The notes under the pieces: generated by a model
What the model was told of the DNA's origin: nothing
Seen by the model: only the letters and a program-made list of their open reading frames with translations
Database searches by the model: none
Part shown: piece after piece, positions 1 to 64,000 of the stretch
Numbering within the stretch: position 1 is the stretch's first letter
How the letters are laid out: every line of letters starts with the position of its first letter
Made by a program: the position numbers and the translations under genes
NCBI GenBank assembly: GCA_965249555.1
Contig: OZ252243.1
Span: 1,568,001-1,632,000 of the forward strand
Reading direction: 5' to 3'
DNA length: 64,000 nucleotides
From: Nitrosopumilus sp.
GTDB taxonomy: Archaea; Thermoproteota; Nitrososphaeria; Nitrososphaerales; Nitrosopumilaceae

Positions 1-1
1 G

Positions 2-3000
2 CCTCCACAGCCCGAGGTCCAGGAATACAGGCTGTACAGGAACGGCGCCCTCGTAGTTGCTACTGGCGAGCTGTCTTACACTGACACCGGACTGGATTCT
101 AACACAGCTTACACTTATCACATCGAGTCACACAATGACGTCTCCACAACAAGTGACCGGTCTGCAGATTTGGATGTAACTACGCTTATAGAGCCACCCA
201 GACTTGTGGCAGGGGAGATCACCACTACAAGCGTAGAGCTTACATGGGATGCAGTAGCCGGCGCCAATGATTATGTCCTGTACCGAGATGGAGTAAATAT
301 AGCATTAGTTACTGGCACAACGCACAAGGTCACTGGACTGGCTGCCGGAACGGAATATTCCTTTACTGCCGAGTCGCGTCATCTTAATTTTTTGACAAGC
401 CCGCTATCCTCACCGCTATCCGTAAGGACAGTCCCTGACACTCCGGCACTCCGTGTTACGGGTACTACTTTTGACACTATAACATTATCATGGAGCCCGG
501 TAAATGGTGCCGCAAGCTATACTCTGACCCGGGTTGTCGAAGGTGATGATGTGACGGTGTTCTCAGGCGACGCACTGACTGCCACTGATGAGAACCTGAG
601 CCCTGCAACATCCTACAATTATATAATTACGGCTACAACTTCTGGCGGGACAAGCGCTCCCTCTGCCGAGTTTGCTGCAAGTACTGCATCGGCAGTTCCT
701 ATAATCACAACATCATCTCAAATTGTCAATACGCCATCAATCACGATTGCCGGTACAGCTGAATCTGGGAAAACAGTGGAACTATTCCAGGGAGAAACAT
801 CAGCTGGTACGACAACTGCCGATGGAACAGGCGCCTTCTCATTTGAAGTTACGCTGGCTGATGGTGCCAACTCTTTCACTGCAACGGCATCTGATGGAAC
901 CGATACGTCTGTACCATCATCACCTATAGTCATTACACTTGATACTGAAAAACCGTTAATCACGGTATTAGGTTCTGATGAAACAATAGAGCTGACTGCA
1001 GCCGACACTTACGCCGAACCTGGCGCCACCGTAGAAGATAATGACCCTGCTTACTCTGAGGACGTGACAGTTGCAGGCAATACCCCTGACACCAGCGTTA
1101 TAAGAGTATACACCGTAACGTATAATGCACCAGCTGATGCGGCAGGCAACGAGCCGGACCAACAGTCAATTACAATTACCGTATCTGACACCACCCCTCC
1201 GACCTTTGACGTTGATGGTCACACAACTAACTATGCAACTACAGTGCCGTTTGCAGGAACATACACCCAAGGTATAATTGCCAACGAATCTGACATTTCA
1301 GGAATTGCATCTGGCACAGTTGGCGGCAAATCAGTAAACGTTCATGTCTCAGCAGAGTATGCCGTAACTTACACTGTAACTGACAACAATGGACAGGCCG
1401 CAACAATCACTGAAACCGTTACGGTGGGGGATGATGAAGAAAAGCCAGTAATTACACCATTAGGATCCAGTGAGACAATCATAGTATCTGAAACCGACAC
1501 TTACACGGAACCTGACGCCACTGTAAAAGATAATGACCCTGCTTACTCTGAGGACGTGACAGTTGCAGGTGATACTCCTGACACCAGTGTTGTAGGGGAA
1601 TATACCGTATTGTATACTGCGCCAGCCGATGCGGCAGGCAACATACCCGATGAAAAATCAATTGTAATTTCCATAGTCGATCCCCCAACTTCCCCGCCTG
1701 CCACCATTCGAACACTCAGCGTTTCATCTACTACCCATGACAGCATCACCCTCTCATGGGATGCAGTGGCCACTGCCGCAAGTTACACCGTGACCCGAAT
1801 CGTTGATGGCGGTCCTGATGTAGAGGTGGCATCTGAAATCACTGAACTGACTGCCACTGATGAGAACCTAGCTGCCGATACAACGTACAAGTATACCATC
1901 AAGGCGATAAATTCTGCCGGGGCAAGTACCTCTCTGGAGTTCTCTCTAAATACTGCTGCGATACCAGCCGCACCTGCGGCACCCGTACTTTCTGTAACCT
2001 CTACCACTGATACAACCGTATCATTCTCATGGGGTGCAGTGGAGGGTGCCGACAGCTACACCCTGACCCGGGTCGTTGCAGACGGTTCTGACGTGCCGGT
2101 GCCGACAACCCCTGAACTTACTGCCACTGATGAGAACCTGGCCCCCGAAACATCTTACAATTATATAATTACGGCGACAAATGCCGGCGGGACAACCCCT
2201 TCTGCCACGTTTGAGGCAACCACGTCTGCTCCACCTGCGCCTGCCACTCCCGTATTCAGCACTGTTGTATCTGCCACTCATAACAGCATAAATCTCTCAT
2301 GGAGTGCAGTGGCCGGTGCCGACAGCTACACGCTGACCAGGGTCGCTGAGAGCGGCAACAATGTCAGGGTGTTCTCAGGTGACGCACTGACTTTTACCAA
2401 TGCCGGACTGGATCCTGATACAGCTTACAATTATATCATTATGGCAACAAACTCTGCAGGTACAAGTGAACCATCTGACCAGTTTACTGCAACTACATCT
2501 ACTGCGCCTCCAACCCTTGTTATACATGATACCCCCACACTTGTTGCCGGAATAATCACCTATAATACCGTCAACCTCTCATGGGACGAACCGGCCGGGG
2601 CCGACAGCTACATCCTGACCAGGACTGCCGGCACAGACACGACAGAGATACCGGTCATCGGGGGAACGCACGCAGATGATACCTTGGAACCTACAACACA
2701 ATACACCTATTCCGTAAAGGCAGTGTCTGCATCTGGAGACAGTGCCGATTCTAATGATGTCATCGCAACCACGATTCCGGTACCCATACTGCCTACCACG
2801 CCAACTTATGCAGTCGACCAGTCTGCAATCGTTGGAACCTCTTTTGAGATTATCAGAATTGATGATGATACCATAACAGTATCCTTTGATGCCATCAATG
2901 ACGGGGAATATTATGTCCAGTGGGGAGAATCAGAGACTAGCCCCACTACCATAACAGGTGGCAACAGTGCATCTGTCCAAATTCCTATTGACGACTATGC

Positions 3001-6000
3001 CGGCGTTGTCATCTTGTTCTTTGAGGATAACGAGGTTGCAAGGCAGCAGGTACCTGCCGTAACAAGCCCGATCAAAGACGGTACCCTGTCAGTCACTGAT
3101 GATGCAGACGGAATCATAACCGTATCACTTACACCGGCATTTGCCGGCACATTTTCTGTCGGCACCCATTCCCTGGATTCTGAAAAAATTCCCGGCGTAC
3201 CGGATACCACGATAGTGATTACCCTGGATGTCGGCCATGGCTTTGCCGAGGATGTCTTGGTTTCATTCAATAATATTATAGTTGCAAAGGTATTCGTAAC
3301 GACTGTCCCTGAGACCCCGGCGCTTGTCCTGGGAGCCGTCACCGGTACCAGCATTGCTCTTTCATGGGGTTCGGTGGATAATGCCGATAGCTACACCCTG
3401 ACCAGAACCGCTGATGGCACTGATGTAATAATAGTATCAGGCAACGTATTGACTTTCACTGATGAGGGTCTTGCTGCCGGAACCAATTACGTGTATGCCA
3501 TTACGGCGACAACGCCTGAGGGCAGAACAAGTGCCACTTCTGCAGATCTTGCAGTGACTATCGGCTCTGCTGCGCAATCCTTTGACGTCATAGCAGACGG
3601 TGATGATGCATCCATATCCTTTACACCGCTAGTACCTGGCGATTTCACGATTGGATACGGCGATGATTCATCTAATGATATTACTGTCACCATTGCATCT
3701 GATGAGGTGGACGAGCCATCAACCACTCCAGTAACAGTCGGCTATAATTTTAACGGCCCGGTCACTCTCTCCCTTGATAATGATATTATTGGCAGGGTAT
3801 TGCTAGTCACCGAGCCTCCTCCTACCGCGCTTGATGCAACGGCAGTCACCGATACGAGCATCATCCTTGCATGGCCTTCGCAGCCCGAGGTCCAGGAATA
3901 CAGGCTGTACAGGAACGGCGCCCTCGTAGTTGCTACCGGCGAGCTGTCCTACACTGACACCGGACTGGCTGCTGAAACGGTTTACATTTATCACATCGAG
4001 TCACACAATGACATCTCCACGACAAGTGACCAGTCTGCCAATCTGATCGCATCCACGGGTTCGGCTGCAGCACCTGGCACGCCAGCTGAGATACCTGCAA
4101 TAGAATCAGGCTCTTTTGGTGTTACGGCCGGCGTTGATGATGCGACTGCATCATTTGTACCATTAAGGTCCGGCGATTTCATAATCGGATATGGCACTGA
4201 TCAGAGCGTTACTGTCACCATTGCAGGTGACGCATTAGGCAAGGCATCAACCACCACGGTACCGGTCGGGGATGGTTATGATGGCCCGGTCACCCTGACA
4301 TTTGACGGTGAGCAAGTCGGCACGGTACCTGTAAGGGCCGGAATCACAAATGATACAGAAAAACCGGTAATCACACCAACAGGATCTACTCAAACAATAG
4401 AGCTGACTGCAGCCGACACTTACACCGAACCTGGCGCCACCGTAAAAGATAATGACCCTGCCTACTCTGAGAAAGTGACAGTTGCAGGCGATACCCCTGA
4501 CACCAGCGTTATAGGGGAATACACCGTATTGTATAATGCGCCAGCTGATGCGGCAGGCAACGAACCGGACCAACAGTCAATTGCAATTACCGTATCTGAT
4601 ACCACTCCGCCAGCCTTTGACGTTGATGGTCACACAACTGACTATGCAACTACAGTGCCGTTTGCAGGAACATACACCCAAGGTATAATTGCCAACGAAT
4701 CTGACATTTCAGGAATTGCATCCAGTGTTGTAGGTGGTAACTCGGTAGATGTTAATGTCCCAGGACAATACGCCGTAACTTATACTGTAACTGACGGCAA
4801 TGAACAAGTCGCAACAATCACTGAGACTGTCACGGTAGAACCTGATGCAGAAAAGCCAGTTATCACACCTATGGGATCTACCCGGACAATAGAACTGACT
4901 GCAACCAACACTTACGCGGAACTTGGTGCCACCGTAACTGACAATGACCGAGATTACTCTGGAACAGTAACAGTTACAGGTGATAAGCCTAACACCGGTG
5001 CTGTAGGAGTATACATCGTAACATACACTGCGCCAGCCGATGCGGCAGGCAACGAACCGGATCCACAATCAATTGTAATTTCTGTGGTTGATACCCCGGT
5101 ACCAACTGGAATAACTTACACGGAAGGCCAGACGGCAATCGAGGAAGGCTCTCTTGGTTATACGCTAAATGATCCGGGAAATACGATATCCGTGGACTTT
5201 AAGCCACTAAAGGCAGGCACGTACAAGTTTCAATATGGCGTCTCCTTTTCTAATGTCCAAGTTTCGGAAGCTGAGATAGGTGAAAATAAACGCCTTCTAA
5301 TCCACGGCATAGGTTATAATTATAATGCCGATATTGTCATTTCACTTGGCAGTACCGAGGTTGCAAGTGTATCTGTAGCGACCGGGCCTGCACCTCCCGT
5401 ACTTTCTGTAGGGGCAGTCACTGACACAAGTATAGCATTTTCATGGGGTGCAGTGACTGGTGCTACACACTATAATGTGTATAGGGATGGCATTGTACAA
5501 GGAAGAGATATCGGAGTGACATCATTCGCGGATACTGGTCTGACTCCTGGAACAGAGTACGCATATCATGTCATAGCATTCAATGGTCTTGCGGCAAGTG
5601 CCAGTTCTAATGTTGAGTCTGTAACTACAACTGGAACTGCACCTGTTACAATACCTGACACTCCCACACTTAGTATTGTAGCTACTACTCATAACAGCAT
5701 AGAGCTCTCATGGACTGCAGTGGAGAATGCCGACAGTTACACTTTAACCAGAATTGTTGATGGCGATGATAATGTACCAGTGCCAACAACTGATGCATTG
5801 TCTGCCACTGATACTGGCTTGTCTGCTGCAACTGATTACAAGTATGTCATTACGGCAACAAATTCTGATGGGACAAGTGATCCTTCTGCAGAGTTTGATG
5901 CAAGGACTGGTGATTCTCCAACATACACCATCGACCATACTCTTCATATTGACGGAGATAAAGTAGTTATAACCTTCACATCGTCACACACCGATGATTT

Positions 6001-9000
6001 TACAATTGAATTTGATGGTGGTCGTACCATTGGCTTTAGAATTGATGATGCAGCCGTCCCATACATTCACACAGAAACAGTCGGGTATGATTATGATGGC
6101 AATGTTAGTATTTTCCTTGGCCTTGACGAAGTTGCAAAGTTACCTGTAACTACTGGGTCTGAACCAACTGTAACAGCTGTAAGAAATGCTGATAATTCCG
6201 TTACAGTATCCTGGAGTAATATAGAAACTAGTATCACCAATGAATATGTTCTTACTATTAGTGACGGTAGTAGTGATTCTGATACTTTCACTCCATCTGG
6301 AGCATCAAATCAACATACTATCAGTACTACTCGTACCATCGATCTAAACGATGCTAATGAAGTTTGTGTAAAGGGTGTTGGTGTAGATAATAAAATATGT
6401 GAACCTGTACCTGAAGCATTTGATATAACAGCACCAGTAATCACAGTAACAGGATCTGATACAACAATAGAGTTAACTGCAACTGACACCTACACTATAC
6501 CTGGCGCTACTGTAGCTGATAATGACCCAAATTACTCTGAAACAGTAGCAGTTACAGGTGATACACCTGACACCAGTAGTATAGGAGTCTACACCGTATT
6601 GTATGATGCGCCAAATGATGCGGCAGGTAACAAACCAGAACAAGAATCAATTACAATTACCGTAGTTGATACCACACCGCCAACCTTTGATGTCAATGGC
6701 AACACAGATGACTATTCCACTGCAGTACCATTTGGCGAAACATACACACCAGGTGCAATTGCCAATGCATTTGATATCTCAGGAATTGTATCTAGTGACG
6801 TTGGCGGTGACACAGTAAATGTCAACACTTCTAGAGACTATGTTGTAACTTATACTGTAACTGACAGCAATGGACGAACCACAACAATCACTGAAACTGT
6901 AACAGTAGGACCTGATGTTACAGCACCAGCAGTTCCTGAAATCACCACCTCACCTGCAACTGTCAATACACCATCATTCACGATTGATGGTACGGCTGAG
7001 GCCGGGACAACTGTAGCACTATTCAATGGAGGAACATCAGTTGATACCGTAATTGCTGATTCAGGTAGTTTCTCATTTACAGTTACACTGACTGAGGGTG
7101 AGAACTCATTCACTGTAACAGCGTCTGATGGACCAAACACATCTGACGCATCACCAGCTATAGTCATTACACTTGATACTATACCACCGGAAGCTCCTAT
7201 AATCACCACACCACCTGCAACTGTCAATACACCATCATTCACGATTGAAGGTACGGCTGAGGCCGGGACAACTGTAGCACTATTCAATGGAGTGACACCA
7301 GCTGGTACGACAACTGCCGATGGTTCAGGGAATTTCTCATTTACAGTTACACTGACTGATGGTGAGAACGCATTCACTGCAACAGCATCTGATGGACCAA
7401 ACACATCTGACGCATCACCAGCTATAGTCATTACACTTGATACCATACCACCGGAAGCTCCTGAAATTACCACCTCACCTGCAACTGTCAATACACCATC
7501 ATTCACGATTGAAGGTACGGCTGAAGCCGGGACAACTGTAGAACTGCTCAAGGGAGGAACATCAACTGGTGATACAGTAGCTGCTGATGGTGACGGGAAT
7601 TTCTCATTTACAGTTACACTGACTGATGGTGAGAACTCATTCACTGCAACGGCGTCTGATGGACCAAACACATCTGCTGCATCACCAGCTATAGTCATTA
7701 CACTTGATACCATACCACCGGAAGCTCCTGAAATTACCACCTCACCTGCAACTGTCAATACATCATCATTCACGATTGAAGGTACGGCTGAAGCCGGGAC
7801 AACTGTAGCACTGCTTAAGGGAGCAACATCAACTGGTGATACAGTAACTGCTGATTCGGGATCTTTCTCATTTACAGTTACACTGACTGATGGTGAGAAC
7901 TCATTCACTGCAACGGCGTCTGATGGACCAAACACATCTGCATCATCATCACCTGTACTCATTACGCTTGATACCACAGCACCAGCAGTTCCTGCAATTA
8001 CCACACCACCTGCAACTGTCAATACACCATCAATCACGATTGATGGTACGGCTGAAGCTGGGTCAACTGTGGAACTGTTCCGTGGAGTAACAACAGTTGA
8101 TACAGTAACTGCTGATTCGGGATCTTTCTCATTTACAGTTACACTGACTGATGGTGAGAACTCATTCACTGCAACGGCGTCTGATGGACCAAACACATCT
8201 GACGCATCATCACCTGTACTCATTACACTTGATACCATAGCACCAGCAGTTCCTGAAATTACCACCTCACCTGCAACTGTCAATACATCATCATTCACGA
8301 TTGATGGTACGGCTGAAGCTGGGTCAACTGTGGAACTGTTCCGTGGAGTAACATCTGTTGATACAGTAACTGCTGATTCGGGATCTTTCTCATTTACAGT
8401 TACACTGACTGATGGTGAGAACTCATTCACTGCAACGGCGTCTGATGGACCAAACACATCTGACGCATCATCACCTGTACTCATTACACTTGATACCATA
8501 CCACCGGAAGCTCCTGAAATTACCACCTCACCTGCAACTGTCAATACACCATCATTCACGATTGATGGTACGGCTGAGGCCGGGACAACTGTAGCACTGC
8601 TCAAGGGAGCAACATCAACTGGTGATACAGTAGCTGCTGATTCGGGATCTTTCTCATTTACAGTTACACTGACTGATGGTGAGAACTCATTCACTGCAAC
8701 GGCGTCTGATGGACCAAACACATCTGACGCATCATCACCTGTACTCATTACACTTGATACCATAGCACCAGCAGTTCCTGAAATTACCACCTCACCTGCA
8801 ACTGTCAATACATCATCATTCACGATTGAAGGTACGGCTGAAGCCGGGACAACTGTAGCACTGCTTAAGGGAGCAACATCAACTGGTGATACAGTAACTG
8901 CTGATTCAGGATCTTTCTCATTTACAGTTACACTGACTAAGGGTGCCAACTCATTCACTGTAACAGCGTCTGATGGACCAAACACATCTGCATCATCATC

Positions 9001-12000
9001 ACCTGTACTCATTACGCTTGATACCACAGCACCAGCAGTTCCTGCAATTACCACACCACCTGCAACTGTCAATACACCATCAATCACGATTGATGGTACG
9101 GCTGAAGCTGGGTCAACTGTGGAACTGTTCCGTGGAGTAACAACAGTTGATACAGTAACTGCTGATTCGGGATCTTTCTCATTTACAGTTACACTGACTG
9201 ATGGTGAGAACTCATTCACTGCAACGGCGTCTGATGGACCAAACACATCTGCTGCATCACCAGCTATAGTCATTACACTTGATACCATACCACCGGAAGC
9301 TCCTGAAATTACCACCTCACCTGCAACTGTCAATACACCATCATTCACGATTGAAGGTACGGCTGAGGCCGGGACAACTGTAGCACTGCTCAAGGGAGCA
9401 ACATCAACTGGTGATACAGTAACTGCTGATTCGGGATCTTTCTCATTTACAGTTACACTGACTAAGGGTGCCAACTCATTCACTGTAACAGCGTCTGATG
9501 GACCAAACACATCTGCATCATCATCACCTGTACTCATTACGCTTGATACCACAGCACCAGCAGTTCCTGCAATTACCACACCACCTGCAACTGTCAATAC
9601 ACCATCAATCACGATTGATGGTACGGCTGAAGCTGGGTCAACTGTGGAACTGTTCCGTGGAGTAACATCTGTTGATACAGTAACTGCTGATTCGGGATCT
9701 TTCTCATTTACAGTTACACTGACTGATGGTGAGAACTCATTCACTGCAACGGCGTCTGATGGACCAAACACATCTGCTGCATCACCAGCTATAGTCATTA
9801 CACTTGATACCATACCACCGGAAGCTCCTGAAATTACCACCTCACCTGCAACTGTCAATACACCATCAATCACGATTGATGGTACGGCTGAAGCTGGGTC
9901 AACTGTGGAACTGTTCCGTGGAGTAACATCTGTTGATACAGTAACTGCTGATTCGGGATCTTTCTCATTTACAGTTACACTGACTGATGGTGAGAACTCA
10001 TTCACTGCAACGGCGTCTGATGGACCAAACACATCTGACGCATCATCACCTGTACTCATTACACTTGATACCATAGCACCAGCAGTTCCTGAAATTACCA
10101 CCTCACCTGCAACTGTCAATACATCATCATTCACGATTGAAGGTACGGCTGAAGCCGGGACAACTGTAGCACTGCTTAAGGGAGCAACATCAACTGGTGA
10201 TACAGTAACTGCTGATTCAGGATCTTTCTCATTTACAGTTACACTGACTAAGGGTGCCAACTCATTCACTGTAACAGCGTCTGATGGACCAAACACATCT
10301 GCATCATCATCACCTGTACTCATTACGCTTGATACCACAGCACCAGCAGTTCCTGCAATTACCACACCACCTGCAACTGTCAATACACCATCATTCACGA
10401 TTGATGGTACGGCTGAAGCTGGGTCAACTGTGGAACTGTTCCGTGGAGTAACAACAGTTGATACAGTAACTGCTGATTCGGGATCTTTCTCATTTACAGT
10501 TACACTGACTGATGGTGAGAACTCATTCACTGCAACGGCGTCTGATGGACCAAACACATCTGCTGCATCACCAGCTATAGTCATTACACTTGATACCATA
10601 CCACCGGAAGCTCCTGAAATTACCACCTCACCTGCAACTGTCAATACACCATCATTCACGATTGAAGGTACGGCTGAGGCCGGGACAACTGTAGCACTGC
10701 TCAAGGGAGCAACATCAACTGGTGATACAGTAACTGCTGATTCGGGATCTTTCTCATTTACAGTTACACTGACTAAGGGTGCCAACTCATTCACTGTAAC
10801 AGCGTCTGATGGACCAAACACATCTGCATCATCATCACCTGTACTCATTACGCTTGATACCACAGCACCAGCAGTTCCTGCAATTACCACACCACCTGCA
10901 ACTGTCAATACACCATCAATCACGATTGATGGTACGGCTGAAGCTGGGTCAACTGTGGAACTGTTCCGTGGAGTAACATCTGTTGATACAGTAACTGCTG
11001 ATTCGGGATCTTTCTCATTTACAGTTACACTGACTGATGGTGAGAACTCATTCACTGCAACGGCGTCTGATGGACCAAACACATCTGCTGCATCACCAGC
11101 TATAGTCATTACACTTGATACCATACCACCGGAAGCTCCTGAAATTACCACCTCACCTGCAACTGTCAATACACCATCATTCACGATTGAAGGTACGGCT
11201 GAAGCCGGGACAACTGTAGCACTGCTTAAGGGAGCAACATCAACTGGTGATACAGTAGCTGCTGATGGTGACGGGAATTTCTCATTTACAGTTACACTGA
11301 CTAAGGGTGCCAACTCATTCACTGTAACAGCGTCTGATGGACCAAACACATCTGCATCATCATCACCTGTACTCATTACGCTTGATACCACAGCACCAGC
11401 AGTTCCTGCAATTACCACACCACCTGCAACTGTCAATACACCATCAATCACGATTGATGGTACGGCTGAGGCCGGGACAACTGTGGAACTGCTCAAGGGA
11501 GGAACATCAACTGGTGATACAGTAGCTGCTGATGGTGACGGGAATTTCTCATTTACAGTTACACTGACTGATGGTGAGAACTCATTCACTGCAACGGCGT
11601 CTGATGGACCAAACACATCTGCTGCATCACCAGCTATAGTCATTACACTTGATACCATACCACCGGAAGCTCCTGAAATTACCACCTCACCTGCAACTGT
11701 CAATACATCATCATTCACGATTGAAGGTACGGCTGAAGCCGGGACAACTGTAGCACTGCTTAAGGGAGCAACATCAACTGGTGATACAGTAACTGCTGAT
11801 TCGGGATCTTTCTCATTTACAGTTACACTGACTGATGGTGAGAACTCATTCACTGCAACGGCGTCTGATGGACCAAACACATCTGCTGCATCATCACCTG
11901 TACTCATTACACTTGATACCATAGCACCAGCAGCTCCTGAAATTACCACCTCACCTGCAACTGTCAATACACCATCATTCACGATTGAAGGTACGGCTGA

Positions 12001-15000
12001 AGCCGGGACAACTGTAGAACTGCTCAAGGGAGGAACATCAACTGGTGATACAGTAACTGCTGATTCGGGATCTTTCTCATTTACAGTTACACTGACTAAG
12101 GGTGCCAACTCATTCACTGTAACAGCGTCTGATGGACCAAACACATCTGCATCATCATCACCTGTACTCATTACGCTTGATACCACAGCACCAGCAGTTC
12201 CTGAAATTACCACCTCACCTGCAACTGTCAATACACCATCAATCACGATTGATGGTACGGCTGAAGCTGGGTCAACTGTGGAACTGTTCCGTGGAGTAAC
12301 ATCTGTTGATACAGTAACTGCTGATTCGGGATCTTTCTCATTTACAGTTACACTGACTGATGGTGAGAACTCATTCACTGCAACGGCGTCTGATGGACCA
12401 AACACATCTGACGCATCATCACCTGTACTCATTACACTTGATACCATAGCACCAGCAGTTCCTGAAATTACCACCTCACCTGCAACTGTCAATACATCAT
12501 CATTCACGATTGAAGGTACGGCTGAAGCCGGGACAACTGTAGCACTGCTTAAGGGAGCAACATCAACTGGTGATACAGTAACTGCTGATTCAGGATCTTT
12601 CTCATTTACAGTTACACTGACTAAGGGTGCCAACTCATTCACTGTAACAGCGTCTGATGGACCAAACACATCTGCATCATCATCACCTGTACTCATTACG
12701 CTTGATACCACAGCACCAGCAGTTCCTGCAATTACCACACCACCTGCAACTGTCAATACACCATCAATCACGATTGATGGTACGGCTGAAGCTGGGTCAA
12801 CTGTGGAACTGTTCCGTGGAGTAACAACAGTTGATACAGTAACTGCTGATTCGGGATCTTTCTCATTTACAGTTACACTGACTGATGGTGAGAACTCATT
12901 CACTGCAACGGCGTCTGATGGACCAAACACATCTGCTGCATCACCAGCTATAGTCATTACACTTGATACCATACCACCGGAAGCTCCTGAAATTACCACC
13001 TCACCTGCAACTGTCAATACACCATCATTCACGATTGAAGGTACGGCTGAGGCCGGGACAACTGTAGCACTGCTCAAGGGAGCAACATCAACTGGTGATA
13101 CAGTAGCTGCTGATGGTGACGGGAATTTCTCATTTACAGTTACACTGACTGATGGTGAGAACTCGTTTACTGCAACGGCGTCTGATGGACCAAACACATC
13201 TGACGCATCACCAGCTATAGTCATTACACTTGATATCATAGCACCAGTAATCACAGTTGATAAAGATTCATTCTCCGTTGAACTTGGAGAAACATACACA
13301 GCATTCACCTATTCTGCAAATGATAACACTGACGGGGATATCACAGATAATGTAGTTGTTGGAGATACAGTTGATACCAGTGTAGATAATACTTACAATG
13401 TAACCTTTGATGTGGATGATGCGGCTGGAAACCATGCAGTAACAGTAACCAGGACAGTCACAGTTACACCTGATGCCACGGTGCCAACCATCACAGTCAA
13501 TGAGGATTCGCTCTCCGTCGAGCTTGGAGGAACGTACGAGCTATTCACCTTTACTGCAAATGATAATACTGACGGGATTATCACCGGTGAGGTAGCTGTT
13601 GCTGGATATCCAGCTGATACCGATACGATTGGAACCTATGATGTTACCTTTGATGTGGATGATGCGGCCGGAAACCATGCAGTAACAGTAACTAGAACAG
13701 TTACAGTTACAGCTGATACCACAGCACCATCTATCACAGTCAATGAGGAATCATTCTCCGTTGAACTTGGAGAAACATACACGCCATTCACCTTTACTGC
13801 AACTGATAATATTGATGGGGATATCTCAAGTAAGGTAACTGTTGGTGGGGATACAGTTGATACCGGTACGATTGGAACATATGATGTTACCTTTGATGTA
13901 GTTGATGCAGCTGGAAACCCTGCAGTTACAGTAACTAGAACAGTTACAGTTACAGATCCCGAAGCACCAACTCTACCTGATACAGAAAAACCAGTTATCA
14001 CACCAGCAGGATCTAGTGAAACAATTGAGTTAATTGCAACCAACACTTACACAGAACAAGGCGCTACTGTAGAAGATAATGACCTAGCCTACTCTGAAAC
14101 AGTAACAGTCTCTGGTGATACACCTGACACCAGTAGTATAGGAGAATACACCGTATTGTATGATGCACCAGATGATGCGGCAAATAACACACCAGACCAA
14201 AAATCAATTACAATTACCGTAGTTGATACCACAGCACCAACCTTTGATGTTGATGGTAACACAGGTGACTATTCCACTACAGTACCATTTGGCGAAACAT
14301 ACACCCCAGGTGTAATTGCCAATGCATTTGATATCTCAGGAACTGCACCTGGTATAGTTGGCGGTGAAACAGTCAATGTCGACACTTCTAGAGAATATGT
14401 TGTAACTTATACCGTAACTGACAACAATGGACAAGTCGCAACAATCACTGAAACTGTAACAGTAGAATCTGATATCACAGCACCAGCAGTTCCTGCAATT
14501 ACCACACCATCTGCAACTGTTGGCTCAACACCAATCACAATTGTTGGTACAGCTGAAATTGGGTCAACTGTGGAACTGTTCCGTGGAGGAACATCAGTTG
14601 ATACGACAACTGCCGATGGTTCAGGGAATTTCTCATTTACAGAAGTTGCACTAGATGAAGGTGAGAACTCTTTTACTGCAACGGCATCTGATGGAGTCAA
14701 CACATCTGCTGCATCACCATCTATAGTCATTACACTTGATACAACACCAGCTGGTGGCATCGCTAGTGTAACTCCTGGAACTGAAACACCAAAGAAAAAA
14801 GGTGGAGATTCTAATGAATGGAAAACAAAGCCAACCTTTGGCAAACATTGGAATAATCAAGCAGTACAGCTAGTTGATGACGGCTTTGTCTTTAATGGCA
14901 TGCCATTAACCATTACAAACAACTGGCACACTGACTTTAATATGACTAGCAGCATTATTGGTGAGGACAATACAGTCCACATCAAAGGCTATGCAACAAA

Positions 15001-15811
15001 TGACCTAAAGTCGGTATCCCTATCCCTTGGAGTTCCAGAAGTTGGCCTGAAAACTAATGCAGAGTCCCACATTATAGTGAATGTAAATAGCAACTATACC
15101 AGTCCTGCAGGCTATGACATTGCAGATATAGTCCATGAGCAAAGAGAGGGACTGGTAAATCAGAACATGACTGGTGCAACAATTAGTAAAGTCAAATGTA
15201 CCATATCAGATACTACAGAGAGGTGCTTTGATGTTACCATATCATTTGTAATAATGGCACCATTATCCCATGAAGTAATGGCAATTAATGCAGTTGACAA
15301 ACAACGTTATTCTACTACCACATATATCAACGAAGGTGTAGAGTTTACAGGAGAAGCATTACTTGCAGCAGCAACTCATGAGTTAAAACAAAAGCATGGC
15401 AACCAGAATCCGTTTGAGACCATATCACTGACACAGCAAGACAGACGTTACCAGGTCTGGGAGGACCAATATGGATACATATGGTCACAAAATGACTATG
15501 GCACCTGGTTGCAGATTACAAGACCTGATATACAACAAAGAGATGATTCGCCAACAAGCGTAATGACTAGAATTCATTCAAACTTTGCAAATCTGGTAAT
15601 TGATGAGCAGGATAGGGCAACTCTGATCTTTGATAGTAAGGCAATTCAGGGAACCTTGGATGAATCATTCTCATATGATATGCCATTAAGACTGGACAGG
15701 GTATCAGATCCCGCATTGCTGGAATCACTATCCATACAAGAGATGCTGGCCCAGGAGATGCTGTGTGACTGTATTATATATGATGACTCTGATTTTAGCT
15801 GGAACGACTAG
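2..15811 (+). CDS. Giant repetitive surface/adhesin-like protein (FN3 + Ig-like Big + DUF5011-like modules), 5'-truncated by window edge
   Basis: The frame is already open at position 2 (PPQPEVQEYRLYRNG...), so the TTG at 170 is not the true start. Contains FN3 motifs (LSW..V.GA.SY...Y.Y.I.A.N), Big-like units (TIEGTAEAG.TV.LF...FSFTVTL..G.NSFTATASDG) and DUF5011-like units (DTEKPVIT..G...Y.EPGATV.DND...Y.APADAAGN). Very T/D/E/S-rich. Confidence 0.9.
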   Translation, partial: PPQPEVQEYRLYRNGALVVATGELSYTDTGLDSNTAYTYHIESHNDVSTTSDRSADLDVTTLIEPPRLVAGEITTTSVELTWDAVAGANDYVLYRDGVNIALVTGTTHKVTGLAAGTEYSFTAESRHLNFLTSPLSSPLSVRTVPDTPALRVTGTTFDTITLSWSPVNGAASYTLTRVVEGDDVTVFSGDALTATDENLSPATSYNYIITATTSGGTSAPSAEFAASTASAVPIITTSSQIVNTPSITIAGTAESGKTVELFQGETSAGTTTADGTGAFSFEVTLADGANSFTATASDGTDTSVPSSPIVITLDTEKPLITVLGSDETIELTAADTYAEPGATVEDNDPAYSEDVTVAGNTPDTSVIRVYTVTYNAPADAAGNEPDQQSITITVSDTTPPTFDVDGHTTNYATTVPFAGTYTQGIIANESDISGIASGTVGGKSVNVHVSAEYAVTYTVTDNNGQAATITETVTVGDDEEKPVITPLGSSETIIVSETDTYTEPDATVKDNDPAYSEDVTVAGDTPDTSVVGEYTVLYTAPADAAGNIPDEKSIVISIVDPPTSPPATIRTLSVSSTTHDSITLSWDAVATAASYTVTRIVDGGPDVEVASEITELTATDENLAADTTYKYTIKAINSAGASTSLEFSLNTAAIPAAPAAPVLSVTSTTDTTVSFSWGAVEGADSYTLTRVVADGSDVPVPTTPELTATDENLAPETSYNYIITATNAGGTTPSATFEATTSAPPAPATPVFSTVVSATHNSINLSWSAVAGADSYTLTRVAESGNNVRVFSGDALTFTNAGLDPDTAYNYIIMATNSAGTSEPSDQFTATTSTAPPTLVIHDTPTLVAGIITYNTVNLSWDEPAGADSYILTRTAGTDTTEIPVIGGTHADDTLEPTTQYTYSVKAVSASGDSADSNDVIATTIPVPILPTTPTYAVDQSAIVGTSFEIIRIDDDTITVSFDAINDGEYYVQWGESETSPTTITGGNSASVQIPIDDYAGVVILFFEDNEVARQQVPAVTSPIKDGTLSVTDDADGIITVSLTPAFAGTFSVGTHSLDSEKIPGVPDTTIVITLDVGHGFAEDVLVSFNNIIVAKVFVTTVPETPALVLGAVTGTSIALSWGSVDNADSYTLTRTADGTDVIIVSGNVLTFTDEGLAAGTNYVYAITATTPEGRTSATSADLAVTIGSAAQSFDVIADGDDASISFTPLVPGDFTIGYGDDSSNDITVTIASDEVDEPSTTPVTVGYNFNGPVTLSLDNDIIGRVLLVTEPPPTALDATAVTDTSIILAWPSQPEVQEYRLYRNGALVVATGELSYTDTGLAAETVYIYHIESHNDISTTSDQSANLIASTGSAAAPGTPAEIPAIESGSFGVTAGVDDATASFVPLRSGDFIIGYGTDQSVTVTIAGDALGKASTTTVPVGDGYDGPVTLTFDGEQVGTVPVRAGITNDTEKPVITPTGSTQTIELTAADTYTEPGATVKDNDPAYSEKVTVAGDTPDTSVIGEYTVLYNAPADAAGNEPDQQSIAITVSDTTPPAFDVDGHTTDYATTVPFAGTYTQGIIANESDISGIASSVVGGNSVDVNVPGQYAVTYTVTDGNEQVATITETVTVEPDAEKPVITPMGSTRTIELTATNTYAELGATVTDNDRDYSGTVTVTGDKPNTGAVGVYIVTYTAPADAAGNEPDPQSIVISVVDTPVPTGITYTEGQTAIEEGSLGYTLNDPGNTISVDFKPLKAGTYKFQYGVSFSNVQVSEAEIGENKRLLIHGIGYNYNADIVISLGSTEVASVSVATGPAPPVLSVGAVTDTSIAFSWGAVTGATHYNVYRDGIVQGRDIGVTSFADTGLTPGTEYAYHVIAFNGLAASASSNVESVTTTGTAPVTIPDTPTLSIVATTHNSIELSWTAVENADSYTLTRIVDGDDNVPVPTTDALSATDTGLSAATDYKYVITATNSDGTSDPSAEFDARTGDSPTYTIDHTLHIDGDKVVITFTSSHTDDFTIEFDGGRTIGFRIDDAAVPYIHTETVGYDYDGNVSIFLGLDEVAKLPVTTGSEPTVTAVRNADNSVTVSWSNIETSITNEYVLTISDGSSDSDTFTPSGASNQHTISTTRTIDLNDANEVCVKGVGVDNKICEPVPEAFDITAPVITVTGSDTTIELTATDTYTIPGATVADNDPNYSETVAVTGDTPDTSSIGVYTVLYDAPNDAAGNKPEQESITITVVDTTPPTFDVNGNTDDYSTAVPFGETYTPGAIANAFDISGIVSSDVGGDTVNVNTSRDYVVTYTVTDSNGRTTTITETVTVGPDVTAPAVPEITTSPATVNTPSFTIDGTAEAGTTVALFNGGTSVDTVIADSGSFSFTVTLTEGENSFTVTASDGPNTSDASPAIVITLDTIPPEAPIITTPPATVNTPSFTIEGTAEAGTTVALFNGVTPAGTTTADGSGNFSFTVTLTDGENAFTATASDGPNTSDASPAIVITLDTIPPEAPEITTSPATVNTPSFTIEGTAEAGTTVELLKGGTSTGDTVAADGDGNFSFTVTLTDGENSFTATASDGPNTSAASPAIVITLDTIPPEAPEITTSPATVNTSSFTIEGTAEAGTTVALLKGATSTGDTVTADSGSFSFTVTLTDGENSFTATASDGPNTSASSSPVLITLDTTAPAVPAITTPPATVNTPSITIDGTAEAGSTVELFRGVTTVDTVTADSGSFSFTVTLTDGENSFTATASDGPNTSDASSPVLITLDTIAPAVPEITTSPATVNTSSFTIDGTAEAGSTVELFRGVTSVDTVTADSGSFSFTVTLTDGENSFTATASDGPNTSDASSPVLITLDTIPPEAPEITTSPATVNTPSFTIDGTAEAGTTVALLKGATSTGDTVAADSGSFSFTVTLTDGENSFTATASDGPNTSDASSPVLITLDTIAPAVPEITTSPATVNTSSFTIEGTAEAGTTVALLKGATSTGDTVTADSGSFSFTVTLTKGANSFTVTASDGPNTSASSSPVLITLDTTAPAVPAITTPPATVNTPSITIDGTAEAGSTVELFRGVTTVDTVTADSGSFSFTVTLTDGENSFTATASDGPNTSAASPAIVITLDTIPPEAPEITTSPATVNTPSFTIEGTAEAGTTVALLKGATSTGDTVTADSGSFSFTVTLTKGANSFTVTASDGPNTSASSSPVLITLDTTAPAVPAITTPPATVNTPSITIDGTAEAGSTVELFRGVTSVDTVTADSGSFSFTVTLTDGENSFTATASDGPNTSAASPAIVITLDTIPPEAPEITTSPATVNTPSITIDGTAEAGSTVELFRGVTSVDTVTADSGSFSFTVTLTDGENSFTATASDGPNTSDASSPVLITLDTIAPAVPEITTSPATVNTSSFTIEGTAEAGTTVALLKGATSTGDTVTADSGSFSFTVTLTKGANSFTVTASDGPNTSASSSPVLITLDTTAPAVPAITTPPATVNTPSFTIDGTAEAGSTVELFRGVTTVDTVTADSGSFSFTVTLTDGENSFTATASDGPNTSAASPAIVITLDTIPPEAPEITTSPATVNTPSFTIEGTAEAGTTVALLKGATSTGDTVTADSGSFSFTVTLTKGANSFTVTASDGPNTSASSSPVLITLDTTAPAVPAITTPPATVNTPSITIDGTAEAGSTVELFRGVTSVDTVTADSGSFSFTVTLTDGENSFTATASDGPNTSAASPAIVITLDTIPPEAPEITTSPATVNTPSFTIEGTAEAGTTVALLKGATSTGDTVAADGDGNFSFTVTLTKGANSFTVTASDGPNTSASSSPVLITLDTTAPAVPAITTPPATVNTPSITIDGTAEAGTTVELLKGGTSTGDTVAADGDGNFSFTVTLTDGENSFTATASDGPNTSAASPAIVITLDTIPPEAPEITTSPATVNTSSFTIEGTAEAGTTVALLKGATSTGDTVTADSGSFSFTVTLTDGENSFTATASDGPNTSAASSPVLITLDTIAPAAPEITTSPATVNTPSFTIEGTAEAGTTVELLKGGTSTGDTVTADSGSFSFTVTLTKGANSFTVTASDGPNTSASSSPVLITLDTTAPAVPEITTSPATVNTPSITIDGTAEAGSTVELFRGVTSVDTVTADSGSFSFTVTLTDGENSFTATASDGPNTSDASSPVLITLDTIAPAVPEITTSPATVNTSSFTIEGTAEAGTTVALLKGATSTGDTVTADSGSFSFTVTLTKGANSFTVTASDGPNTSASSSPVLITLDTTAPAVPAITTPPATVNTPSITIDGTAEAGSTVELFRGVTTVDTVTADSGSFSFTVTLTDGENSFTATASDGPNTSAASPAIVITLDTIPPEAPEITTSPATVNTPSFTIEGTAEAGTTVALLKGATSTGDTVAADGDGNFSFTVTLTDGENSFTATASDGPNTSDASPAIVITLDIIAPVITVDKDSFSVELGETYTAFTYSANDNTDGDITDNVVVGDTVDTSVDNTYNVTFDVDDAAGNHAVTVTRTVTVTPDATVPTITVNEDSLSVELGGTYELFTFTANDNTDGIITGEVAVAGYPADTDTIGTYDVTFDVDDAAGNHAVTVTRTVTVTADTTAPSITVNEESFSVELGETYTPFTFTATDNIDGDISSKVTVGGDTVDTGTIGTYDVTFDVVDAAGNPAVTVTRTVTVTDPEAPTLPDTEKPVITPAGSSETIELIATNTYTEQGATVEDNDLAYSETVTVSGDTPDTSSIGEYTVLYDAPDDAANNTPDQKSITITVVDTTAPTFDVDGNTGDYSTTVPFGETYTPGVIANAFDISGTAPGIVGGETVNVDTSREYVVTYTVTDNNGQVATITETVTVESDITAPAVPAITTPSATVGSTPITIVGTAEIGSTVELFRGGTSVDTTTADGSGNFSFTEVALDEGENSFTATASDGVNTSAASPSIVITLDTTPAGGIASVTPGTETPKKKGGDSNEWKTKPTFGKHWNNQAVQLVDDGFVFNGMPLTITNNWHTDFNMTSSIIGEDNTVHIKGYATNDLKSVSLSLGVPEVGLKTNAESHIIVNVNSNYTSPAGYDIADIVHEQREGLVNQNMTGATISKVKCTISDTTERCFDVTISFVIMAPLSHEVMAINAVDKQRYSTTTYINEGVEFTGEALLAAATHELKQKHGNQNPFETISLTQQDRRYQVWEDQYGYIWSQNDYGTWLQITRPDIQQRDDSPTSVMTRIHSNFANLVIDEQDRATLIFDSKAIQGTLDESFSYDMPLRLDRVSDPALLESLSIQEMLAQEMLCDCIIYDDSDFSWND
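6913..13235 (+). repeat. Tandem array of 24 Ig-like (Big) units of 261-267 bp inside the giant gene
   Basis: Unit ends (codons for ..TLD) counted by eye at ~7171, 7435, 7702, 7966, 8227 ... 12961, 13228. Units are near-identical at DNA level. Confidence 0.92.
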
Positions 15812-15845
15812 GTTCCGTCACATATTTGAGAATTATATGTAATTA

Positions 15846-16042
15846 GGTTATTGGGTATCTACTGCCCCTAGATTATCATGGAATATTTTACAAAAACAAT
15901 GGATGGATTTTGTATCATTTGCAAAAACAATCCCTGATGAATTATTAATACAATTCCTGGAATCAAAATATGCCAAGAATCCTTCCCGTACTTTTTGCAA
16001 AAATAAAACTCTCTGTACCAAAGGCAGAGACAAAATGAGATG
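15846..16042 (+). mobile_element. Truncated, decayed left end of an IS1595-family element
   Basis: Begins GGTTATTGGGTATCTACTGCCCC, matching the left TIR of the intact copy at 46483. Similarity continues through MDFVSFAKTI.DE..LIQFLES to ...GGCAGAGACA.AATGAGATG, with deletions. Confidence 0.88.
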
Positions 16043-16083
16043 GCATATCTGAGATGTCCTGATTCAGCAAAACACACTAGGAG

Positions 16084-16426
16084 GTGTCCTCAGTAGGGTT
16101 GGAGACGATTTCGTATGGGAGATTCAATGACTCTCACAAGTTATGCGCATATGCAGGAGTCGTGCCATCAGTTAGAAACTCTGCAGACACGGTTACACCA
16201 TGGTCGTATAACCAAAAGGGGAAGCATGACACTACGATGGGTTCTTACCCAATGTGTCCATGCCCATGCACTACATGTCAAGAACAGTGACATTACAAAA
16301 TTTTACAATCGCATTAAAAAGAAGAGAGGTTCATCAAAAGATATAGTTGCTGCATCATCAAAGATCCTGCGAGTGATTTACTGGATGCTAAAAGAGAGGA
16401 GAGAATTTGTACAGAATTACAGTTAG
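16084..16426 (+). pseudogene. IS110-family transposase, C-terminal fragment with frameshift
   Basis: RF.DSHKLCAYAGVVPSVRNS in one frame and HHGRITKRGS..LRWVL...KFYNRIKKKRG....IVAASSKILRVIYWML in the next are typical of the IS110 Transposase_20 region. The N-terminal DEDD domain is absent. Confidence 0.85.
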
Positions 16427-16644
16427 GACTGCAAGTCGCGTAATGATTTTTGAGGAACAAGCCTCGTCAACTAACTGCGGATAGATCCTAACGAAGGGAT
16501 GAAGATAGCATTGAGGTTAAAGCCTCGTATGGATACATGTCCGTCATCTTTTGATTGAAAACCTTCTCTAGCGAAAGATATGCCTTGGGATGCCAAAAAG
16601 TGGGAAATGTATAAAAACAATTCACATGGATACCCCTTTAATGC

Positions 16645-16652
16645 TTTTATAA
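16645..16652 (+). promoter_or_regulatory. Putative archaeal TATA box for the second giant gene
   Basis: TTTTATAA ends ~24 nt upstream of an ATG at 16676, which is leaderless-transcript geometry. Confidence 0.5.
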
Positions 16653-16712
16653 CCAGAAATCATCTCTAATGTTATATGAGCAAGGTTTTATTCTCTGCGT
16701 TAATGGGGGGGA

Positions 16713-19700
16713 GTGGCTTGGCCTCATTTGTCATATAACCCACCCTTGCAGGCAGTTAACATGCATTCATTTCTCTGCCTCGCATTTGCGTCGCTGCTTG
16801 CCGTATCCCTAGTCCTTGGAAGTGCCGAGGCCTTCCCAGTCATCATCACACCGTCAACTTATGTAGATGGTCAGACGGCAATTAAGCCAGGCTCTTTTAA
16901 CATTACAGTGGATGACAGCCTTCGTCTAACTGCGACCTTTGTTCCGCGGCAAGCCGGTGATTGGAGGATTACGTCTGATGTTCTTGATCATATTGTTCCT
17001 ATTGTTCCTATTGATGGCAGTGTTGCTCAATCTCAGGTGGATAGTGGTAACCCTTTAGAGGTTAACAGACAACTGAGTGTTGGTTTTTCTGGCCATATCG
17101 TTCTTTCCTTCAAACCCAGTGGGGCTAGTGAATTTGCAAAAGTTGCAAGTGGACTCGTGCTGATTCATCCTAATCCACCTGTACTCAGGGTGGCAGGTGT
17201 CACTCCAACGTCTATAACACTTGAATGGGATGATGTGGATGGTGCTATTTCATACACGGTCTGGATAGATGGAAATGATTCAGAACGTACCACTGATGCA
17301 TCAATCACTTTTGATGAATTAGATCCTGGAACAGAGTACCGTTTTATTTCCCGATCATCAGCTGGTTTACTTACTAGTGTTATCTCTGCTCCGTTGGATG
17401 TAACCACGTTGGCTGTAACTCCCTTGTCTGCAACAATAACTTATGCAGATGACCAGACGGCACTTGCCGAAAACATTTTCGCCGTTATACTGCCTTTCCC
17501 GGGAAATGAGGTAAATGTGTGGATTTCACCGCTAGAGACTGGCACACTTAGATTTGAATCTGGTAATAGTGGGAAGAATGTCCCGGTTGTTTCAGGTGAG
17601 GATCAGACTGTTACAAGGCCGCTGCTTCATGGTGATGATAATATTGTCATTTCATCAGACGGTACAGAAGTTGCAAGGATATCTATAACGACTGAGCTGG
17701 ATCCTGACGAACCAGTTTATGCAGAAGGGCAGGCGGCAATCCGGGAAGGCTCTTTACGTTATGAGCTGGCTGGAAATGGTAGCATAAATGTGCACTTTGT
17801 GCCAACAGAAGCCGGCAACTTTGTATTTAGACATGGCGGCTCTGCTGCCAGCATTTTTGTTACTAACTTGGGTGCAAAAGTAACAATCATCTTCCCCGTA
17901 GGTCATGATTATGATGATGATGTTATTGTTGAATTAGACGACGTAAAAGCTGCAAGGATGAATGTAGTGACCCCGCCTGAAGACGGCGTACCAATCCAAG
18001 CAGGCTCGTTTGTGATTACTGATACGATAAATGCAGACGCATTACGCGTGGAATTTGTACCGTTAAAGGAAGGCACATTTACGGTTACGGCAGGTGATAC
18101 AAGTGAGACAGTTGACGTCTCAGCTGGGGATGTATCGGAATCAACACCAAAAGGGACTGAAATAACAGTCGGGTATGAATTTGATGATAATGTCATCCTT
18201 TCATTTGGAGGCAAGGATGCTGCAAGGATACATGTGACGACCGGACCCACACCACTCGTACCTTCAGCGCCATCGCTTAGAATTACAGGTACCACTCATG
18301 ACACTGTAACGCTCTCATGGGATGCAGTACATCGTGCCGACACCTACACCCTGACCCGAACCCTTGGAAGCAACCCTGCTGTAACGGTGCTATCTGGAAT
18401 CGCTGACCTGACTTTTACTGATAAGAACCTGGCTGCCGAAACCGATTACACGTATTCCCTTACGGCGATAAATTCTGTCGGGCCAAGCGAACCTTCCGAG
18501 GATACTGTAACCACTGATGCTGCCCCAACTCCACCCGATACCCCGACACTTGTCGCGGGAGTAACCACCCATAATACCGTCAGCCTCTCATGGAACGAAC
18601 CGACAGATGCCGACAGATACATACTGACCAGGACTGCCGGCACGGTGATAACTGAGATACCGGTCACCGGGGGAACGCACACTGACGATGCCTTGAAATC
18701 TGGAGTACAATACACCTATTCAATAAGGGCAGTGTCTGCAATTGGAGCCAGTGCCGATTCTAATGATGTCACTGTAGATACAATCAAGGTACCTGTACTA
18801 TCTACCACGCCAACTTACATAGACGGCCAGTCTGCAATCGATGAAACTTTTGAGATTACCATAGTTGATGATAATACCATAGCAGTATCCTTTGATGCCA
18901 AAGTTGACGGGGAATATTATGTGGTATGGGGAGACTCACAGACCAGCCCTGCTAGTATAGTCGGCGGTAACAGTGCAAATGTCGAAATTATTATTGACAA
19001 CTATGACGGCGCGATCATCCTTTTCTTTGACATTGATGGGGATGTGGATGATGAAGATCAAGAGATTGGAAGTCAAGAGGTTGCAAGGCAAGTGGTACCT
19101 GCCGTGATAAGCCCGATCAAAGACGGTACCCTGTCAGTCACTGATGATGCAGACGGGATCATAACCGTATCACTTACGCCGGCATTTGCCGGCACGTTTT
19201 CTGTCAGCACCAATTCCCTAGAGTCTGAAAAAATTCCCGGCGTACCTGATACCCAGATAGATATTACCCTGGATGTCGGACATGGCTTTGCCGAGGATGT
19301 CCTTGTCTCATTCAATAATATTATAGTTGCAGGGATATTTGTAACGACCGTCCCTGATGCCCCGGCACTTGTTCTGGGGCCCGTCACCAGCACCAGCATC
19401 ACCCTCTCATGGAATTCGGTGGATAATGCCGACAGCTACACCCTGACCCGAATCGTTGCAGACGGTGATGATGTGACAGTGTTCTCAGGTGATGCACTGA
19501 CTGCCACTGATGACAACCTGAGTCCTGATGCAGAGTACAGGTATGCCATTACGGCGACAACTCCTGAGGGCAGAACAGGCGCTATATCTGCAGAGCTTGC
19601 AGTTGATATTGGCTCTGCTGTAGAATCCTTTGGCGTCATAGTGGACGGTGATGGTGCATCCGTATCCTTTACACCGCTAGTACCTGGTGATTTCACGGTT

Positions 19701-22700
19701 GGATACGGCGATGATCCAGACAATGATGTTCCAATCTCTGTCGCGCCTGGCAAGTTGTCTGCAAAACTAACCGCGATAAAGGTCGGCTATAATTTTAACG
19801 GCCCGGTCACCCTCTCCCTTGATAATGATATTATTGGCAGGATATTGATAGTCACCGAGCCTCCTCCTACCACGCTTGATGCAACGGCAGTCACCGATAC
19901 GAGCATCACCCTTGCATGGCCTTCACAGCCCGAGGTCCAGGAATACAGGCTGTACAGGAACGGCGCCCTCGTAGTTGCTACTGGCGAGCTGTCCTACACT
20001 GACACCGGACTGGATTCTAACACAGCTTACACTTATCACATCGAGTCACACAATGACGTCTCCACAACAAGTGACCGGTCTGCAGATTTGGATGTAACTA
20101 CGCTTATAGAGCCACCCAGACTTGTGGCAGGGGAGATCACCACTACAAGCGTAGAGCTTACATGGGATGCAGTAGACGGTGCTCATGACTATTTCCTGTA
20201 CCGAGATGGAGTAGATATAGCATCAGTTACTGGCACAACGCACAAGGTCACTGAACTGGCTGCCGGAACGGAATATTCCTTTACTGCCGAGTCACGTAGC
20301 ATTGATTCTGTGACAAGCCCGCTATCATCACCGCTATCCGTAAGGACCGTCCCTGACACTCCGGCACTCCGTGTTACGGGTACTACTTTTGACACTATAA
20401 CATTATCATGGGGCCCGGTAAATGGTGCCGCAAGCTATACTCTGACCCGGGTTGTCGAAGGTGATGATGTGACGGTGTTCTCAGGCGACGCACTGACTGC
20501 CACTGATGAGAACCTGAGCCCTGCAACATCCTACAATTATATAATTACGGCTACAACTTCTGGCGGGACAAGCGCTCCCTCTGCCGAGTTTGCCGCAAGT
20601 ACTGCATCGGCAGTTCCTATAATCACAACATCATCTCAAATTGTCAATACGCCATCAATCACGATTGCCGGTACAGCTGAATCTGGGAAAACAGTGGAAC
20701 TATTCCAGGGAGAAACATCAGCTGGTACGACAACTGCCGATGGAACAGGCGCCTTCTCATTTGAAGTTACGCTGGCTGATGGTGCCAACTCTTTCACTGC
20801 AACGGCATCTGATGGAACCGATACGTCTGCACCATCATCACCTGTAGTCATTACACTTGATACTGAAAAACCGTTAATCACGGTATTAGGTTCTGATGAA
20901 ACAATAGAGCTGACTGCAGCCGACACTTACGCCGAACCTGGCGCCACCGTAGAAGATAATGACCCTGCTTACTCTGAGGACGTGACAGTTGCAGGCAATA
21001 CCCCTGACACCAGCGTTATAAGAGTATACACCGTAACGTATAATGCACCAGCTGATGCGGCAGGCAACGAGCCGGACCAACAGTCAATTGTAATTACCGT
21101 ATCTGACACCACCCCTCCGACCTTTGACGTTGATACTAACACGGATGACTATTCCACACTGGTGCCGTTTGCAGGAACATACACCCAAGGTATAATTACC
21201 AATGCATTTGATATCTCAGGAATTGCATCTGGCACAGTTGGCGGCGAATCAGTAAACGTTCATGTCTCAGCAGAGTATGCCGTAACTTACACTGTAACTG
21301 ACAACAATGGACAGGCCGCAACAATCACTGAAACCGTTACGGTAGAGGATGATGAAGAAAAGCCAGTAATTACACCATTAGGATCTAGTGAGACAATCAT
21401 AGTATCTGAAACCGACACTTACACGGAACCTGGCGCCACTGTAAAAGATAATGACCCAACTTACGCTGGAACCGTAACAGTTGCAGGTGATACTCCTGAC
21501 ACCAGTGTTGTAGGGGAATACACCGTAACATATACTGCACCACCTGATGCGGCAGGCAACATACCCGATGAAAAATCAATTGTAATTTCCATAGTCGATC
21601 CCCCAACTTCCCCGCCTGCCACCATTCGAACACTCAGCGTTTCATCTACTACCCATGACAGCATCACCCTCTCGTGGGATGCAGTGGCCACTGCCGCAAG
21701 TTACACCGTGACCCGAATCGTTAATGGCGGTGCCAATGATGTTGAAGTGTTCTCAGGTGACGCATTGACTGCCACTGATGAGGGCCTGGCCCCCGAAACA
21801 ACGTACAGGTATACCATCACGGCAACAAATTCTGCCGGGTCAAGTACCTCTCTGGAGTTCTCTCTAAATACTGCTGCGATACCAGCCGCACCTGCGGCAC
21901 CCGTACTTTCTGTAACCTCTGCCACTGATACAACCGTATCATTCTCATGGGGTGCAGTGGAGGGTGCCGACAGCTACACCCTGACCCGGGTCGTTGCAGA
22001 CGGTTCTGACGTGCCGGTGCCGACAACCCCTGAACTTACTGCCACTGATGAGAACCTGGCCCCCGAAACATCTTACAATTATATAATTACGGCGACAAAT
22101 GCCGGCGGGACAACCCCTTCTGCCACGTTTGAGGCAACCACGTCTGCTCCACCTGCGCCTGCCACTCCCGTATTCAGCACTGTTGTATCTGCCACTCATA
22201 ACAGCATAAATCTCTCATGGAGTGCAGTGGCCGGTGCCGACAGCTACACGCTGACCAGGGTCGCTGAGAGCGGCAACAATGTCAGGGTGTTCTCAGGTGA
22301 CGCACTGACTTTTACCAATGCCGGACTGGATCCTGATACAGCTTACAATTATATCATTATGGCAACAAACTCTGCAGGTACAAGTGAACCATCTGACCCG
22401 TTTACTGCAACTACATCTACTGCGCCTCCAACCCTTGTTATACATGATACCCCCACACTTGTTACCGGAATAATCACCTATAATACCGTCAGCCTCTCAT
22501 GGGGTGAATCGACTGGCGCCGACAGCTATATCCTGACCAGGACTGCCGGCACAGACACAGTAGAGATACCAGTCACTGGGGGTACCACTGTATCATACAC
22601 CGATGATGACGTGAAACCCTCCACAACTTACACCTATTCCATAAAGGCAGTGTCTGCATCTGGAGACAGTGCCGATTCTAATGATGTCATCGCAACCACG

Positions 22701-25700
22701 ATTCCGGTACCCATACTGTCTACCACGCCAACTTATGCCGTCGACCAGTCTGCAATCGTTGGAACCTCTTTTGAGATTATCAGAATTGATGATGATACCA
22801 TAACAGTATCCTTTGATGCCATCAATGACGGGGAATATTATGCCCAGTGGGGAGAATCAGAGACTAGCCCCACTACCATAACAGGTGGCAACAGTGCATC
22901 TGTCCAAATTCCTATTGGCGACTATGCCGGCGTTGTCATCTTGTTCTTTGAGGATAACGAGGTTGCAAGGCAGCAGGTACCTGCCGTAACAAGCCCGATC
23001 AAAGACGGTACTCTGTCAGTCACTGATGATGCAGACGGAATCATAACCGTATCACTTACACCGGCATTTGCCGGCGCATTTTCTGTCGGCACCCATTCCC
23101 TGGATTCTGAAAAAATTCTCGGCGTACCGGATACCACGATAGTGATTACCCTGTATGTTGGCCATGGCTTTGCCGAGAATGTCTTTGTCTCATTCAATAA
23201 CATTATAGTTGCAAGGGTATTCGTAACGACTGTCCCTGAGACCCCGGCGCTTGTCCTTGGAGCCGTCACCGATACCAGCATTGCTCTTTCATGGGGTTCG
23301 GTGGATAATGCCGATAGATACACCCTGACCAGAACCGCTGATGGCACTGATGTAATAATAGTATCAGGCAACGTATTGACTTTCACTGATGAGGGTCTTG
23401 CTGCCGGAACCAATTACGTGTATGCCATTACGGCGACAACGCCTGAGGGCAGAACAAGTGCCACTTCTGCAGATCTTGCAGTGACTATCGGCTCTGCTGC
23501 GCAATCCTTTGACGTCATAGCAGACGGTGATGATGCATCCATATCCTTTACACCGCTAGTACCTGGCGATTTCACGATTGGATACGGCGATGATTCATCT
23601 AATGATATTGATGTCCCCATTGCAGCCGAGGATGTAGGTGAACCATCGACTAGCACGGTGCAAGTCGGCTATAATTTTAACGGCCCGGTCACCCTCTCCC
23701 TTGATAATGATATTATTGGCAGGATATTGATAGTCACCGAGCCTCCTCCTACCACACTTGATGCAACGGCAGTCACCGATACGAGCATCACTCTTGCATG
23801 GTCTTCACAGCTTGATGTCCATGAATATCAGCTGTACAGGAACGGCGCCCTCGTAGTTGCTACTGGCGAGCTGTCCTACACTGACACCGGACTGGCTGCT
23901 GCAACGGTTTACACTTATCACATCGAGTCGCATAATGATGTCTCCACAACAAGTGACCGATCTGCAGATTTGGATGTAACTACGCTTATAGAGCCACCCA
24001 GACTTGTGGCAGGGGAGATCACCACTACAAGCGTAGAGCTTACATGGGATGCAGTAGACGGTGCCCATGACTATTTCCTGTACCGAGATGGAGTAGATAT
24101 AGCATCAGTTACTGGCACAACGCACAAGGTCACTGAACTGGCTGCCGGAACGGAATATTCCTTTACTGCCGAGTCACGTAGCATTGATTCTGTGACAAGC
24201 CCGCTATCATCACCGCTATCCGTAAGGACCGTCCCTGACACTCCGGCACTCCGTGTTACGGGTACTACTTTTGACACTATAACATTATCATGGAGCCCGG
24301 TAAATGGTGCCGCAAGCTATACTCTGACCCGGGTTGTCGAAGGTGATGATGTGACGGTGTTCTCAGGCGACGCACTGACTGCCACTGATGAGAACCTGAG
24401 CCCTGCAACATCCTACAATTATATAATTACGGCTACAACTTCTGGCGGGACAAGCGCTCCCTCTGCCGAGTTTGCCGCAAGTACTGCATCGGCAGTTCCT
24501 ATAATCACCACATCATCTCAAATTGTCAATACGCCATCAATCACGATTGCCGGTACAACTGAATCTGGGAAAACAGTGGAACTATTCCAGGGAGAAACAT
24601 CAGCTGGTACGACAACTGCCGATGGAACAGGCAATTTTTCATTTGAAGTTACGCTGGCTGATGGTGCCAACTCTTTCACTGCAACGGCATCTGATGGAAC
24701 CGATACGTCTGCACCATCATCACCTGTAGTCATTACACTTGATACCATACCACCAATCATCACAGTTGATCCTCTTACCGTTACACTACCAGCCGGTTCA
24801 TCACAACCTGACTTGCTTGCCGGAGTCTCAACTGATGACAATTCCCCAGTCACTACAACTGGAACCGTTAATGTCAACACGCCAGGCGATTACACTATCA
24901 CTTATGATTCCACTGACGGTACAAATGCGGCTGTATCTGCAACCAGGACATACGCGGTAACTGCAATGCTTGAACCGTTTGTAACGGTTGTAAGAAATGA
25001 TGATAATTCCATCACGGTAACCTGGCGTGATATAGAAACTGACGATGGCACATATTTTGCTGTCGTTGAAAATACAAACAGTGATGAACTGGTCATGGTT
25101 GGTACGGGTCTGACCGGCAATTCCCACACTTTTTCTGATGCTAATCGTCTTGCATCACTAAATGAGGGCGATAGAATCGGGATATCTGGCAGTACTGATG
25201 GCAGCATCAATCTTGACACCCTGACATTTGTTGACACGGAAAAACCAGTAATCACGGTATTAGGATCTAGTGACACAATAGATGTATCTGAAATCAACAC
25301 TTACACTGTACCTGATGCCACTGTAACTGACAATGACCCTGCCTACTTTGAAGAAGTAGCAGTTTCTGGCGATACGCCTGACACCAGTGTTATAGGAGTA
25401 TACACCGTAACATATACTGCGCCAGCCGATGCGGCAGGCAACAAACCGGACCCACAATCAGTTGTAATTTCTGTGGTTGATCCCTCGATATCAATCGGAA
25501 TAACTTACACGGAAGGCCAGACGGCAATCGAGGAAGGCTCTTTTAGTGTTTTAGTAGATAGTGTTTTTACTGACAAAGTATTTGTACGATTTGAGCCCAA
25601 AAATAAAGGCACATACACTGCTATATTGGACGGAGTAACCAGAACTGTCCTTGTTACAGAATTCACTATAGATAACCGAGCAGACATCCCATTTGATTAT

Positions 25701-28700
25701 GAGGATTCCTATATTGGTAATATCGTCCTATCATTTGACGATAAGGAAGTTGCAAGGCAGACTGTAATGACTGGACCTGCACCTGATACTATAGCACCAC
25801 CAGTTCCTATAATTACCACATCATCTGAAACTGTCGGCTTATTCCCAATCATAATTGAAGGCGGTTCGACCGAATCCGGGGCAACCGTAGAACTATTCAA
25901 TGGAGGAACATCAGTTGGTACGACAACTGCCGATGGTTCAGGGAATTTCTCATTTACAGTAGTTGTACTGACTGAGGGTGCCAACTCTTTTACTGCAACG
26001 GCGTCTGATGGACCAAACACATCTGAAGCATCACCAGCTGTAGTCATTACACTTGATACCGAAAAGCCAGTAATCACGGTATTAGGATCCAGTGAGACAA
26101 TCAAGGTATCAGAAACCAACACTTACACAGAACGGGGCGCCACTGTGGATGATAATGACCCAGCTTACTCTGGAATAATAACAGTTACAGGCAATATCCC
26201 TGACACCCGCGTTGTAGGGAAATACACCGTAACATATACTGCGCCAGCTGATGCAGCAGGTAATGCACCGGACCAACAATCAATCATAATTACCGTAAAT
26301 GACTCTGGAGAAGATACGACACCCCCGGTAATCGCAGTAGATCCTCCTACCGTCACGCTGCCAGCTGGTTTGCCGCAACCTGACTTGACTGCCGGAGTCT
26401 CAACTGATGACAATTCCCCAGTTGTTACATCTGGAACCGTTAATACCATCAGGCCAGGCAATTACACTGTCACTTATGATTCTACAGATGCATCAGGCAA
26501 TGACGCAGTATCTGCAATCAGGACATACACGGTATCTGCTCCGGAGTACGCCCTCACCAGTGCTCCTCATGCTGACGGGGACAAGGTAATTCTAACCTTC
26601 ACATCCTCAAAGTCCGGTGATTTCACACTTGAACGCGCCGGCAGCAGTCCGGTTGACTTTGCAATTGAGGAAGGACGCACAGCGGAAACTATCACGGAAG
26701 CAGTCGGGTATGATTATGCTGGAGATATTATAATCTCAATTAGATACGGTGCCGAGGTTGCAAGGGTATCTGTAACGACAGGACCTGCGCTAATTGTGAC
26801 TGCGGTAAGAAGTCCGGACAATGCCGTCACCCTGACCTGGAGTAACATACTTGGGGCAGATTATGCCATTTATGTGGTTGAAGGCGGCGTGAATGTCAAA
26901 TTTACCGACTCTGCCAGCCCGTATCATATTACCATTCCTGAGGAACTTGCCCGGGTGGATGACAGTGAGGGCAATCAGATTGGCGTGGCCGGCATCACTG
27001 ATGGTGTATCTGGCGAGATAACATTTACAACAGTACCGCCCAAGACTCCCGCACTTGATTTCACGTCCACTGGTACAGGCATAACGCTCTCATGGGATGC
27101 AGTGAACGGTGCCGACAGCTACACCGTGACCCGGGTCACTGAGAGCGGCAATGCTGATGTGCCAATAACCGGACTGACTGCCACTGATGAGAGCTTGACT
27201 GCTGGAACAGAGTACAGGTATACCATTACGTCAACGTCCGGGGAACTGACAAGTCATCCTTCTGCCCAGTTTGCCGCAACCACTCTTGCTGCGCCTCAAA
27301 CAGTGCCAACTTACGCCCCTGACCAGACGGCAATCAAGGCAGGCTCTTTCAAGGTTGAGATCAGTCCCACTGCTACATTAGTAACATTTCTTCCCCTCAT
27401 GCCAGGCGATTACACTGTCACGTTGACTGACTTGCCGCCCAAAACTAGAACCTTTACGTCAGGTGATACGGGTGAAATACTATCTTATGTATTTAATCTT
27501 GAGAATCATCTTACTGGCGATATTGCCTTGTCATTTGACGGTGTCAATGTCGTAACGCATACCGTAACGATTGGCCCGCCCACACTTGGGACAGGAGACA
27601 TCACTGATACGAGCATTCGGATTGAATGGGATTCGGTGAATGATAACGCGGATTATGCCCTGTTCAGAATTGCTGACGACAATTTTGGTATAGAACTGGA
27701 AACAACCGCTAAATTGACTGCCACTGATAAGAACCTGGCTGCCGATACAGGGTACACCTATGCCGTTAGGGCAGCAGTTGGGGCAACAAGTGTTCTTTCT
27801 GACAGGTTTGATGCAAGGACTGCCGTAATACCTGATGACACACCGCCAGTAATCACTGCAAATCCCCGTACCGTCACGCTGCCTGCCGGTTCGCCGCAGC
27901 CTGACCTGCTTGCCGGAGTCACGACTGATGACGGTTCCCCAGTCACTGCATCCGGAGCTGTCAATACCGACACGCCCCGCAATTACGTTATCATTTATGA
28001 TTCTGCAGATGCATCAGGCAATGCAGCAGACCCCGTAACTAGAATATACGCGGTAACTATAGTACTCGAACCGTTTGTAACAGTCGTAAGAAATGATGAT
28101 AATTCCATCACGGTAATTTGGCGTGATATAGAAACTAGCGATGGTACATATTCTGTCGTTTTTAAAAATCCAAACAGTAGTCTGGCGTTCCTGATTAGGA
28201 CTGGTCTGACCGGCAATTCCCATACTTTTTCTGATGCTGCCAGTATTGCATCACTAAATAAGGCCGATAGGATCGGAGTATCTGATGGTGCTGGTGGCAG
28301 CATCAATTTTGACACCCTGACATATACTGATGCAGAAAAACCGGTAATCACGGTATTGGGATCTACTCAAACAATAGATCTGACTGCAACTGACACTTAT
28401 GCCGAACCTGGCGCCACTGTGGATGATAATGACCCGGATTACTCTGAGGAAGTGACAGTTACAGGCGATACCCCTGACACCAGCGTTATAGGGGAATATA
28501 CCGTATTGTATAATGCGCCAGCTGATGTGGCAGGCAACATACCGGATGAAAAATCAATCGTAATTACCATATCTGATATCACCCCGCCAACCTTTGACGT
28601 TGACGGCAACACGGATGACTATTCCACTAGAATACCGTTTGGCGGAACATACGCCCCGGGTAAAATTGCCAATAAATCTGACATCTCAGGAATTGCATCT

Positions 28701-31700
28701 GGCACAGTTGGCGGCAAATCAGTAAACGTTCATGTCTCAGCAGAGTATGCCGTAACTTACACTGTAACTGACAACAATGGACAGGCTGCAACAATCACTG
28801 AAACCGTTACGGTAGGCAATGATGAAGAAAAGCCAGTAATCACGGTATTAGGATCCAGTGAGACAATCGCAGTATCTGAAACCAACACTTACACGGAACC
28901 TGGCGCCACCGTAACTGACAATGACCCGGCTTACTCTGGAATAGTAACGGTTACGGGCAATGCACCTGACACCCGTGTTATAGGGGAATATACCGTATTG
29001 TATAATGCGCCAGCTGATGCGGCAGGCAACATACCGGAACAAAAATCAATCATAATTACTGTAAATGACTCTGGAGAAGATACGACACCCCCAGTAATCG
29101 CAGTAGATCCTCCTACCGTTATACTGCAAGCTGGCTCAGCACAACCTGTTCTCTTAGAAGGAGTCACAACTAATGATAATTTTCCAGTTACTACATCTGG
29201 AAATGTTGATATCGACACACCAGACGATTACATTATCACTTATGATTCTACAGATGCATCAGGCAATGACGCAGTATCTGCAATCAGGACATACACGGTA
29301 TCTGCCCCTGTGGAAACCATCACCGGTGTACCTACTTACGCAGCTGGCCAGACGGCAATCGAGGCAGGCTCTTTCAAGGTTGAAATCCGTCCCACTTTTA
29401 CATTGGTAACCTTTAATCCCCTCGTGTCAGGCGATTACACTGTCACGTTGGCCGACTTGCCGCCCCAAACCAAATCTTTTTCGTCAGATGATGCGGGCAA
29501 AATACTAGATTACGTATTTAATCTTGAGAGTCATTTTGCTGGCGATATCGCCTTGTCATTTGACGGTGCCAATGTCGTAACGCATACCGTAACGACTGGC
29601 CCGCCTGCACTTAGAGTGGGAACAGTCACTGATACGAGCATTCGGATTGAATGGGATTCGGTGGATGATGACGCGGATTATACCATGCTAAGGATTACTG
29701 ACGACAATCTTGGTATAAGACTGGCAACAACCGCTAAATTGACTGCCACTGATGAGCACCTGACTGCCGATACAGAGTACACCTATGCCGTTAGAGCGAC
29801 AGTTGGGGCAACAAGTGTTCTTTCTGACAGGTTTGATGCGAGGACTGATGTACCACCTGATATAGAAAAACCGGTAATCACGGTATTAGGATCCAGTGAG
29901 ATAATTAAGGTATCTGAAACCAACACTTACGTTGAACTTGGCGCCACCGTAACTGACAATGACCCAGCTTACACTGGAATAGTAACAGTCTCCGGTGATC
30001 CTAACACTAGTGTTGCAGGAGAATACACCGTAACATATACTGCACCATCTGATGCGGCAGGTAACATACCAGAACAAAAATCAATTGTAATTACAGTTAG
30101 AGATACCATAGCACCAGCAGTTCCTGCAATTAATCCATTACCTGCAACTGTCAATACACCATCATTCACGATTGAAGGTACGGCTGAGGCCGGGACAACT
30201 ATAACACTATTCAATGGAGCAACACCAGCTGGTACAGTAATTGCCGATGGTTCAGGTAGTTTCTCATTTGCAGGAGTTGAACTGTCTGAAGGTGCCAACT
30301 CATTCACTGCAACAGCATCTGATGGAGTCAACACGTCTGGTCCATCACCAGCTATAGTCATTACGCTTGATACTGAAACACCACCAGTTCCTGCAATTAC
30401 CACGCCATCTGAAACTGTTTCCTCATCATCATTCACGATTGAAGGTACGGCTGAGGCCGGGACAACTGTAGAACTATTCAATGAAGGATCAACAGTTGAT
30501 ACAATAACTGCTGATGGTGACGGGAATTTCTCATTTGCAGGAGTTGCACTAAATCCAGGTGCCAACACATTCACTGTAACAGCGTCTGATGGACCAAACA
30601 CATCTGACGCATCATCACCTGTAGTCATTACGCTTGATACTGAAACACCAGCAGTTCCTATAATCACCACCTCACCTGCAACTGTCAATACACCATCATT
30701 CACGATTGAAGGTACGGCTGAGGCTGGGACAACTGTAGAACTATTCAAGGGAGTGACACCAGCTGGTACGACAACTGCCGATTCAGGTAGTTTCTCATTT
30801 ACAGTTACACTGACTAAGGGTGAGAACTCATTTACTGTAACAGCGTCTGACGGACCAAACACATCTGACGCATCATCACCTGTAGTCATTACGCTTGATA
30901 CTGAAAAACCGGTAATCACGGTATTAGGATCTACCCAAAGAATTGAGTTAACTGCAACCAACACTTACACAGAACCTGGAGCTACTGTAAAAGATAATGA
31001 CCCAGCTTATTCTGAAGAAGTAACAGTCTCTGGTACGCCTGACACTAGTGTTGCAGGGAAATACACCGTAACATATACTGCACCGGCTGATGCAGCAGGT
31101 AACACACCAGATGAAAAATCAATTGTAATTACTGTATCTGACACAACACCGCCAACCTTTGATGTTGATGGTAACACAGTTGACTATGCAACTGCAGTAC
31201 CATTTGGCGGACCATACACCCCAGGTGTAATTACCAATCAATCTGATATCTCGGGAACTGCACCTGGTATAGTTGGCGGTGACTCGATAAATGTCAACAC
31301 TTCTGGAGAATATGTTGTAACTTACACTGTAACTGACAACAATGGATTATTTACTACCATCACTGAAACTGTAACAGTAGAATCTGATGTTACAGCACCA
31401 GCAGTTCCTGCAATTACCACATCACCTGCAACTGTTGGCGCATCACCAATCACAATTGATGGCGGTTCAACTGAAGCCGGAGCAACTATAGAACTATTCA
31501 ATGGAGCAACATCAGCTGGTACAGTAATTGCCGATGGTTCAGGGAATTTCTCATTTCCAAGAACTGTACTGTCTGAAGGTGCCAACTCATTCACTGCAAC
31601 AGCGTCTGATGGACCAAACACATCTGACGCATCATCACCTGTAGTCATTACACTTGATACCATACCGCCGGAAGCTCCTGCAATCACCACCTCACCTGCA

Positions 31701-34700
31701 ACTGTCGATACACCATCAATCACGATTGAAGGTACGGCTGAGGCCGGGACAATTGTAGAACTATTCAAGGGGGGAACATCAACTGGTGATACAGTAACTG
31801 CTGATTCGGGTGCTTTCTCATTTACAGTTACACTGACTGAGGGTGCCAACTCATTTACTGCAACAGCAACTGATGGACCAAACACATCTGACGCATCACC
31901 AGCTATAGTCATTACACTTGATACCATAGCACCAGTAATCACAGTTGATAAAGATTCATTCTCCGTTGAACTTGGAGAAACATACACAGCATTCACCTAT
32001 TCTGCAAATGATAACACTGACGGGGATATCACAGATAATGTAGTTGTTGGAGATACAGTTGATACCAGTGTAGATAATACCTACACTGTTACCTTTGATG
32101 TGGATGATGCGGCTGGAAACCATGCAGTAACAGTAACCAGGACAGTCACAGTTACACCTGATGCCACGGTGCCAACCATCACAGTCAATGAGGATTCGCT
32201 CTCCGTCGAGCTTGGAGGAACGTACGAGCTATTCACCTTTACTGCAAATGATAATACTGACGGGATTATCACCGGTGAGGTAGCTGTTGCTGGATATCCA
32301 GCTGATACCGATACAGCTGGAACCTATGATGTTACCTTTGATGTGGATGATGCGGCCGGAAACCATGCAGTAACAGTAGCTAGAACAGTTACAGTTACAG
32401 ATACCACAGCACCAGTAATCACACCAGCAGGATCTACCCAAACAATTGAGTTAACTCAAACCAACACCTACACAGAACAAGGCGCTATCGTAACTGATAA
32501 TGACCCAGTCTACACTGGAACAGTAGCAGTTACAGGTGCTACACCTGACACCCGTGTTGTAAAAGAATACACCGTAACATATACTGCACCGGCTGATGCA
32601 GCAGGTAACACACCAGATGAAAAATCAATTGTAATTACTGTAGTTGACACCACAGCACCAGAAGCTCCTGAAATCACCACCTCACCTGCAACTGTCAATA
32701 CACCATCATTCACGATTGAAGGTACGGCTGAAGCCGGGACAACTGTAGAACTATTCAATGAAGGATCAACAGTTGATACAATAACTGCCGATGGTGACGG
32801 GAATTTCTCATTTGCAGGAGTTGCACTAGATGAAGGTGAGAACTCATTCACTGTAACAGCGTCTGATGGACCAAACACATCTGCATCATCATCACCTGTA
32901 CTCATTACGCTTGATACCACAGCACCGGAAGCTCCCGAAATCACCACCTCACCTGCAACTGTCAATACACCATCAATCACGATTGAAGGTACGGCTGAGG
33001 CTGGGACAACTGTAGAACTGCTCAAGGGGGGAACATCAACTGGTGATACAGTAACTGCTGATTCGGGATCTTTCTCATTTGCAGTTACACTGACTGATGG
33101 TGCCAACTCATTCACTGCAACAGCATCTGATGGACCAAACACATCTGCTGCATCATCACCTGTAGTCATTACGCTTGATACTGAAACACCAGCAGTTCCT
33201 ATAATCACCACCTCACCTGCAACTGTCAATACACCATCAATCACGATTGAAGGTACGGCTGAGGCCGGAACAACTGTAGAACTATTCAAGGGAGTGACAC
33301 CAGCTGGTACGACAACTGCCGATTCAGGTAGTTTCTCATTTACAGTTACACTGACTAAGGGTGAGAACTCATTCACTGCAACAGCGTCTGATGGACCAAA
33401 CACATCTGACGCATCACCAGCTGTAGTCATTACGCTTGATACTATACCACCGGAAGCTCCCGAAATTACCACCTCACCTGCAACTGTCGGTTCATCATCA
33501 TTCACGATTGATGGTACGGCTGAAGCTGGGTCAACTGTGGAACTGTTCCGTGGAGTAACATCTGTTGATACAGTAACTGATGATGGTGACGGGAATTTCT
33601 CATTTACAGTTACACTGACTGATGGTGAGAACTCATTCACTGCAACAGCATCTGATGGACCAAACACATCTGACGCATCACCAGCTGTACTCATTACGCT
33701 TGATACCATATCACCATCTATCACAGTCAATGAGGATTCAATCTCCGTTGAACTTGGAGAAACATACACACCATTCACCTTTACTGCAGCTGATAACACT
33801 GATGGAGATATCACAGATGATGTAGTTGTTGGAGATACAGTTGATACCAATGCAGCTAATACTTACACTGTTACCTTTGATGTAGATGATGCGGCTGGAA
33901 ACCCTGCAGTTACAGTAACTAGAACAGTTACAGTTACAGATACCACACCACCAGTTATCACACCAACAGGATCCACCCAAAGAATTGAGTTAACTGCAAC
34001 TGACACCTACACAGAACAAGGCGCCGCTGTAACTGATAATGACCCGGCCTACTCTGGAACAGTAGCAGTCTCTGGTGATACACCTGACACCAGTAGCATA
34101 GGGGTCTACACCGTATTGTATGATGCACCAGATGATGCGGCAAATAACACACCAGACCAACAATCAATTGTAATTACTGTATCTGACACAACACCGCCAA
34201 CCTTTGATGTTGATGGTAACACAGTTGACTATGCAACTACAGTACCATTTGGCGGACCATACACTCAAGGTATAATTACCAATCAATCTGATATCTCAGG
34301 AACTGCACCTGGTATAGTTGGCGGTGAAACAGTCAATGTCAACACTTCTGGAGAATATGCTGTAACTTACACTGTAACTGACAACAATGGATTATTTACT
34401 ACCATCACTGAAACTGTAACAGTAGAATCTGATGTTACAGCACCAGCAGTTCCTGCAATTACCACATCACCTGCAACTGTTGGCGCATCACCAATCACAA
34501 TTGATGGCGGTTCAACTGAAGCCGGAGCAACTATAACACTATTCAATGGAGCAACATCAGCTGGTACAGTAATTGCCGATGGTTCAGGGAATTTCTCATT
34601 TCCAAGAACTGTACTGTCTGAAGGTGCCAACTCATTCACTGCAACAGCGTCTGATGGACCAAACACATCTGACGCATCATCACCTGTACTCATTACACTT

Positions 34701-37700
34701 GATACCATAGCACCAGCAGTTCCTGAAATTACCACCTCACCTGCAACTGTCAATACATCATCATTCACGATTGAAGGTACGGCTGAAGCCGGGACAACTG
34801 TGGAACTATTCAATGAAGGATCAACAGTTGATACAATAACTGCTGATTCGGGATCTTTCTCATTTACAGTTACACTGACTGAGGGTGCCAACTCATTCAC
34901 TGCAACAGCAACTGATGGACCAAACACATCTGACGCATCATCACCTGTAGTCATTACACTTGATACCGAAAAACCGGTAATCACGGTATTAGGATCTACT
35001 CGAACATCTGAATTAACTGCAACCGACACTTACACTGAACAAGGTGCCACTGTAAAAGATAATGACCCAGATTACTCTGAAACGGCAACACCCTCTGGTA
35101 ACACACCTGACACCAGCGTTGTAGGGGTATACACCGTATTGTATGATGCACCACCTGATGCAGCAGGCAACACACCAGACCAAAAATCAATTGTAATTTC
35201 TGTAGTTGATACCACACCGCCAACCTTTGATGTTGATGGTCACACAGGTGACTATTCCACTGCAGTACCATTTGGCGGAACATACACTCCAGGTGTAATT
35301 AACAATCAATCTGATATCTCAGGAACTGCACCTGGTACAGTTGGCGGTGAAACAGTCAATGTCAACGCTTCTGGAGAATATGTTGTAACTTACACTGTAA
35401 CTGACAACAATGGATTATTTGCTACCATCACTGAAACTGTAACAGTAGAATCTGATGTTACACCACCAATAATCACAGTAACTCCAGAAGAAATCACTCT
35501 TGAACTAAACTCACCTGCACCAGTACTTCTTGATGGAGTCACAACTGATGATGGCTCTACAATTACTACATCCGGAAATGTTGATGTTACCACAGTAGGC
35601 GATTACACTATCACTTATTCTTCAACTGATGGTACAAACCCAGCTGATGATAAAACCAGAATATACAAAGTAACTGCAGCACCTGATACAACAGAACCAA
35701 CTGAACTACCTGCACCTCCAACACTTGTCGCAGGAACAATCACTGAAACAAGAATTGAGATTACATGGGATGCAGTAAATGGTGCCAAGTTCTATTCGTT
35801 GTATAGAGATGGCAATTTAATAACAACTGTTTTGGATTCTGCTCTCGGTGATAATTTATCATACACTGATGATGTATTGACTTCTGGAACATCCTACACT
35901 TATCATGCCACATCAACTAATGATGCTGGGACAAGTGACAACTCTGAGGATCTAGTTGCAGCTACAACCATAGCATCAACTGAAAACCCATCTCTTGATG
36001 ATACAGAAAAACCAGTAATCACACCAGCAGGATCTAATACAACAATTGAGTTAACTGCAATCAACACTTACAATATACCTGGCGCTACTGTAACTGATAA
36101 TGACCCAAATTACTCTGAAACAGTAACAGTCTCTGGTGATACACCTGACACTAGTGTTATAGGAGTTTACACCGTAACATATACTGCACCGGCTGATGCA
36201 GCAGGTAACACACCAGATGAAAAATCAATTGTAATTTCTGTAGTTGATACCACACCGCCAACCTTTGATGTTGATGGTAACACAGCTGACTATGCAACTG
36301 CAGTACCATTTGGCGGACCATACACCCTAGGTGTAATTGCCAATCAATCTGATATCTCAGGAATTGTATCTAGTGACGTTGGCGGTGAAACAGTAAATGT
36401 CGACACTTCTGGAGACTATGTTGTAACTTATACCGTAACTGACAACAATGGATTATCTACTATCATCACTGAAACTGTAACAGTAGAATCTGATGTTACA
36501 GCACCACCCGTTCCTGCAATTACCACACCACCTGCAACTGTCAATACACCATCAATCACGATTGAAGGTACGGCTGAGGTCGGGACAACTGTGGAACTAT
36601 TCAATGAAGGATCAACAGTTGATACAATAACTGCCGATGGTGACGGGAATTTCTCATTTGCAGGAGTTGCACTAGATGAAGGTGCCAACTCATTCACTGC
36701 AAGAGCATCTGATGGAGTCAACACATCTGGTCCATCACCAGCTATAGTCATTACACTTGATACAACACCACCAGTAATCACAGTTGATCCTCTTACCGTT
36801 ACACTACAAGCTGACTCATTACAACCTGACTCATTACAACCTGACTTGCTTAAAGGAGTCTCAGCTGATGATGGCTCTACAGTTACTACAACTGGAAATG
36901 TTGATGTTAACACACAAGGCGATTACGATATCACTTATGATTCTGTAGATGCATCAGACAATGCAGCTGAATCTGTAACTAGAACATACACAGTACCTGC
37001 TCAAAGTACTGATGACACCGATAGTGGAGATGGTGGCATCACTAGTGTAACTCCTGGAACTGAAAAACCAAAGAAAAAAGGTGGAGATTCTAATGAATGG
37101 AAAACAAAGCCAACCTTTGGCAAACATTGGAATAATCAAGCAGTACAGCTAGTTGACAACGGCTTTGTCTTTAATGGCATGCCATTAACCATTACAAACA
37201 ACTGGCACACTGACTTTAATATGACTAACAGCATTATAGGTGATAACAATACAGTCCACATCAAAGGCTATGCAACAAATGGCCTAAAGTCGGTATCTCT
37301 ATCCCTTGGAGTTCCAGAAGTTGGCCTGAAAACTAATGCAGAGTCCCACATTATAGTAAATGTAAATAGCAACTATACCAGTCCTGCAGGCTATGACATT
37401 GCAGATATAGTCCATGAGCAAAAAGAGGTACTAGTAAATGAGGACATGACTAGCGCATCCATTGACAAAGTCAAATGTACATCATCAGATACTGCAGAGA
37501 GGTGTTTTGATGTTACCATATCATTTGTAATAATGGCACCATTATCCCATGAAGTATTGGCAATTAATGCAGTTGACAAACAACGTTATTCTACTACCAC
37601 ATATATCAACGAAGGTGTAGAGTTTACAGGTGAAGCATTGCTTGCAGCAGCAACTCATGAGTTAAAACAAAAGCATGGCAACCAGAATCCGTTTGAGACC

Positions 37701-38090
37701 ATATCACTAACCCAGCAGGACAGACGTTACCAGGTCTGGGAGGACCAATATGGATACATATGGTCACAAAATGACTATGGCACCTGGTTGCAGATTACAA
37801 GACCAGATATACAACAAAGAAATGATCTGCCAACAAGCGTAATGACTAGAATTCATTCAAACTTTGCAAGCTTAGTAATTGATGAGCAGGATAGGGCAAC
37901 CTTAATCTTTGATAGTAAGGCAATTCAGGGAATTCTGGAAGAGTCATTCTCATATGATATGCCATTAAGACTGGACAGAGTATCAGATCCCGCATTGCTG
38001 GAATCACTATCCATACAAGAGATGCTGGCCCAGGAGATGCTGTGTGACTGTATGATATATGATGACTCTGATCTTAGCTGGAATGACTAG
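16713..38090 (+). CDS. Giant secreted surface/adhesin-like protein (~7100 aa; FN3, Big, DUF5011-like and unnamed modules)
   Basis: Uninterrupted 21.4-kb ORF. Signal peptide MHSFLCLAFASLLAVSLVLGSAEA from ATG 16761 (probable start). Same modules and same ~350-aa C-terminal domain as the first giant gene. Confidence 0.92.
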   Translation: MAWPHLSYNPPLQAVNMHSFLCLAFASLLAVSLVLGSAEAFPVIITPSTYVDGQTAIKPGSFNITVDDSLRLTATFVPRQAGDWRITSDVLDHIVPIVPIDGSVAQSQVDSGNPLEVNRQLSVGFSGHIVLSFKPSGASEFAKVASGLVLIHPNPPVLRVAGVTPTSITLEWDDVDGAISYTVWIDGNDSERTTDASITFDELDPGTEYRFISRSSAGLLTSVISAPLDVTTLAVTPLSATITYADDQTALAENIFAVILPFPGNEVNVWISPLETGTLRFESGNSGKNVPVVSGEDQTVTRPLLHGDDNIVISSDGTEVARISITTELDPDEPVYAEGQAAIREGSLRYELAGNGSINVHFVPTEAGNFVFRHGGSAASIFVTNLGAKVTIIFPVGHDYDDDVIVELDDVKAARMNVVTPPEDGVPIQAGSFVITDTINADALRVEFVPLKEGTFTVTAGDTSETVDVSAGDVSESTPKGTEITVGYEFDDNVILSFGGKDAARIHVTTGPTPLVPSAPSLRITGTTHDTVTLSWDAVHRADTYTLTRTLGSNPAVTVLSGIADLTFTDKNLAAETDYTYSLTAINSVGPSEPSEDTVTTDAAPTPPDTPTLVAGVTTHNTVSLSWNEPTDADRYILTRTAGTVITEIPVTGGTHTDDALKSGVQYTYSIRAVSAIGASADSNDVTVDTIKVPVLSTTPTYIDGQSAIDETFEITIVDDNTIAVSFDAKVDGEYYVVWGDSQTSPASIVGGNSANVEIIIDNYDGAIILFFDIDGDVDDEDQEIGSQEVARQVVPAVISPIKDGTLSVTDDADGIITVSLTPAFAGTFSVSTNSLESEKIPGVPDTQIDITLDVGHGFAEDVLVSFNNIIVAGIFVTTVPDAPALVLGPVTSTSITLSWNSVDNADSYTLTRIVADGDDVTVFSGDALTATDDNLSPDAEYRYAITATTPEGRTGAISAELAVDIGSAVESFGVIVDGDGASVSFTPLVPGDFTVGYGDDPDNDVPISVAPGKLSAKLTAIKVGYNFNGPVTLSLDNDIIGRILIVTEPPPTTLDATAVTDTSITLAWPSQPEVQEYRLYRNGALVVATGELSYTDTGLDSNTAYTYHIESHNDVSTTSDRSADLDVTTLIEPPRLVAGEITTTSVELTWDAVDGAHDYFLYRDGVDIASVTGTTHKVTELAAGTEYSFTAESRSIDSVTSPLSSPLSVRTVPDTPALRVTGTTFDTITLSWGPVNGAASYTLTRVVEGDDVTVFSGDALTATDENLSPATSYNYIITATTSGGTSAPSAEFAASTASAVPIITTSSQIVNTPSITIAGTAESGKTVELFQGETSAGTTTADGTGAFSFEVTLADGANSFTATASDGTDTSAPSSPVVITLDTEKPLITVLGSDETIELTAADTYAEPGATVEDNDPAYSEDVTVAGNTPDTSVIRVYTVTYNAPADAAGNEPDQQSIVITVSDTTPPTFDVDTNTDDYSTLVPFAGTYTQGIITNAFDISGIASGTVGGESVNVHVSAEYAVTYTVTDNNGQAATITETVTVEDDEEKPVITPLGSSETIIVSETDTYTEPGATVKDNDPTYAGTVTVAGDTPDTSVVGEYTVTYTAPPDAAGNIPDEKSIVISIVDPPTSPPATIRTLSVSSTTHDSITLSWDAVATAASYTVTRIVNGGANDVEVFSGDALTATDEGLAPETTYRYTITATNSAGSSTSLEFSLNTAAIPAAPAAPVLSVTSATDTTVSFSWGAVEGADSYTLTRVVADGSDVPVPTTPELTATDENLAPETSYNYIITATNAGGTTPSATFEATTSAPPAPATPVFSTVVSATHNSINLSWSAVAGADSYTLTRVAESGNNVRVFSGDALTFTNAGLDPDTAYNYIIMATNSAGTSEPSDPFTATTSTAPPTLVIHDTPTLVTGIITYNTVSLSWGESTGADSYILTRTAGTDTVEIPVTGGTTVSYTDDDVKPSTTYTYSIKAVSASGDSADSNDVIATTIPVPILSTTPTYAVDQSAIVGTSFEIIRIDDDTITVSFDAINDGEYYAQWGESETSPTTITGGNSASVQIPIGDYAGVVILFFEDNEVARQQVPAVTSPIKDGTLSVTDDADGIITVSLTPAFAGAFSVGTHSLDSEKILGVPDTTIVITLYVGHGFAENVFVSFNNIIVARVFVTTVPETPALVLGAVTDTSIALSWGSVDNADRYTLTRTADGTDVIIVSGNVLTFTDEGLAAGTNYVYAITATTPEGRTSATSADLAVTIGSAAQSFDVIADGDDASISFTPLVPGDFTIGYGDDSSNDIDVPIAAEDVGEPSTSTVQVGYNFNGPVTLSLDNDIIGRILIVTEPPPTTLDATAVTDTSITLAWSSQLDVHEYQLYRNGALVVATGELSYTDTGLAAATVYTYHIESHNDVSTTSDRSADLDVTTLIEPPRLVAGEITTTSVELTWDAVDGAHDYFLYRDGVDIASVTGTTHKVTELAAGTEYSFTAESRSIDSVTSPLSSPLSVRTVPDTPALRVTGTTFDTITLSWSPVNGAASYTLTRVVEGDDVTVFSGDALTATDENLSPATSYNYIITATTSGGTSAPSAEFAASTASAVPIITTSSQIVNTPSITIAGTTESGKTVELFQGETSAGTTTADGTGNFSFEVTLADGANSFTATASDGTDTSAPSSPVVITLDTIPPIITVDPLTVTLPAGSSQPDLLAGVSTDDNSPVTTTGTVNVNTPGDYTITYDSTDGTNAAVSATRTYAVTAMLEPFVTVVRNDDNSITVTWRDIETDDGTYFAVVENTNSDELVMVGTGLTGNSHTFSDANRLASLNEGDRIGISGSTDGSINLDTLTFVDTEKPVITVLGSSDTIDVSEINTYTVPDATVTDNDPAYFEEVAVSGDTPDTSVIGVYTVTYTAPADAAGNKPDPQSVVISVVDPSISIGITYTEGQTAIEEGSFSVLVDSVFTDKVFVRFEPKNKGTYTAILDGVTRTVLVTEFTIDNRADIPFDYEDSYIGNIVLSFDDKEVARQTVMTGPAPDTIAPPVPIITTSSETVGLFPIIIEGGSTESGATVELFNGGTSVGTTTADGSGNFSFTVVVLTEGANSFTATASDGPNTSEASPAVVITLDTEKPVITVLGSSETIKVSETNTYTERGATVDDNDPAYSGIITVTGNIPDTRVVGKYTVTYTAPADAAGNAPDQQSIIITVNDSGEDTTPPVIAVDPPTVTLPAGLPQPDLTAGVSTDDNSPVVTSGTVNTIRPGNYTVTYDSTDASGNDAVSAIRTYTVSAPEYALTSAPHADGDKVILTFTSSKSGDFTLERAGSSPVDFAIEEGRTAETITEAVGYDYAGDIIISIRYGAEVARVSVTTGPALIVTAVRSPDNAVTLTWSNILGADYAIYVVEGGVNVKFTDSASPYHITIPEELARVDDSEGNQIGVAGITDGVSGEITFTTVPPKTPALDFTSTGTGITLSWDAVNGADSYTVTRVTESGNADVPITGLTATDESLTAGTEYRYTITSTSGELTSHPSAQFAATTLAAPQTVPTYAPDQTAIKAGSFKVEISPTATLVTFLPLMPGDYTVTLTDLPPKTRTFTSGDTGEILSYVFNLENHLTGDIALSFDGVNVVTHTVTIGPPTLGTGDITDTSIRIEWDSVNDNADYALFRIADDNFGIELETTAKLTATDKNLAADTGYTYAVRAAVGATSVLSDRFDARTAVIPDDTPPVITANPRTVTLPAGSPQPDLLAGVTTDDGSPVTASGAVNTDTPRNYVIIYDSADASGNAADPVTRIYAVTIVLEPFVTVVRNDDNSITVIWRDIETSDGTYSVVFKNPNSSLAFLIRTGLTGNSHTFSDAASIASLNKADRIGVSDGAGGSINFDTLTYTDAEKPVITVLGSTQTIDLTATDTYAEPGATVDDNDPDYSEEVTVTGDTPDTSVIGEYTVLYNAPADVAGNIPDEKSIVITISDITPPTFDVDGNTDDYSTRIPFGGTYAPGKIANKSDISGIASGTVGGKSVNVHVSAEYAVTYTVTDNNGQAATITETVTVGNDEEKPVITVLGSSETIAVSETNTYTEPGATVTDNDPAYSGIVTVTGNAPDTRVIGEYTVLYNAPADAAGNIPEQKSIIITVNDSGEDTTPPVIAVDPPTVILQAGSAQPVLLEGVTTNDNFPVTTSGNVDIDTPDDYIITYDSTDASGNDAVSAIRTYTVSAPVETITGVPTYAAGQTAIEAGSFKVEIRPTFTLVTFNPLVSGDYTVTLADLPPQTKSFSSDDAGKILDYVFNLESHFAGDIALSFDGANVVTHTVTTGPPALRVGTVTDTSIRIEWDSVDDDADYTMLRITDDNLGIRLATTAKLTATDEHLTADTEYTYAVRATVGATSVLSDRFDARTDVPPDIEKPVITVLGSSEIIKVSETNTYVELGATVTDNDPAYTGIVTVSGDPNTSVAGEYTVTYTAPSDAAGNIPEQKSIVITVRDTIAPAVPAINPLPATVNTPSFTIEGTAEAGTTITLFNGATPAGTVIADGSGSFSFAGVELSEGANSFTATASDGVNTSGPSPAIVITLDTETPPVPAITTPSETVSSSSFTIEGTAEAGTTVELFNEGSTVDTITADGDGNFSFAGVALNPGANTFTVTASDGPNTSDASSPVVITLDTETPAVPIITTSPATVNTPSFTIEGTAEAGTTVELFKGVTPAGTTTADSGSFSFTVTLTKGENSFTVTASDGPNTSDASSPVVITLDTEKPVITVLGSTQRIELTATNTYTEPGATVKDNDPAYSEEVTVSGTPDTSVAGKYTVTYTAPADAAGNTPDEKSIVITVSDTTPPTFDVDGNTVDYATAVPFGGPYTPGVITNQSDISGTAPGIVGGDSINVNTSGEYVVTYTVTDNNGLFTTITETVTVESDVTAPAVPAITTSPATVGASPITIDGGSTEAGATIELFNGATSAGTVIADGSGNFSFPRTVLSEGANSFTATASDGPNTSDASSPVVITLDTIPPEAPAITTSPATVDTPSITIEGTAEAGTIVELFKGGTSTGDTVTADSGAFSFTVTLTEGANSFTATATDGPNTSDASPAIVITLDTIAPVITVDKDSFSVELGETYTAFTYSANDNTDGDITDNVVVGDTVDTSVDNTYTVTFDVDDAAGNHAVTVTRTVTVTPDATVPTITVNEDSLSVELGGTYELFTFTANDNTDGIITGEVAVAGYPADTDTAGTYDVTFDVDDAAGNHAVTVARTVTVTDTTAPVITPAGSTQTIELTQTNTYTEQGAIVTDNDPVYTGTVAVTGATPDTRVVKEYTVTYTAPADAAGNTPDEKSIVITVVDTTAPEAPEITTSPATVNTPSFTIEGTAEAGTTVELFNEGSTVDTITADGDGNFSFAGVALDEGENSFTVTASDGPNTSASSSPVLITLDTTAPEAPEITTSPATVNTPSITIEGTAEAGTTVELLKGGTSTGDTVTADSGSFSFAVTLTDGANSFTATASDGPNTSAASSPVVITLDTETPAVPIITTSPATVNTPSITIEGTAEAGTTVELFKGVTPAGTTTADSGSFSFTVTLTKGENSFTATASDGPNTSDASPAVVITLDTIPPEAPEITTSPATVGSSSFTIDGTAEAGSTVELFRGVTSVDTVTDDGDGNFSFTVTLTDGENSFTATASDGPNTSDASPAVLITLDTISPSITVNEDSISVELGETYTPFTFTAADNTDGDITDDVVVGDTVDTNAANTYTVTFDVDDAAGNPAVTVTRTVTVTDTTPPVITPTGSTQRIELTATDTYTEQGAAVTDNDPAYSGTVAVSGDTPDTSSIGVYTVLYDAPDDAANNTPDQQSIVITVSDTTPPTFDVDGNTVDYATTVPFGGPYTQGIITNQSDISGTAPGIVGGETVNVNTSGEYAVTYTVTDNNGLFTTITETVTVESDVTAPAVPAITTSPATVGASPITIDGGSTEAGATITLFNGATSAGTVIADGSGNFSFPRTVLSEGANSFTATASDGPNTSDASSPVLITLDTIAPAVPEITTSPATVNTSSFTIEGTAEAGTTVELFNEGSTVDTITADSGSFSFTVTLTEGANSFTATATDGPNTSDASSPVVITLDTEKPVITVLGSTRTSELTATDTYTEQGATVKDNDPDYSETATPSGNTPDTSVVGVYTVLYDAPPDAAGNTPDQKSIVISVVDTTPPTFDVDGHTGDYSTAVPFGGTYTPGVINNQSDISGTAPGTVGGETVNVNASGEYVVTYTVTDNNGLFATITETVTVESDVTPPIITVTPEEITLELNSPAPVLLDGVTTDDGSTITTSGNVDVTTVGDYTITYSSTDGTNPADDKTRIYKVTAAPDTTEPTELPAPPTLVAGTITETRIEITWDAVNGAKFYSLYRDGNLITTVLDSALGDNLSYTDDVLTSGTSYTYHATSTNDAGTSDNSEDLVAATTIASTENPSLDDTEKPVITPAGSNTTIELTAINTYNIPGATVTDNDPNYSETVTVSGDTPDTSVIGVYTVTYTAPADAAGNTPDEKSIVISVVDTTPPTFDVDGNTADYATAVPFGGPYTLGVIANQSDISGIVSSDVGGETVNVDTSGDYVVTYTVTDNNGLSTIITETVTVESDVTAPPVPAITTPPATVNTPSITIEGTAEVGTTVELFNEGSTVDTITADGDGNFSFAGVALDEGANSFTARASDGVNTSGPSPAIVITLDTTPPVITVDPLTVTLQADSLQPDSLQPDLLKGVSADDGSTVTTTGNVDVNTQGDYDITYDSVDASDNAAESVTRTYTVPAQSTDDTDSGDGGITSVTPGTEKPKKKGGDSNEWKTKPTFGKHWNNQAVQLVDNGFVFNGMPLTITNNWHTDFNMTNSIIGDNNTVHIKGYATNGLKSVSLSLGVPEVGLKTNAESHIIVNVNSNYTSPAGYDIADIVHEQKEVLVNEDMTSASIDKVKCTSSDTAERCFDVTISFVIMAPLSHEVLAINAVDKQRYSTTTYINEGVEFTGEALLAAATHELKQKHGNQNPFETISLTQQDRRYQVWEDQYGYIWSQNDYGTWLQITRPDIQQRNDLPTSVMTRIHSNFASLVIDEQDRATLIFDSKAIQGILEESFSYDMPLRLDRVSDPALLESLSIQEMLAQEMLCDCMIYDDSDLSWND
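19919..23958 (+). repeat. ~4-kb near-identical duplicate of window positions ~1-4040
   Basis: Direct DNA identity at an offset of ~19,918 (e.g. TTGGATGTAACTACGCTTATAGAGCC at 170 and 20088). About 1.1 kb of it recurs at ~23660-24742. Confidence 0.9.
37040..38090 (+). repeat. C-terminal domain shared with the first giant gene (14765-15811)
   Basis: KKKGGDSNEWKTKPTFGKHW...EMLCDC.IYDDSD.SWND* is nearly identical in both proteins. Confidence 0.92.
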
Positions 38091-38196
38091 TTGTTTACCT
38101 TCATGTCGTACTCATATCATCAATTGCTGCAAAAAAAGGGGCAATTCCGTAGGATATGGCTGATTCAAAAAGATTGAAACCAGCATATTACAAAGT

Positions 38197-38289
38197 ATGA
38201 ATAATTGTCAATGTTGTGGCGTTGATGTAAGTGATAGATCAAAGAGATACATTGATGATGAATTAGTTTGTGTGAATTGTTTTGGGTAA
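38197..38289 (+). CDS. Putative 30-aa zinc-finger micro-protein
   Basis: Manual translation: MNNCQCCGVDVSDRSKRYIDDELVCVNCFG*, with two CxxC motifs. Below the ORF-track cutoff. Confidence 0.55.
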   Translation: MNNCQCCGVDVSDRSKRYIDDELVCVNCFG

Positions 38290-38296
38290 ATATCTG

Positions 38297-39643
38297 TTAA
38301 ACGAGATTTGGCATAATCATTCTTTTTAATTTCTCCAAACTTTTTTGAGTGCCAATATCACGTCTATACTCCAATTTACCTTTAACATATGTGTCAATAG
38401 CATTGTTAATTTGTAATGAAGCATCCTCTATACTATCTGAAACAACACTAAATGCACAAACCCGTGATTTTTTTAAGGTTTCATATTGGTGTGAGCCTGT
38501 TTTGATACAAGAGGAAAAAAATATCTTTACACCAAGATCATTAACTGCTTCTTCATTAATAGTAAAAGAAATTACCTCATTGCTTTTTTCTGGGTATTCA
38601 GTTGCCACCAAATATTTAGTAACACTTGCTTTTTTAATAAAAGAGACAACATCTTCTGATAGTGTCTTATTCCAAATATGTATTAATAATTCAGAAAAAG
38701 AACCATCAAGAATACTGAGAATATTTAGTCCTTCGGGATCACCAAAGCGTCCATTAAACTCCATAAATTTTATGCCATGTTTAGTTTTAAAAAATCCACC
38801 ATTAAGAACACCATTAAAAAAGAGATTTTTTGATCTCATTTCATTAATAATCTTCTGCATTATTAATTTACAATCCTCCAAGTCTTTATCACTCATAAAG
38901 GGAAGTTTTTTTTCTGAACTAGTAAAACATCCCATACCGCCTGTTCCTGCCCCTGTATCATCTTCAAATCTAAAGGGATAGTCGTAACTTGCAGGAGATA
39001 ATACGAGATGTTCACCATCAGTAATTCCCATAATTGTAAATTCTATACCAACTAGTTTTTCTACCAACAGAACCTTTTCATTATTCTTGAGAAGACTAGA
39101 AGCATAATTAATACAATCCTTATACGTTGATAAATGCTCAGGCATTACCTTGACACCTTTACCCCCTGTAAGTCCTTGAGGTTTTACTACTACATCAAGA
39201 CCTCTTGATTCAAATTCAGATATAGCATCTTCTAACTCTTCGACTTTACAAATAATCTTGTAAAAAGGTGTAAATTCAGGACATATCTCTTGCATCATTT
39301 GAATTGAATAAATTTTATCCCATTCAATACGTGTAGCTTCTTTTGTTCCGCCAATAGCTTTGAAATTATTTTCTAATAAAATATCAATAACACCATTTGC
39401 TAGTGGTTGGTCAGCACTTACAAAAGTATAATCTATATTGTGTTCTTTTACAAACTTTAACACTATATGTGGATCATTAACATCACCTACCAAATACGTC
39501 CCGCCTGATTTTTTGACACAGTTTATGATGAGTGGGTTTTTGTGAGAAATAATTGCATACAATTGTGTGTCTTCTGAGAGCCGTAGGGCAAAAGCACTTT
39601 CACGTCCTCCACTTCCAATGACGAGAAATTTCTTTCTGTTCAT
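38297..39643 (-). CDS. purD: PurD-like (phosphoribosylamine-glycine ligase family) ATP-grasp ligase, divergent
   Basis: GSGGRE, VVVKPQGLTGGKGV, TGGMG, EFNGRFGDPE and YRRDIG motifs present. Several substrate motifs deviate from canonical PurD (see findings). Confidence 0.75.
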   Translation of the reverse strand: MNRKKFLVIGSGGRESAFALRLSEDTQLYAIISHKNPLIINCVKKSGGTYLVGDVNDPHIVLKFVKEHNIDYTFVSADQPLANGVIDILLENNFKAIGGTKEATRIEWDKIYSIQMMQEICPEFTPFYKIICKVEELEDAISEFESRGLDVVVKPQGLTGGKGVKVMPEHLSTYKDCINYASSLLKNNEKVLLVEKLVGIEFTIMGITDGEHLVLSPASYDYPFRFEDDTGAGTGGMGCFTSSEKKLPFMSDKDLEDCKLIMQKIINEMRSKNLFFNGVLNGGFFKTKHGIKFMEFNGRFGDPEGLNILSILDGSFSELLIHIWNKTLSEDVVSFIKKASVTKYLVATEYPEKSNEVISFTINEEAVNDLGVKIFFSSCIKTGSHQYETLKKSRVCAFSVVSDSIEDASLQINNAIDTYVKGKLEYRRDIGTQKSLEKLKRMIMPNLV

Positions 39644-39650
39644 ATCTTAA

Positions 39651-39803
39651 TTATTTTCTCTTTTTTCCATTTTTCCAATTGGTTCTATTAGTGCATTCCA
39701 CATTATTACAAACTTTAGGATTTTCATTTTTACTATACCAAATTGATTCACAAATTGCACATTTATGCTTCCAATAATTCCCTTCTACTTTTGTACTCAA
39801 CAT
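39651..39803 (-). CDS. Putative 50-aa zinc-ribbon protein immediately upstream of purD-like gene
   Basis: Manual translation: MLSTKVEGNYWKHKCAICESIWYSKNENPKVCNNVECTNRTNWKNGKKRK*. Pattern CxxC..W...PxxC....C....W with a basic tail. Stop codon lies 7 nt before the purD-like ATG. Confidence 0.7.
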   Translation of the reverse strand: MLSTKVEGNYWKHKCAICESIWYSKNENPKVCNNVECTNRTNWKNGKKRK

Positions 39804-39825
39804 AATTTTTTAGAAATTATGCTTT

Positions 39826-39877
39826 ATAAACTTTATATGTTTATACTTAAAATGTTTATATAAACATTATATGTTTA
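39826..39877. promoter_or_regulatory. Palindromic operator-like cluster in a divergent promoter region
   Basis: Two copies of ATAAAC(T/A)TTATATGTTTA (39826, 39860), each a TAAAC-N7-GTTTA dyad, plus a perfect 18-bp palindrome AATGTTTATATAAACATT (39851-39868). Confidence 0.6.
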
Positions 39878-39883
39878 ATAATT

Positions 39884-39973
39884 ATGCAAACAAAAGAATC
39901 AAGATTTGAGGAAATTTATGAAGATACACAAGCTTTGATTGTTCGAATGAATTTCTATTACAATATAGATTGA
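39884..39973 (+). CDS. Possible 29-aa ORF ending inside the first mini-array repeat
   Basis: MQTKESRFEEIYEDTQALIVRMNFYYNID*. No recognisable family; may be spurious. Confidence 0.25.
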   Translation: MQTKESRFEEIYEDTQALIVRMNFYYNID

Positions 39974-40117
39974 AACTTCTGATGGTACTAAACAATCTGA
40001 GTATTATCCAACTTCAAATGAATTTCTATTACAATAAAGATTAAAACCGTGTTAGCGGTAAATGTAATAGAGTAATTACATCTTCGAATGAATTTCTATT
40101 ACAATAAAGATTGAAAC
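39941..40117 (+). CRISPR. Mini CRISPR array: 3 x 36-bp repeats, 2 spacers (35 and 34 nt)
   Basis: Repeats GTTCGAATGAATTTCTATTACAATATAGATTGAAAC (39941), CTTCAAATGAATTTCTATTACAATAAAGATTAAAAC (40012) and CTTCGAATGAATTTCTATTACAATAAAGATTGAAAC (40082). Canonical ATTGAAAC 3' end and regular 70-71 bp period. Confidence 0.8.
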
Positions 40118-40203
40118 CCACTTTGGTGGAGTAAAAAAAACAAAAACCAAATGTTCTTGACTGATTATATTGATGGCTATTAGACATTTAAATAATGAAT
40201 TTT

Positions 40204-41687
40204 ATAGTTATTAAGCACTTAGATGTATTTTGCCATCTCAGAGAACATGTTCAATTCCCTTATTCTCCATGTCTCAAAGCATGTGAGAAAGACTGAGATC
40301 ATCCTCATGCCCTGATCACTCTTCATCTGCCCGCGAACATTTCTCTGCATCACGCACTTTCGAATGGAATTCTCTGCATCATTGTTAGTTGACGGGACAT
40401 CACCATCCATGACAAACGTAAACATGCTGTTCCTTGCAGTCTTTAGCTTCTTGCCAAACTGAACCATCTCCGTATCGCCTTTCAAATATCGTGCAATGAT
40501 ACGGTCCAGCTGTTTTAGTAAATCATCCCTGTACATTTCCCGCCGTTTTGTATGACGATTACCTACACTCCAAACCCTGGCATGACCTAGCATCTCTGAG
40601 AGTTTCTCATATAGAATCCTGGCCTTTTTGTCCTTTGATTTTATTGCCAGATATTTGGCATCGCGCTGCAGGTGTGCGGTGCATCTCTGCTTTGTGTTAT
40701 CACAAAATACTGTCCTGTACGGAGCATATCCGTCAGACACTAGGGTTCCTTTGAATTTCTTCCAGTACTTTTTTAGAACATTGGCACCTCTGCTGTACTC
40801 CAAGGCATACTGTGCACTAGTCTTGCTTCTTGCAACCCACATCCATCCAGTATTTCCATCAATTGAAAATCCTGTCTCATCGATTCCGAGAATCTTTTCA
40901 GTCACGATTTCGCTGTGGATTGTATTGTAAAATGACTCTAACATCACACTACCGTTGCGAAGAATGGATTGTACGGTTGTATTGCTGATTTCTAATCCAT
41001 ATCTTTCATAGAGTGTGGTTCTGATGGTATCGTATGGCATTCTCTTTGAGAACAGTGAGACGACCTCACGTATCACTGAACCATCAAAACATCCATGTGA
41101 TGGAAGGTTTCCCGTGGTTTGAAAATTATCAGAACAGTCCATGCAGATGTATTGATTCAAAACATGCTCAGTTATACCGTAGGGTGTTGGTGGGGGAATC
41201 TCAACCATTATCCTTTTGCAGGTTTTGGTTTGATGAATATTTTCACTACCGCATTTAGGACATGCATCTGATCTGTGGTGTTTGGTGCTAGTTGGTCTGA
41301 ATTTCTGTGTCTTGCCAACGTGTCCTGCTATTCCACCACGTCTTGATTTGCCTGGCTGTCTGTGTTGTCTTTTTTGCTTTCTCCATTCAAGGGAATTCTT
41401 TGATGGCGGAGAGTGAGCATTCTCATAATATGACAGCTTTTTTTGCAGTTCCTTGTTTGATTCTATGAGATTCTCTATGACTAGTTTTTGTTGTTTTGAC
41501 TCTTTTTGTAGTTCCTTGTTTGATTCTATGAGATTCCCTGTGATTAGTTTTTGTTGTTTTATCTCTGCTTGTAGTTGTATGATGATTTTCTCATGACCAC
41601 AACCTGACATGTTTTGTATGATGATTTAGTTGATCTTAGATCTTTTTGTGTAATAGTGTTGATTTGTGCGTGAAGGTTGATACATAC
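40204..41687 (-). mobile_element. IS66-family element (single-ORF, ISBst12-like), copy 1
   Basis: 8-bp TSD TGAATTTT at 40196-40203 and 41688-41695. One end is ...TTGATACATAC; the other TIR is degenerate (ATAGTTATTAA vs GTATGAATCAA in copy 2). Confidence 0.9.
40219..41610 (-). CDS. IS66-family DDE transposase
   Basis: N-terminal coiled coil, CPKC/CMDC zinc finger, and DETG, VSDGY, QRCTAHL and PSTNNDAE motifs. Confidence 0.92.
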   Translation of the reverse strand: MSGCGHEKIIIQLQAEIKQQKLITGNLIESNKELQKESKQQKLVIENLIESNKELQKKLSYYENAHSPPSKNSLEWRKQKRQHRQPGKSRRGGIAGHVGKTQKFRPTSTKHHRSDACPKCGSENIHQTKTCKRIMVEIPPPTPYGITEHVLNQYICMDCSDNFQTTGNLPSHGCFDGSVIREVVSLFSKRMPYDTIRTTLYERYGLEISNTTVQSILRNGSVMLESFYNTIHSEIVTEKILGIDETGFSIDGNTGWMWVARSKTSAQYALEYSRGANVLKKYWKKFKGTLVSDGYAPYRTVFCDNTKQRCTAHLQRDAKYLAIKSKDKKARILYEKLSEMLGHARVWSVGNRHTKRREMYRDDLLKQLDRIIARYLKGDTEMVQFGKKLKTARNSMFTFVMDGDVPSTNNDAENSIRKCVMQRNVRGQMKSDQGMRMISVFLTCFETWRIRELNMFSEMAKYI

Positions 41688-41706
41688 TGAATTTTAGTGC
41701 TAGACA

Positions 41707-41862
41707 ATGATAAAGTATTATTTTTTTATATTCCTAATACCACTGTTTTTAATCCCGGCATTTGCAGAGCCTGACTCGATTGCTGGTAGTGGCAGTACTG
41801 GCGGTGATGGCTTTCAATCCTATGATAGTTCAATTCAAACGCTCCATTATAGTGGATTGTGA
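41707..41862 (+). pseudogene. 5' remnant of a secreted-protein gene running into the CRISPR array
   Basis: MIKYYFFIFLIPLFLIPAFA-EPDSIAGSGSTGGDG reads into repeat 1. Removing IS66 copy 1 places TTTAAATA (40187-40194) ~20 nt before the ATG. Confidence 0.6.
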
Positions 41863-44800
41863 ATTCCCCTGTTTTGTCTTTCAATCCTATGATAGTTCAA
41901 TTCAAACAACATTAAAGACATCAAAGATGGCGGTGCGTATCTTCTTTCAATCCTATGATAGTTCAATTCAAACCATCAAAGTCGATGATACTACTGGTGA
42001 GATTATAGACTTTCAATCCTATGATAGTTCAATTCAAACAGGAGTGGTTGGATGGTCTGGTAGGATAGGGGATGGCTTTCAATCCTATGATAGTTCAATT
42101 CAAACTAGTGATTCCAAAGTGGACAGTCTGGCTCTTTGGGTACTTTCAATCCTATGATAGTTCAATTCAAATTTTTAGTAGCCTCTAATCAAAGACCAAA
42201 TGGACTTCACTTTCAATCCTATGATAGTTCAATTCAAACGAAGAAGTGGCTTTTCATATGCAAATGTGTCACGCCTTTCAATCCTATGATAGTTCAATTC
42301 AAACTGTTTTTGGTGTCGCCGGATTGTGTGGAATTTACGGCTTTCAATCCTATGATAGTTCAATTCAAACCTGTGCTTTGGCAATACTTCCAGGTCTGAT
42401 ATTTTCTTTCAATCCTATGATAGTTCAATTCAAACGATGCTCACTCTGCACATTACATCAAGTGGATAGAGTACTTTCAATCCTATGATAGTTCAATTCA
42501 AACTAAACACTGGTGATCAAATCAAGATAGAAGGTGTGCCCTTTCAATCCTATGATAGTTCAATTCAAACTCGTGCAATGCCGCCACCAGGCCCGCCGGC
42601 AATTCGCTTTCAATCCTATGATAGTTCAATTCAAACTAGAATCAAATTGGCAACTGGTGCAACCGCTGGAACCTTTCAATCCTATGATAGTTCAATTCAA
42701 ACCTTCCTGTTCAAGTCTTTCTGTGATGGTCTCATCAGTCTTTCAATCCTATGATAGTTCAATTCAAACTTTTGGTAATCTATCACCGTATGGATATTTT
42801 CTTTTCCCTTTCAATCCTATGATAGTTCAATTCAAACGCTTTATTGTTTTTTCCATTATGATCATCATACATTCTTTCAATCCTATGATAGTTCAATTCA
42901 AACTTCTCTATTTCGTCCCGGGTGTATTTGCTGAGGATACTTTCAATCCTATGATAGTTCAATTCAAACTTCGAGATAATCGCCTTGCAAGTGCTGCAAT
43001 CTTTCTTCTTTCAATCCTATGATAGTTCAATTCAAACTTAGATCTTGATCGATTCTAAAAGTTAAAGCCTGTTCCTTTCAATCCTATGATAGTTCAATTC
43101 AAACACTCAAGGAAGTACAAGATAGATTTTCTGTAGCTGCCTTTCAATCCTATGATAGTTCAATTCAAACGGTCAAGATGCTTGGCTGTTGATCCCAGCA
43201 GATAGACTTTCAATCCTATGATAGTTCAATTCAAACGCTGTTCTGTAAATTTAATATCAAATACAATAGTCTCTTTCAATCCTATGATAGTTCAATTCAA
43301 ACTTGTGGTTGGGTTGTCCTCGGTTGAAGGATCAGTGCTCTTTCAATCCTATGATAGTTCAATTCAAACGATTAATCACTATTGGCACGATTCCTTAACT
43401 TCTTCTTTCAATCCTATGATAGTTCAATTCAAACACAGATTTAATAAATTCTCTAACAAGAGGTCCTTAGACTTTCAATCCTATGATAGTTCAATTCAAA
43501 CTCATCAAACAGATGGAGGGTATCATCAGACATGAACTCTTTCAATCCTATGATAGTTCAATTCAAACATCTAGAAATGCTTCAATTAGAAAACAGGTGA
43601 TTACACACTTTCAATCCTATGATAGTTCAATTCAAACCTGTAACATAGATAGCTTCTATTGTCTTACCTTGTATCTTTCAATCCTATGATAGTTCAATTC
43701 AAACCAATCCGATAAAGGAAGAACGAGTTGGAAGTAGAAACTTTCAATCCTATGATAGTTCAATTCAAACCAAGGAATCCCACAGCCACCACTAGCAAAT
43801 GAAGGCTTTCAATCCTATGATAGTTCAATTCAAACTTGGCAATATTTTCAAGTTGTATCAAATTTCTGACCAGCTTTCAATCCTATGATAGTTCAATTCA
43901 AACTGGTGAAAGATGGTTTTATTCAGGTTCTTCTATAGCCTTTCAATCCTATGATAGTTCAATTCAAACGATGGTTCTTTGGATTTTTTTGAGGGTCTTA
44001 TGATGTCTTTCAATCCTATGATAGTTCAATTCAAACCAATTGCAATTATGCTGGGAATCGGTGTTACGATCCTCTTTCAATCCTATGATAGTTCAATTCA
44101 AACAGACAGGGGACGTATCTTTATTATCGGACATCTTAGCTTTCAATCCTATGATAGTTCAATTCAAACTTGTGGTTGGTGAAGTGAATACCTCGTCTTC
44201 CCTGTGCTTTCAATCCTATGATAGTTCAATTCAAACCTGCACTCAAGCGAATGTCCTCCTATCAGGTTGCATCTTTCAATCCTATGATAGTTCAATTCAA
44301 ACGTAATTTTGCTACTGTTTCCTTGATGTTCAAAAGACTTTCAATCCTATGATAGTTCAATTCAAACTCACCAATCAACGGTAACGCTTTACTTGGGGTT
44401 GCCTTTCAATCCTATGATAGTTCAATTCAAACCTGACATTGACGACTGACGGATCTCTTCCATACATCTTTCAATCCTATGATAGTTCAATTCAAACCGT
44501 CTAGAGGATAGCAGGTCGGGTAGTGCATCCAGTCCTTTCAATCCTATGATAGTTCAATTCAAACTACTAATCTGACCTTGTCCCCCTTGCCCGATAATCA
44601 TCTTTCAATCCTATGATAGTTCAATTCAAACCAGACAAACAAGCATTGATCTCAGGATTCCAAACTCCTTTCAATCCTATGATAGTTCAATTCAAACGGC
44701 TATGCCAAATCGTGGAAGAAAGAAAAGATACGCTTTCAATCCTATGATAGTTCAATTCAAACATGTAGAATAACACCAAACTACATGGAATTAGTTGATC

Positions 44801-45821
44801 TCTCTTTCAATCCTATGATAGTTCAATTCAAACGCAACGTCACTGCCTGATACTGGCACAAAGGGATTGACTTTCAATCCTATGATAGTTCAATTCAAAC
44901 CAACTTGTTGGAGCCATCGATGCCTCCTATTCCAACTTTCAATCCTATGATAGTTCAATTCAAACACAAACACAGTTCGGATGCGTGTCCGTGATTGGCT
45001 GCTTTCAATCCTATGATAGTTCAATTCAAACATTTTTGAAGATATGATGTGTGTTTGTCGGAATTTTCTTTCAATCCTATGATAGTTCAATTCAAACGCT
45101 GAATCTATTTGTGTTTCGCTTGCCTGTAGATCACTTTCAATCCTATGATAGTTCAATTCAAACCTTGTAGCAGCATGTTATCGTGCATTTGCTTATCTCT
45201 TTCAATCCTATGATAGTTCAATTCAAACCAATTTTTGAAATTGATAGTGATGAACCCTCGAACCTTTCAATCCTATGATAGTTCAATTCAAACGAGGCCT
45301 CCTTCATCAGGCGGAGCGGGGACTTGAGACTTTCAATCCTATGATAGTTCAATTCAAACTTACACTTGTTATAATTGTGGGATCATGCATGTTAGCTTTC
45401 AATCCTATGATAGTTCAATTCAAACTAGTTTGTATCTATTCCCACAGCCGCCTTCATCTTCTTTCAATCCTATGATAGTTCAATTCAAACCTCTACGCAG
45501 TCGAGAACAAGAATCGTGCAGGCGATACTTTCAATCCTATGATAGTTCAATTCAAACCAGAAGACAACTAAACAAATACCAACTCGCAGAACTCTTTCAA
45601 TCCTATGATAGTTCAATTCAAACTGACGACAAGGTGGATGATGCGTGCAGACCATTTCACTTTCAATCCTATGATAGTTCAATTCAAACGCAAGGCCCAC
45701 CAGGAGAAGATGGTGCAGGAGGTAGCTTTCAATCCTATGATAGTTCAATTCAAACAGGAGAAAGATATCTTACAGTCATATAGCGTATAATCTTTCAATC
45801 CTATGATAGTTCAATTCAAAC
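41811..45821 (-). CRISPR. CRISPR array, 61 repeats / 60 spacers; repeat GTTTGAATTGAACTATCATAGGATTGAAAG (30 bp)
   Basis: The + strand shows CTTTCAATCCTATGATAGTTCAATTCAAAC from 41811 to 45792-45821, counted by eye, with spacers of ~35-41 nt. One variant repeat at 42143 (terminal C>T). Orientation inferred from the ATTGAAAG 3' end and the leader on the cas4 side. Confidence 0.97.
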
Positions 45822-45966
45822 CCGCCAAATTCATACCTAAATCCCAATGCTAAATATTTGTTTCTTCATCTATCTCTGATCGTGTCCTTTCCTTATAAGA
45901 TCAGCAAAAAACATTACTGTATCCAAATATTGTAAAATAGTTTAAGATAAAAACTGTTCTGTTGGA
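45822..45966. promoter_or_regulatory. CRISPR leader / divergent promoter region for array and cas4
   Basis: AT-rich non-coding stretch between the last repeat and cas4. TATA-like CTTATAAG and TTTAAGAT, and GGAG before cas4. Confidence 0.65.
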
Positions 45967-46464
45967 GTGAATATGTTGAATGACACAGAACTAACTGGAA
46001 CACAGATAAATTATTACTTTGTATGTAAAAGAAAGCTATGGCTACACTCTCATAATATTTCTTTTGAGTCAAGCTCAGAACTTGTAAAACTTGGAACTCT
46101 CATACACAAGAATTCGTACAAGAGAAAGAAAAAAGAGATACGTATAGGCAGTATATCCATTGACTATGTCAATAAAGGAGAAATACATGAGGTAAAAAAA
46201 TCAGATAAAATACATGATGCACATACGTATCAAATATTATACTATATCTACTATCTAAAAAAACTTGGCATTAACACAACTGGAATACTTGAGTATCCCA
46301 AACTCAAAAAAACAGTAAAGATAAACCTTACAAAACAAAAGCAGGATTTTCTAGATAAAACAATATATGATGCATTAAAGATAATCTCTGCAAAAAAGCC
46401 ACCTATTGCAGAATACAAGCCAATATGCGATAAATGTGCATATGTTGAATACTGTTGGTCATGA
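45967..46464 (+). CDS. cas4: CRISPR-associated exonuclease Cas4
   Basis: YYFVCKRKLWL, EVKKS, H.YQI.YY and C-terminal CxxCxYxxxC Fe-S cysteines. Start could be ATG 45973. Confidence 0.95.
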   Translation: MNMLNDTELTGTQINYYFVCKRKLWLHSHNISFESSSELVKLGTLIHKNSYKRKKKEIRIGSISIDYVNKGEIHEVKKSDKIHDAHTYQILYYIYYLKKLGINTTGILEYPKLKKTVKINLTKQKQDFLDKTIYDALKIISAKKPPIAEYKPICDKCAYVEYCWS

Positions 46465-46482
46465 AAGATTACTATATATTTA

Positions 46483-47387
46483 GGTGATTGGGTACCTACT
46501 GCCCCTAGATTATTATGGAATATTTCACAAAAATAATGGATGGATTTTGTATCATTTGCAAAAACAATCTCTGATGAATCATTGTTAATACAATTCCTAG
46601 AATCAAGATGGGGTGAAAATCTTTCCTGCATTTTTTGTAAAAACAAGACCCTCTACACCATGAAAGGCAGAGACAGAATGAGATGCACAAAATGCCGAAA
46701 AGACTTCAAACCGTTTTCCAGCTCCAAATTCTCATTGGTTAGAATTTCATATTCCAAATGGCTCTCACTGATCAAGCTCTTTGAGCTATCCGTATCTGCC
46801 AAGACTGCATCAGAGCAGATGCATCTGAGTTACAAAACAGTTCTGAAAGCATTTGATGCAATCAGATATTCCATACTTGAGGAATTGGCAAATACCGACA
46901 AGGTTCTAAAGGGCCAAATTGAGGCTGACGAGGCGTACTTTGGAGGAAAAAGGAAGGGAAATCGCGGACGTGGTGCCAAAAACAAGACCATTGTGTTTGG
47001 CATCTTGGAGAGAAAAGGGAGGGTTCACGTTGAGATTGTAAATAACGTTAAAGCTAAAACCCTTCTGAAAAGTACAATTAGAAAAGTGAAAAAAGGTAGT
47101 ATCGTGTACACTGACAAGTGGAAGGGATATGACTCGCTTGTGTTTCATGGATACAAACATCTCTCAGTAGATCACAACAAGATGTTTGGCAAAGGGGATG
47201 TTTACATTAATGGAATTGAAGGCTTTTGGAGCTTTACCAAAGAGAACATGGCAAAGTATCACGGGGTGAGCTCAGGCAAATTTTTACTGTACCTCAAGGA
47301 GATGGAATGGAGATACAATAACAGGAATAGTGATTTGTTTGATTTATTGCTGAGAAATATGTTGGGGGCAGTAGATCCCTAATCGCC
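46483..47387 (+). mobile_element. IS1595-family (ISXO2-like) insertion sequence
   Basis: 23-bp imperfect TIRs GGTGATTGGGTACCTACTGCCCC / GGGGCAGTAGATCCCTAATCGCC. 8-bp TSD TATATTTA at 46475-46482 and 47388-47395. Confidence 0.95.
46540..47382 (+). CDS. IS1595-family transposase
   Basis: CIFC/CTKC zinc ribbon, IEADEAYFGG, GRG, YTDKW..Y, INGIEGFWS and LYLKE motifs. Confidence 0.93.
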   Translation: MDFVSFAKTISDESLLIQFLESRWGENLSCIFCKNKTLYTMKGRDRMRCTKCRKDFKPFSSSKFSLVRISYSKWLSLIKLFELSVSAKTASEQMHLSYKTVLKAFDAIRYSILEELANTDKVLKGQIEADEAYFGGKRKGNRGRGAKNKTIVFGILERKGRVHVEIVNNVKAKTLLKSTIRKVKKGSIVYTDKWKGYDSLVFHGYKHLSVDHNKMFGKGDVYINGIEGFWSFTKENMAKYHGVSSGKFLLYLKEMEWRYNNRNSDLFDLLLRNMLGAVDP

Positions 47388-48359
47388 TATATTTAATAGT
47401 GGTAGGATTTCACGATCACAAAATACCATTCAAATCCTATCAAAAGATGATACAAAAAAATCAATTCCTGTAATGGATGTCAGGGCTCTCCATATCTTTG
47501 GTCAATGTGACTTTAATTCTGCATTAATATCATTTCTAAATACAAAGGGAATTGCAATACACTTTTACAATTATTATGGAAATTATGCTGGAAGTTATTA
47601 TCCTCGTGAGAAGCTTCTCTCCGGACTTGTTATAGTAAAGCAAGTGCAGCATTATCTAGAGCAGTACAAAAGATTATACATTGCATCTGAATTCATCAAA
47701 ACTGCAACACATAACATGCTTGCAAATCTGCGTTATTACAAATCAAAGAAAAAAGATGTAACAGAGTATATTGATAGAATTCAAAGCCTGCAGCAGCAAA
47801 TACCAAAATGCAAAACAGTTGATGAGTTAATGGGAATTGAGGGAAATTGCCGGAACGTCTACTATGATTCATTTGATAACTTTCTAAGAGATGGGTTTGA
47901 GCTGGAAAAAAGGACAAGGATGCCACCACATAATATGCTAAATTCACTAATCTCATTTGGTAATAGTATAATGTACAACGATGTCTTAACTGAGATTTAT
48001 CAGTCACAGCTAAACTCTACTGTAAGCTATCTACACGAACCAGGATATCGACGCCATTCATTGTCCTTGGATATTGCCGAAGTATTCAAGCCTGTAGTTG
48101 TAGATAAGACCATCTTTAAGATGATAAATGGCAAGATGATAAGTGAGAAAGATTTTGATGACTCTTTGAATGGTTGCTATTTGGTAGAATCTGGAAGAAA
48201 AGCCTTTGTATCAGAGTACAATGAAAAGATGGAAAGTACAATCTATATATCTGCATTAAAGCGAAATGTAAGTTATAGACGACTGATAAGACTAGAGTGC
48301 CATAAAATAGTAAAGCATATTGTAGAAGATATACGATATACAGGATTTAGGCAAAAATA

Positions 48360-48629
48360 ATGTATGCCATACTAGTATATGATATTGCCGTAGAACGCAT
48401 TGATGCAGTACGAATCACAACAAAGCAATATCTAAACTGGATTCAAAATTCAGTTTTTGAAGGGGAGATAACAGTGTCTGGTCTTGCAGAACTAAAATCC
48501 AAAATATCTAGTCTAATTGATGTGTCTGAGGATTCAGTATTGGTATTTACTGTGAATAATCCAAAGTGGATAGAAAAAACAGTTATTGGTATTGATAAGA
48601 ATGATATAAGGTATGAATCAAGCACTTAG
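48360..48629 (+). CDS. cas2: Cas2 with IS-derived C-terminus
   Basis: MYAILVYDI, WIQNSVFEGEI and DSV motifs. The last residues (R)YESST* come from the IS66 end. Confidence 0.92.
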   Translation: MYAILVYDIAVERIDAVRITTKQYLNWIQNSVFEGEITVSGLAELKSKISSLIDVSEDSVLVFTVNNPKWIEKTVIGIDKNDIRYESST

Positions 48630-50031
48630 ATGTATTTTGCCATCTCAGAAAACATGTTCAATTCCCTTATTCTCCATGTCTCAAAGCATGTGAGAAAGAC
48701 TGAGATCATCCTCATGCCCTGATCACTCTTCATCTGCCCGCGAACATTCCTCTGCATCACGCACTTTCGAATGGAATTCTCTGCATCATTGTTAGTTGAC
48801 GGGACATCGCCATCCATGACAAACGTAAACATGCTGTTCCTTGCAGTCTTTAGCTTCTTGCCAAACTGAACCATCTCCGTATCACCTTTCAAATATCGTG
48901 CAATGATACGGTCCAGCTGTTTTAGTAAATCATTCCTGTACGTTTCCCGCCGTTTTGTATGACGATTACCTACACTCCAAACCCTGGCATGACCTAGCAT
49001 CCCTGAGAGTTTCTCATATAGAATCCTGGCCTTTTTGTCCTGTGATTTTATTGCCAGATATTTGGCATCGCGCTGCAGGTGTGCGGTGCATCTCTGCTTT
49101 GTGTTATCACAAAATACTGTCCTGTACGGAGCATATCCGTCAGACACTAGGGTTCCTTTGAATTTCTTCCAGTACTTTTTTAGAACATTGGCACCTCTGC
49201 TGTACTCCAAGGCATACTGTGCACTAGTCTTGCTTCTTGCAACCCACATCCATCCAGTATTTCCATCAATTGAAAATCCTGTCTCATCGATTCCGAGAAT
49301 ATTTTCAGTCACGATTTCGCTGTGGATTGTATTGTAAAATGACTCTAACATCACACTACCGTTGCGAAGAATGGATTGTACGGTTGTATTGCTGATTTCT
49401 AATCCATATCTTTCATAGAGTGTGGTTCTGATAGCATCGTATGTCAATCTCTTTGAGAACAGTGAGACGACCTCACGTATCACTGAACCATCAAAACATC
49501 CATGTAGTGGAAGGTTTCCCGTGGTTTGAAAATTATCAGAACAGTCCATGCAGATGTATTGATTCAAAACATGCTCAGTTATACCGTAGGGTGTTGGTGG
49601 AGGAATCTCAACCATTATCCTTTTGCAGGTTTTGGTTTGATGAATATTTTCACTACCGCATTTGGGACATGCATCTGATCTGTGGTGTTTGGTGCTAGTT
49701 GGTCTGAATTTCTGTGTCTTGCCAACGTGTCCTGCTATTCCACCACGTCTTGATTTGCCTGGCTGTCTGTGTTGTCTTTTTTGCTTTCTCCATTCAAGGG
49801 AATTCTTTGATGGCGGAGAGTGCGCATTCTCATAATATGACAGCTTTTTTTGCAGTTCCTTGTTTGATTCTATGAGATTTTCTATGATTAGTTTTAGTTG
49901 TTTTATCTCTGCTTGCAGCTGTATGATGATTTTCTCATGACCACAACCTGACATGTTTTGTATGATGATTTAGTTGATCTTAGATCTTTTTGTGTAATAG
50001 TGTTGATTTGTGCGTGAAGGTTGATACATAC
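48611..50031 (-). mobile_element. IS66-family element (single-ORF), copy 2
   Basis: TIRs GTATGAATCAA / TTGATACATAC. 8-bp TSD GATATAAG at 48603-48610 and 50032-50039. Confidence 0.95.
48626..49954 (-). CDS. IS66-family DDE transposase
   Basis: Near-identical to 40219-41610 but 21 aa shorter in the coiled coil. Confidence 0.92.
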   Translation of the reverse strand: MSGCGHEKIIIQLQAEIKQLKLIIENLIESNKELQKKLSYYENAHSPPSKNSLEWRKQKRQHRQPGKSRRGGIAGHVGKTQKFRPTSTKHHRSDACPKCGSENIHQTKTCKRIMVEIPPPTPYGITEHVLNQYICMDCSDNFQTTGNLPLHGCFDGSVIREVVSLFSKRLTYDAIRTTLYERYGLEISNTTVQSILRNGSVMLESFYNTIHSEIVTENILGIDETGFSIDGNTGWMWVARSKTSAQYALEYSRGANVLKKYWKKFKGTLVSDGYAPYRTVFCDNTKQRCTAHLQRDAKYLAIKSQDKKARILYEKLSGMLGHARVWSVGNRHTKRRETYRNDLLKQLDRIIARYLKGDTEMVQFGKKLKTARNSMFTFVMDGDVPSTNNDAENSIRKCVMQRNVRGQMKSDQGMRMISVFLTCFETWRIRELNMFSEMAKYI

Positions 50032-50115
50032 GATATAAGTAATATATTATAAATTCTAATTTATTTTTGTTTAATATGATCTAATTTAATTATGATACTA
50101 TTTCATGTGGTATAA

Positions 50116-50808
50116 TTGACTAGATTTTTTGTCCAATATAAAATACAAGGAGAAACGAAATTTCCACTAGATTATCGTTCTGCGTTTATGGCTCTAATCA
50201 AGACATCACTTGATGCAAACATTGGACATACAATTGGTATGTTTCAAAAAACACCACTTTGTCTTGCCATCAGATTTGATAAAAAACCTGAAATCTCAGA
50301 TAATATCATAAAAATAGGAAATACATTAAAGGTTTACATTTCATCTCCAGATCACATACTTGCAACAAATATCTATAATGGATTGTTGAATATTAAGAAT
50401 TTCACAATATTTGAATCTGCAATAGAAAAACCAAAGTTTGTGTACTTGAATGAGTATAGATTTTACCAGAGACAAGTCAAGATGTTTTACACTCTTTCAC
50501 CAATAGTGATACGCAATTATAAGGACAAAACAAAATATGTTACACCTACAGATCCAGAATTCATGGATTCATTAAAGAAAGCACTAACAGAACAGTGGGT
50601 GATGTATAGAGGTGATGATATTGGTGGGTTTACATTAAACATCATAAAATACAAAAAAGTTGTAATGACGCATTATGGTGGACTGGTACTAGGTTTTACT
50701 GGACTCTTTACTCTGGAAGCTGATTCCAAGGTTCTGGAGTTTTTCTACAAGGCAGGAATTGGATACAGGCGAAGCAATGGCTTTGGATTTATCGAGGTGG
50801 ACAGATAA
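50116..50808 (+). CDS. cas6: CRISPR endoribonuclease Cas6
   Basis: P.DYR near the N-terminus, TLSPIV, and C-terminal G-rich loop GIGYRRSNGFG. Confidence 0.92.
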   Translation: MTRFFVQYKIQGETKFPLDYRSAFMALIKTSLDANIGHTIGMFQKTPLCLAIRFDKKPEISDNIIKIGNTLKVYISSPDHILATNIYNGLLNIKNFTIFESAIEKPKFVYLNEYRFYQRQVKMFYTLSPIVIRNYKDKTKYVTPTDPEFMDSLKKALTEQWVMYRGDDIGGFTLNIIKYKKVVMTHYGGLVLGFTGLFTLEADSKVLEFFYKAGIGYRRSNGFGFIEVDR

Positions 50809-52553
50809 TGAAGATGTATGGTGGTGACTGGCTTACAAATGCTGCATTAATAGGTTATATTAGAATTCAAAAAAATGGAGGGATCAAACCAAAAATTACA
50901 GATGGATATATTGAGATAACAAAAAAAGATTTAGAGTCATTTGCTGACAGATATTTTAATACCGTTTTAGAGCAATACATGCAAAACTCTTTTGTGCTTA
51001 ACAAAAATAATAGAACAAAGATAATTAAAGAATTAGATGATGAAGAATCAAAAAAGATATTCAACAAGAATCTAGATAATTTTTCTAAAAAATATCAAAA
51101 ACTAATAAAACTTGATTATTCATCCTTTAAAAAATCATCAGACGCACAGGTTCGGCTCTTAAAAGAATATCAAAAAGAATTCAAAAAATTCCTTGGTGAT
51201 GTGGAAAAAGAATTCAAGATAAACAAAGCAATCATTACAACAATATTAAAGAAAAATAATGAAAATATTGAAAAAAAGATTGTCACCATAAATGATAAAT
51301 GCTATAAATTTATTCCAGATTCTCTTAAAAGGTTCTACTTTAATAAAAAGATTATTGGAAATCATAACATTTCAAAAAAATCATCAAGATTTGATGAATT
51401 TGAGAAATACTTTGTAATTCCTGCACTATCGCTACTTGAATGTAACCAGAATGATGGACATGTTACCTGTAAGTTATGTAAGCAAAACAAGATAACATTA
51501 ACCTCTTTTAATGACATACTCATCTCAGAAGGAATGTTCTCATCTACAATAGTTTCAAATGGTAAATTTAAAAACTTTTTTTACAACGGTCAATCTGATT
51601 TATTCATATGTAAAGTATGTGAGCTCTTACTGTTATGTACGTGGGCAGGCTTTAATCTTATTCCATTTAATGCAAGAGATGATGTAAACAAGGCAGATCA
51701 AATCTTTGTAAATACATCAGATCTATTCACTACACTAGAGCAAAATGATGTGGTAAAACAACATAATATAAAAAATGATTATTCATTTAAGGAAACCATC
51801 TATAGATCAGTATTCGAAAACATATTACTACAACAACAGAAATTAAAAAGCAAATGGACTATAGATAATTGTTTTTTTGTGGAATTAAAAACCGTATCAA
51901 AAAAGGATAGTGGCAAACCTGATTTTAGATACTTTCATGTTGGTAAAAATATTGCAGAGTTGTTTACCACTCCAAGTATAATATCTGCATTTAAGACTCT
52001 TAACAAATCAACTCTAATAATTAACAAAAAAACAAAAATCAGTTTATCTAATATGGTAATAGATAAAATGTTATCATCTCAACCGTTAATTGATATATTT
52101 TATATTATGTGCAAACAACATATTAACACACACCAAAATCTAACAAAACAACTTTTTAATATATGTTTGATCTCAGCAATAAGAAGTGTTATTAATAAAA
52201 AATTTGGGAGATATTCAATGAGCCAAGATACTGAACTTGATTCAAAAAAGGTTTATGGTATTTTAAAGGGATTACAAAAAGATGGTTATACTCTTGCTAC
52301 AAAACTGGATAATAACAAAGGAAATTCCAACAAATCAAAATCGTTTTCATATGTATTGCTTGAGGCAATAAGAAATAATAATATGAACAAATTCTTTGAT
52401 GTTCTGACAAAACTTTACATAACTAACAACATGCCCATACCAGATACAATGATCTCAATATTAAATAGAAAAGATATCATCACAACATCAGAAAAGTCAT
52501 ATGCATTTATGTCTGGTTTTTGCTCAAATGTAAAGGAGACTACTGATGAATAA
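50808..52553 (+). CDS. cas8b: Type I-B large subunit Cas8b (Cst1/CXXC-CXXC type)
   Basis: N-terminal DWLTNAALIG motif, CKLC and CKVC pairs, position between cas6 and cas7, and a helical C-terminal domain ending YAFMSGF. Confidence 0.85.
   Translation: MKMYGGDWLTNAALIGYIRIQKNGGIKPKITDGYIEITKKDLESFADRYFNTVLEQYMQNSFVLNKNNRTKIIKELDDEESKKIFNKNLDNFSKKYQKLIKLDYSSFKKSSDAQVRLLKEYQKEFKKFLGDVEKEFKINKAIITTILKKNNENIEKKIVTINDKCYKFIPDSLKRFYFNKKIIGNHNISKKSSRFDEFEKYFVIPALSLLECNQNDGHVTCKLCKQNKITLTSFNDILISEGMFSSTIVSNGKFKNFFYNGQSDLFICKVCELLLLCTWAGFNLIPFNARDDVNKADQIFVNTSDLFTTLEQNDVVKQHNIKNDYSFKETIYRSVFENILLQQQKLKSKWTIDNCFFVELKTVSKKDSGKPDFRYFHVGKNIAELFTTPSIISAFKTLNKSTLIINKKTKISLSNMVIDKMLSSQPLIDIFYIMCKQHINTHQNLTKQLFNICLISAIRSVINKKFGRYSMSQDTELDSKKVYGILKGLQKDGYTLATKLDNNKGNSNKSKSFSYVLLEAIRNNNMNKFFDVLTKLYITNNMPIPDTMISILNRKDIITTSEKSYAFMSGFCSNVKETTDE
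52218..52553 (+). CDS. Putative internally translated Cas11 small subunit (111 aa) within cas8b
   Basis: In-frame ATG (MSQDTELDSKK...) preceded by GGGAG 7 nt upstream. Confidence 0.55.
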   Translation: MSQDTELDSKKVYGILKGLQKDGYTLATKLDNNKGNSNKSKSFSYVLLEAIRNNNMNKFFDVLTKLYITNNMPIPDTMISILNRKDIITTSEKSYAFMSGFCSNVKETTDE

Positions 52554-53559
52554 ACCAAAGGGCTTAACATTAACAATTCTCTTTGAGGGACAATCCCTTA
52601 ATTATGATGAAGGTTATGGTAATCTATCTATACTTAAAAAAATACACCGTGGAGATGGCAAGACATATACATATTCATCAAGACAGTCAATTCGTTATTC
52701 TATATTTACACAAGGTAAAACAGAATTTGGTTGGACTCCATCAGATGTTATTAACTCTGGTAAGGGTGATTCTACTGTAGTGCAATTAACTTCTGCTGTA
52801 TCTGATAGTGAAGAATCTGATCTGTTTGGTTTTATGAGGACAGATGTAGAGTTACCTAATACTAAACTATTATGTACTAGAACTAGAGTTGCACCTGTAA
52901 AAATAACACCTGCAATATCTTTAGAACCATATGATTCAGATATTGAATTTCTCACAAACAAATATCAAGCCGACAAAAAACAACTACAACCGAACATTGC
53001 AAATATTGAAACCCACAAATCATTGTATCGGTATACGATATGTGTTGATTTACACAGAATAGGTTCTGAGTATGATGATATCTCAAACAAAATTATGCCC
53101 CAGAAAAATTATGAAAAGAATAAAGAAAAATTTGATGCTTATATCGGAAAGATAAGAGAAAATGATATTGGAAACAATGCAAAGTCTGATCGTGTCTGTC
53201 AACTATTAGATGTAATATCTACTCTTTATAGGGATATTAGAGGAAGACGTGAGGATTTGAAACCACTGTTTGTGATAGGTGGTGTTTATGATACACTAAA
53301 TCCATTTTTTGTTAATACTGTATTTGTAAAATGGCAATCTGATAAACCCATCATAAATGTAGATTCTTTAAAGCAACAAATTACTGCAAATAATTCAAAG
53401 ATTGCAAAAGATACGTTTGTTGGTATCCGTAATGGAATGTTTGCAAATGATAATGCTGATCTTGTAGATATGTTTGGTGAGTCTTTAGCAGATAATGTTG
53501 GTTCTCCTGAATCCGTATTTGCACATCTCAAAGATAAAGTATTACAATATTACAGTTAA
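52546..53559 (+). CDS. cas7: Cas7 (Cst2/DevR type)
   Basis: SLNYDEG.GN...LKK, SRQSIRY, DLFGFM, R..PVK, and YRYTICVDL.RIG motifs. Confidence 0.92.
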   Translation: MNKPKGLTLTILFEGQSLNYDEGYGNLSILKKIHRGDGKTYTYSSRQSIRYSIFTQGKTEFGWTPSDVINSGKGDSTVVQLTSAVSDSEESDLFGFMRTDVELPNTKLLCTRTRVAPVKITPAISLEPYDSDIEFLTNKYQADKKQLQPNIANIETHKSLYRYTICVDLHRIGSEYDDISNKIMPQKNYEKNKEKFDAYIGKIRENDIGNNAKSDRVCQLLDVISTLYRDIRGRREDLKPLFVIGGVYDTLNPFFVNTVFVKWQSDKPIINVDSLKQQITANNSKIAKDTFVGIRNGMFANDNADLVDMFGESLADNVGSPESVFAHLKDKVLQYYS

Positions 53560-53561
53560 TA

Positions 53562-54275
53562 ATGCAAGCATTAAAACTATGTTTATATCAAACTCAGGCA
53601 GTATATCGCAATCCTGTAAGCAGTGAAGTAATAGAGACATATCCACTTCCTCCTCCATCAACTATTTTGGGTCTGATTTCAACTTTGATAAAAAAACCTC
53701 TTGATGTTGGTGATATTAATATAAGCATTGCAGGCAGCTTTGATACGCTGGTACGTGATTATCAGTGGTACAAAAAATATTCAACAACAAAACCATATCC
53801 TATTTTGGTGCATATATTACAAGATGTAAAGCTGACAATACATATCATGACATATGACAATATAGAACTACTAACTAGAATTAAAGATGCATTTGAGCAA
53901 CCCCCTAGTTTTTTATATTTAGGAAGAGCAGAGGACTTAATCAAGGTAGAATCAATAGATCTAGTCAATATAACATTAAAAAAACCATCAGAATTTACAT
54001 CATTTGTAATTGATGAATCAACATACATTGCAGAACATGATCTAAAAAATATACGTGACAAAGGCATTCCATATTGGCTTGCAACTTTCATACATCCTAA
54101 TATCGTTACTGTTGGAAATGGTAAAAAACAGGAATCAAAATTATTACGTAACTTTGATTGGATTTTGTATAATTATTTTGAAAAAAATACATCCGTGGAA
54201 ACTATTGGTGACAGTCAATTATATAATGATGGAGAGCGATATCTTTGGTGGTCTTTGCCAAATCAAACCCAATAA
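53562..54275 (+). CDS. cas5: Cas5
   Basis: A.YR.P, TYPLPPPSTILG and YLGRAED motifs. Confidence 0.92.
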   Translation: MQALKLCLYQTQAVYRNPVSSEVIETYPLPPPSTILGLISTLIKKPLDVGDINISIAGSFDTLVRDYQWYKKYSTTKPYPILVHILQDVKLTIHIMTYDNIELLTRIKDAFEQPPSFLYLGRAEDLIKVESIDLVNITLKKPSEFTSFVIDESTYIAEHDLKNIRDKGIPYWLATFIHPNIVTVGNGKKQESKLLRNFDWILYNYFEKNTSVETIGDSQLYNDGERYLWWSLPNQTQ

Positions 54276-56476
54276 AAGAACCACAAACATTGTGGACACA
54301 CACAAATCATGTGATCCAAAATGCAAAAAAATTAGAAAAAGAGTATCCAAGACTGGAGTTTTTAGGTGATACTGAACAATATTTTTGGGATGCTCTGAAG
54401 CTTGCATGTATGGCTCATGACATGGGAAAGATTAGTACTCCATTTCAGTATAAAATATGTAAGTCAATAAACAAACAACGTGAGAAACACAATATGGAAT
54501 TATTGTCCGAAGACATGGATTTACTAAAAGCAAAAACACAAAAAATCATAGAGATACCTCATAATATTTTATCACCTGCATTTGTGTTAAAAGAGATAAA
54601 AAGATTTCCAGAAAATATACAGGCTTGCATATGCCAAGCAATTGCATATCATCATAACCGTGGAAAAACCTTTGTAAATAATACGTCATGGCACTATGTT
54701 ATACAGGCAATAAATGCTGACCTCAGACCTGTTGCTGAACAAATAGATGGTATTAAAAATTATTTTTCAGATGAACTTATAGTTGGAGATAAATACAAAC
54801 ATCAATTACTCTATCGTATCTCTAATAATGACATGTTTTATATTATGTTAAAGGGATTTTTACACAGAGCAGACTATTGTGCATCAGCTGATGTACCGAT
54901 ATTAAAGCATGCACCAAACTATACAAAAGAGAAAATAAAAAAACACATACAACAATTCCCAAATCCATGGCAGCTTGATACGTTAAGAAATAATCTTGAT
55001 GAGAACATTATCATGCTTGCAGGAACCGGTATGGGAAAGACTGAATTTGCACTGTATTGGTCTGCTGGTAAAAAGACATTTTACACACTACCAATTAGAA
55101 CTTCAGTAAATGCAATATATGAGAGAGTAAAAAACTCCTTTAAGTTAAATGCAGATGAGGTGGGTCTGTTACATAGCAATGCATCAGAATATCTAAAAAG
55201 CCAAGAAGATAATTCTGAGAACGATAGTATGTCTCAAATATTATCCATTACAGATATTACGCGACAGTTATCAATGCATGTTTCTGTATCTACTGCTGAT
55301 CAGATATTCTCCTCAGTATTTCATTATCCTGGTTATGAGCGAATCCATTCAACTATGGCATACTCTAGAATAATAATAGATGAGCTTCAAGCATACGATC
55401 CTGGAATCATCGCTGCTATACTGCATGGATTAGTTGATTTCTCAAGACTTGGTGCCAAGTTTTGCATAATTACTGCGACCCTACCTGAATTTTGTATAAA
55501 ATATCTTGATGAGAAAATTGGAAATATAACAAAACCAGATAAACAGTACAAAACACATGCCAGACATCAAATAAAGTTAATTGATGATAAGATTGACAGC
55601 ACTCAAGCAGTTGAAATAATTAAGTATCATGCCAAAGATCCAAATAAAAAAATATTGATAATTATTAATACTGTAAAGACTGCAATACAGATGAAAAAAT
55701 TACTGGATAAAGAAGATATTAATGTAAATCTTTTGCATTCTAGATTTACTTTTGAGGATCGAATAAAAAAAGAATCTGATAAAGAGACAGGAATACTATA
55801 TGCAACAAGAGGTGTATGGATTACTACACAAATTGTAGAAGCATCCGTGGACATAGACTTTGATGTCTTAATTACTGAGATATCTACAATGGATTCACAA
55901 ATACAGAGATGGGGGAGAATTTGGAGAAACCGATGTGACAAGTCATACACAATAGATATGCCAAATATCTACATTCTAAGTCAGCCTTCAGATGATGGAT
56001 ATATATACGATAAAGATATAGTGAAAAAGACCTATGATATTTTATCTTCCAGAGAAGGTAAGAAATTATCAGACAAGGAAGCCTATGATATGTTCAACGA
56101 AATATTCTCTGGCGATGCATTGGAGAGTACAAACTATCTTGAATCATTTGAAAAATCAATTAGGATGCTTGAAGAATTAAACTTTGTTGCAGAAAACAAG
56201 AGAGATGCTCAAAAACTATTCAGAGATGTGCCCAACATATCAGTTATACCAAAATCCGTATATGAGAACAACAAAACAGAAATTAATCAAAGTATTATGA
56301 ATCTTCACGGTGGTACTAGGGAAGAAAGAAAAATGGCATTAATGAAAATAAAAAACAAGATTGTATCTATTTCATATCGTGGGAATAATTTACAACTGGA
56401 GACAATTGATCAACAATACAGAATAATGATATCTGATCTTAAATATTCATTTGATTATGGTGTCGAATTATCTTGA
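54245..56476 (+). CDS. cas3: Cas3 HD nuclease-helicase
   Basis: HD motifs (HT, HDMGK, H, YHH, AD), Walker A GTGMGKT, IIDELQ, TAT, LLHSRF and QRWGR. Confidence 0.96.
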   Translation: MVVFAKSNPIKEPQTLWTHTNHVIQNAKKLEKEYPRLEFLGDTEQYFWDALKLACMAHDMGKISTPFQYKICKSINKQREKHNMELLSEDMDLLKAKTQKIIEIPHNILSPAFVLKEIKRFPENIQACICQAIAYHHNRGKTFVNNTSWHYVIQAINADLRPVAEQIDGIKNYFSDELIVGDKYKHQLLYRISNNDMFYIMLKGFLHRADYCASADVPILKHAPNYTKEKIKKHIQQFPNPWQLDTLRNNLDENIIMLAGTGMGKTEFALYWSAGKKTFYTLPIRTSVNAIYERVKNSFKLNADEVGLLHSNASEYLKSQEDNSENDSMSQILSITDITRQLSMHVSVSTADQIFSSVFHYPGYERIHSTMAYSRIIIDELQAYDPGIIAAILHGLVDFSRLGAKFCIITATLPEFCIKYLDEKIGNITKPDKQYKTHARHQIKLIDDKIDSTQAVEIIKYHAKDPNKKILIIINTVKTAIQMKKLLDKEDINVNLLHSRFTFEDRIKKESDKETGILYATRGVWITTQIVEASVDIDFDVLITEISTMDSQIQRWGRIWRNRCDKSYTIDMPNIYILSQPSDDGYIYDKDIVKKTYDILSSREGKKLSDKEAYDMFNEIFSGDALESTNYLESFEKSIRMLEELNFVAENKRDAQKLFRDVPNISVIPKSVYENNKTEINQSIMNLHGGTREERKMALMKIKNKIVSISYRGNNLQLETIDQQYRIMISDLKYSFDYGVELS

Positions 56477-56542
56477 TTATCAAATACTGATGAAAACTAG
56501 GGATTTTTTATAAAATTATAAAATATTTATAGAAATAAAGAA

Positions 56543-56683
56543 TTATCTTTGAAAAAATTCATTTTTTGAAATTCCAGCTTGATCCAAAATTGATTTTAAA
56601 GTTCTTGGTAACTCAAGACATCGTCCGGAATATCCGCCTTCTGATGCCTTTTGAAGTATTATTGTAAACTTTTGTGTAACCAT
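56543..56683 (-). pseudogene. Collapsed hicB-hicA toxin-antitoxin remnant (46-aa in-frame chimera)
   Basis: MVTQKFTIILQKASEGGYSGRCLELP (HicB-like N-terminus) fused to RTLKSILDQAGISKNEFFQR* (HicA-like C-terminus). Confidence 0.7.
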
Positions 56684-56694
56684 TGTTATCTATT

Positions 56695-57834
56695 TGAGAC
56701 ATGGGCATAATCGATTCTCATTTTTAATCGATTTCTCAAATTATTCAAATAGAAAAAGCCAAGGATCTCATCATGTTTTGTTCATTGGAATGATTACAAA
56801 ACAAATAAAAATACCTAGCAAGATTCTATGTGAGTCATTTCTTATTGGTGTTTTGTATCTGGCTGGAACACTATATCTGTATGAGAATGCAATGAGACGG
56901 GGACTACCATATGTCCATTCGACTGTTCTAATGGTGTAATTATTCATCGTAAAGTCATGGATGAGAATTCCAAGTAACAACACACTGCATTATTTTCTCT
57001 CAATCAAATGTACCAATGACAAATTACTCAAGGTTTGCAGATTAAATCCCTGACAGAAGGACAATTGACAGAAGATTTCAATGCTTGCCAATCAATGAAA
57101 TTATTAGCACTGTAGGAGGTTTGTTTGTCTCAGAAGGATTAGTTAATGGTGAATCAGCATCAGTTGATAGTTCAATGCTAAAAGCTTCAGGTCCAGTATG
57201 GCACAAATCAGACATCAAAAAGAATCACTTACCAATTGCAGGAATTGACACAAATGCCAAGTGGGGATTCTCCAAATCAAAGGGTTGGGCGTATGGATAC
57301 AAACTACACATGAGTTGCAGTACAGGAAGGCTAGTTCCATTATCTGCATGTGTAACTGCTGCAAATGTTCATGATAGCAAGCCATATGAAAAATTGATAG
57401 AGTCACTTTCTGGATTGATGAATAACATATGGTGTGATCCGGCATATGATGATTCCAAACTATACGAGTCAACTAAGAATAATGCCATGAGATTAATCTG
57501 TCCAGTCAAAAAATACCATTCTATGCCCACCAGACCGAATAAAGTTGACAGAGTTTTACAATTCAGCAGTTGGTCAGAAATTATATTCTCAGAGAAAAAT
57601 ATCAATTGAAGCACTCTTTGAGATAATCAAGGATACGTTTAGCATTAGAACAGTTCCAATGAAAGGATTTGAGAACGTACAATCATTCGTGCTGATTTGT
57701 ATGTTGGTGTATCAGTTGGCAGTGTATTATAATTGTGTAATTGGAAGTGAGAATCCAAGGATTGTGAAAAGAATGCTTTGTTGTTAGAGAAAAGTTTTGG
57801 TTTTATTTTTGTAAATCATTATGCCCAAGTCTCA
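56695..57834 (+). mobile_element. Decayed IS with DDE_Tnp_1-type (IS4/IS5-like) transposase pseudogene
   Basis: 17-bp TIRs TGAGACATGGGCATAAT / ATTATGCCCAAGTCTCA. Transposase split over several frames (VDSS, AKWG, GYKLH, ANVHD, D.AYD, R..IE..F). No clear TSD; family assignment uncertain. Confidence 0.85.
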
Positions 57835-57838
57835 TATA

Positions 57839-57995
57839 GTTATAGGGTTCTGTCGGGTTATAGGGAGCTGTCATATTGAATTTTCCTTGTAGGGAGAGGC
57901 ATTTTGAATTAGTGTAATCCATTTGTTTCTTCCATCAACTTGTATCAAAGCTTGTTCTGTTGGTGTTTCTCCTTTCAATGCAGGATGTTTCAGTT
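57839..57995 (-). mobile_element. 3' remnant of another transposase plus duplicated end motif
   Basis: Minus strand reads KHPALKGETPTEQALIQVDGRNKWITLIQNAS...*, resembling the H..L.G.TP tail of DDE integrase-type transposases. GTTATAGGG..CTGTC occurs twice (57839, 57857). Confidence 0.55.
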
Positions 57996-58202
57996 GATTG
58001 ATATGTAAATGTTAAATTGTAACAAATTTTATAATTTTCAAATGAGGGTGATTTTATTAGTATTTGCGTATGAAGGTAGTAATGATGTTAATAGTTATAG
58101 AAGTGCACTTTCTTGGCATTTTAATGATAATTCCCTACTAAAAATTACATCAAATTATCTCACACTTGATGAATTAATTCCAATTTTTCATAGTATAATG
58201 AA

Positions 58203-58394
58203 ATGAAGTTTTTAATTTTATTTACGCTTTTATTTTTAATTGGAATGACATACGTTAGTCAAGATGCGTTTGGAATAGCAGGTTGTGATGTTCCTCACTG
58301 TTATGCTTTAGATCAATCCATTAGAACATCCCCTATTGATGGTATAAAATATCAATTAGATTCTCCTGATCTTTACATGAAGAATAGCATGTGA
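58203..58394 (+). pseudogene. Short secreted-protein ORF, probably truncated
   Basis: Signal peptide MKFLILFTLLFLIGMTYVSQDAFG followed by only ~39 residues containing a Cys pair. Confidence 0.45.
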
Positions 58395-58503
58395 CTAAAT
58401 TCGTAATTTTACTATGGATTATGAAAGTTTAGAATTAAAAGAATTACAACTTACATACAAATCAATAGTCAAGTTAATTAGCGATTTTATCATAAATTAA
58501 AGA

Positions 58504-59841
58504 ATGCTTCCTAGGATTAGTTTTGCTTTTATACTAATAACCATAATTGTATTTTTAATATCCACTCAAAACAGCTATGCCCAGACCTATGAACAAAATA
58601 CCATAACTGGAGATTTGACAAATGATCCTGTTGCACAAGATATTTTACAAAAAATAGAGAAAACAAAGAGATGGATTGAACAAATAGAAAAAAGAGCATC
58701 TGATCAAGCAAAGATAGAAGAAAAGAAAAAACAAGTATTGGCAATACTGGATACAAGGCTGCTGGAGCTAGAGCAAAAGTGGGAACAATTTACCTTTGAG
58801 TACAGACTAGAGGAAATGAGGAAAAAAACTAATCCTGATTATATTGAGAATAATTGGCAAAACAATACTGCCGGTATGAACACTTATCAAAAAATAATAG
58901 ATTCAGGAGGAACTCCAGAAGAGGCAAGAGCTGCAGCTATTCAAATCATTACGAGAATGCATGGTATATTTTTGGATAATCTCAATTACACATATTCCAA
59001 AATTAAGGAAGGTCAAAAGGCTATGAAGTTAGTTCTGGATAGAGGAGGAACTGGAAAGGAAGCACAAACAGCATATGCAAAAGCTGCACAAATGAAGATT
59101 TCAGATCTGATGGCAATAAATGCACTAAACAATGTAAAACACAACATGGCATATTATAATCAACAAATTTTATTTGAAGCAGAAGGTCAATTTAACTACT
59201 TAAAGTCAGGAGAATTTCTACAAGAATACTATCAAGACTATAGAGTAAACCCTGCATACATCTCTGCAAATCCCAAAGACACATCATGGAAAATTATTGG
59301 ACAAACTAATGCAGATACAGAATGCAGAGTTGAACAGGTTCTGGTGCACAGACATCACTCAAACGATTATGTATGTACCACTGAGGCCACTGCTGAGATG
59401 TGGGAAAAATATGATGTAGGAAATAGGATGCAAAATACTCTCAACCCATATAATTTGAACATAGAGCAATTACGTGAGGATCGAATTAATTTAAAAGTTG
59501 AGAATGCATACAAAAAACTAAAATCAATCCATACAAGTCATTTGTATAAAATTACAGATCTAGATAAAAAATACAAAGAAATGTATGCTGAAATAAAGTC
59601 TGATAAACAAAGAGAAGAACAATCAGCTACAAATGATAATCAACTTTTGGAAATTCGTGATAGATACCAGACACTTGTCAATGTGATGGCTCAAGACAAA
59701 GAACATTTTATAAAATTAATTCAAAAATCACAAACAAAATCATATCTGGAACTAATATACCTGTATGAAGATGACAAAGATGTCAAAATAATCTGGAATT
59801 CAGATGAAGCAGATTATAAAGTAATTAGAAAACAAACATAG
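58504..59841 (+). CDS. Secreted coiled-coil hypothetical protein (thaumarchaeal type)
   Basis: Signal peptide ending NSYA, helical composition, small C...C module (CRVEQVLVHR...DYVC....AEMW), and an internal GGT.EEA..A-like repeat. Confidence 0.8.
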   Translation: MLPRISFAFILITIIVFLISTQNSYAQTYEQNTITGDLTNDPVAQDILQKIEKTKRWIEQIEKRASDQAKIEEKKKQVLAILDTRLLELEQKWEQFTFEYRLEEMRKKTNPDYIENNWQNNTAGMNTYQKIIDSGGTPEEARAAAIQIITRMHGIFLDNLNYTYSKIKEGQKAMKLVLDRGGTGKEAQTAYAKAAQMKISDLMAINALNNVKHNMAYYNQQILFEAEGQFNYLKSGEFLQEYYQDYRVNPAYISANPKDTSWKIIGQTNADTECRVEQVLVHRHHSNDYVCTTEATAEMWEKYDVGNRMQNTLNPYNLNIEQLREDRINLKVENAYKKLKSIHTSHLYKITDLDKKYKEMYAEIKSDKQREEQSATNDNQLLEIRDRYQTLVNVMAQDKEHFIKLIQKSQTKSYLELIYLYEDDKDVKIIWNSDEADYKVIRKQT

Positions 59842-60046
59842 TATGCAACAAAATCACCTACATAATTTTAGGTCTCCACATTACCCAATAGAAACGGGTA
59901 CCATGGATTACACAGAACCATTTTATAAATAAATATAAAAAGAACTAAACCAATCAGTAAACATATTCTGGTTTTATATGATGCAAAACAAACAACTAAT
60001 ACTTTCAGATAGCATGACTAAAATCATGCGTGTTAAGAGATAATGC

Positions 60047-60111
60047 GGGTGCTGATGATGAGCGGAAAAGCCGTCTGATTTTTGATGAGGATTATGAGTA
60101 ATGAAGCATCC
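60047..60111 (+). ncRNA. Archaeal box C/D guide sRNA
   Basis: Terminal stem GGGTGCT/AGCATCC; C box ATGATGA (60055-61); D' CTGA (60075-78); C' TGATGA (60083-88); D-variant ATGA (60101-04); 13- and 12-nt guides; T-run directly downstream. Confidence 0.85.
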
Positions 60112-60159
60112 TTTTTCAACAAATCTGAAAAGTTTGTTGAATTAAATATTTTTTAGATC

Positions 60160-60849
60160 ATGAAGTTAGGTTCTCTTTTTTCAGGTGGAAAAGACAGCAC
60201 TTTTGCTATCTATCTGGCACAAAAACAAGGACATGAAGTTACATGTCTTCTAAGCATTTTTACAAAGTCTGATGAAAGTCATTTACTACATTACCCCAAT
60301 TTACAATGGACAAAATTACAATCCCAATCTATGAACATTCCTCAATTAACCATTAATTCCAAGTCTGATGAAACTGCTGATGAATTATCTGCACTAGAGA
60401 AATTATTACAAAATGCTAAAGATCAATTCCATATTGAAGGATTGGTTCATGGGGGAATCAAAAGCCAGTTTCAAAAAGAAAAATTTGAGTCTCTTTGCTC
60501 AAAATTAGACTTGGTTGCAGTTACACCATTATGGAATACCGAACCAGAACAATACATGAATGATTTACTAGATTCCAATTTTGTTTTTATTATGATAACT
60601 GTATCTTCTGATGGTTTAGATGACACTTGGTTGGGAAAGTTGATATCAAAATCTGATATTACTACTTTGAAGCATTTGTCTGATAAATTTGGATTCAATT
60701 TGAACTTTGAAGGAGGAGAAGCAGAAACATTTGTGGTTGACTGCCCTCTCTTTTCAAAATCGATCAAAATCAACCAAGCCAAAAAAATATGGGATGGATA
60801 TAGAGGAAGGTTTGAAATAATGGATGCTGGATTGAATTACAATGCTTGA
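60160..60849 (+). CDS. dph6: Diphthine-ammonia ligase-like PP-loop ATPase
   Basis: SGGKDS PP-loop, PLW and EGGEAETFVVDCPLF motifs. Confidence 0.88.
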   Translation: MKLGSLFSGGKDSTFAIYLAQKQGHEVTCLLSIFTKSDESHLLHYPNLQWTKLQSQSMNIPQLTINSKSDETADELSALEKLLQNAKDQFHIEGLVHGGIKSQFQKEKFESLCSKLDLVAVTPLWNTEPEQYMNDLLDSNFVFIMITVSSDGLDDTWLGKLISKSDITTLKHLSDKFGFNLNFEGGEAETFVVDCPLFSKSIKINQAKKIWDGYRGRFEIMDAGLNYNA

Positions 60850-62170
60850 TGGACTAAAGGATAGTTTGGGTGCTGCAATCAAGAAGATTGTAAAGTCTTC
60901 AGGCATAGATGAGGAACTAATCGAAGAACTCTATAAAGACGTTCAAATGGCATTACTGCAATCAGACGTTAATGTCCGATTAGTTCTTGAAATTACAGAA
61001 CAACTAAAAGAGCGAGCAATAAATGAGACTCCTCCTCCTGGCCTTTCACGAAAAGATCATATTATAAAGATACTTTATGACGAGCTTTCAAAATTACTAG
61101 GAAATGAGTCTGATTTTGAGTTTAAATCTGGTAAACAAAACAAAATAATTTTACTTGGAATCCAAGGCAGTGGTAAAACTACCGTTACTGCAAAACTTGC
61201 CAAATTTCTAACTAGACAGGGATACACAGTTGGGGTTGTAGGTGCTGATACCTATAGGCCTGGGGCACTAGTTCAACTCAAAACGATGTGTGAAAAATCA
61301 AGTGTTGAAGTATATGGTGAAGAAAACAACAAAGATTCTCCTAACATTGTAAAAAATGGATTAAAACATTTTGCAGGACAACCATTAGATGTAGTTCTAA
61401 TTGATACAGCAGGACGACACAAAGAAGAGAAAGACTTGCTTGATGAAATGTCTAGAATTAACAAAGTTGCAGAACCTGATTTAGCATTACTTGTAATTGA
61501 TGGAACCATTGGAGAACAATGTTACAGTCAGGCAGAAGCATTTCACAAAGCTATCCCTGTTGGTGGTGTGGTCATTACAAAATTAGATAGCTCTGCAAAA
61601 GGTGGTGGTGCACTTGCAGCATCTGCAGCTACTGGTGCACAAATAATGTACATTGGTACTGGTGAACGAATTGATGATTTAGAAAAATTTTCTCCTACAC
61701 GATTTGTTGGACGCTTACTTGGAATGGGTGATGTCCAAGCAATACTAGATCTGGCAAAACGGTTAGAAGATGAAGGTGATGATGTAAGAATGAAAAGAAT
61801 CTCTAGTGGAAAAATGAATATGGAGGATTTCTTATTTCAGTTAGAAGAAGTAACTAAAGTAGGCTCGTTGAAAGGAATTCTTGAGAGTATGCCTGGTATG
61901 TCGGGAATGGTAAAAGAAGATCAACTAGATCAGATGGAAGGTAGAGTAGAAAAATGGCGATACATCATTCAAAGTATGACCAAAGCTGAAAAAGCCAATC
62001 CATTGGATTTGCTAAACCCATCAAGAATAAAACGAATAGCTCGTGGTTCTGGATGGCCAGAAGGTGAAGTTAAAGAACTTATCAAAAATTACAAAAACTC
62101 GAAAAATATGATGAAGGCATCCAAAGGACGCCAAATGCAAGGCACACTTAGAAAAATGGGATTAGGGTAG
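60842..62170 (+). CDS. srp54: Signal recognition particle protein SRP54
   Basis: GIQGSGKTT, DTYRPGA, DTAGRH and TKLD..AKGGG motifs, plus a Met-rich M domain with SRI.RIARGSG. Confidence 0.97.
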   Translation: MLDGLKDSLGAAIKKIVKSSGIDEELIEELYKDVQMALLQSDVNVRLVLEITEQLKERAINETPPPGLSRKDHIIKILYDELSKLLGNESDFEFKSGKQNKIILLGIQGSGKTTVTAKLAKFLTRQGYTVGVVGADTYRPGALVQLKTMCEKSSVEVYGEENNKDSPNIVKNGLKHFAGQPLDVVLIDTAGRHKEEKDLLDEMSRINKVAEPDLALLVIDGTIGEQCYSQAEAFHKAIPVGGVVITKLDSSAKGGGALAASAATGAQIMYIGTGERIDDLEKFSPTRFVGRLLGMGDVQAILDLAKRLEDEGDDVRMKRISSGKMNMEDFLFQLEEVTKVGSLKGILESMPGMSGMVKEDQLDQMEGRVEKWRYIIQSMTKAEKANPLDLLNPSRIKRIARGSGWPEGEVKELIKNYKNSKNMMKASKGRQMQGTLRKMGLG

Positions 62171-62196
62171 TTTTAATCACAAAACTCTCTTCTGAA

Positions 62197-63342
62197 ATGT
62201 CTAATTATCAAAAAATTATCCCTATTGTAAATCTAATCTTAAAAAAATATCCATTATGTGACAATTGTTTAGGGAGACTATTTTCAAAACAATTACATCT
62301 TTCATCAAACAAACTTCTTGGCAAAAAACTCAAAAAAAACCTAAACTCTACTCAAAAATGCTATATCTGTAGAAATCTGTTTGACAATCTTAATCATTTT
62401 TTGAAAATGATGATAGATGTTTCATCAAATTATTCTTTTTCTTCATTTAGTGTAGGTGCAATAATTAAACCTTCTATTATTGATAGAGATGATTACATTC
62501 GCTCAAAATACAAACTAAAAGGAATTGATGGCATAAAGACTGATGTATCCCGAGAATTAAGAAAATCATTTTCTAGAAAAACAAAAAAGAATATTGATTT
62601 TTTGGATTCAGATGTAACTTTTACAATAAACTTCAAAGATGAATCTTGCCAATTGCGTTCAAAATCAATTTCTCTTTCTGGAAGATATGTCAAGACTTTA
62701 AGAGGAATTTCACAAAAGCAAAAGTCTTGTTCTAATTGTTTTGGAAAAGGATGCAGAACTTGCAATTTTCATGGTATTTCAGAATTTGATAGTGTTGAAG
62801 GAATAATCTCCAAATTCATCTTTGAAAAATTTGGTGGAACCACTGCTAAATTTACATGGATTGGTGGTGAAGACAAATCTAGCCTCGTTTCAGGTACTGG
62901 AAGACCATTTTTTGTTAAAATTCAAAATCCTCTTAAAAGAAAATTAAAATCAACTTCAATAAAATACCCATTTCTTAAAATAACTAAACTCAAAATTGTT
63001 CGTGAATCTCCAAAAAAACCTCTTAAATTCAATTCATTAATTGAGGTGAAAGTTTCTACAGAAGATAAAATTGATTCAAAAAATCTAAAAAAATTAAAAG
63101 ATCTCCAAAAACGTCCTGTGGTAGTTTATGAAAAATCTGGAAAACGTTCTGAGAAAAAAATCTTCTCTGTAAAGTATAAAAAAAATTCTAGCAATACATT
63201 TACCTTATTTATCAAAGCTGAAGGAGGATTACCCATAAAGCGATTTGTAAATAGTGATGATGTCTCACCTGGAATTTCTCAAATTCTTAATATATCGTGT
63301 ATGTGTCAGGAATTTGATTTTCTTGATATTGAAGTACAATGA
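62197..63342 (+). CDS. pus10: tRNA pseudouridine(54/55) synthase Pus10-like
   Basis: LCDNCLGRLF and CYIC zinc site, GRY.K..RGI.Q, GGED....G.GRPF, EGGL.IK. Located next to srp54. Confidence 0.85.
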   Translation: MSNYQKIIPIVNLILKKYPLCDNCLGRLFSKQLHLSSNKLLGKKLKKNLNSTQKCYICRNLFDNLNHFLKMMIDVSSNYSFSSFSVGAIIKPSIIDRDDYIRSKYKLKGIDGIKTDVSRELRKSFSRKTKKNIDFLDSDVTFTINFKDESCQLRSKSISLSGRYVKTLRGISQKQKSCSNCFGKGCRTCNFHGISEFDSVEGIISKFIFEKFGGTTAKFTWIGGEDKSSLVSGTGRPFFVKIQNPLKRKLKSTSIKYPFLKITKLKIVRESPKKPLKFNSLIEVKVSTEDKIDSKNLKKLKDLQKRPVVVYEKSGKRSEKKIFSVKYKKNSSNTFTLFIKAEGGLPIKRFVNSDDVSPGISQILNISCMCQEFDFLDIEVQ

Positions 63343-63376
63343 TAACAATTAACTAGCGTTAAAATTGTAAAATAAT

Positions 63377-63475
63377 ATGCCAATAAGAAAAAAAGGTAAA
63401 CACAAAAGACGTGCTGATCAAACAGCTGATAGACGTAGAAAAAAGCATGCAAAATCTGGAAAAGCCAGATCCTGA
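63377..63475 (+). CDS. Putative 32-aa highly basic micro-protein
   Basis: MPIRKKGKHKRRADQTADRRRKKHAKSGKARS*, with 15 of 32 residues K/R. Fills the gap between pus10 and the next gene. Confidence 0.55.
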   Translation: MPIRKKGKHKRRADQTADRRRKKHAKSGKARS

Positions 63476-63517
63476 TTAAATCAACATTTTTACATTCAAA
63501 ATTGTCAAGGAGGATCA

Positions 63518-64000
63518 TTGGATCCATTAGTACGTTTGAAAGATGCACATACAAAAGGAATAATTCCTGATGATGTGTATGATCTTACAGTAGAACGTTT
63601 TCCTATTGTTGTTGCAGGAATAAATAGAATTGAAAAAGCTTCAGGAATTAAATTTCCTGTTGCGTATGTAGAACCTTCTCTTGTAATATCCTCTTCAGAT
63701 CCAAATTCTTATGAGTATGGAATTTTGTTTGCAAGAACAATTCCTGTGATGTTTGAAGAAAAATTTCAAGTTGTAATCCAAATTTCTGCACCTCTAGTTG
63801 CTTATGGGCTTAAAGGAACAATTCATGCGATTCTAGCACACGAATTTTTACATTTTCTGGAATTAATAAGAAAAATTTCAAAGATGGAGTTACTTTCAGA
63901 TGAAATTTCTGGAAATTTATTTGAAAATGTCTACAGTGATGAAACTAGGTTGTTTGAACCTAGAATAGTCTTCAAAGATCGTACCTTGTTATCTCATATC
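63518..64000 (+). CDS. Hypothetical protein with HExxH motif, 3'-truncated by window edge
   Basis: TTG start after AAGGAGG. Reads DPLVRLKDAH...HAILAHEFLH... and stays open to the window end. Confidence 0.75.
   Translation, partial: MDPLVRLKDAHTKGIIPDDVYDLTVERFPIVVAGINRIEKASGIKFPVAYVEPSLVISSSDPNSYEYGILFARTIPVMFEEKFQVVIQISAPLVAYGLKGTIHAILAHEFLHFLELIRKISKMELLSDEISGNLFENVYSDETRLFEPRIVFKDRTLLSHI

Follow-up and report, generated by a model that had tools for sequence, protein, structure and literature searches.

A short, degenerate CRISPR array beside the type I-B locus of a Nitrosopumilus sp. probably represents the vestige of a second, lost array of type I-B-like character, namely its leader-distal end; most likely it is a common relic and not a novel gene for a regulatory RNA. 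The window analysed here comprises 64,000 nucleotides (contig OZ252243.1 of assembly GCA_965249555.1, positions 1,568,001 to 1,632,000 of the forward strand) of a genome that is complete in a single contig of 2,230,439 bp with 34.4% G+C. Vestigial arrays are a known kind of element, and the stub described here is a new and well-documented instance of it. In general, the case calls for caution: a degenerate short array beside a type I-B locus may mimic a regulator of the CreA/CreR type, while comparison with congeners reveals the remnant of a second array. Moreover, the locus documents the reshaping of CRISPR-Cas in an IS-rich ammonia-oxidising genus, in which paired convergent arrays occur, one module appears to have been lost, an effector was apparently replaced beside a conserved adaptation module, and insertion sequences (IS) struck in cas1 and at cas2.

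Structure of the mini-array

The mini-array occupies positions 39941-40117 of the forward strand and comprises three 36-nt repeats (R1 to R3) with two spacers (S1, S2) between them (Table 1). A previous reading of the window, made from the sequence only, had proposed a three-repeat element of this kind running convergently with the main array, and the present analysis bears this out to the exact base. Tandem Repeats Finder returns the array with a period of 70, 2.5 copies and a score of 212, and the repeats are indeed 6 nt longer than those of the main array (36 vs 30 nt). The convergent orientation follows from the position of the ATTGAAAN 3' end and is independently supported by two congeners, G014 and G342, since in both of them cas1-cas2-cas4 lie upstream of the related array in the same sense. 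A search for the repeat throughout the genome, which the sequence-only reading had proposed as a check, yielded just these 3 copies in the 2.23 Mb (<=8 substitutions, both strands); hence, the array is far beyond chance. As the generic definition of CRISPR has it, at least three direct repeats of 23-47 nt are separated by unique spacers of similar length.

The three copies differ mutually, as had been observed before, at 4 variable positions (34/36 identical for both R1/R3 and R2/R3, 32/36 for R1/R2), whereas 76/76 repeats of the intact G014 array share one identical 37-nt sequence. The 8-nt handle ATTGAAAC at the 3' end is intact in R1 and R3 and mutated in R2 (ATTAAAAC). On the contrary, the CTAT/ATAG dyad, which had been regarded as a feature shared with the main repeat, did not hold up: it is present in R1 only, while R2, R3 and 8/8 aligned copies from relatives read AAAG at this site, and it thus reflects a private A-to-T change instead of a shared feature.

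S1 and S2 are unrelated, as 261/2000 shuffles align equally well, and an origin of the mini-array by duplication of a repeat-spacer unit was rejected because this likeness is not significant. No further degenerate repeat copies were found in the flanks, where the best sliding identity of 17-18/36 corresponds to the mode of 300 random genome windows. The repeats are unstructured, with minimum free energies of 0 to -3.1 kcal/mol (z -0.5 to +1.2 vs shuffles), and the changes that distinguish the repeats of G014 and G342 are, by our own reading, not compensatory. By the same kind of reading, nucleotides 15-23 of S2 (40062-40070) represent TGTAATAGA, which is exactly complementary to TCTATTACA of the repeats; in a transcript, S2 could thus pair with a neighbouring repeat, and the chance probability of such a complementarity is roughly estimated at ~0.01.

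Table 1. Features of the mini-array, its surroundings and the related orphan arrays (window positions except in the last line).
Feature	Position	Strand	Description
Repeat R1	39941-39976	+	36 nt; 3' end ATTGAAAC; private A-to-T change giving the CTAT/ATAG dyad
Spacer S1	39977-40011	+	35 nt; unique; target not found
Repeat R2	40012-40047	+	36 nt; two private changes, one in the handle (ATTAAAAC)
Spacer S2	40048-40081	+	34 nt; unique; target not found
Repeat R3	40082-40117	+	36 nt; 3' 25 nt equal to the family core of G014, G007 and G017
purD	38297-39643	-	upstream of the mini-array
Small zinc-ribbon ORF, ~50 aa	39651-39803	-	CxxC...CxxxxC motifs; directly upstream of purD, overlapping the purD start
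AT-rich intergenic stretch upstream of R1	39804-39940		TATA-like words, palindrome, tandem
Trailer, mini-array to IS	40118-40204		87 nt; ends in the 9-bp target duplication TGAATTTTA (40196-40204)
IS66-family insertion sequence	40205-41687	-	transposase ORF 40219-41610; between the two arrays
Main array, distal flank	41697-41810	-	possible very degenerate terminal repeat and one spacer-length stretch
Main array	41811-45821	-	61 repeats of 30 nt, 60 spacers of 35-41 nt
Main array leader	45822-45966	-	adjoins cas4
Resident cas locus	45967-56476	+	sole cas locus of the genome
Orphan arrays of G007	L019:8265-10547 and L020:10243-10571		36-nt family

Affiliation of the repeat and its intact arrays in congeners

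A loose alignment of the mini-array repeat with the main repeat had been suggested, and in part it stands, in that a GTT.GAAT start and a GATTGAAA. end are common to both; overall, however, R1-R3 agree with the resident 30-nt repeat in 17-19/36 columns only. Between the 8-nt 3' ends, ATTGAAAC in R1 and R3 and ATTGAAAG in the resident repeat, only the last base differs. R1-R3 are identical at 32/37 positions to the repeat of array A in G014 and at 30/36 to the array repeat of G342. As judged from these alignments, the mini-array repeat is a member of a separate 36/37-nt family and no degenerate copy of the resident repeat.

Relatives of the repeat were found by BLAST against 41 genomes (this genome and 40 relatives) and by pattern searches. 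The 25-nt 3' core of the family, TTTCTATTACAATAAAGATTGAAAC, occurs in 7/121 genomes of the genus, this one included (<=2 mismatches), and its copies number 76 in G014, 13 in G007, 3 in G017, 3 here, and 1 each in G009, G450 and G304. A 35-nt repeat pattern is present in 3/401 genomes of the order (<=3 mismatches), and among 185,579 species, each represented by one genome, the exact 25-nt core is found in three records only, all of them Nitrosopumilus.

Both long arrays of this family that were examined (2/2, in G014 and G342) lie directly downstream of cas6b/cas1/cas2/cas4. In G342, cas6b, cas1, cas2 and cas4 precede 158 repeats of a 36-nt variant. In G014, array A with its 76 repeats of 37 nt is located downstream of a type I module of the cas6b type, which features cas6b (PF17262/PF17955), cas3, cas5, cas7 (PF05107) and a gene for 571 aa on the - strand, while cas1, cas2 and cas4 on the + strand lead into the array. 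One interval of array A (L015:4723-4820) measures ~98 nt vs the usual 35-40 nt, for which either a lost repeat or an insertion might account. The 37-nt array (+) of G014 meets a 94-repeat array of 30-nt repeats (-) tail to tail at a distance of 47 nt. The repeat of this second array, GTTTGAATCGAACTATTGTAGGATTGAAAT, is close to the main repeat of the genome studied here, and its leader adjoins cas4, cas1 and cas2 genes whose proteins are 68-76% identical to those of the window. G014, whose two arrays and two modules reside on one 1.86-Mb contig, is a metagenome-assembled genome with 9% contamination. The sequence-only reading had named a long array of the repeat, equipped with cas genes of its own, as evidence against its proposal; arrays of this kind exist in congeners, but not in this genome.

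In addition, short relics of the 36/37-nt family are recurrent in the genus, as indicated by the distribution of its repeats. In G017, two family repeats lie 4.7 kb from the distal end of a 58-repeat array of 30-nt repeats, in the same orientation, and in G009 a single family copy is situated beside a transposase fragment. G007 harbours three orphan family arrays of 6, 2 and 5 repeats, which are identical within each array, and this genome shows no match to the Cas1, Cas6, Cas6b, PF05107 Cas7, DevR or RAMP families. In the solitary copies of other species, the 3' 25-nt core deviates by 0-2 mismatches only, a degree of preservation that could hint at a function.

Absence of the cognate module and proposed history of the stub

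The genome lacks the module that accompanies the family elsewhere. There are 0 matches to Cas6b, and neither a PF05107 Cas7 nor a RAMP protein was found in the genome; its single effector module comprises one PF01881 Cas6 and one DevR-type Cas7, both inside the window. The mini-array therefore lacks what marks an active locus, namely a cognate cas module and leader, adjacent or elsewhere in the genome, and repeats that are identical along the array. The cas6b-linked long arrays of the family, the layout of G014 and the module missing here jointly support the relic of a lost second system, which had been one of two explanations offered by the sequence-only reading.

Without the IS, the layout here is that of G014, with an array of the 36/37-nt type running into an array of the 30-nt type. 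The locus shares with the paired convergent I-B loci of G014 both repeat families, their relative orientation and, on the 30-nt side, the adaptation genes, at 68-76% protein identity. It differs in that the window is devoid of the cas6b module and of all but 3 repeats, and in that the effector on the 30-nt side belongs to another family, with a Cas7 of the DevR type. In comparison with vestigial or orphan arrays, as reported for instance in passages of PMC6563490 on thaumarchaeal integrated elements, the stub is likewise short, composed of non-identical repeats and devoid of cognate cas genes in its genome, its repeat family likewise has full systems in relatives, and its neighbourhood is IS-rich. 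Unlike these, however, it faces, tail to tail, a still large array whose repeats are of another family, and its handle is almost the same as the one in the resident repeat.

The proposed history would begin with an ancestor, or a donor of the locus, in which two systems stood side by side with their arrays tail to tail: on the one hand, a cas6b-type module that had cas1-cas2-cas4 genes and an array of 36/37-nt repeats of its own, and on the other, the system with the array of 30-nt repeats. A deletion or rearrangement in the IS-rich genome would then have eliminated the cas6b module together with the leader and every repeat except the final three, leaving the stub abutting an unrelated gene pair, the small zinc-ribbon ORF and purD. 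The three distal repeats would have survived because they abutted the other array. After the loss, the repeats presumably drifted apart at their 4 variable positions, and an IS66 element would have inserted between the stub and the main array.

The insertion itself is plainly visible. The IS66 element is flanked by its 9-bp target duplication, the second copy of which lies at 41688-41696, and it is one of ~27 near-full copies in the genome. On its far side, a possible terminal repeat of the main array at ~41746-41775 is identical at 14/30 positions by our own count; without the IS, about 136 nt would separate R3 from this degenerate repeat. The DNA contigs of three runs show the stub region unaltered, with one contig per run spanning 39400-40238 at 0 differences before it enters the IS.

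The left side is less amenable to reconstruction. The left flank with purD is not syntenic with the CRISPR locus of any relative, and the left junction of the stub is, by gene order, a synteny breakpoint. The orthologues of purD and of the diphthamide-synthase gene are far apart and far from the CRISPR loci in G014 and G009, so that a deletion cannot be mapped from their scattered positions. Consequently, the deletion boundaries are not reconstructable and gain is not distinguishable from loss on this flank. Against the relic reading stands that the dual tail-to-tail layout is known from one genome only, that of G014. Furthermore, repeats as well preserved as these (32-34/36) with two intact handles imply that the stub is recent or else subject to some constraint.

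The breakpoint on the left would also suit a fragment that arrived separately from a virus, a plasmid, an integrated element or another strain and never was part of a local second system. Stand-alone arrays have been described on thaumarchaeal integrated elements, where they are thought to result from the loss of cas genes (in passages of PMC6563490), and the 13 family repeats of G007 likewise lie in three orphan arrays in a genome with 0/6 of the cas families matched. However, the only mobile-element gene beside the stub is that of the IS66 element, which carries a target duplication of its own, and the 25-nt core was not found in 2.9 million viral contigs. The placement and direction of the stub with respect to the 30-nt array match the arrangement in G014, as would not be expected of an insertion at random. 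An import of this kind is therefore very unlikely.

Spacer targets and the question of a regulatory role

Regulatory elements of the CreA/CreR type are characterised, according to passages of bioRxiv 10.1101/2023.03.10.532045 and PMC10120712, by repeat-like flanks derived from the resident repeat and usually one spacer, by a position conserved between or beside the cas genes, and by targets with partial seed complementarity and a PAM in a cas or toxin promoter of the locus. In such a role, the stub would provide a degenerate crRNA that guides Cascade to repress a cas promoter or toxin gene by partial complementarity. At first sight, the mini-array resembles these elements, as it is a short array with degenerate, non-identical repeats and a conserved 8-nt handle near a type I-B locus; moreover, such elements were found in about 17-19% of I-B loci (as given in part of PMC10120712) and were demonstrated experimentally for types I-B, I-E and V-A (as given in part of bioRxiv 10.1101/2023.03.10.532045).

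None of the defining features is found in the mini-array, however. Its repeats are not derived from the resident repeat but stem from another family than that of the resident array, and it has two full-length spacers vs one pseudo-spacer. It lies outside the cas cluster, past the distal end of the main array, at 5.8 kb from cas4 and ~10 kb from cas6-cas8, and its spacers, position and flanks are not conserved in relatives.

Nor does it have a partially complementary promoter target that could be found. No target with seed and PAM was detected for S1 or S2 beyond chance, in the locus or in the genome, and the host-genome search for spacer targets that had been proposed from the sequence thus ended at chance level. 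The 10-nt seed of S2 has no other copy in the genome, while that of S1 is a common word with 57 matches, the best of which extends to 23/35, and shuffled spacers reach at least 20 in 89/200 trials. Within 38000-57200, S1 shows 7 sites with at least 10/12 seed matches (shuffles: mean 3.2, maximum 12), all of which are inside coding or IS sequence, and S2 shows 0 sites at this threshold. Seed matches in intergenic promoters are absent, with the qualification that the PAM of the resident system is not known. The best 5'-anchored match, of nucleotides 1-14 of S1 to genome positions 1067024-1067037 (-), lies in an 87-aa ORF with TGA at the PAM position and reaches 20/35 overall; it was rejected as chance. 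In blastn-short searches against the genome, both spacers gave chance-level matches only. Hence, the regulatory crRNA source that the sequence-only reading had entertained departs from the known elements in every feature that could be tested, and such a function is highly improbable.

Searches for foreign targets were equally blank. Neither S1 nor S2 resembles any of the 85 spacers of the relatives' family arrays; exact matches in viral contigs number 0 and 0, as do matches of the first 24 nt of either spacer in metagenome contigs, and S1 has 0 matches at <=3 mismatches in 300 genomes of the taxonomic family. A blastn search of S1-R2-S2 against GenBank phages gave matches to Fusobacterium and Bacteroides phages at E=1 only, which were rejected. 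These blanks say little, though, as three leader-proximal spacers of the main array that served as control had 0/3 exact matches in viral contigs as well. Most thaumarchaeal spacers match nothing known, as stated in a passage of PMC6563490.

Possible residual use by the resident system

The upstream region of the stub might permit transcription. Between the small ORF and R1, the AT-rich stretch contains a TTTATATG tandem of 3.9 copies (39832-39867 region) and a perfect 16-bp palindrome, ATGTTTATATAAACAT, at 39852-39867, and TATA-like words are located, by our own reading, 30-90 nt upstream of R1. The tandem and palindrome may represent a bidirectional TATA region or a binding site; promoter activity of 39804-39940 towards the mini-array is only inferred. 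The region resembles no leader or flank of the relatives' arrays, and Rfam at gathering thresholds returned 0 matches in the whole window. RNAs of the stub might still be produced, and since R1 and R3 preserve the ATTGAAAC handle, the resident Cas6 might process them; the crRNAs predicted for this case would start with AUUGAAAC followed by S1 and with AUUAAAAC followed by S2.

Taken further, the stub could be a working orphan defence array, which is transcribed from the AT-rich region, the repeats of which are cut 8 nt from their 3' ends by the resident Cas6 (PF01881 type), and the S1 and S2 crRNAs of which serve the DevR-type Cascade as guides shared across modules and aimed at mobile elements. 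Besides the handle, which is one base from the resident one, and the TATA-like words, this would agree with the lengths of the spacers (35 and 34 nt), which are within or just below the main range of 35-41 nt. It would also agree with the loose coupling of repeat and effector that is suggested in the genus, where similar 30-nt repeats go along with different effectors, of the DevR type here and of the PF05107 type in G014 and G017. For Pyrococcus furiosus, moreover, a single Cas6 is reported to supply multiple effector complexes with the AUUGAAAG tag (PMC4436667). The near-identity of the handles together with the loose coupling thus makes residual processing and loading by the resident system, and with it some cross-use, conceivable.

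On the other hand, the repeat body upstream of the handle is unlike the resident one, the cognate nuclease in relatives belongs to a different family, Cas6b, the handle of R2 is mutated, no homology to a leader was found, and the adaptation module is damaged. That no protospacer was found also speaks against a working array, but this holds with the reservation set by the main-array control. Altogether, a functional defence array is unlikely, and the vestigial array end remains the preferred reading, presumably with no dedicated function at present.

A broader variant extends to the solitary cores in at least 5 other species: a non-cognate Cas6 would process their RNAs and those of the stub, which would then enter a Cascade that belongs to a different effector family. 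This is distinctly unlikely. If true, such non-cognate loading would constitute natural guide sharing, or decoy titration, between swapped I-B modules. Likewise, use of the stub by the resident Cascade would provide a natural test of the tolerance of Cas6 and Cascade to foreign repeats that share the 8-nt handle only.

Erosion of the resident cas locus and neighbouring sequences

The cas locus around the relic is itself eroded by IS elements, to judge from its gene order. It comprises cas4, an IS1595 transposase gene, cas1 with its 5' end cut, cas2, an IS66 element and cas6 (PF01881), followed by a cas8b-like gene, cas7 (DevR type), cas5 and cas3. The gene of the IS1595-family transposase (46540-47382) is inserted between cas4 and cas1 and reaches right up to the beginning of cas1. 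An open cas1 frame follows immediately after the transposase stop and encodes N-terminal Cas1 residues without a start codon; since its first ATG/GTG/TTG is at 47473, the start of cas1 was apparently lost to the insertion. The second IS66 (48617-50031) begins in the last codons of cas2 and splits the adaptation genes from cas6-cas8-cas7-cas5-cas3. As far as these insertions indicate, the adaptation module of the resident locus is damaged.

The loci of G014 and G017 contain no counterpart of the effector module at 50116-56476 (PF01881 Cas6 at 50116-50808, CXXC Cas8b-like protein, DevR-type Cas7), while cas4, cas1 and cas2 of both are 66-76% identical to those of the window, and DevR was detected in 1/5 genomes searched. 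This distribution suggests that the effector module was swapped while the adaptation module and repeat beside it were conserved. Likewise, the fact that 30-nt repeats are served by differing effector families suggests the loose coupling considered above.

Several minor observations concern the main repeat and its spacers. Solitary repeats of the main 30-nt type occur at G000:C1:534974-535003 (+) with 6 mismatches and at G000:C1:1334754-1334783 (-) with 5, both far from any cas gene. The former is closer to the repeat of array B in G014 than to the resident one, and the latter lies ~1.3 kb from an IS66 copy. Spacer 30 of the main array, counted from the leader (43836-43873), matches G000:C1:641671-641708 at 30/38 nt with the mismatches clustered at its 5' end, and a Cas1 homologue, encoded in a 567-aa frame (644225-645067), lies 2.5 kb away from this site. 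This second Cas1 homologue looks like a casposase, and the match may possibly represent an old hit on an integrated casposon.

Two further observations relate to the left flank. DNA similar to the small zinc-ribbon ORF occurs at G000:C1:1237564-1237648 of this genome and in G007. A single ORF of 7125 aa at 16713-38090 contains many internal repeats of about 260-1000 nt, and in G007 a homologue of its C-terminal part is situated 3.5 kb away from one orphan array.
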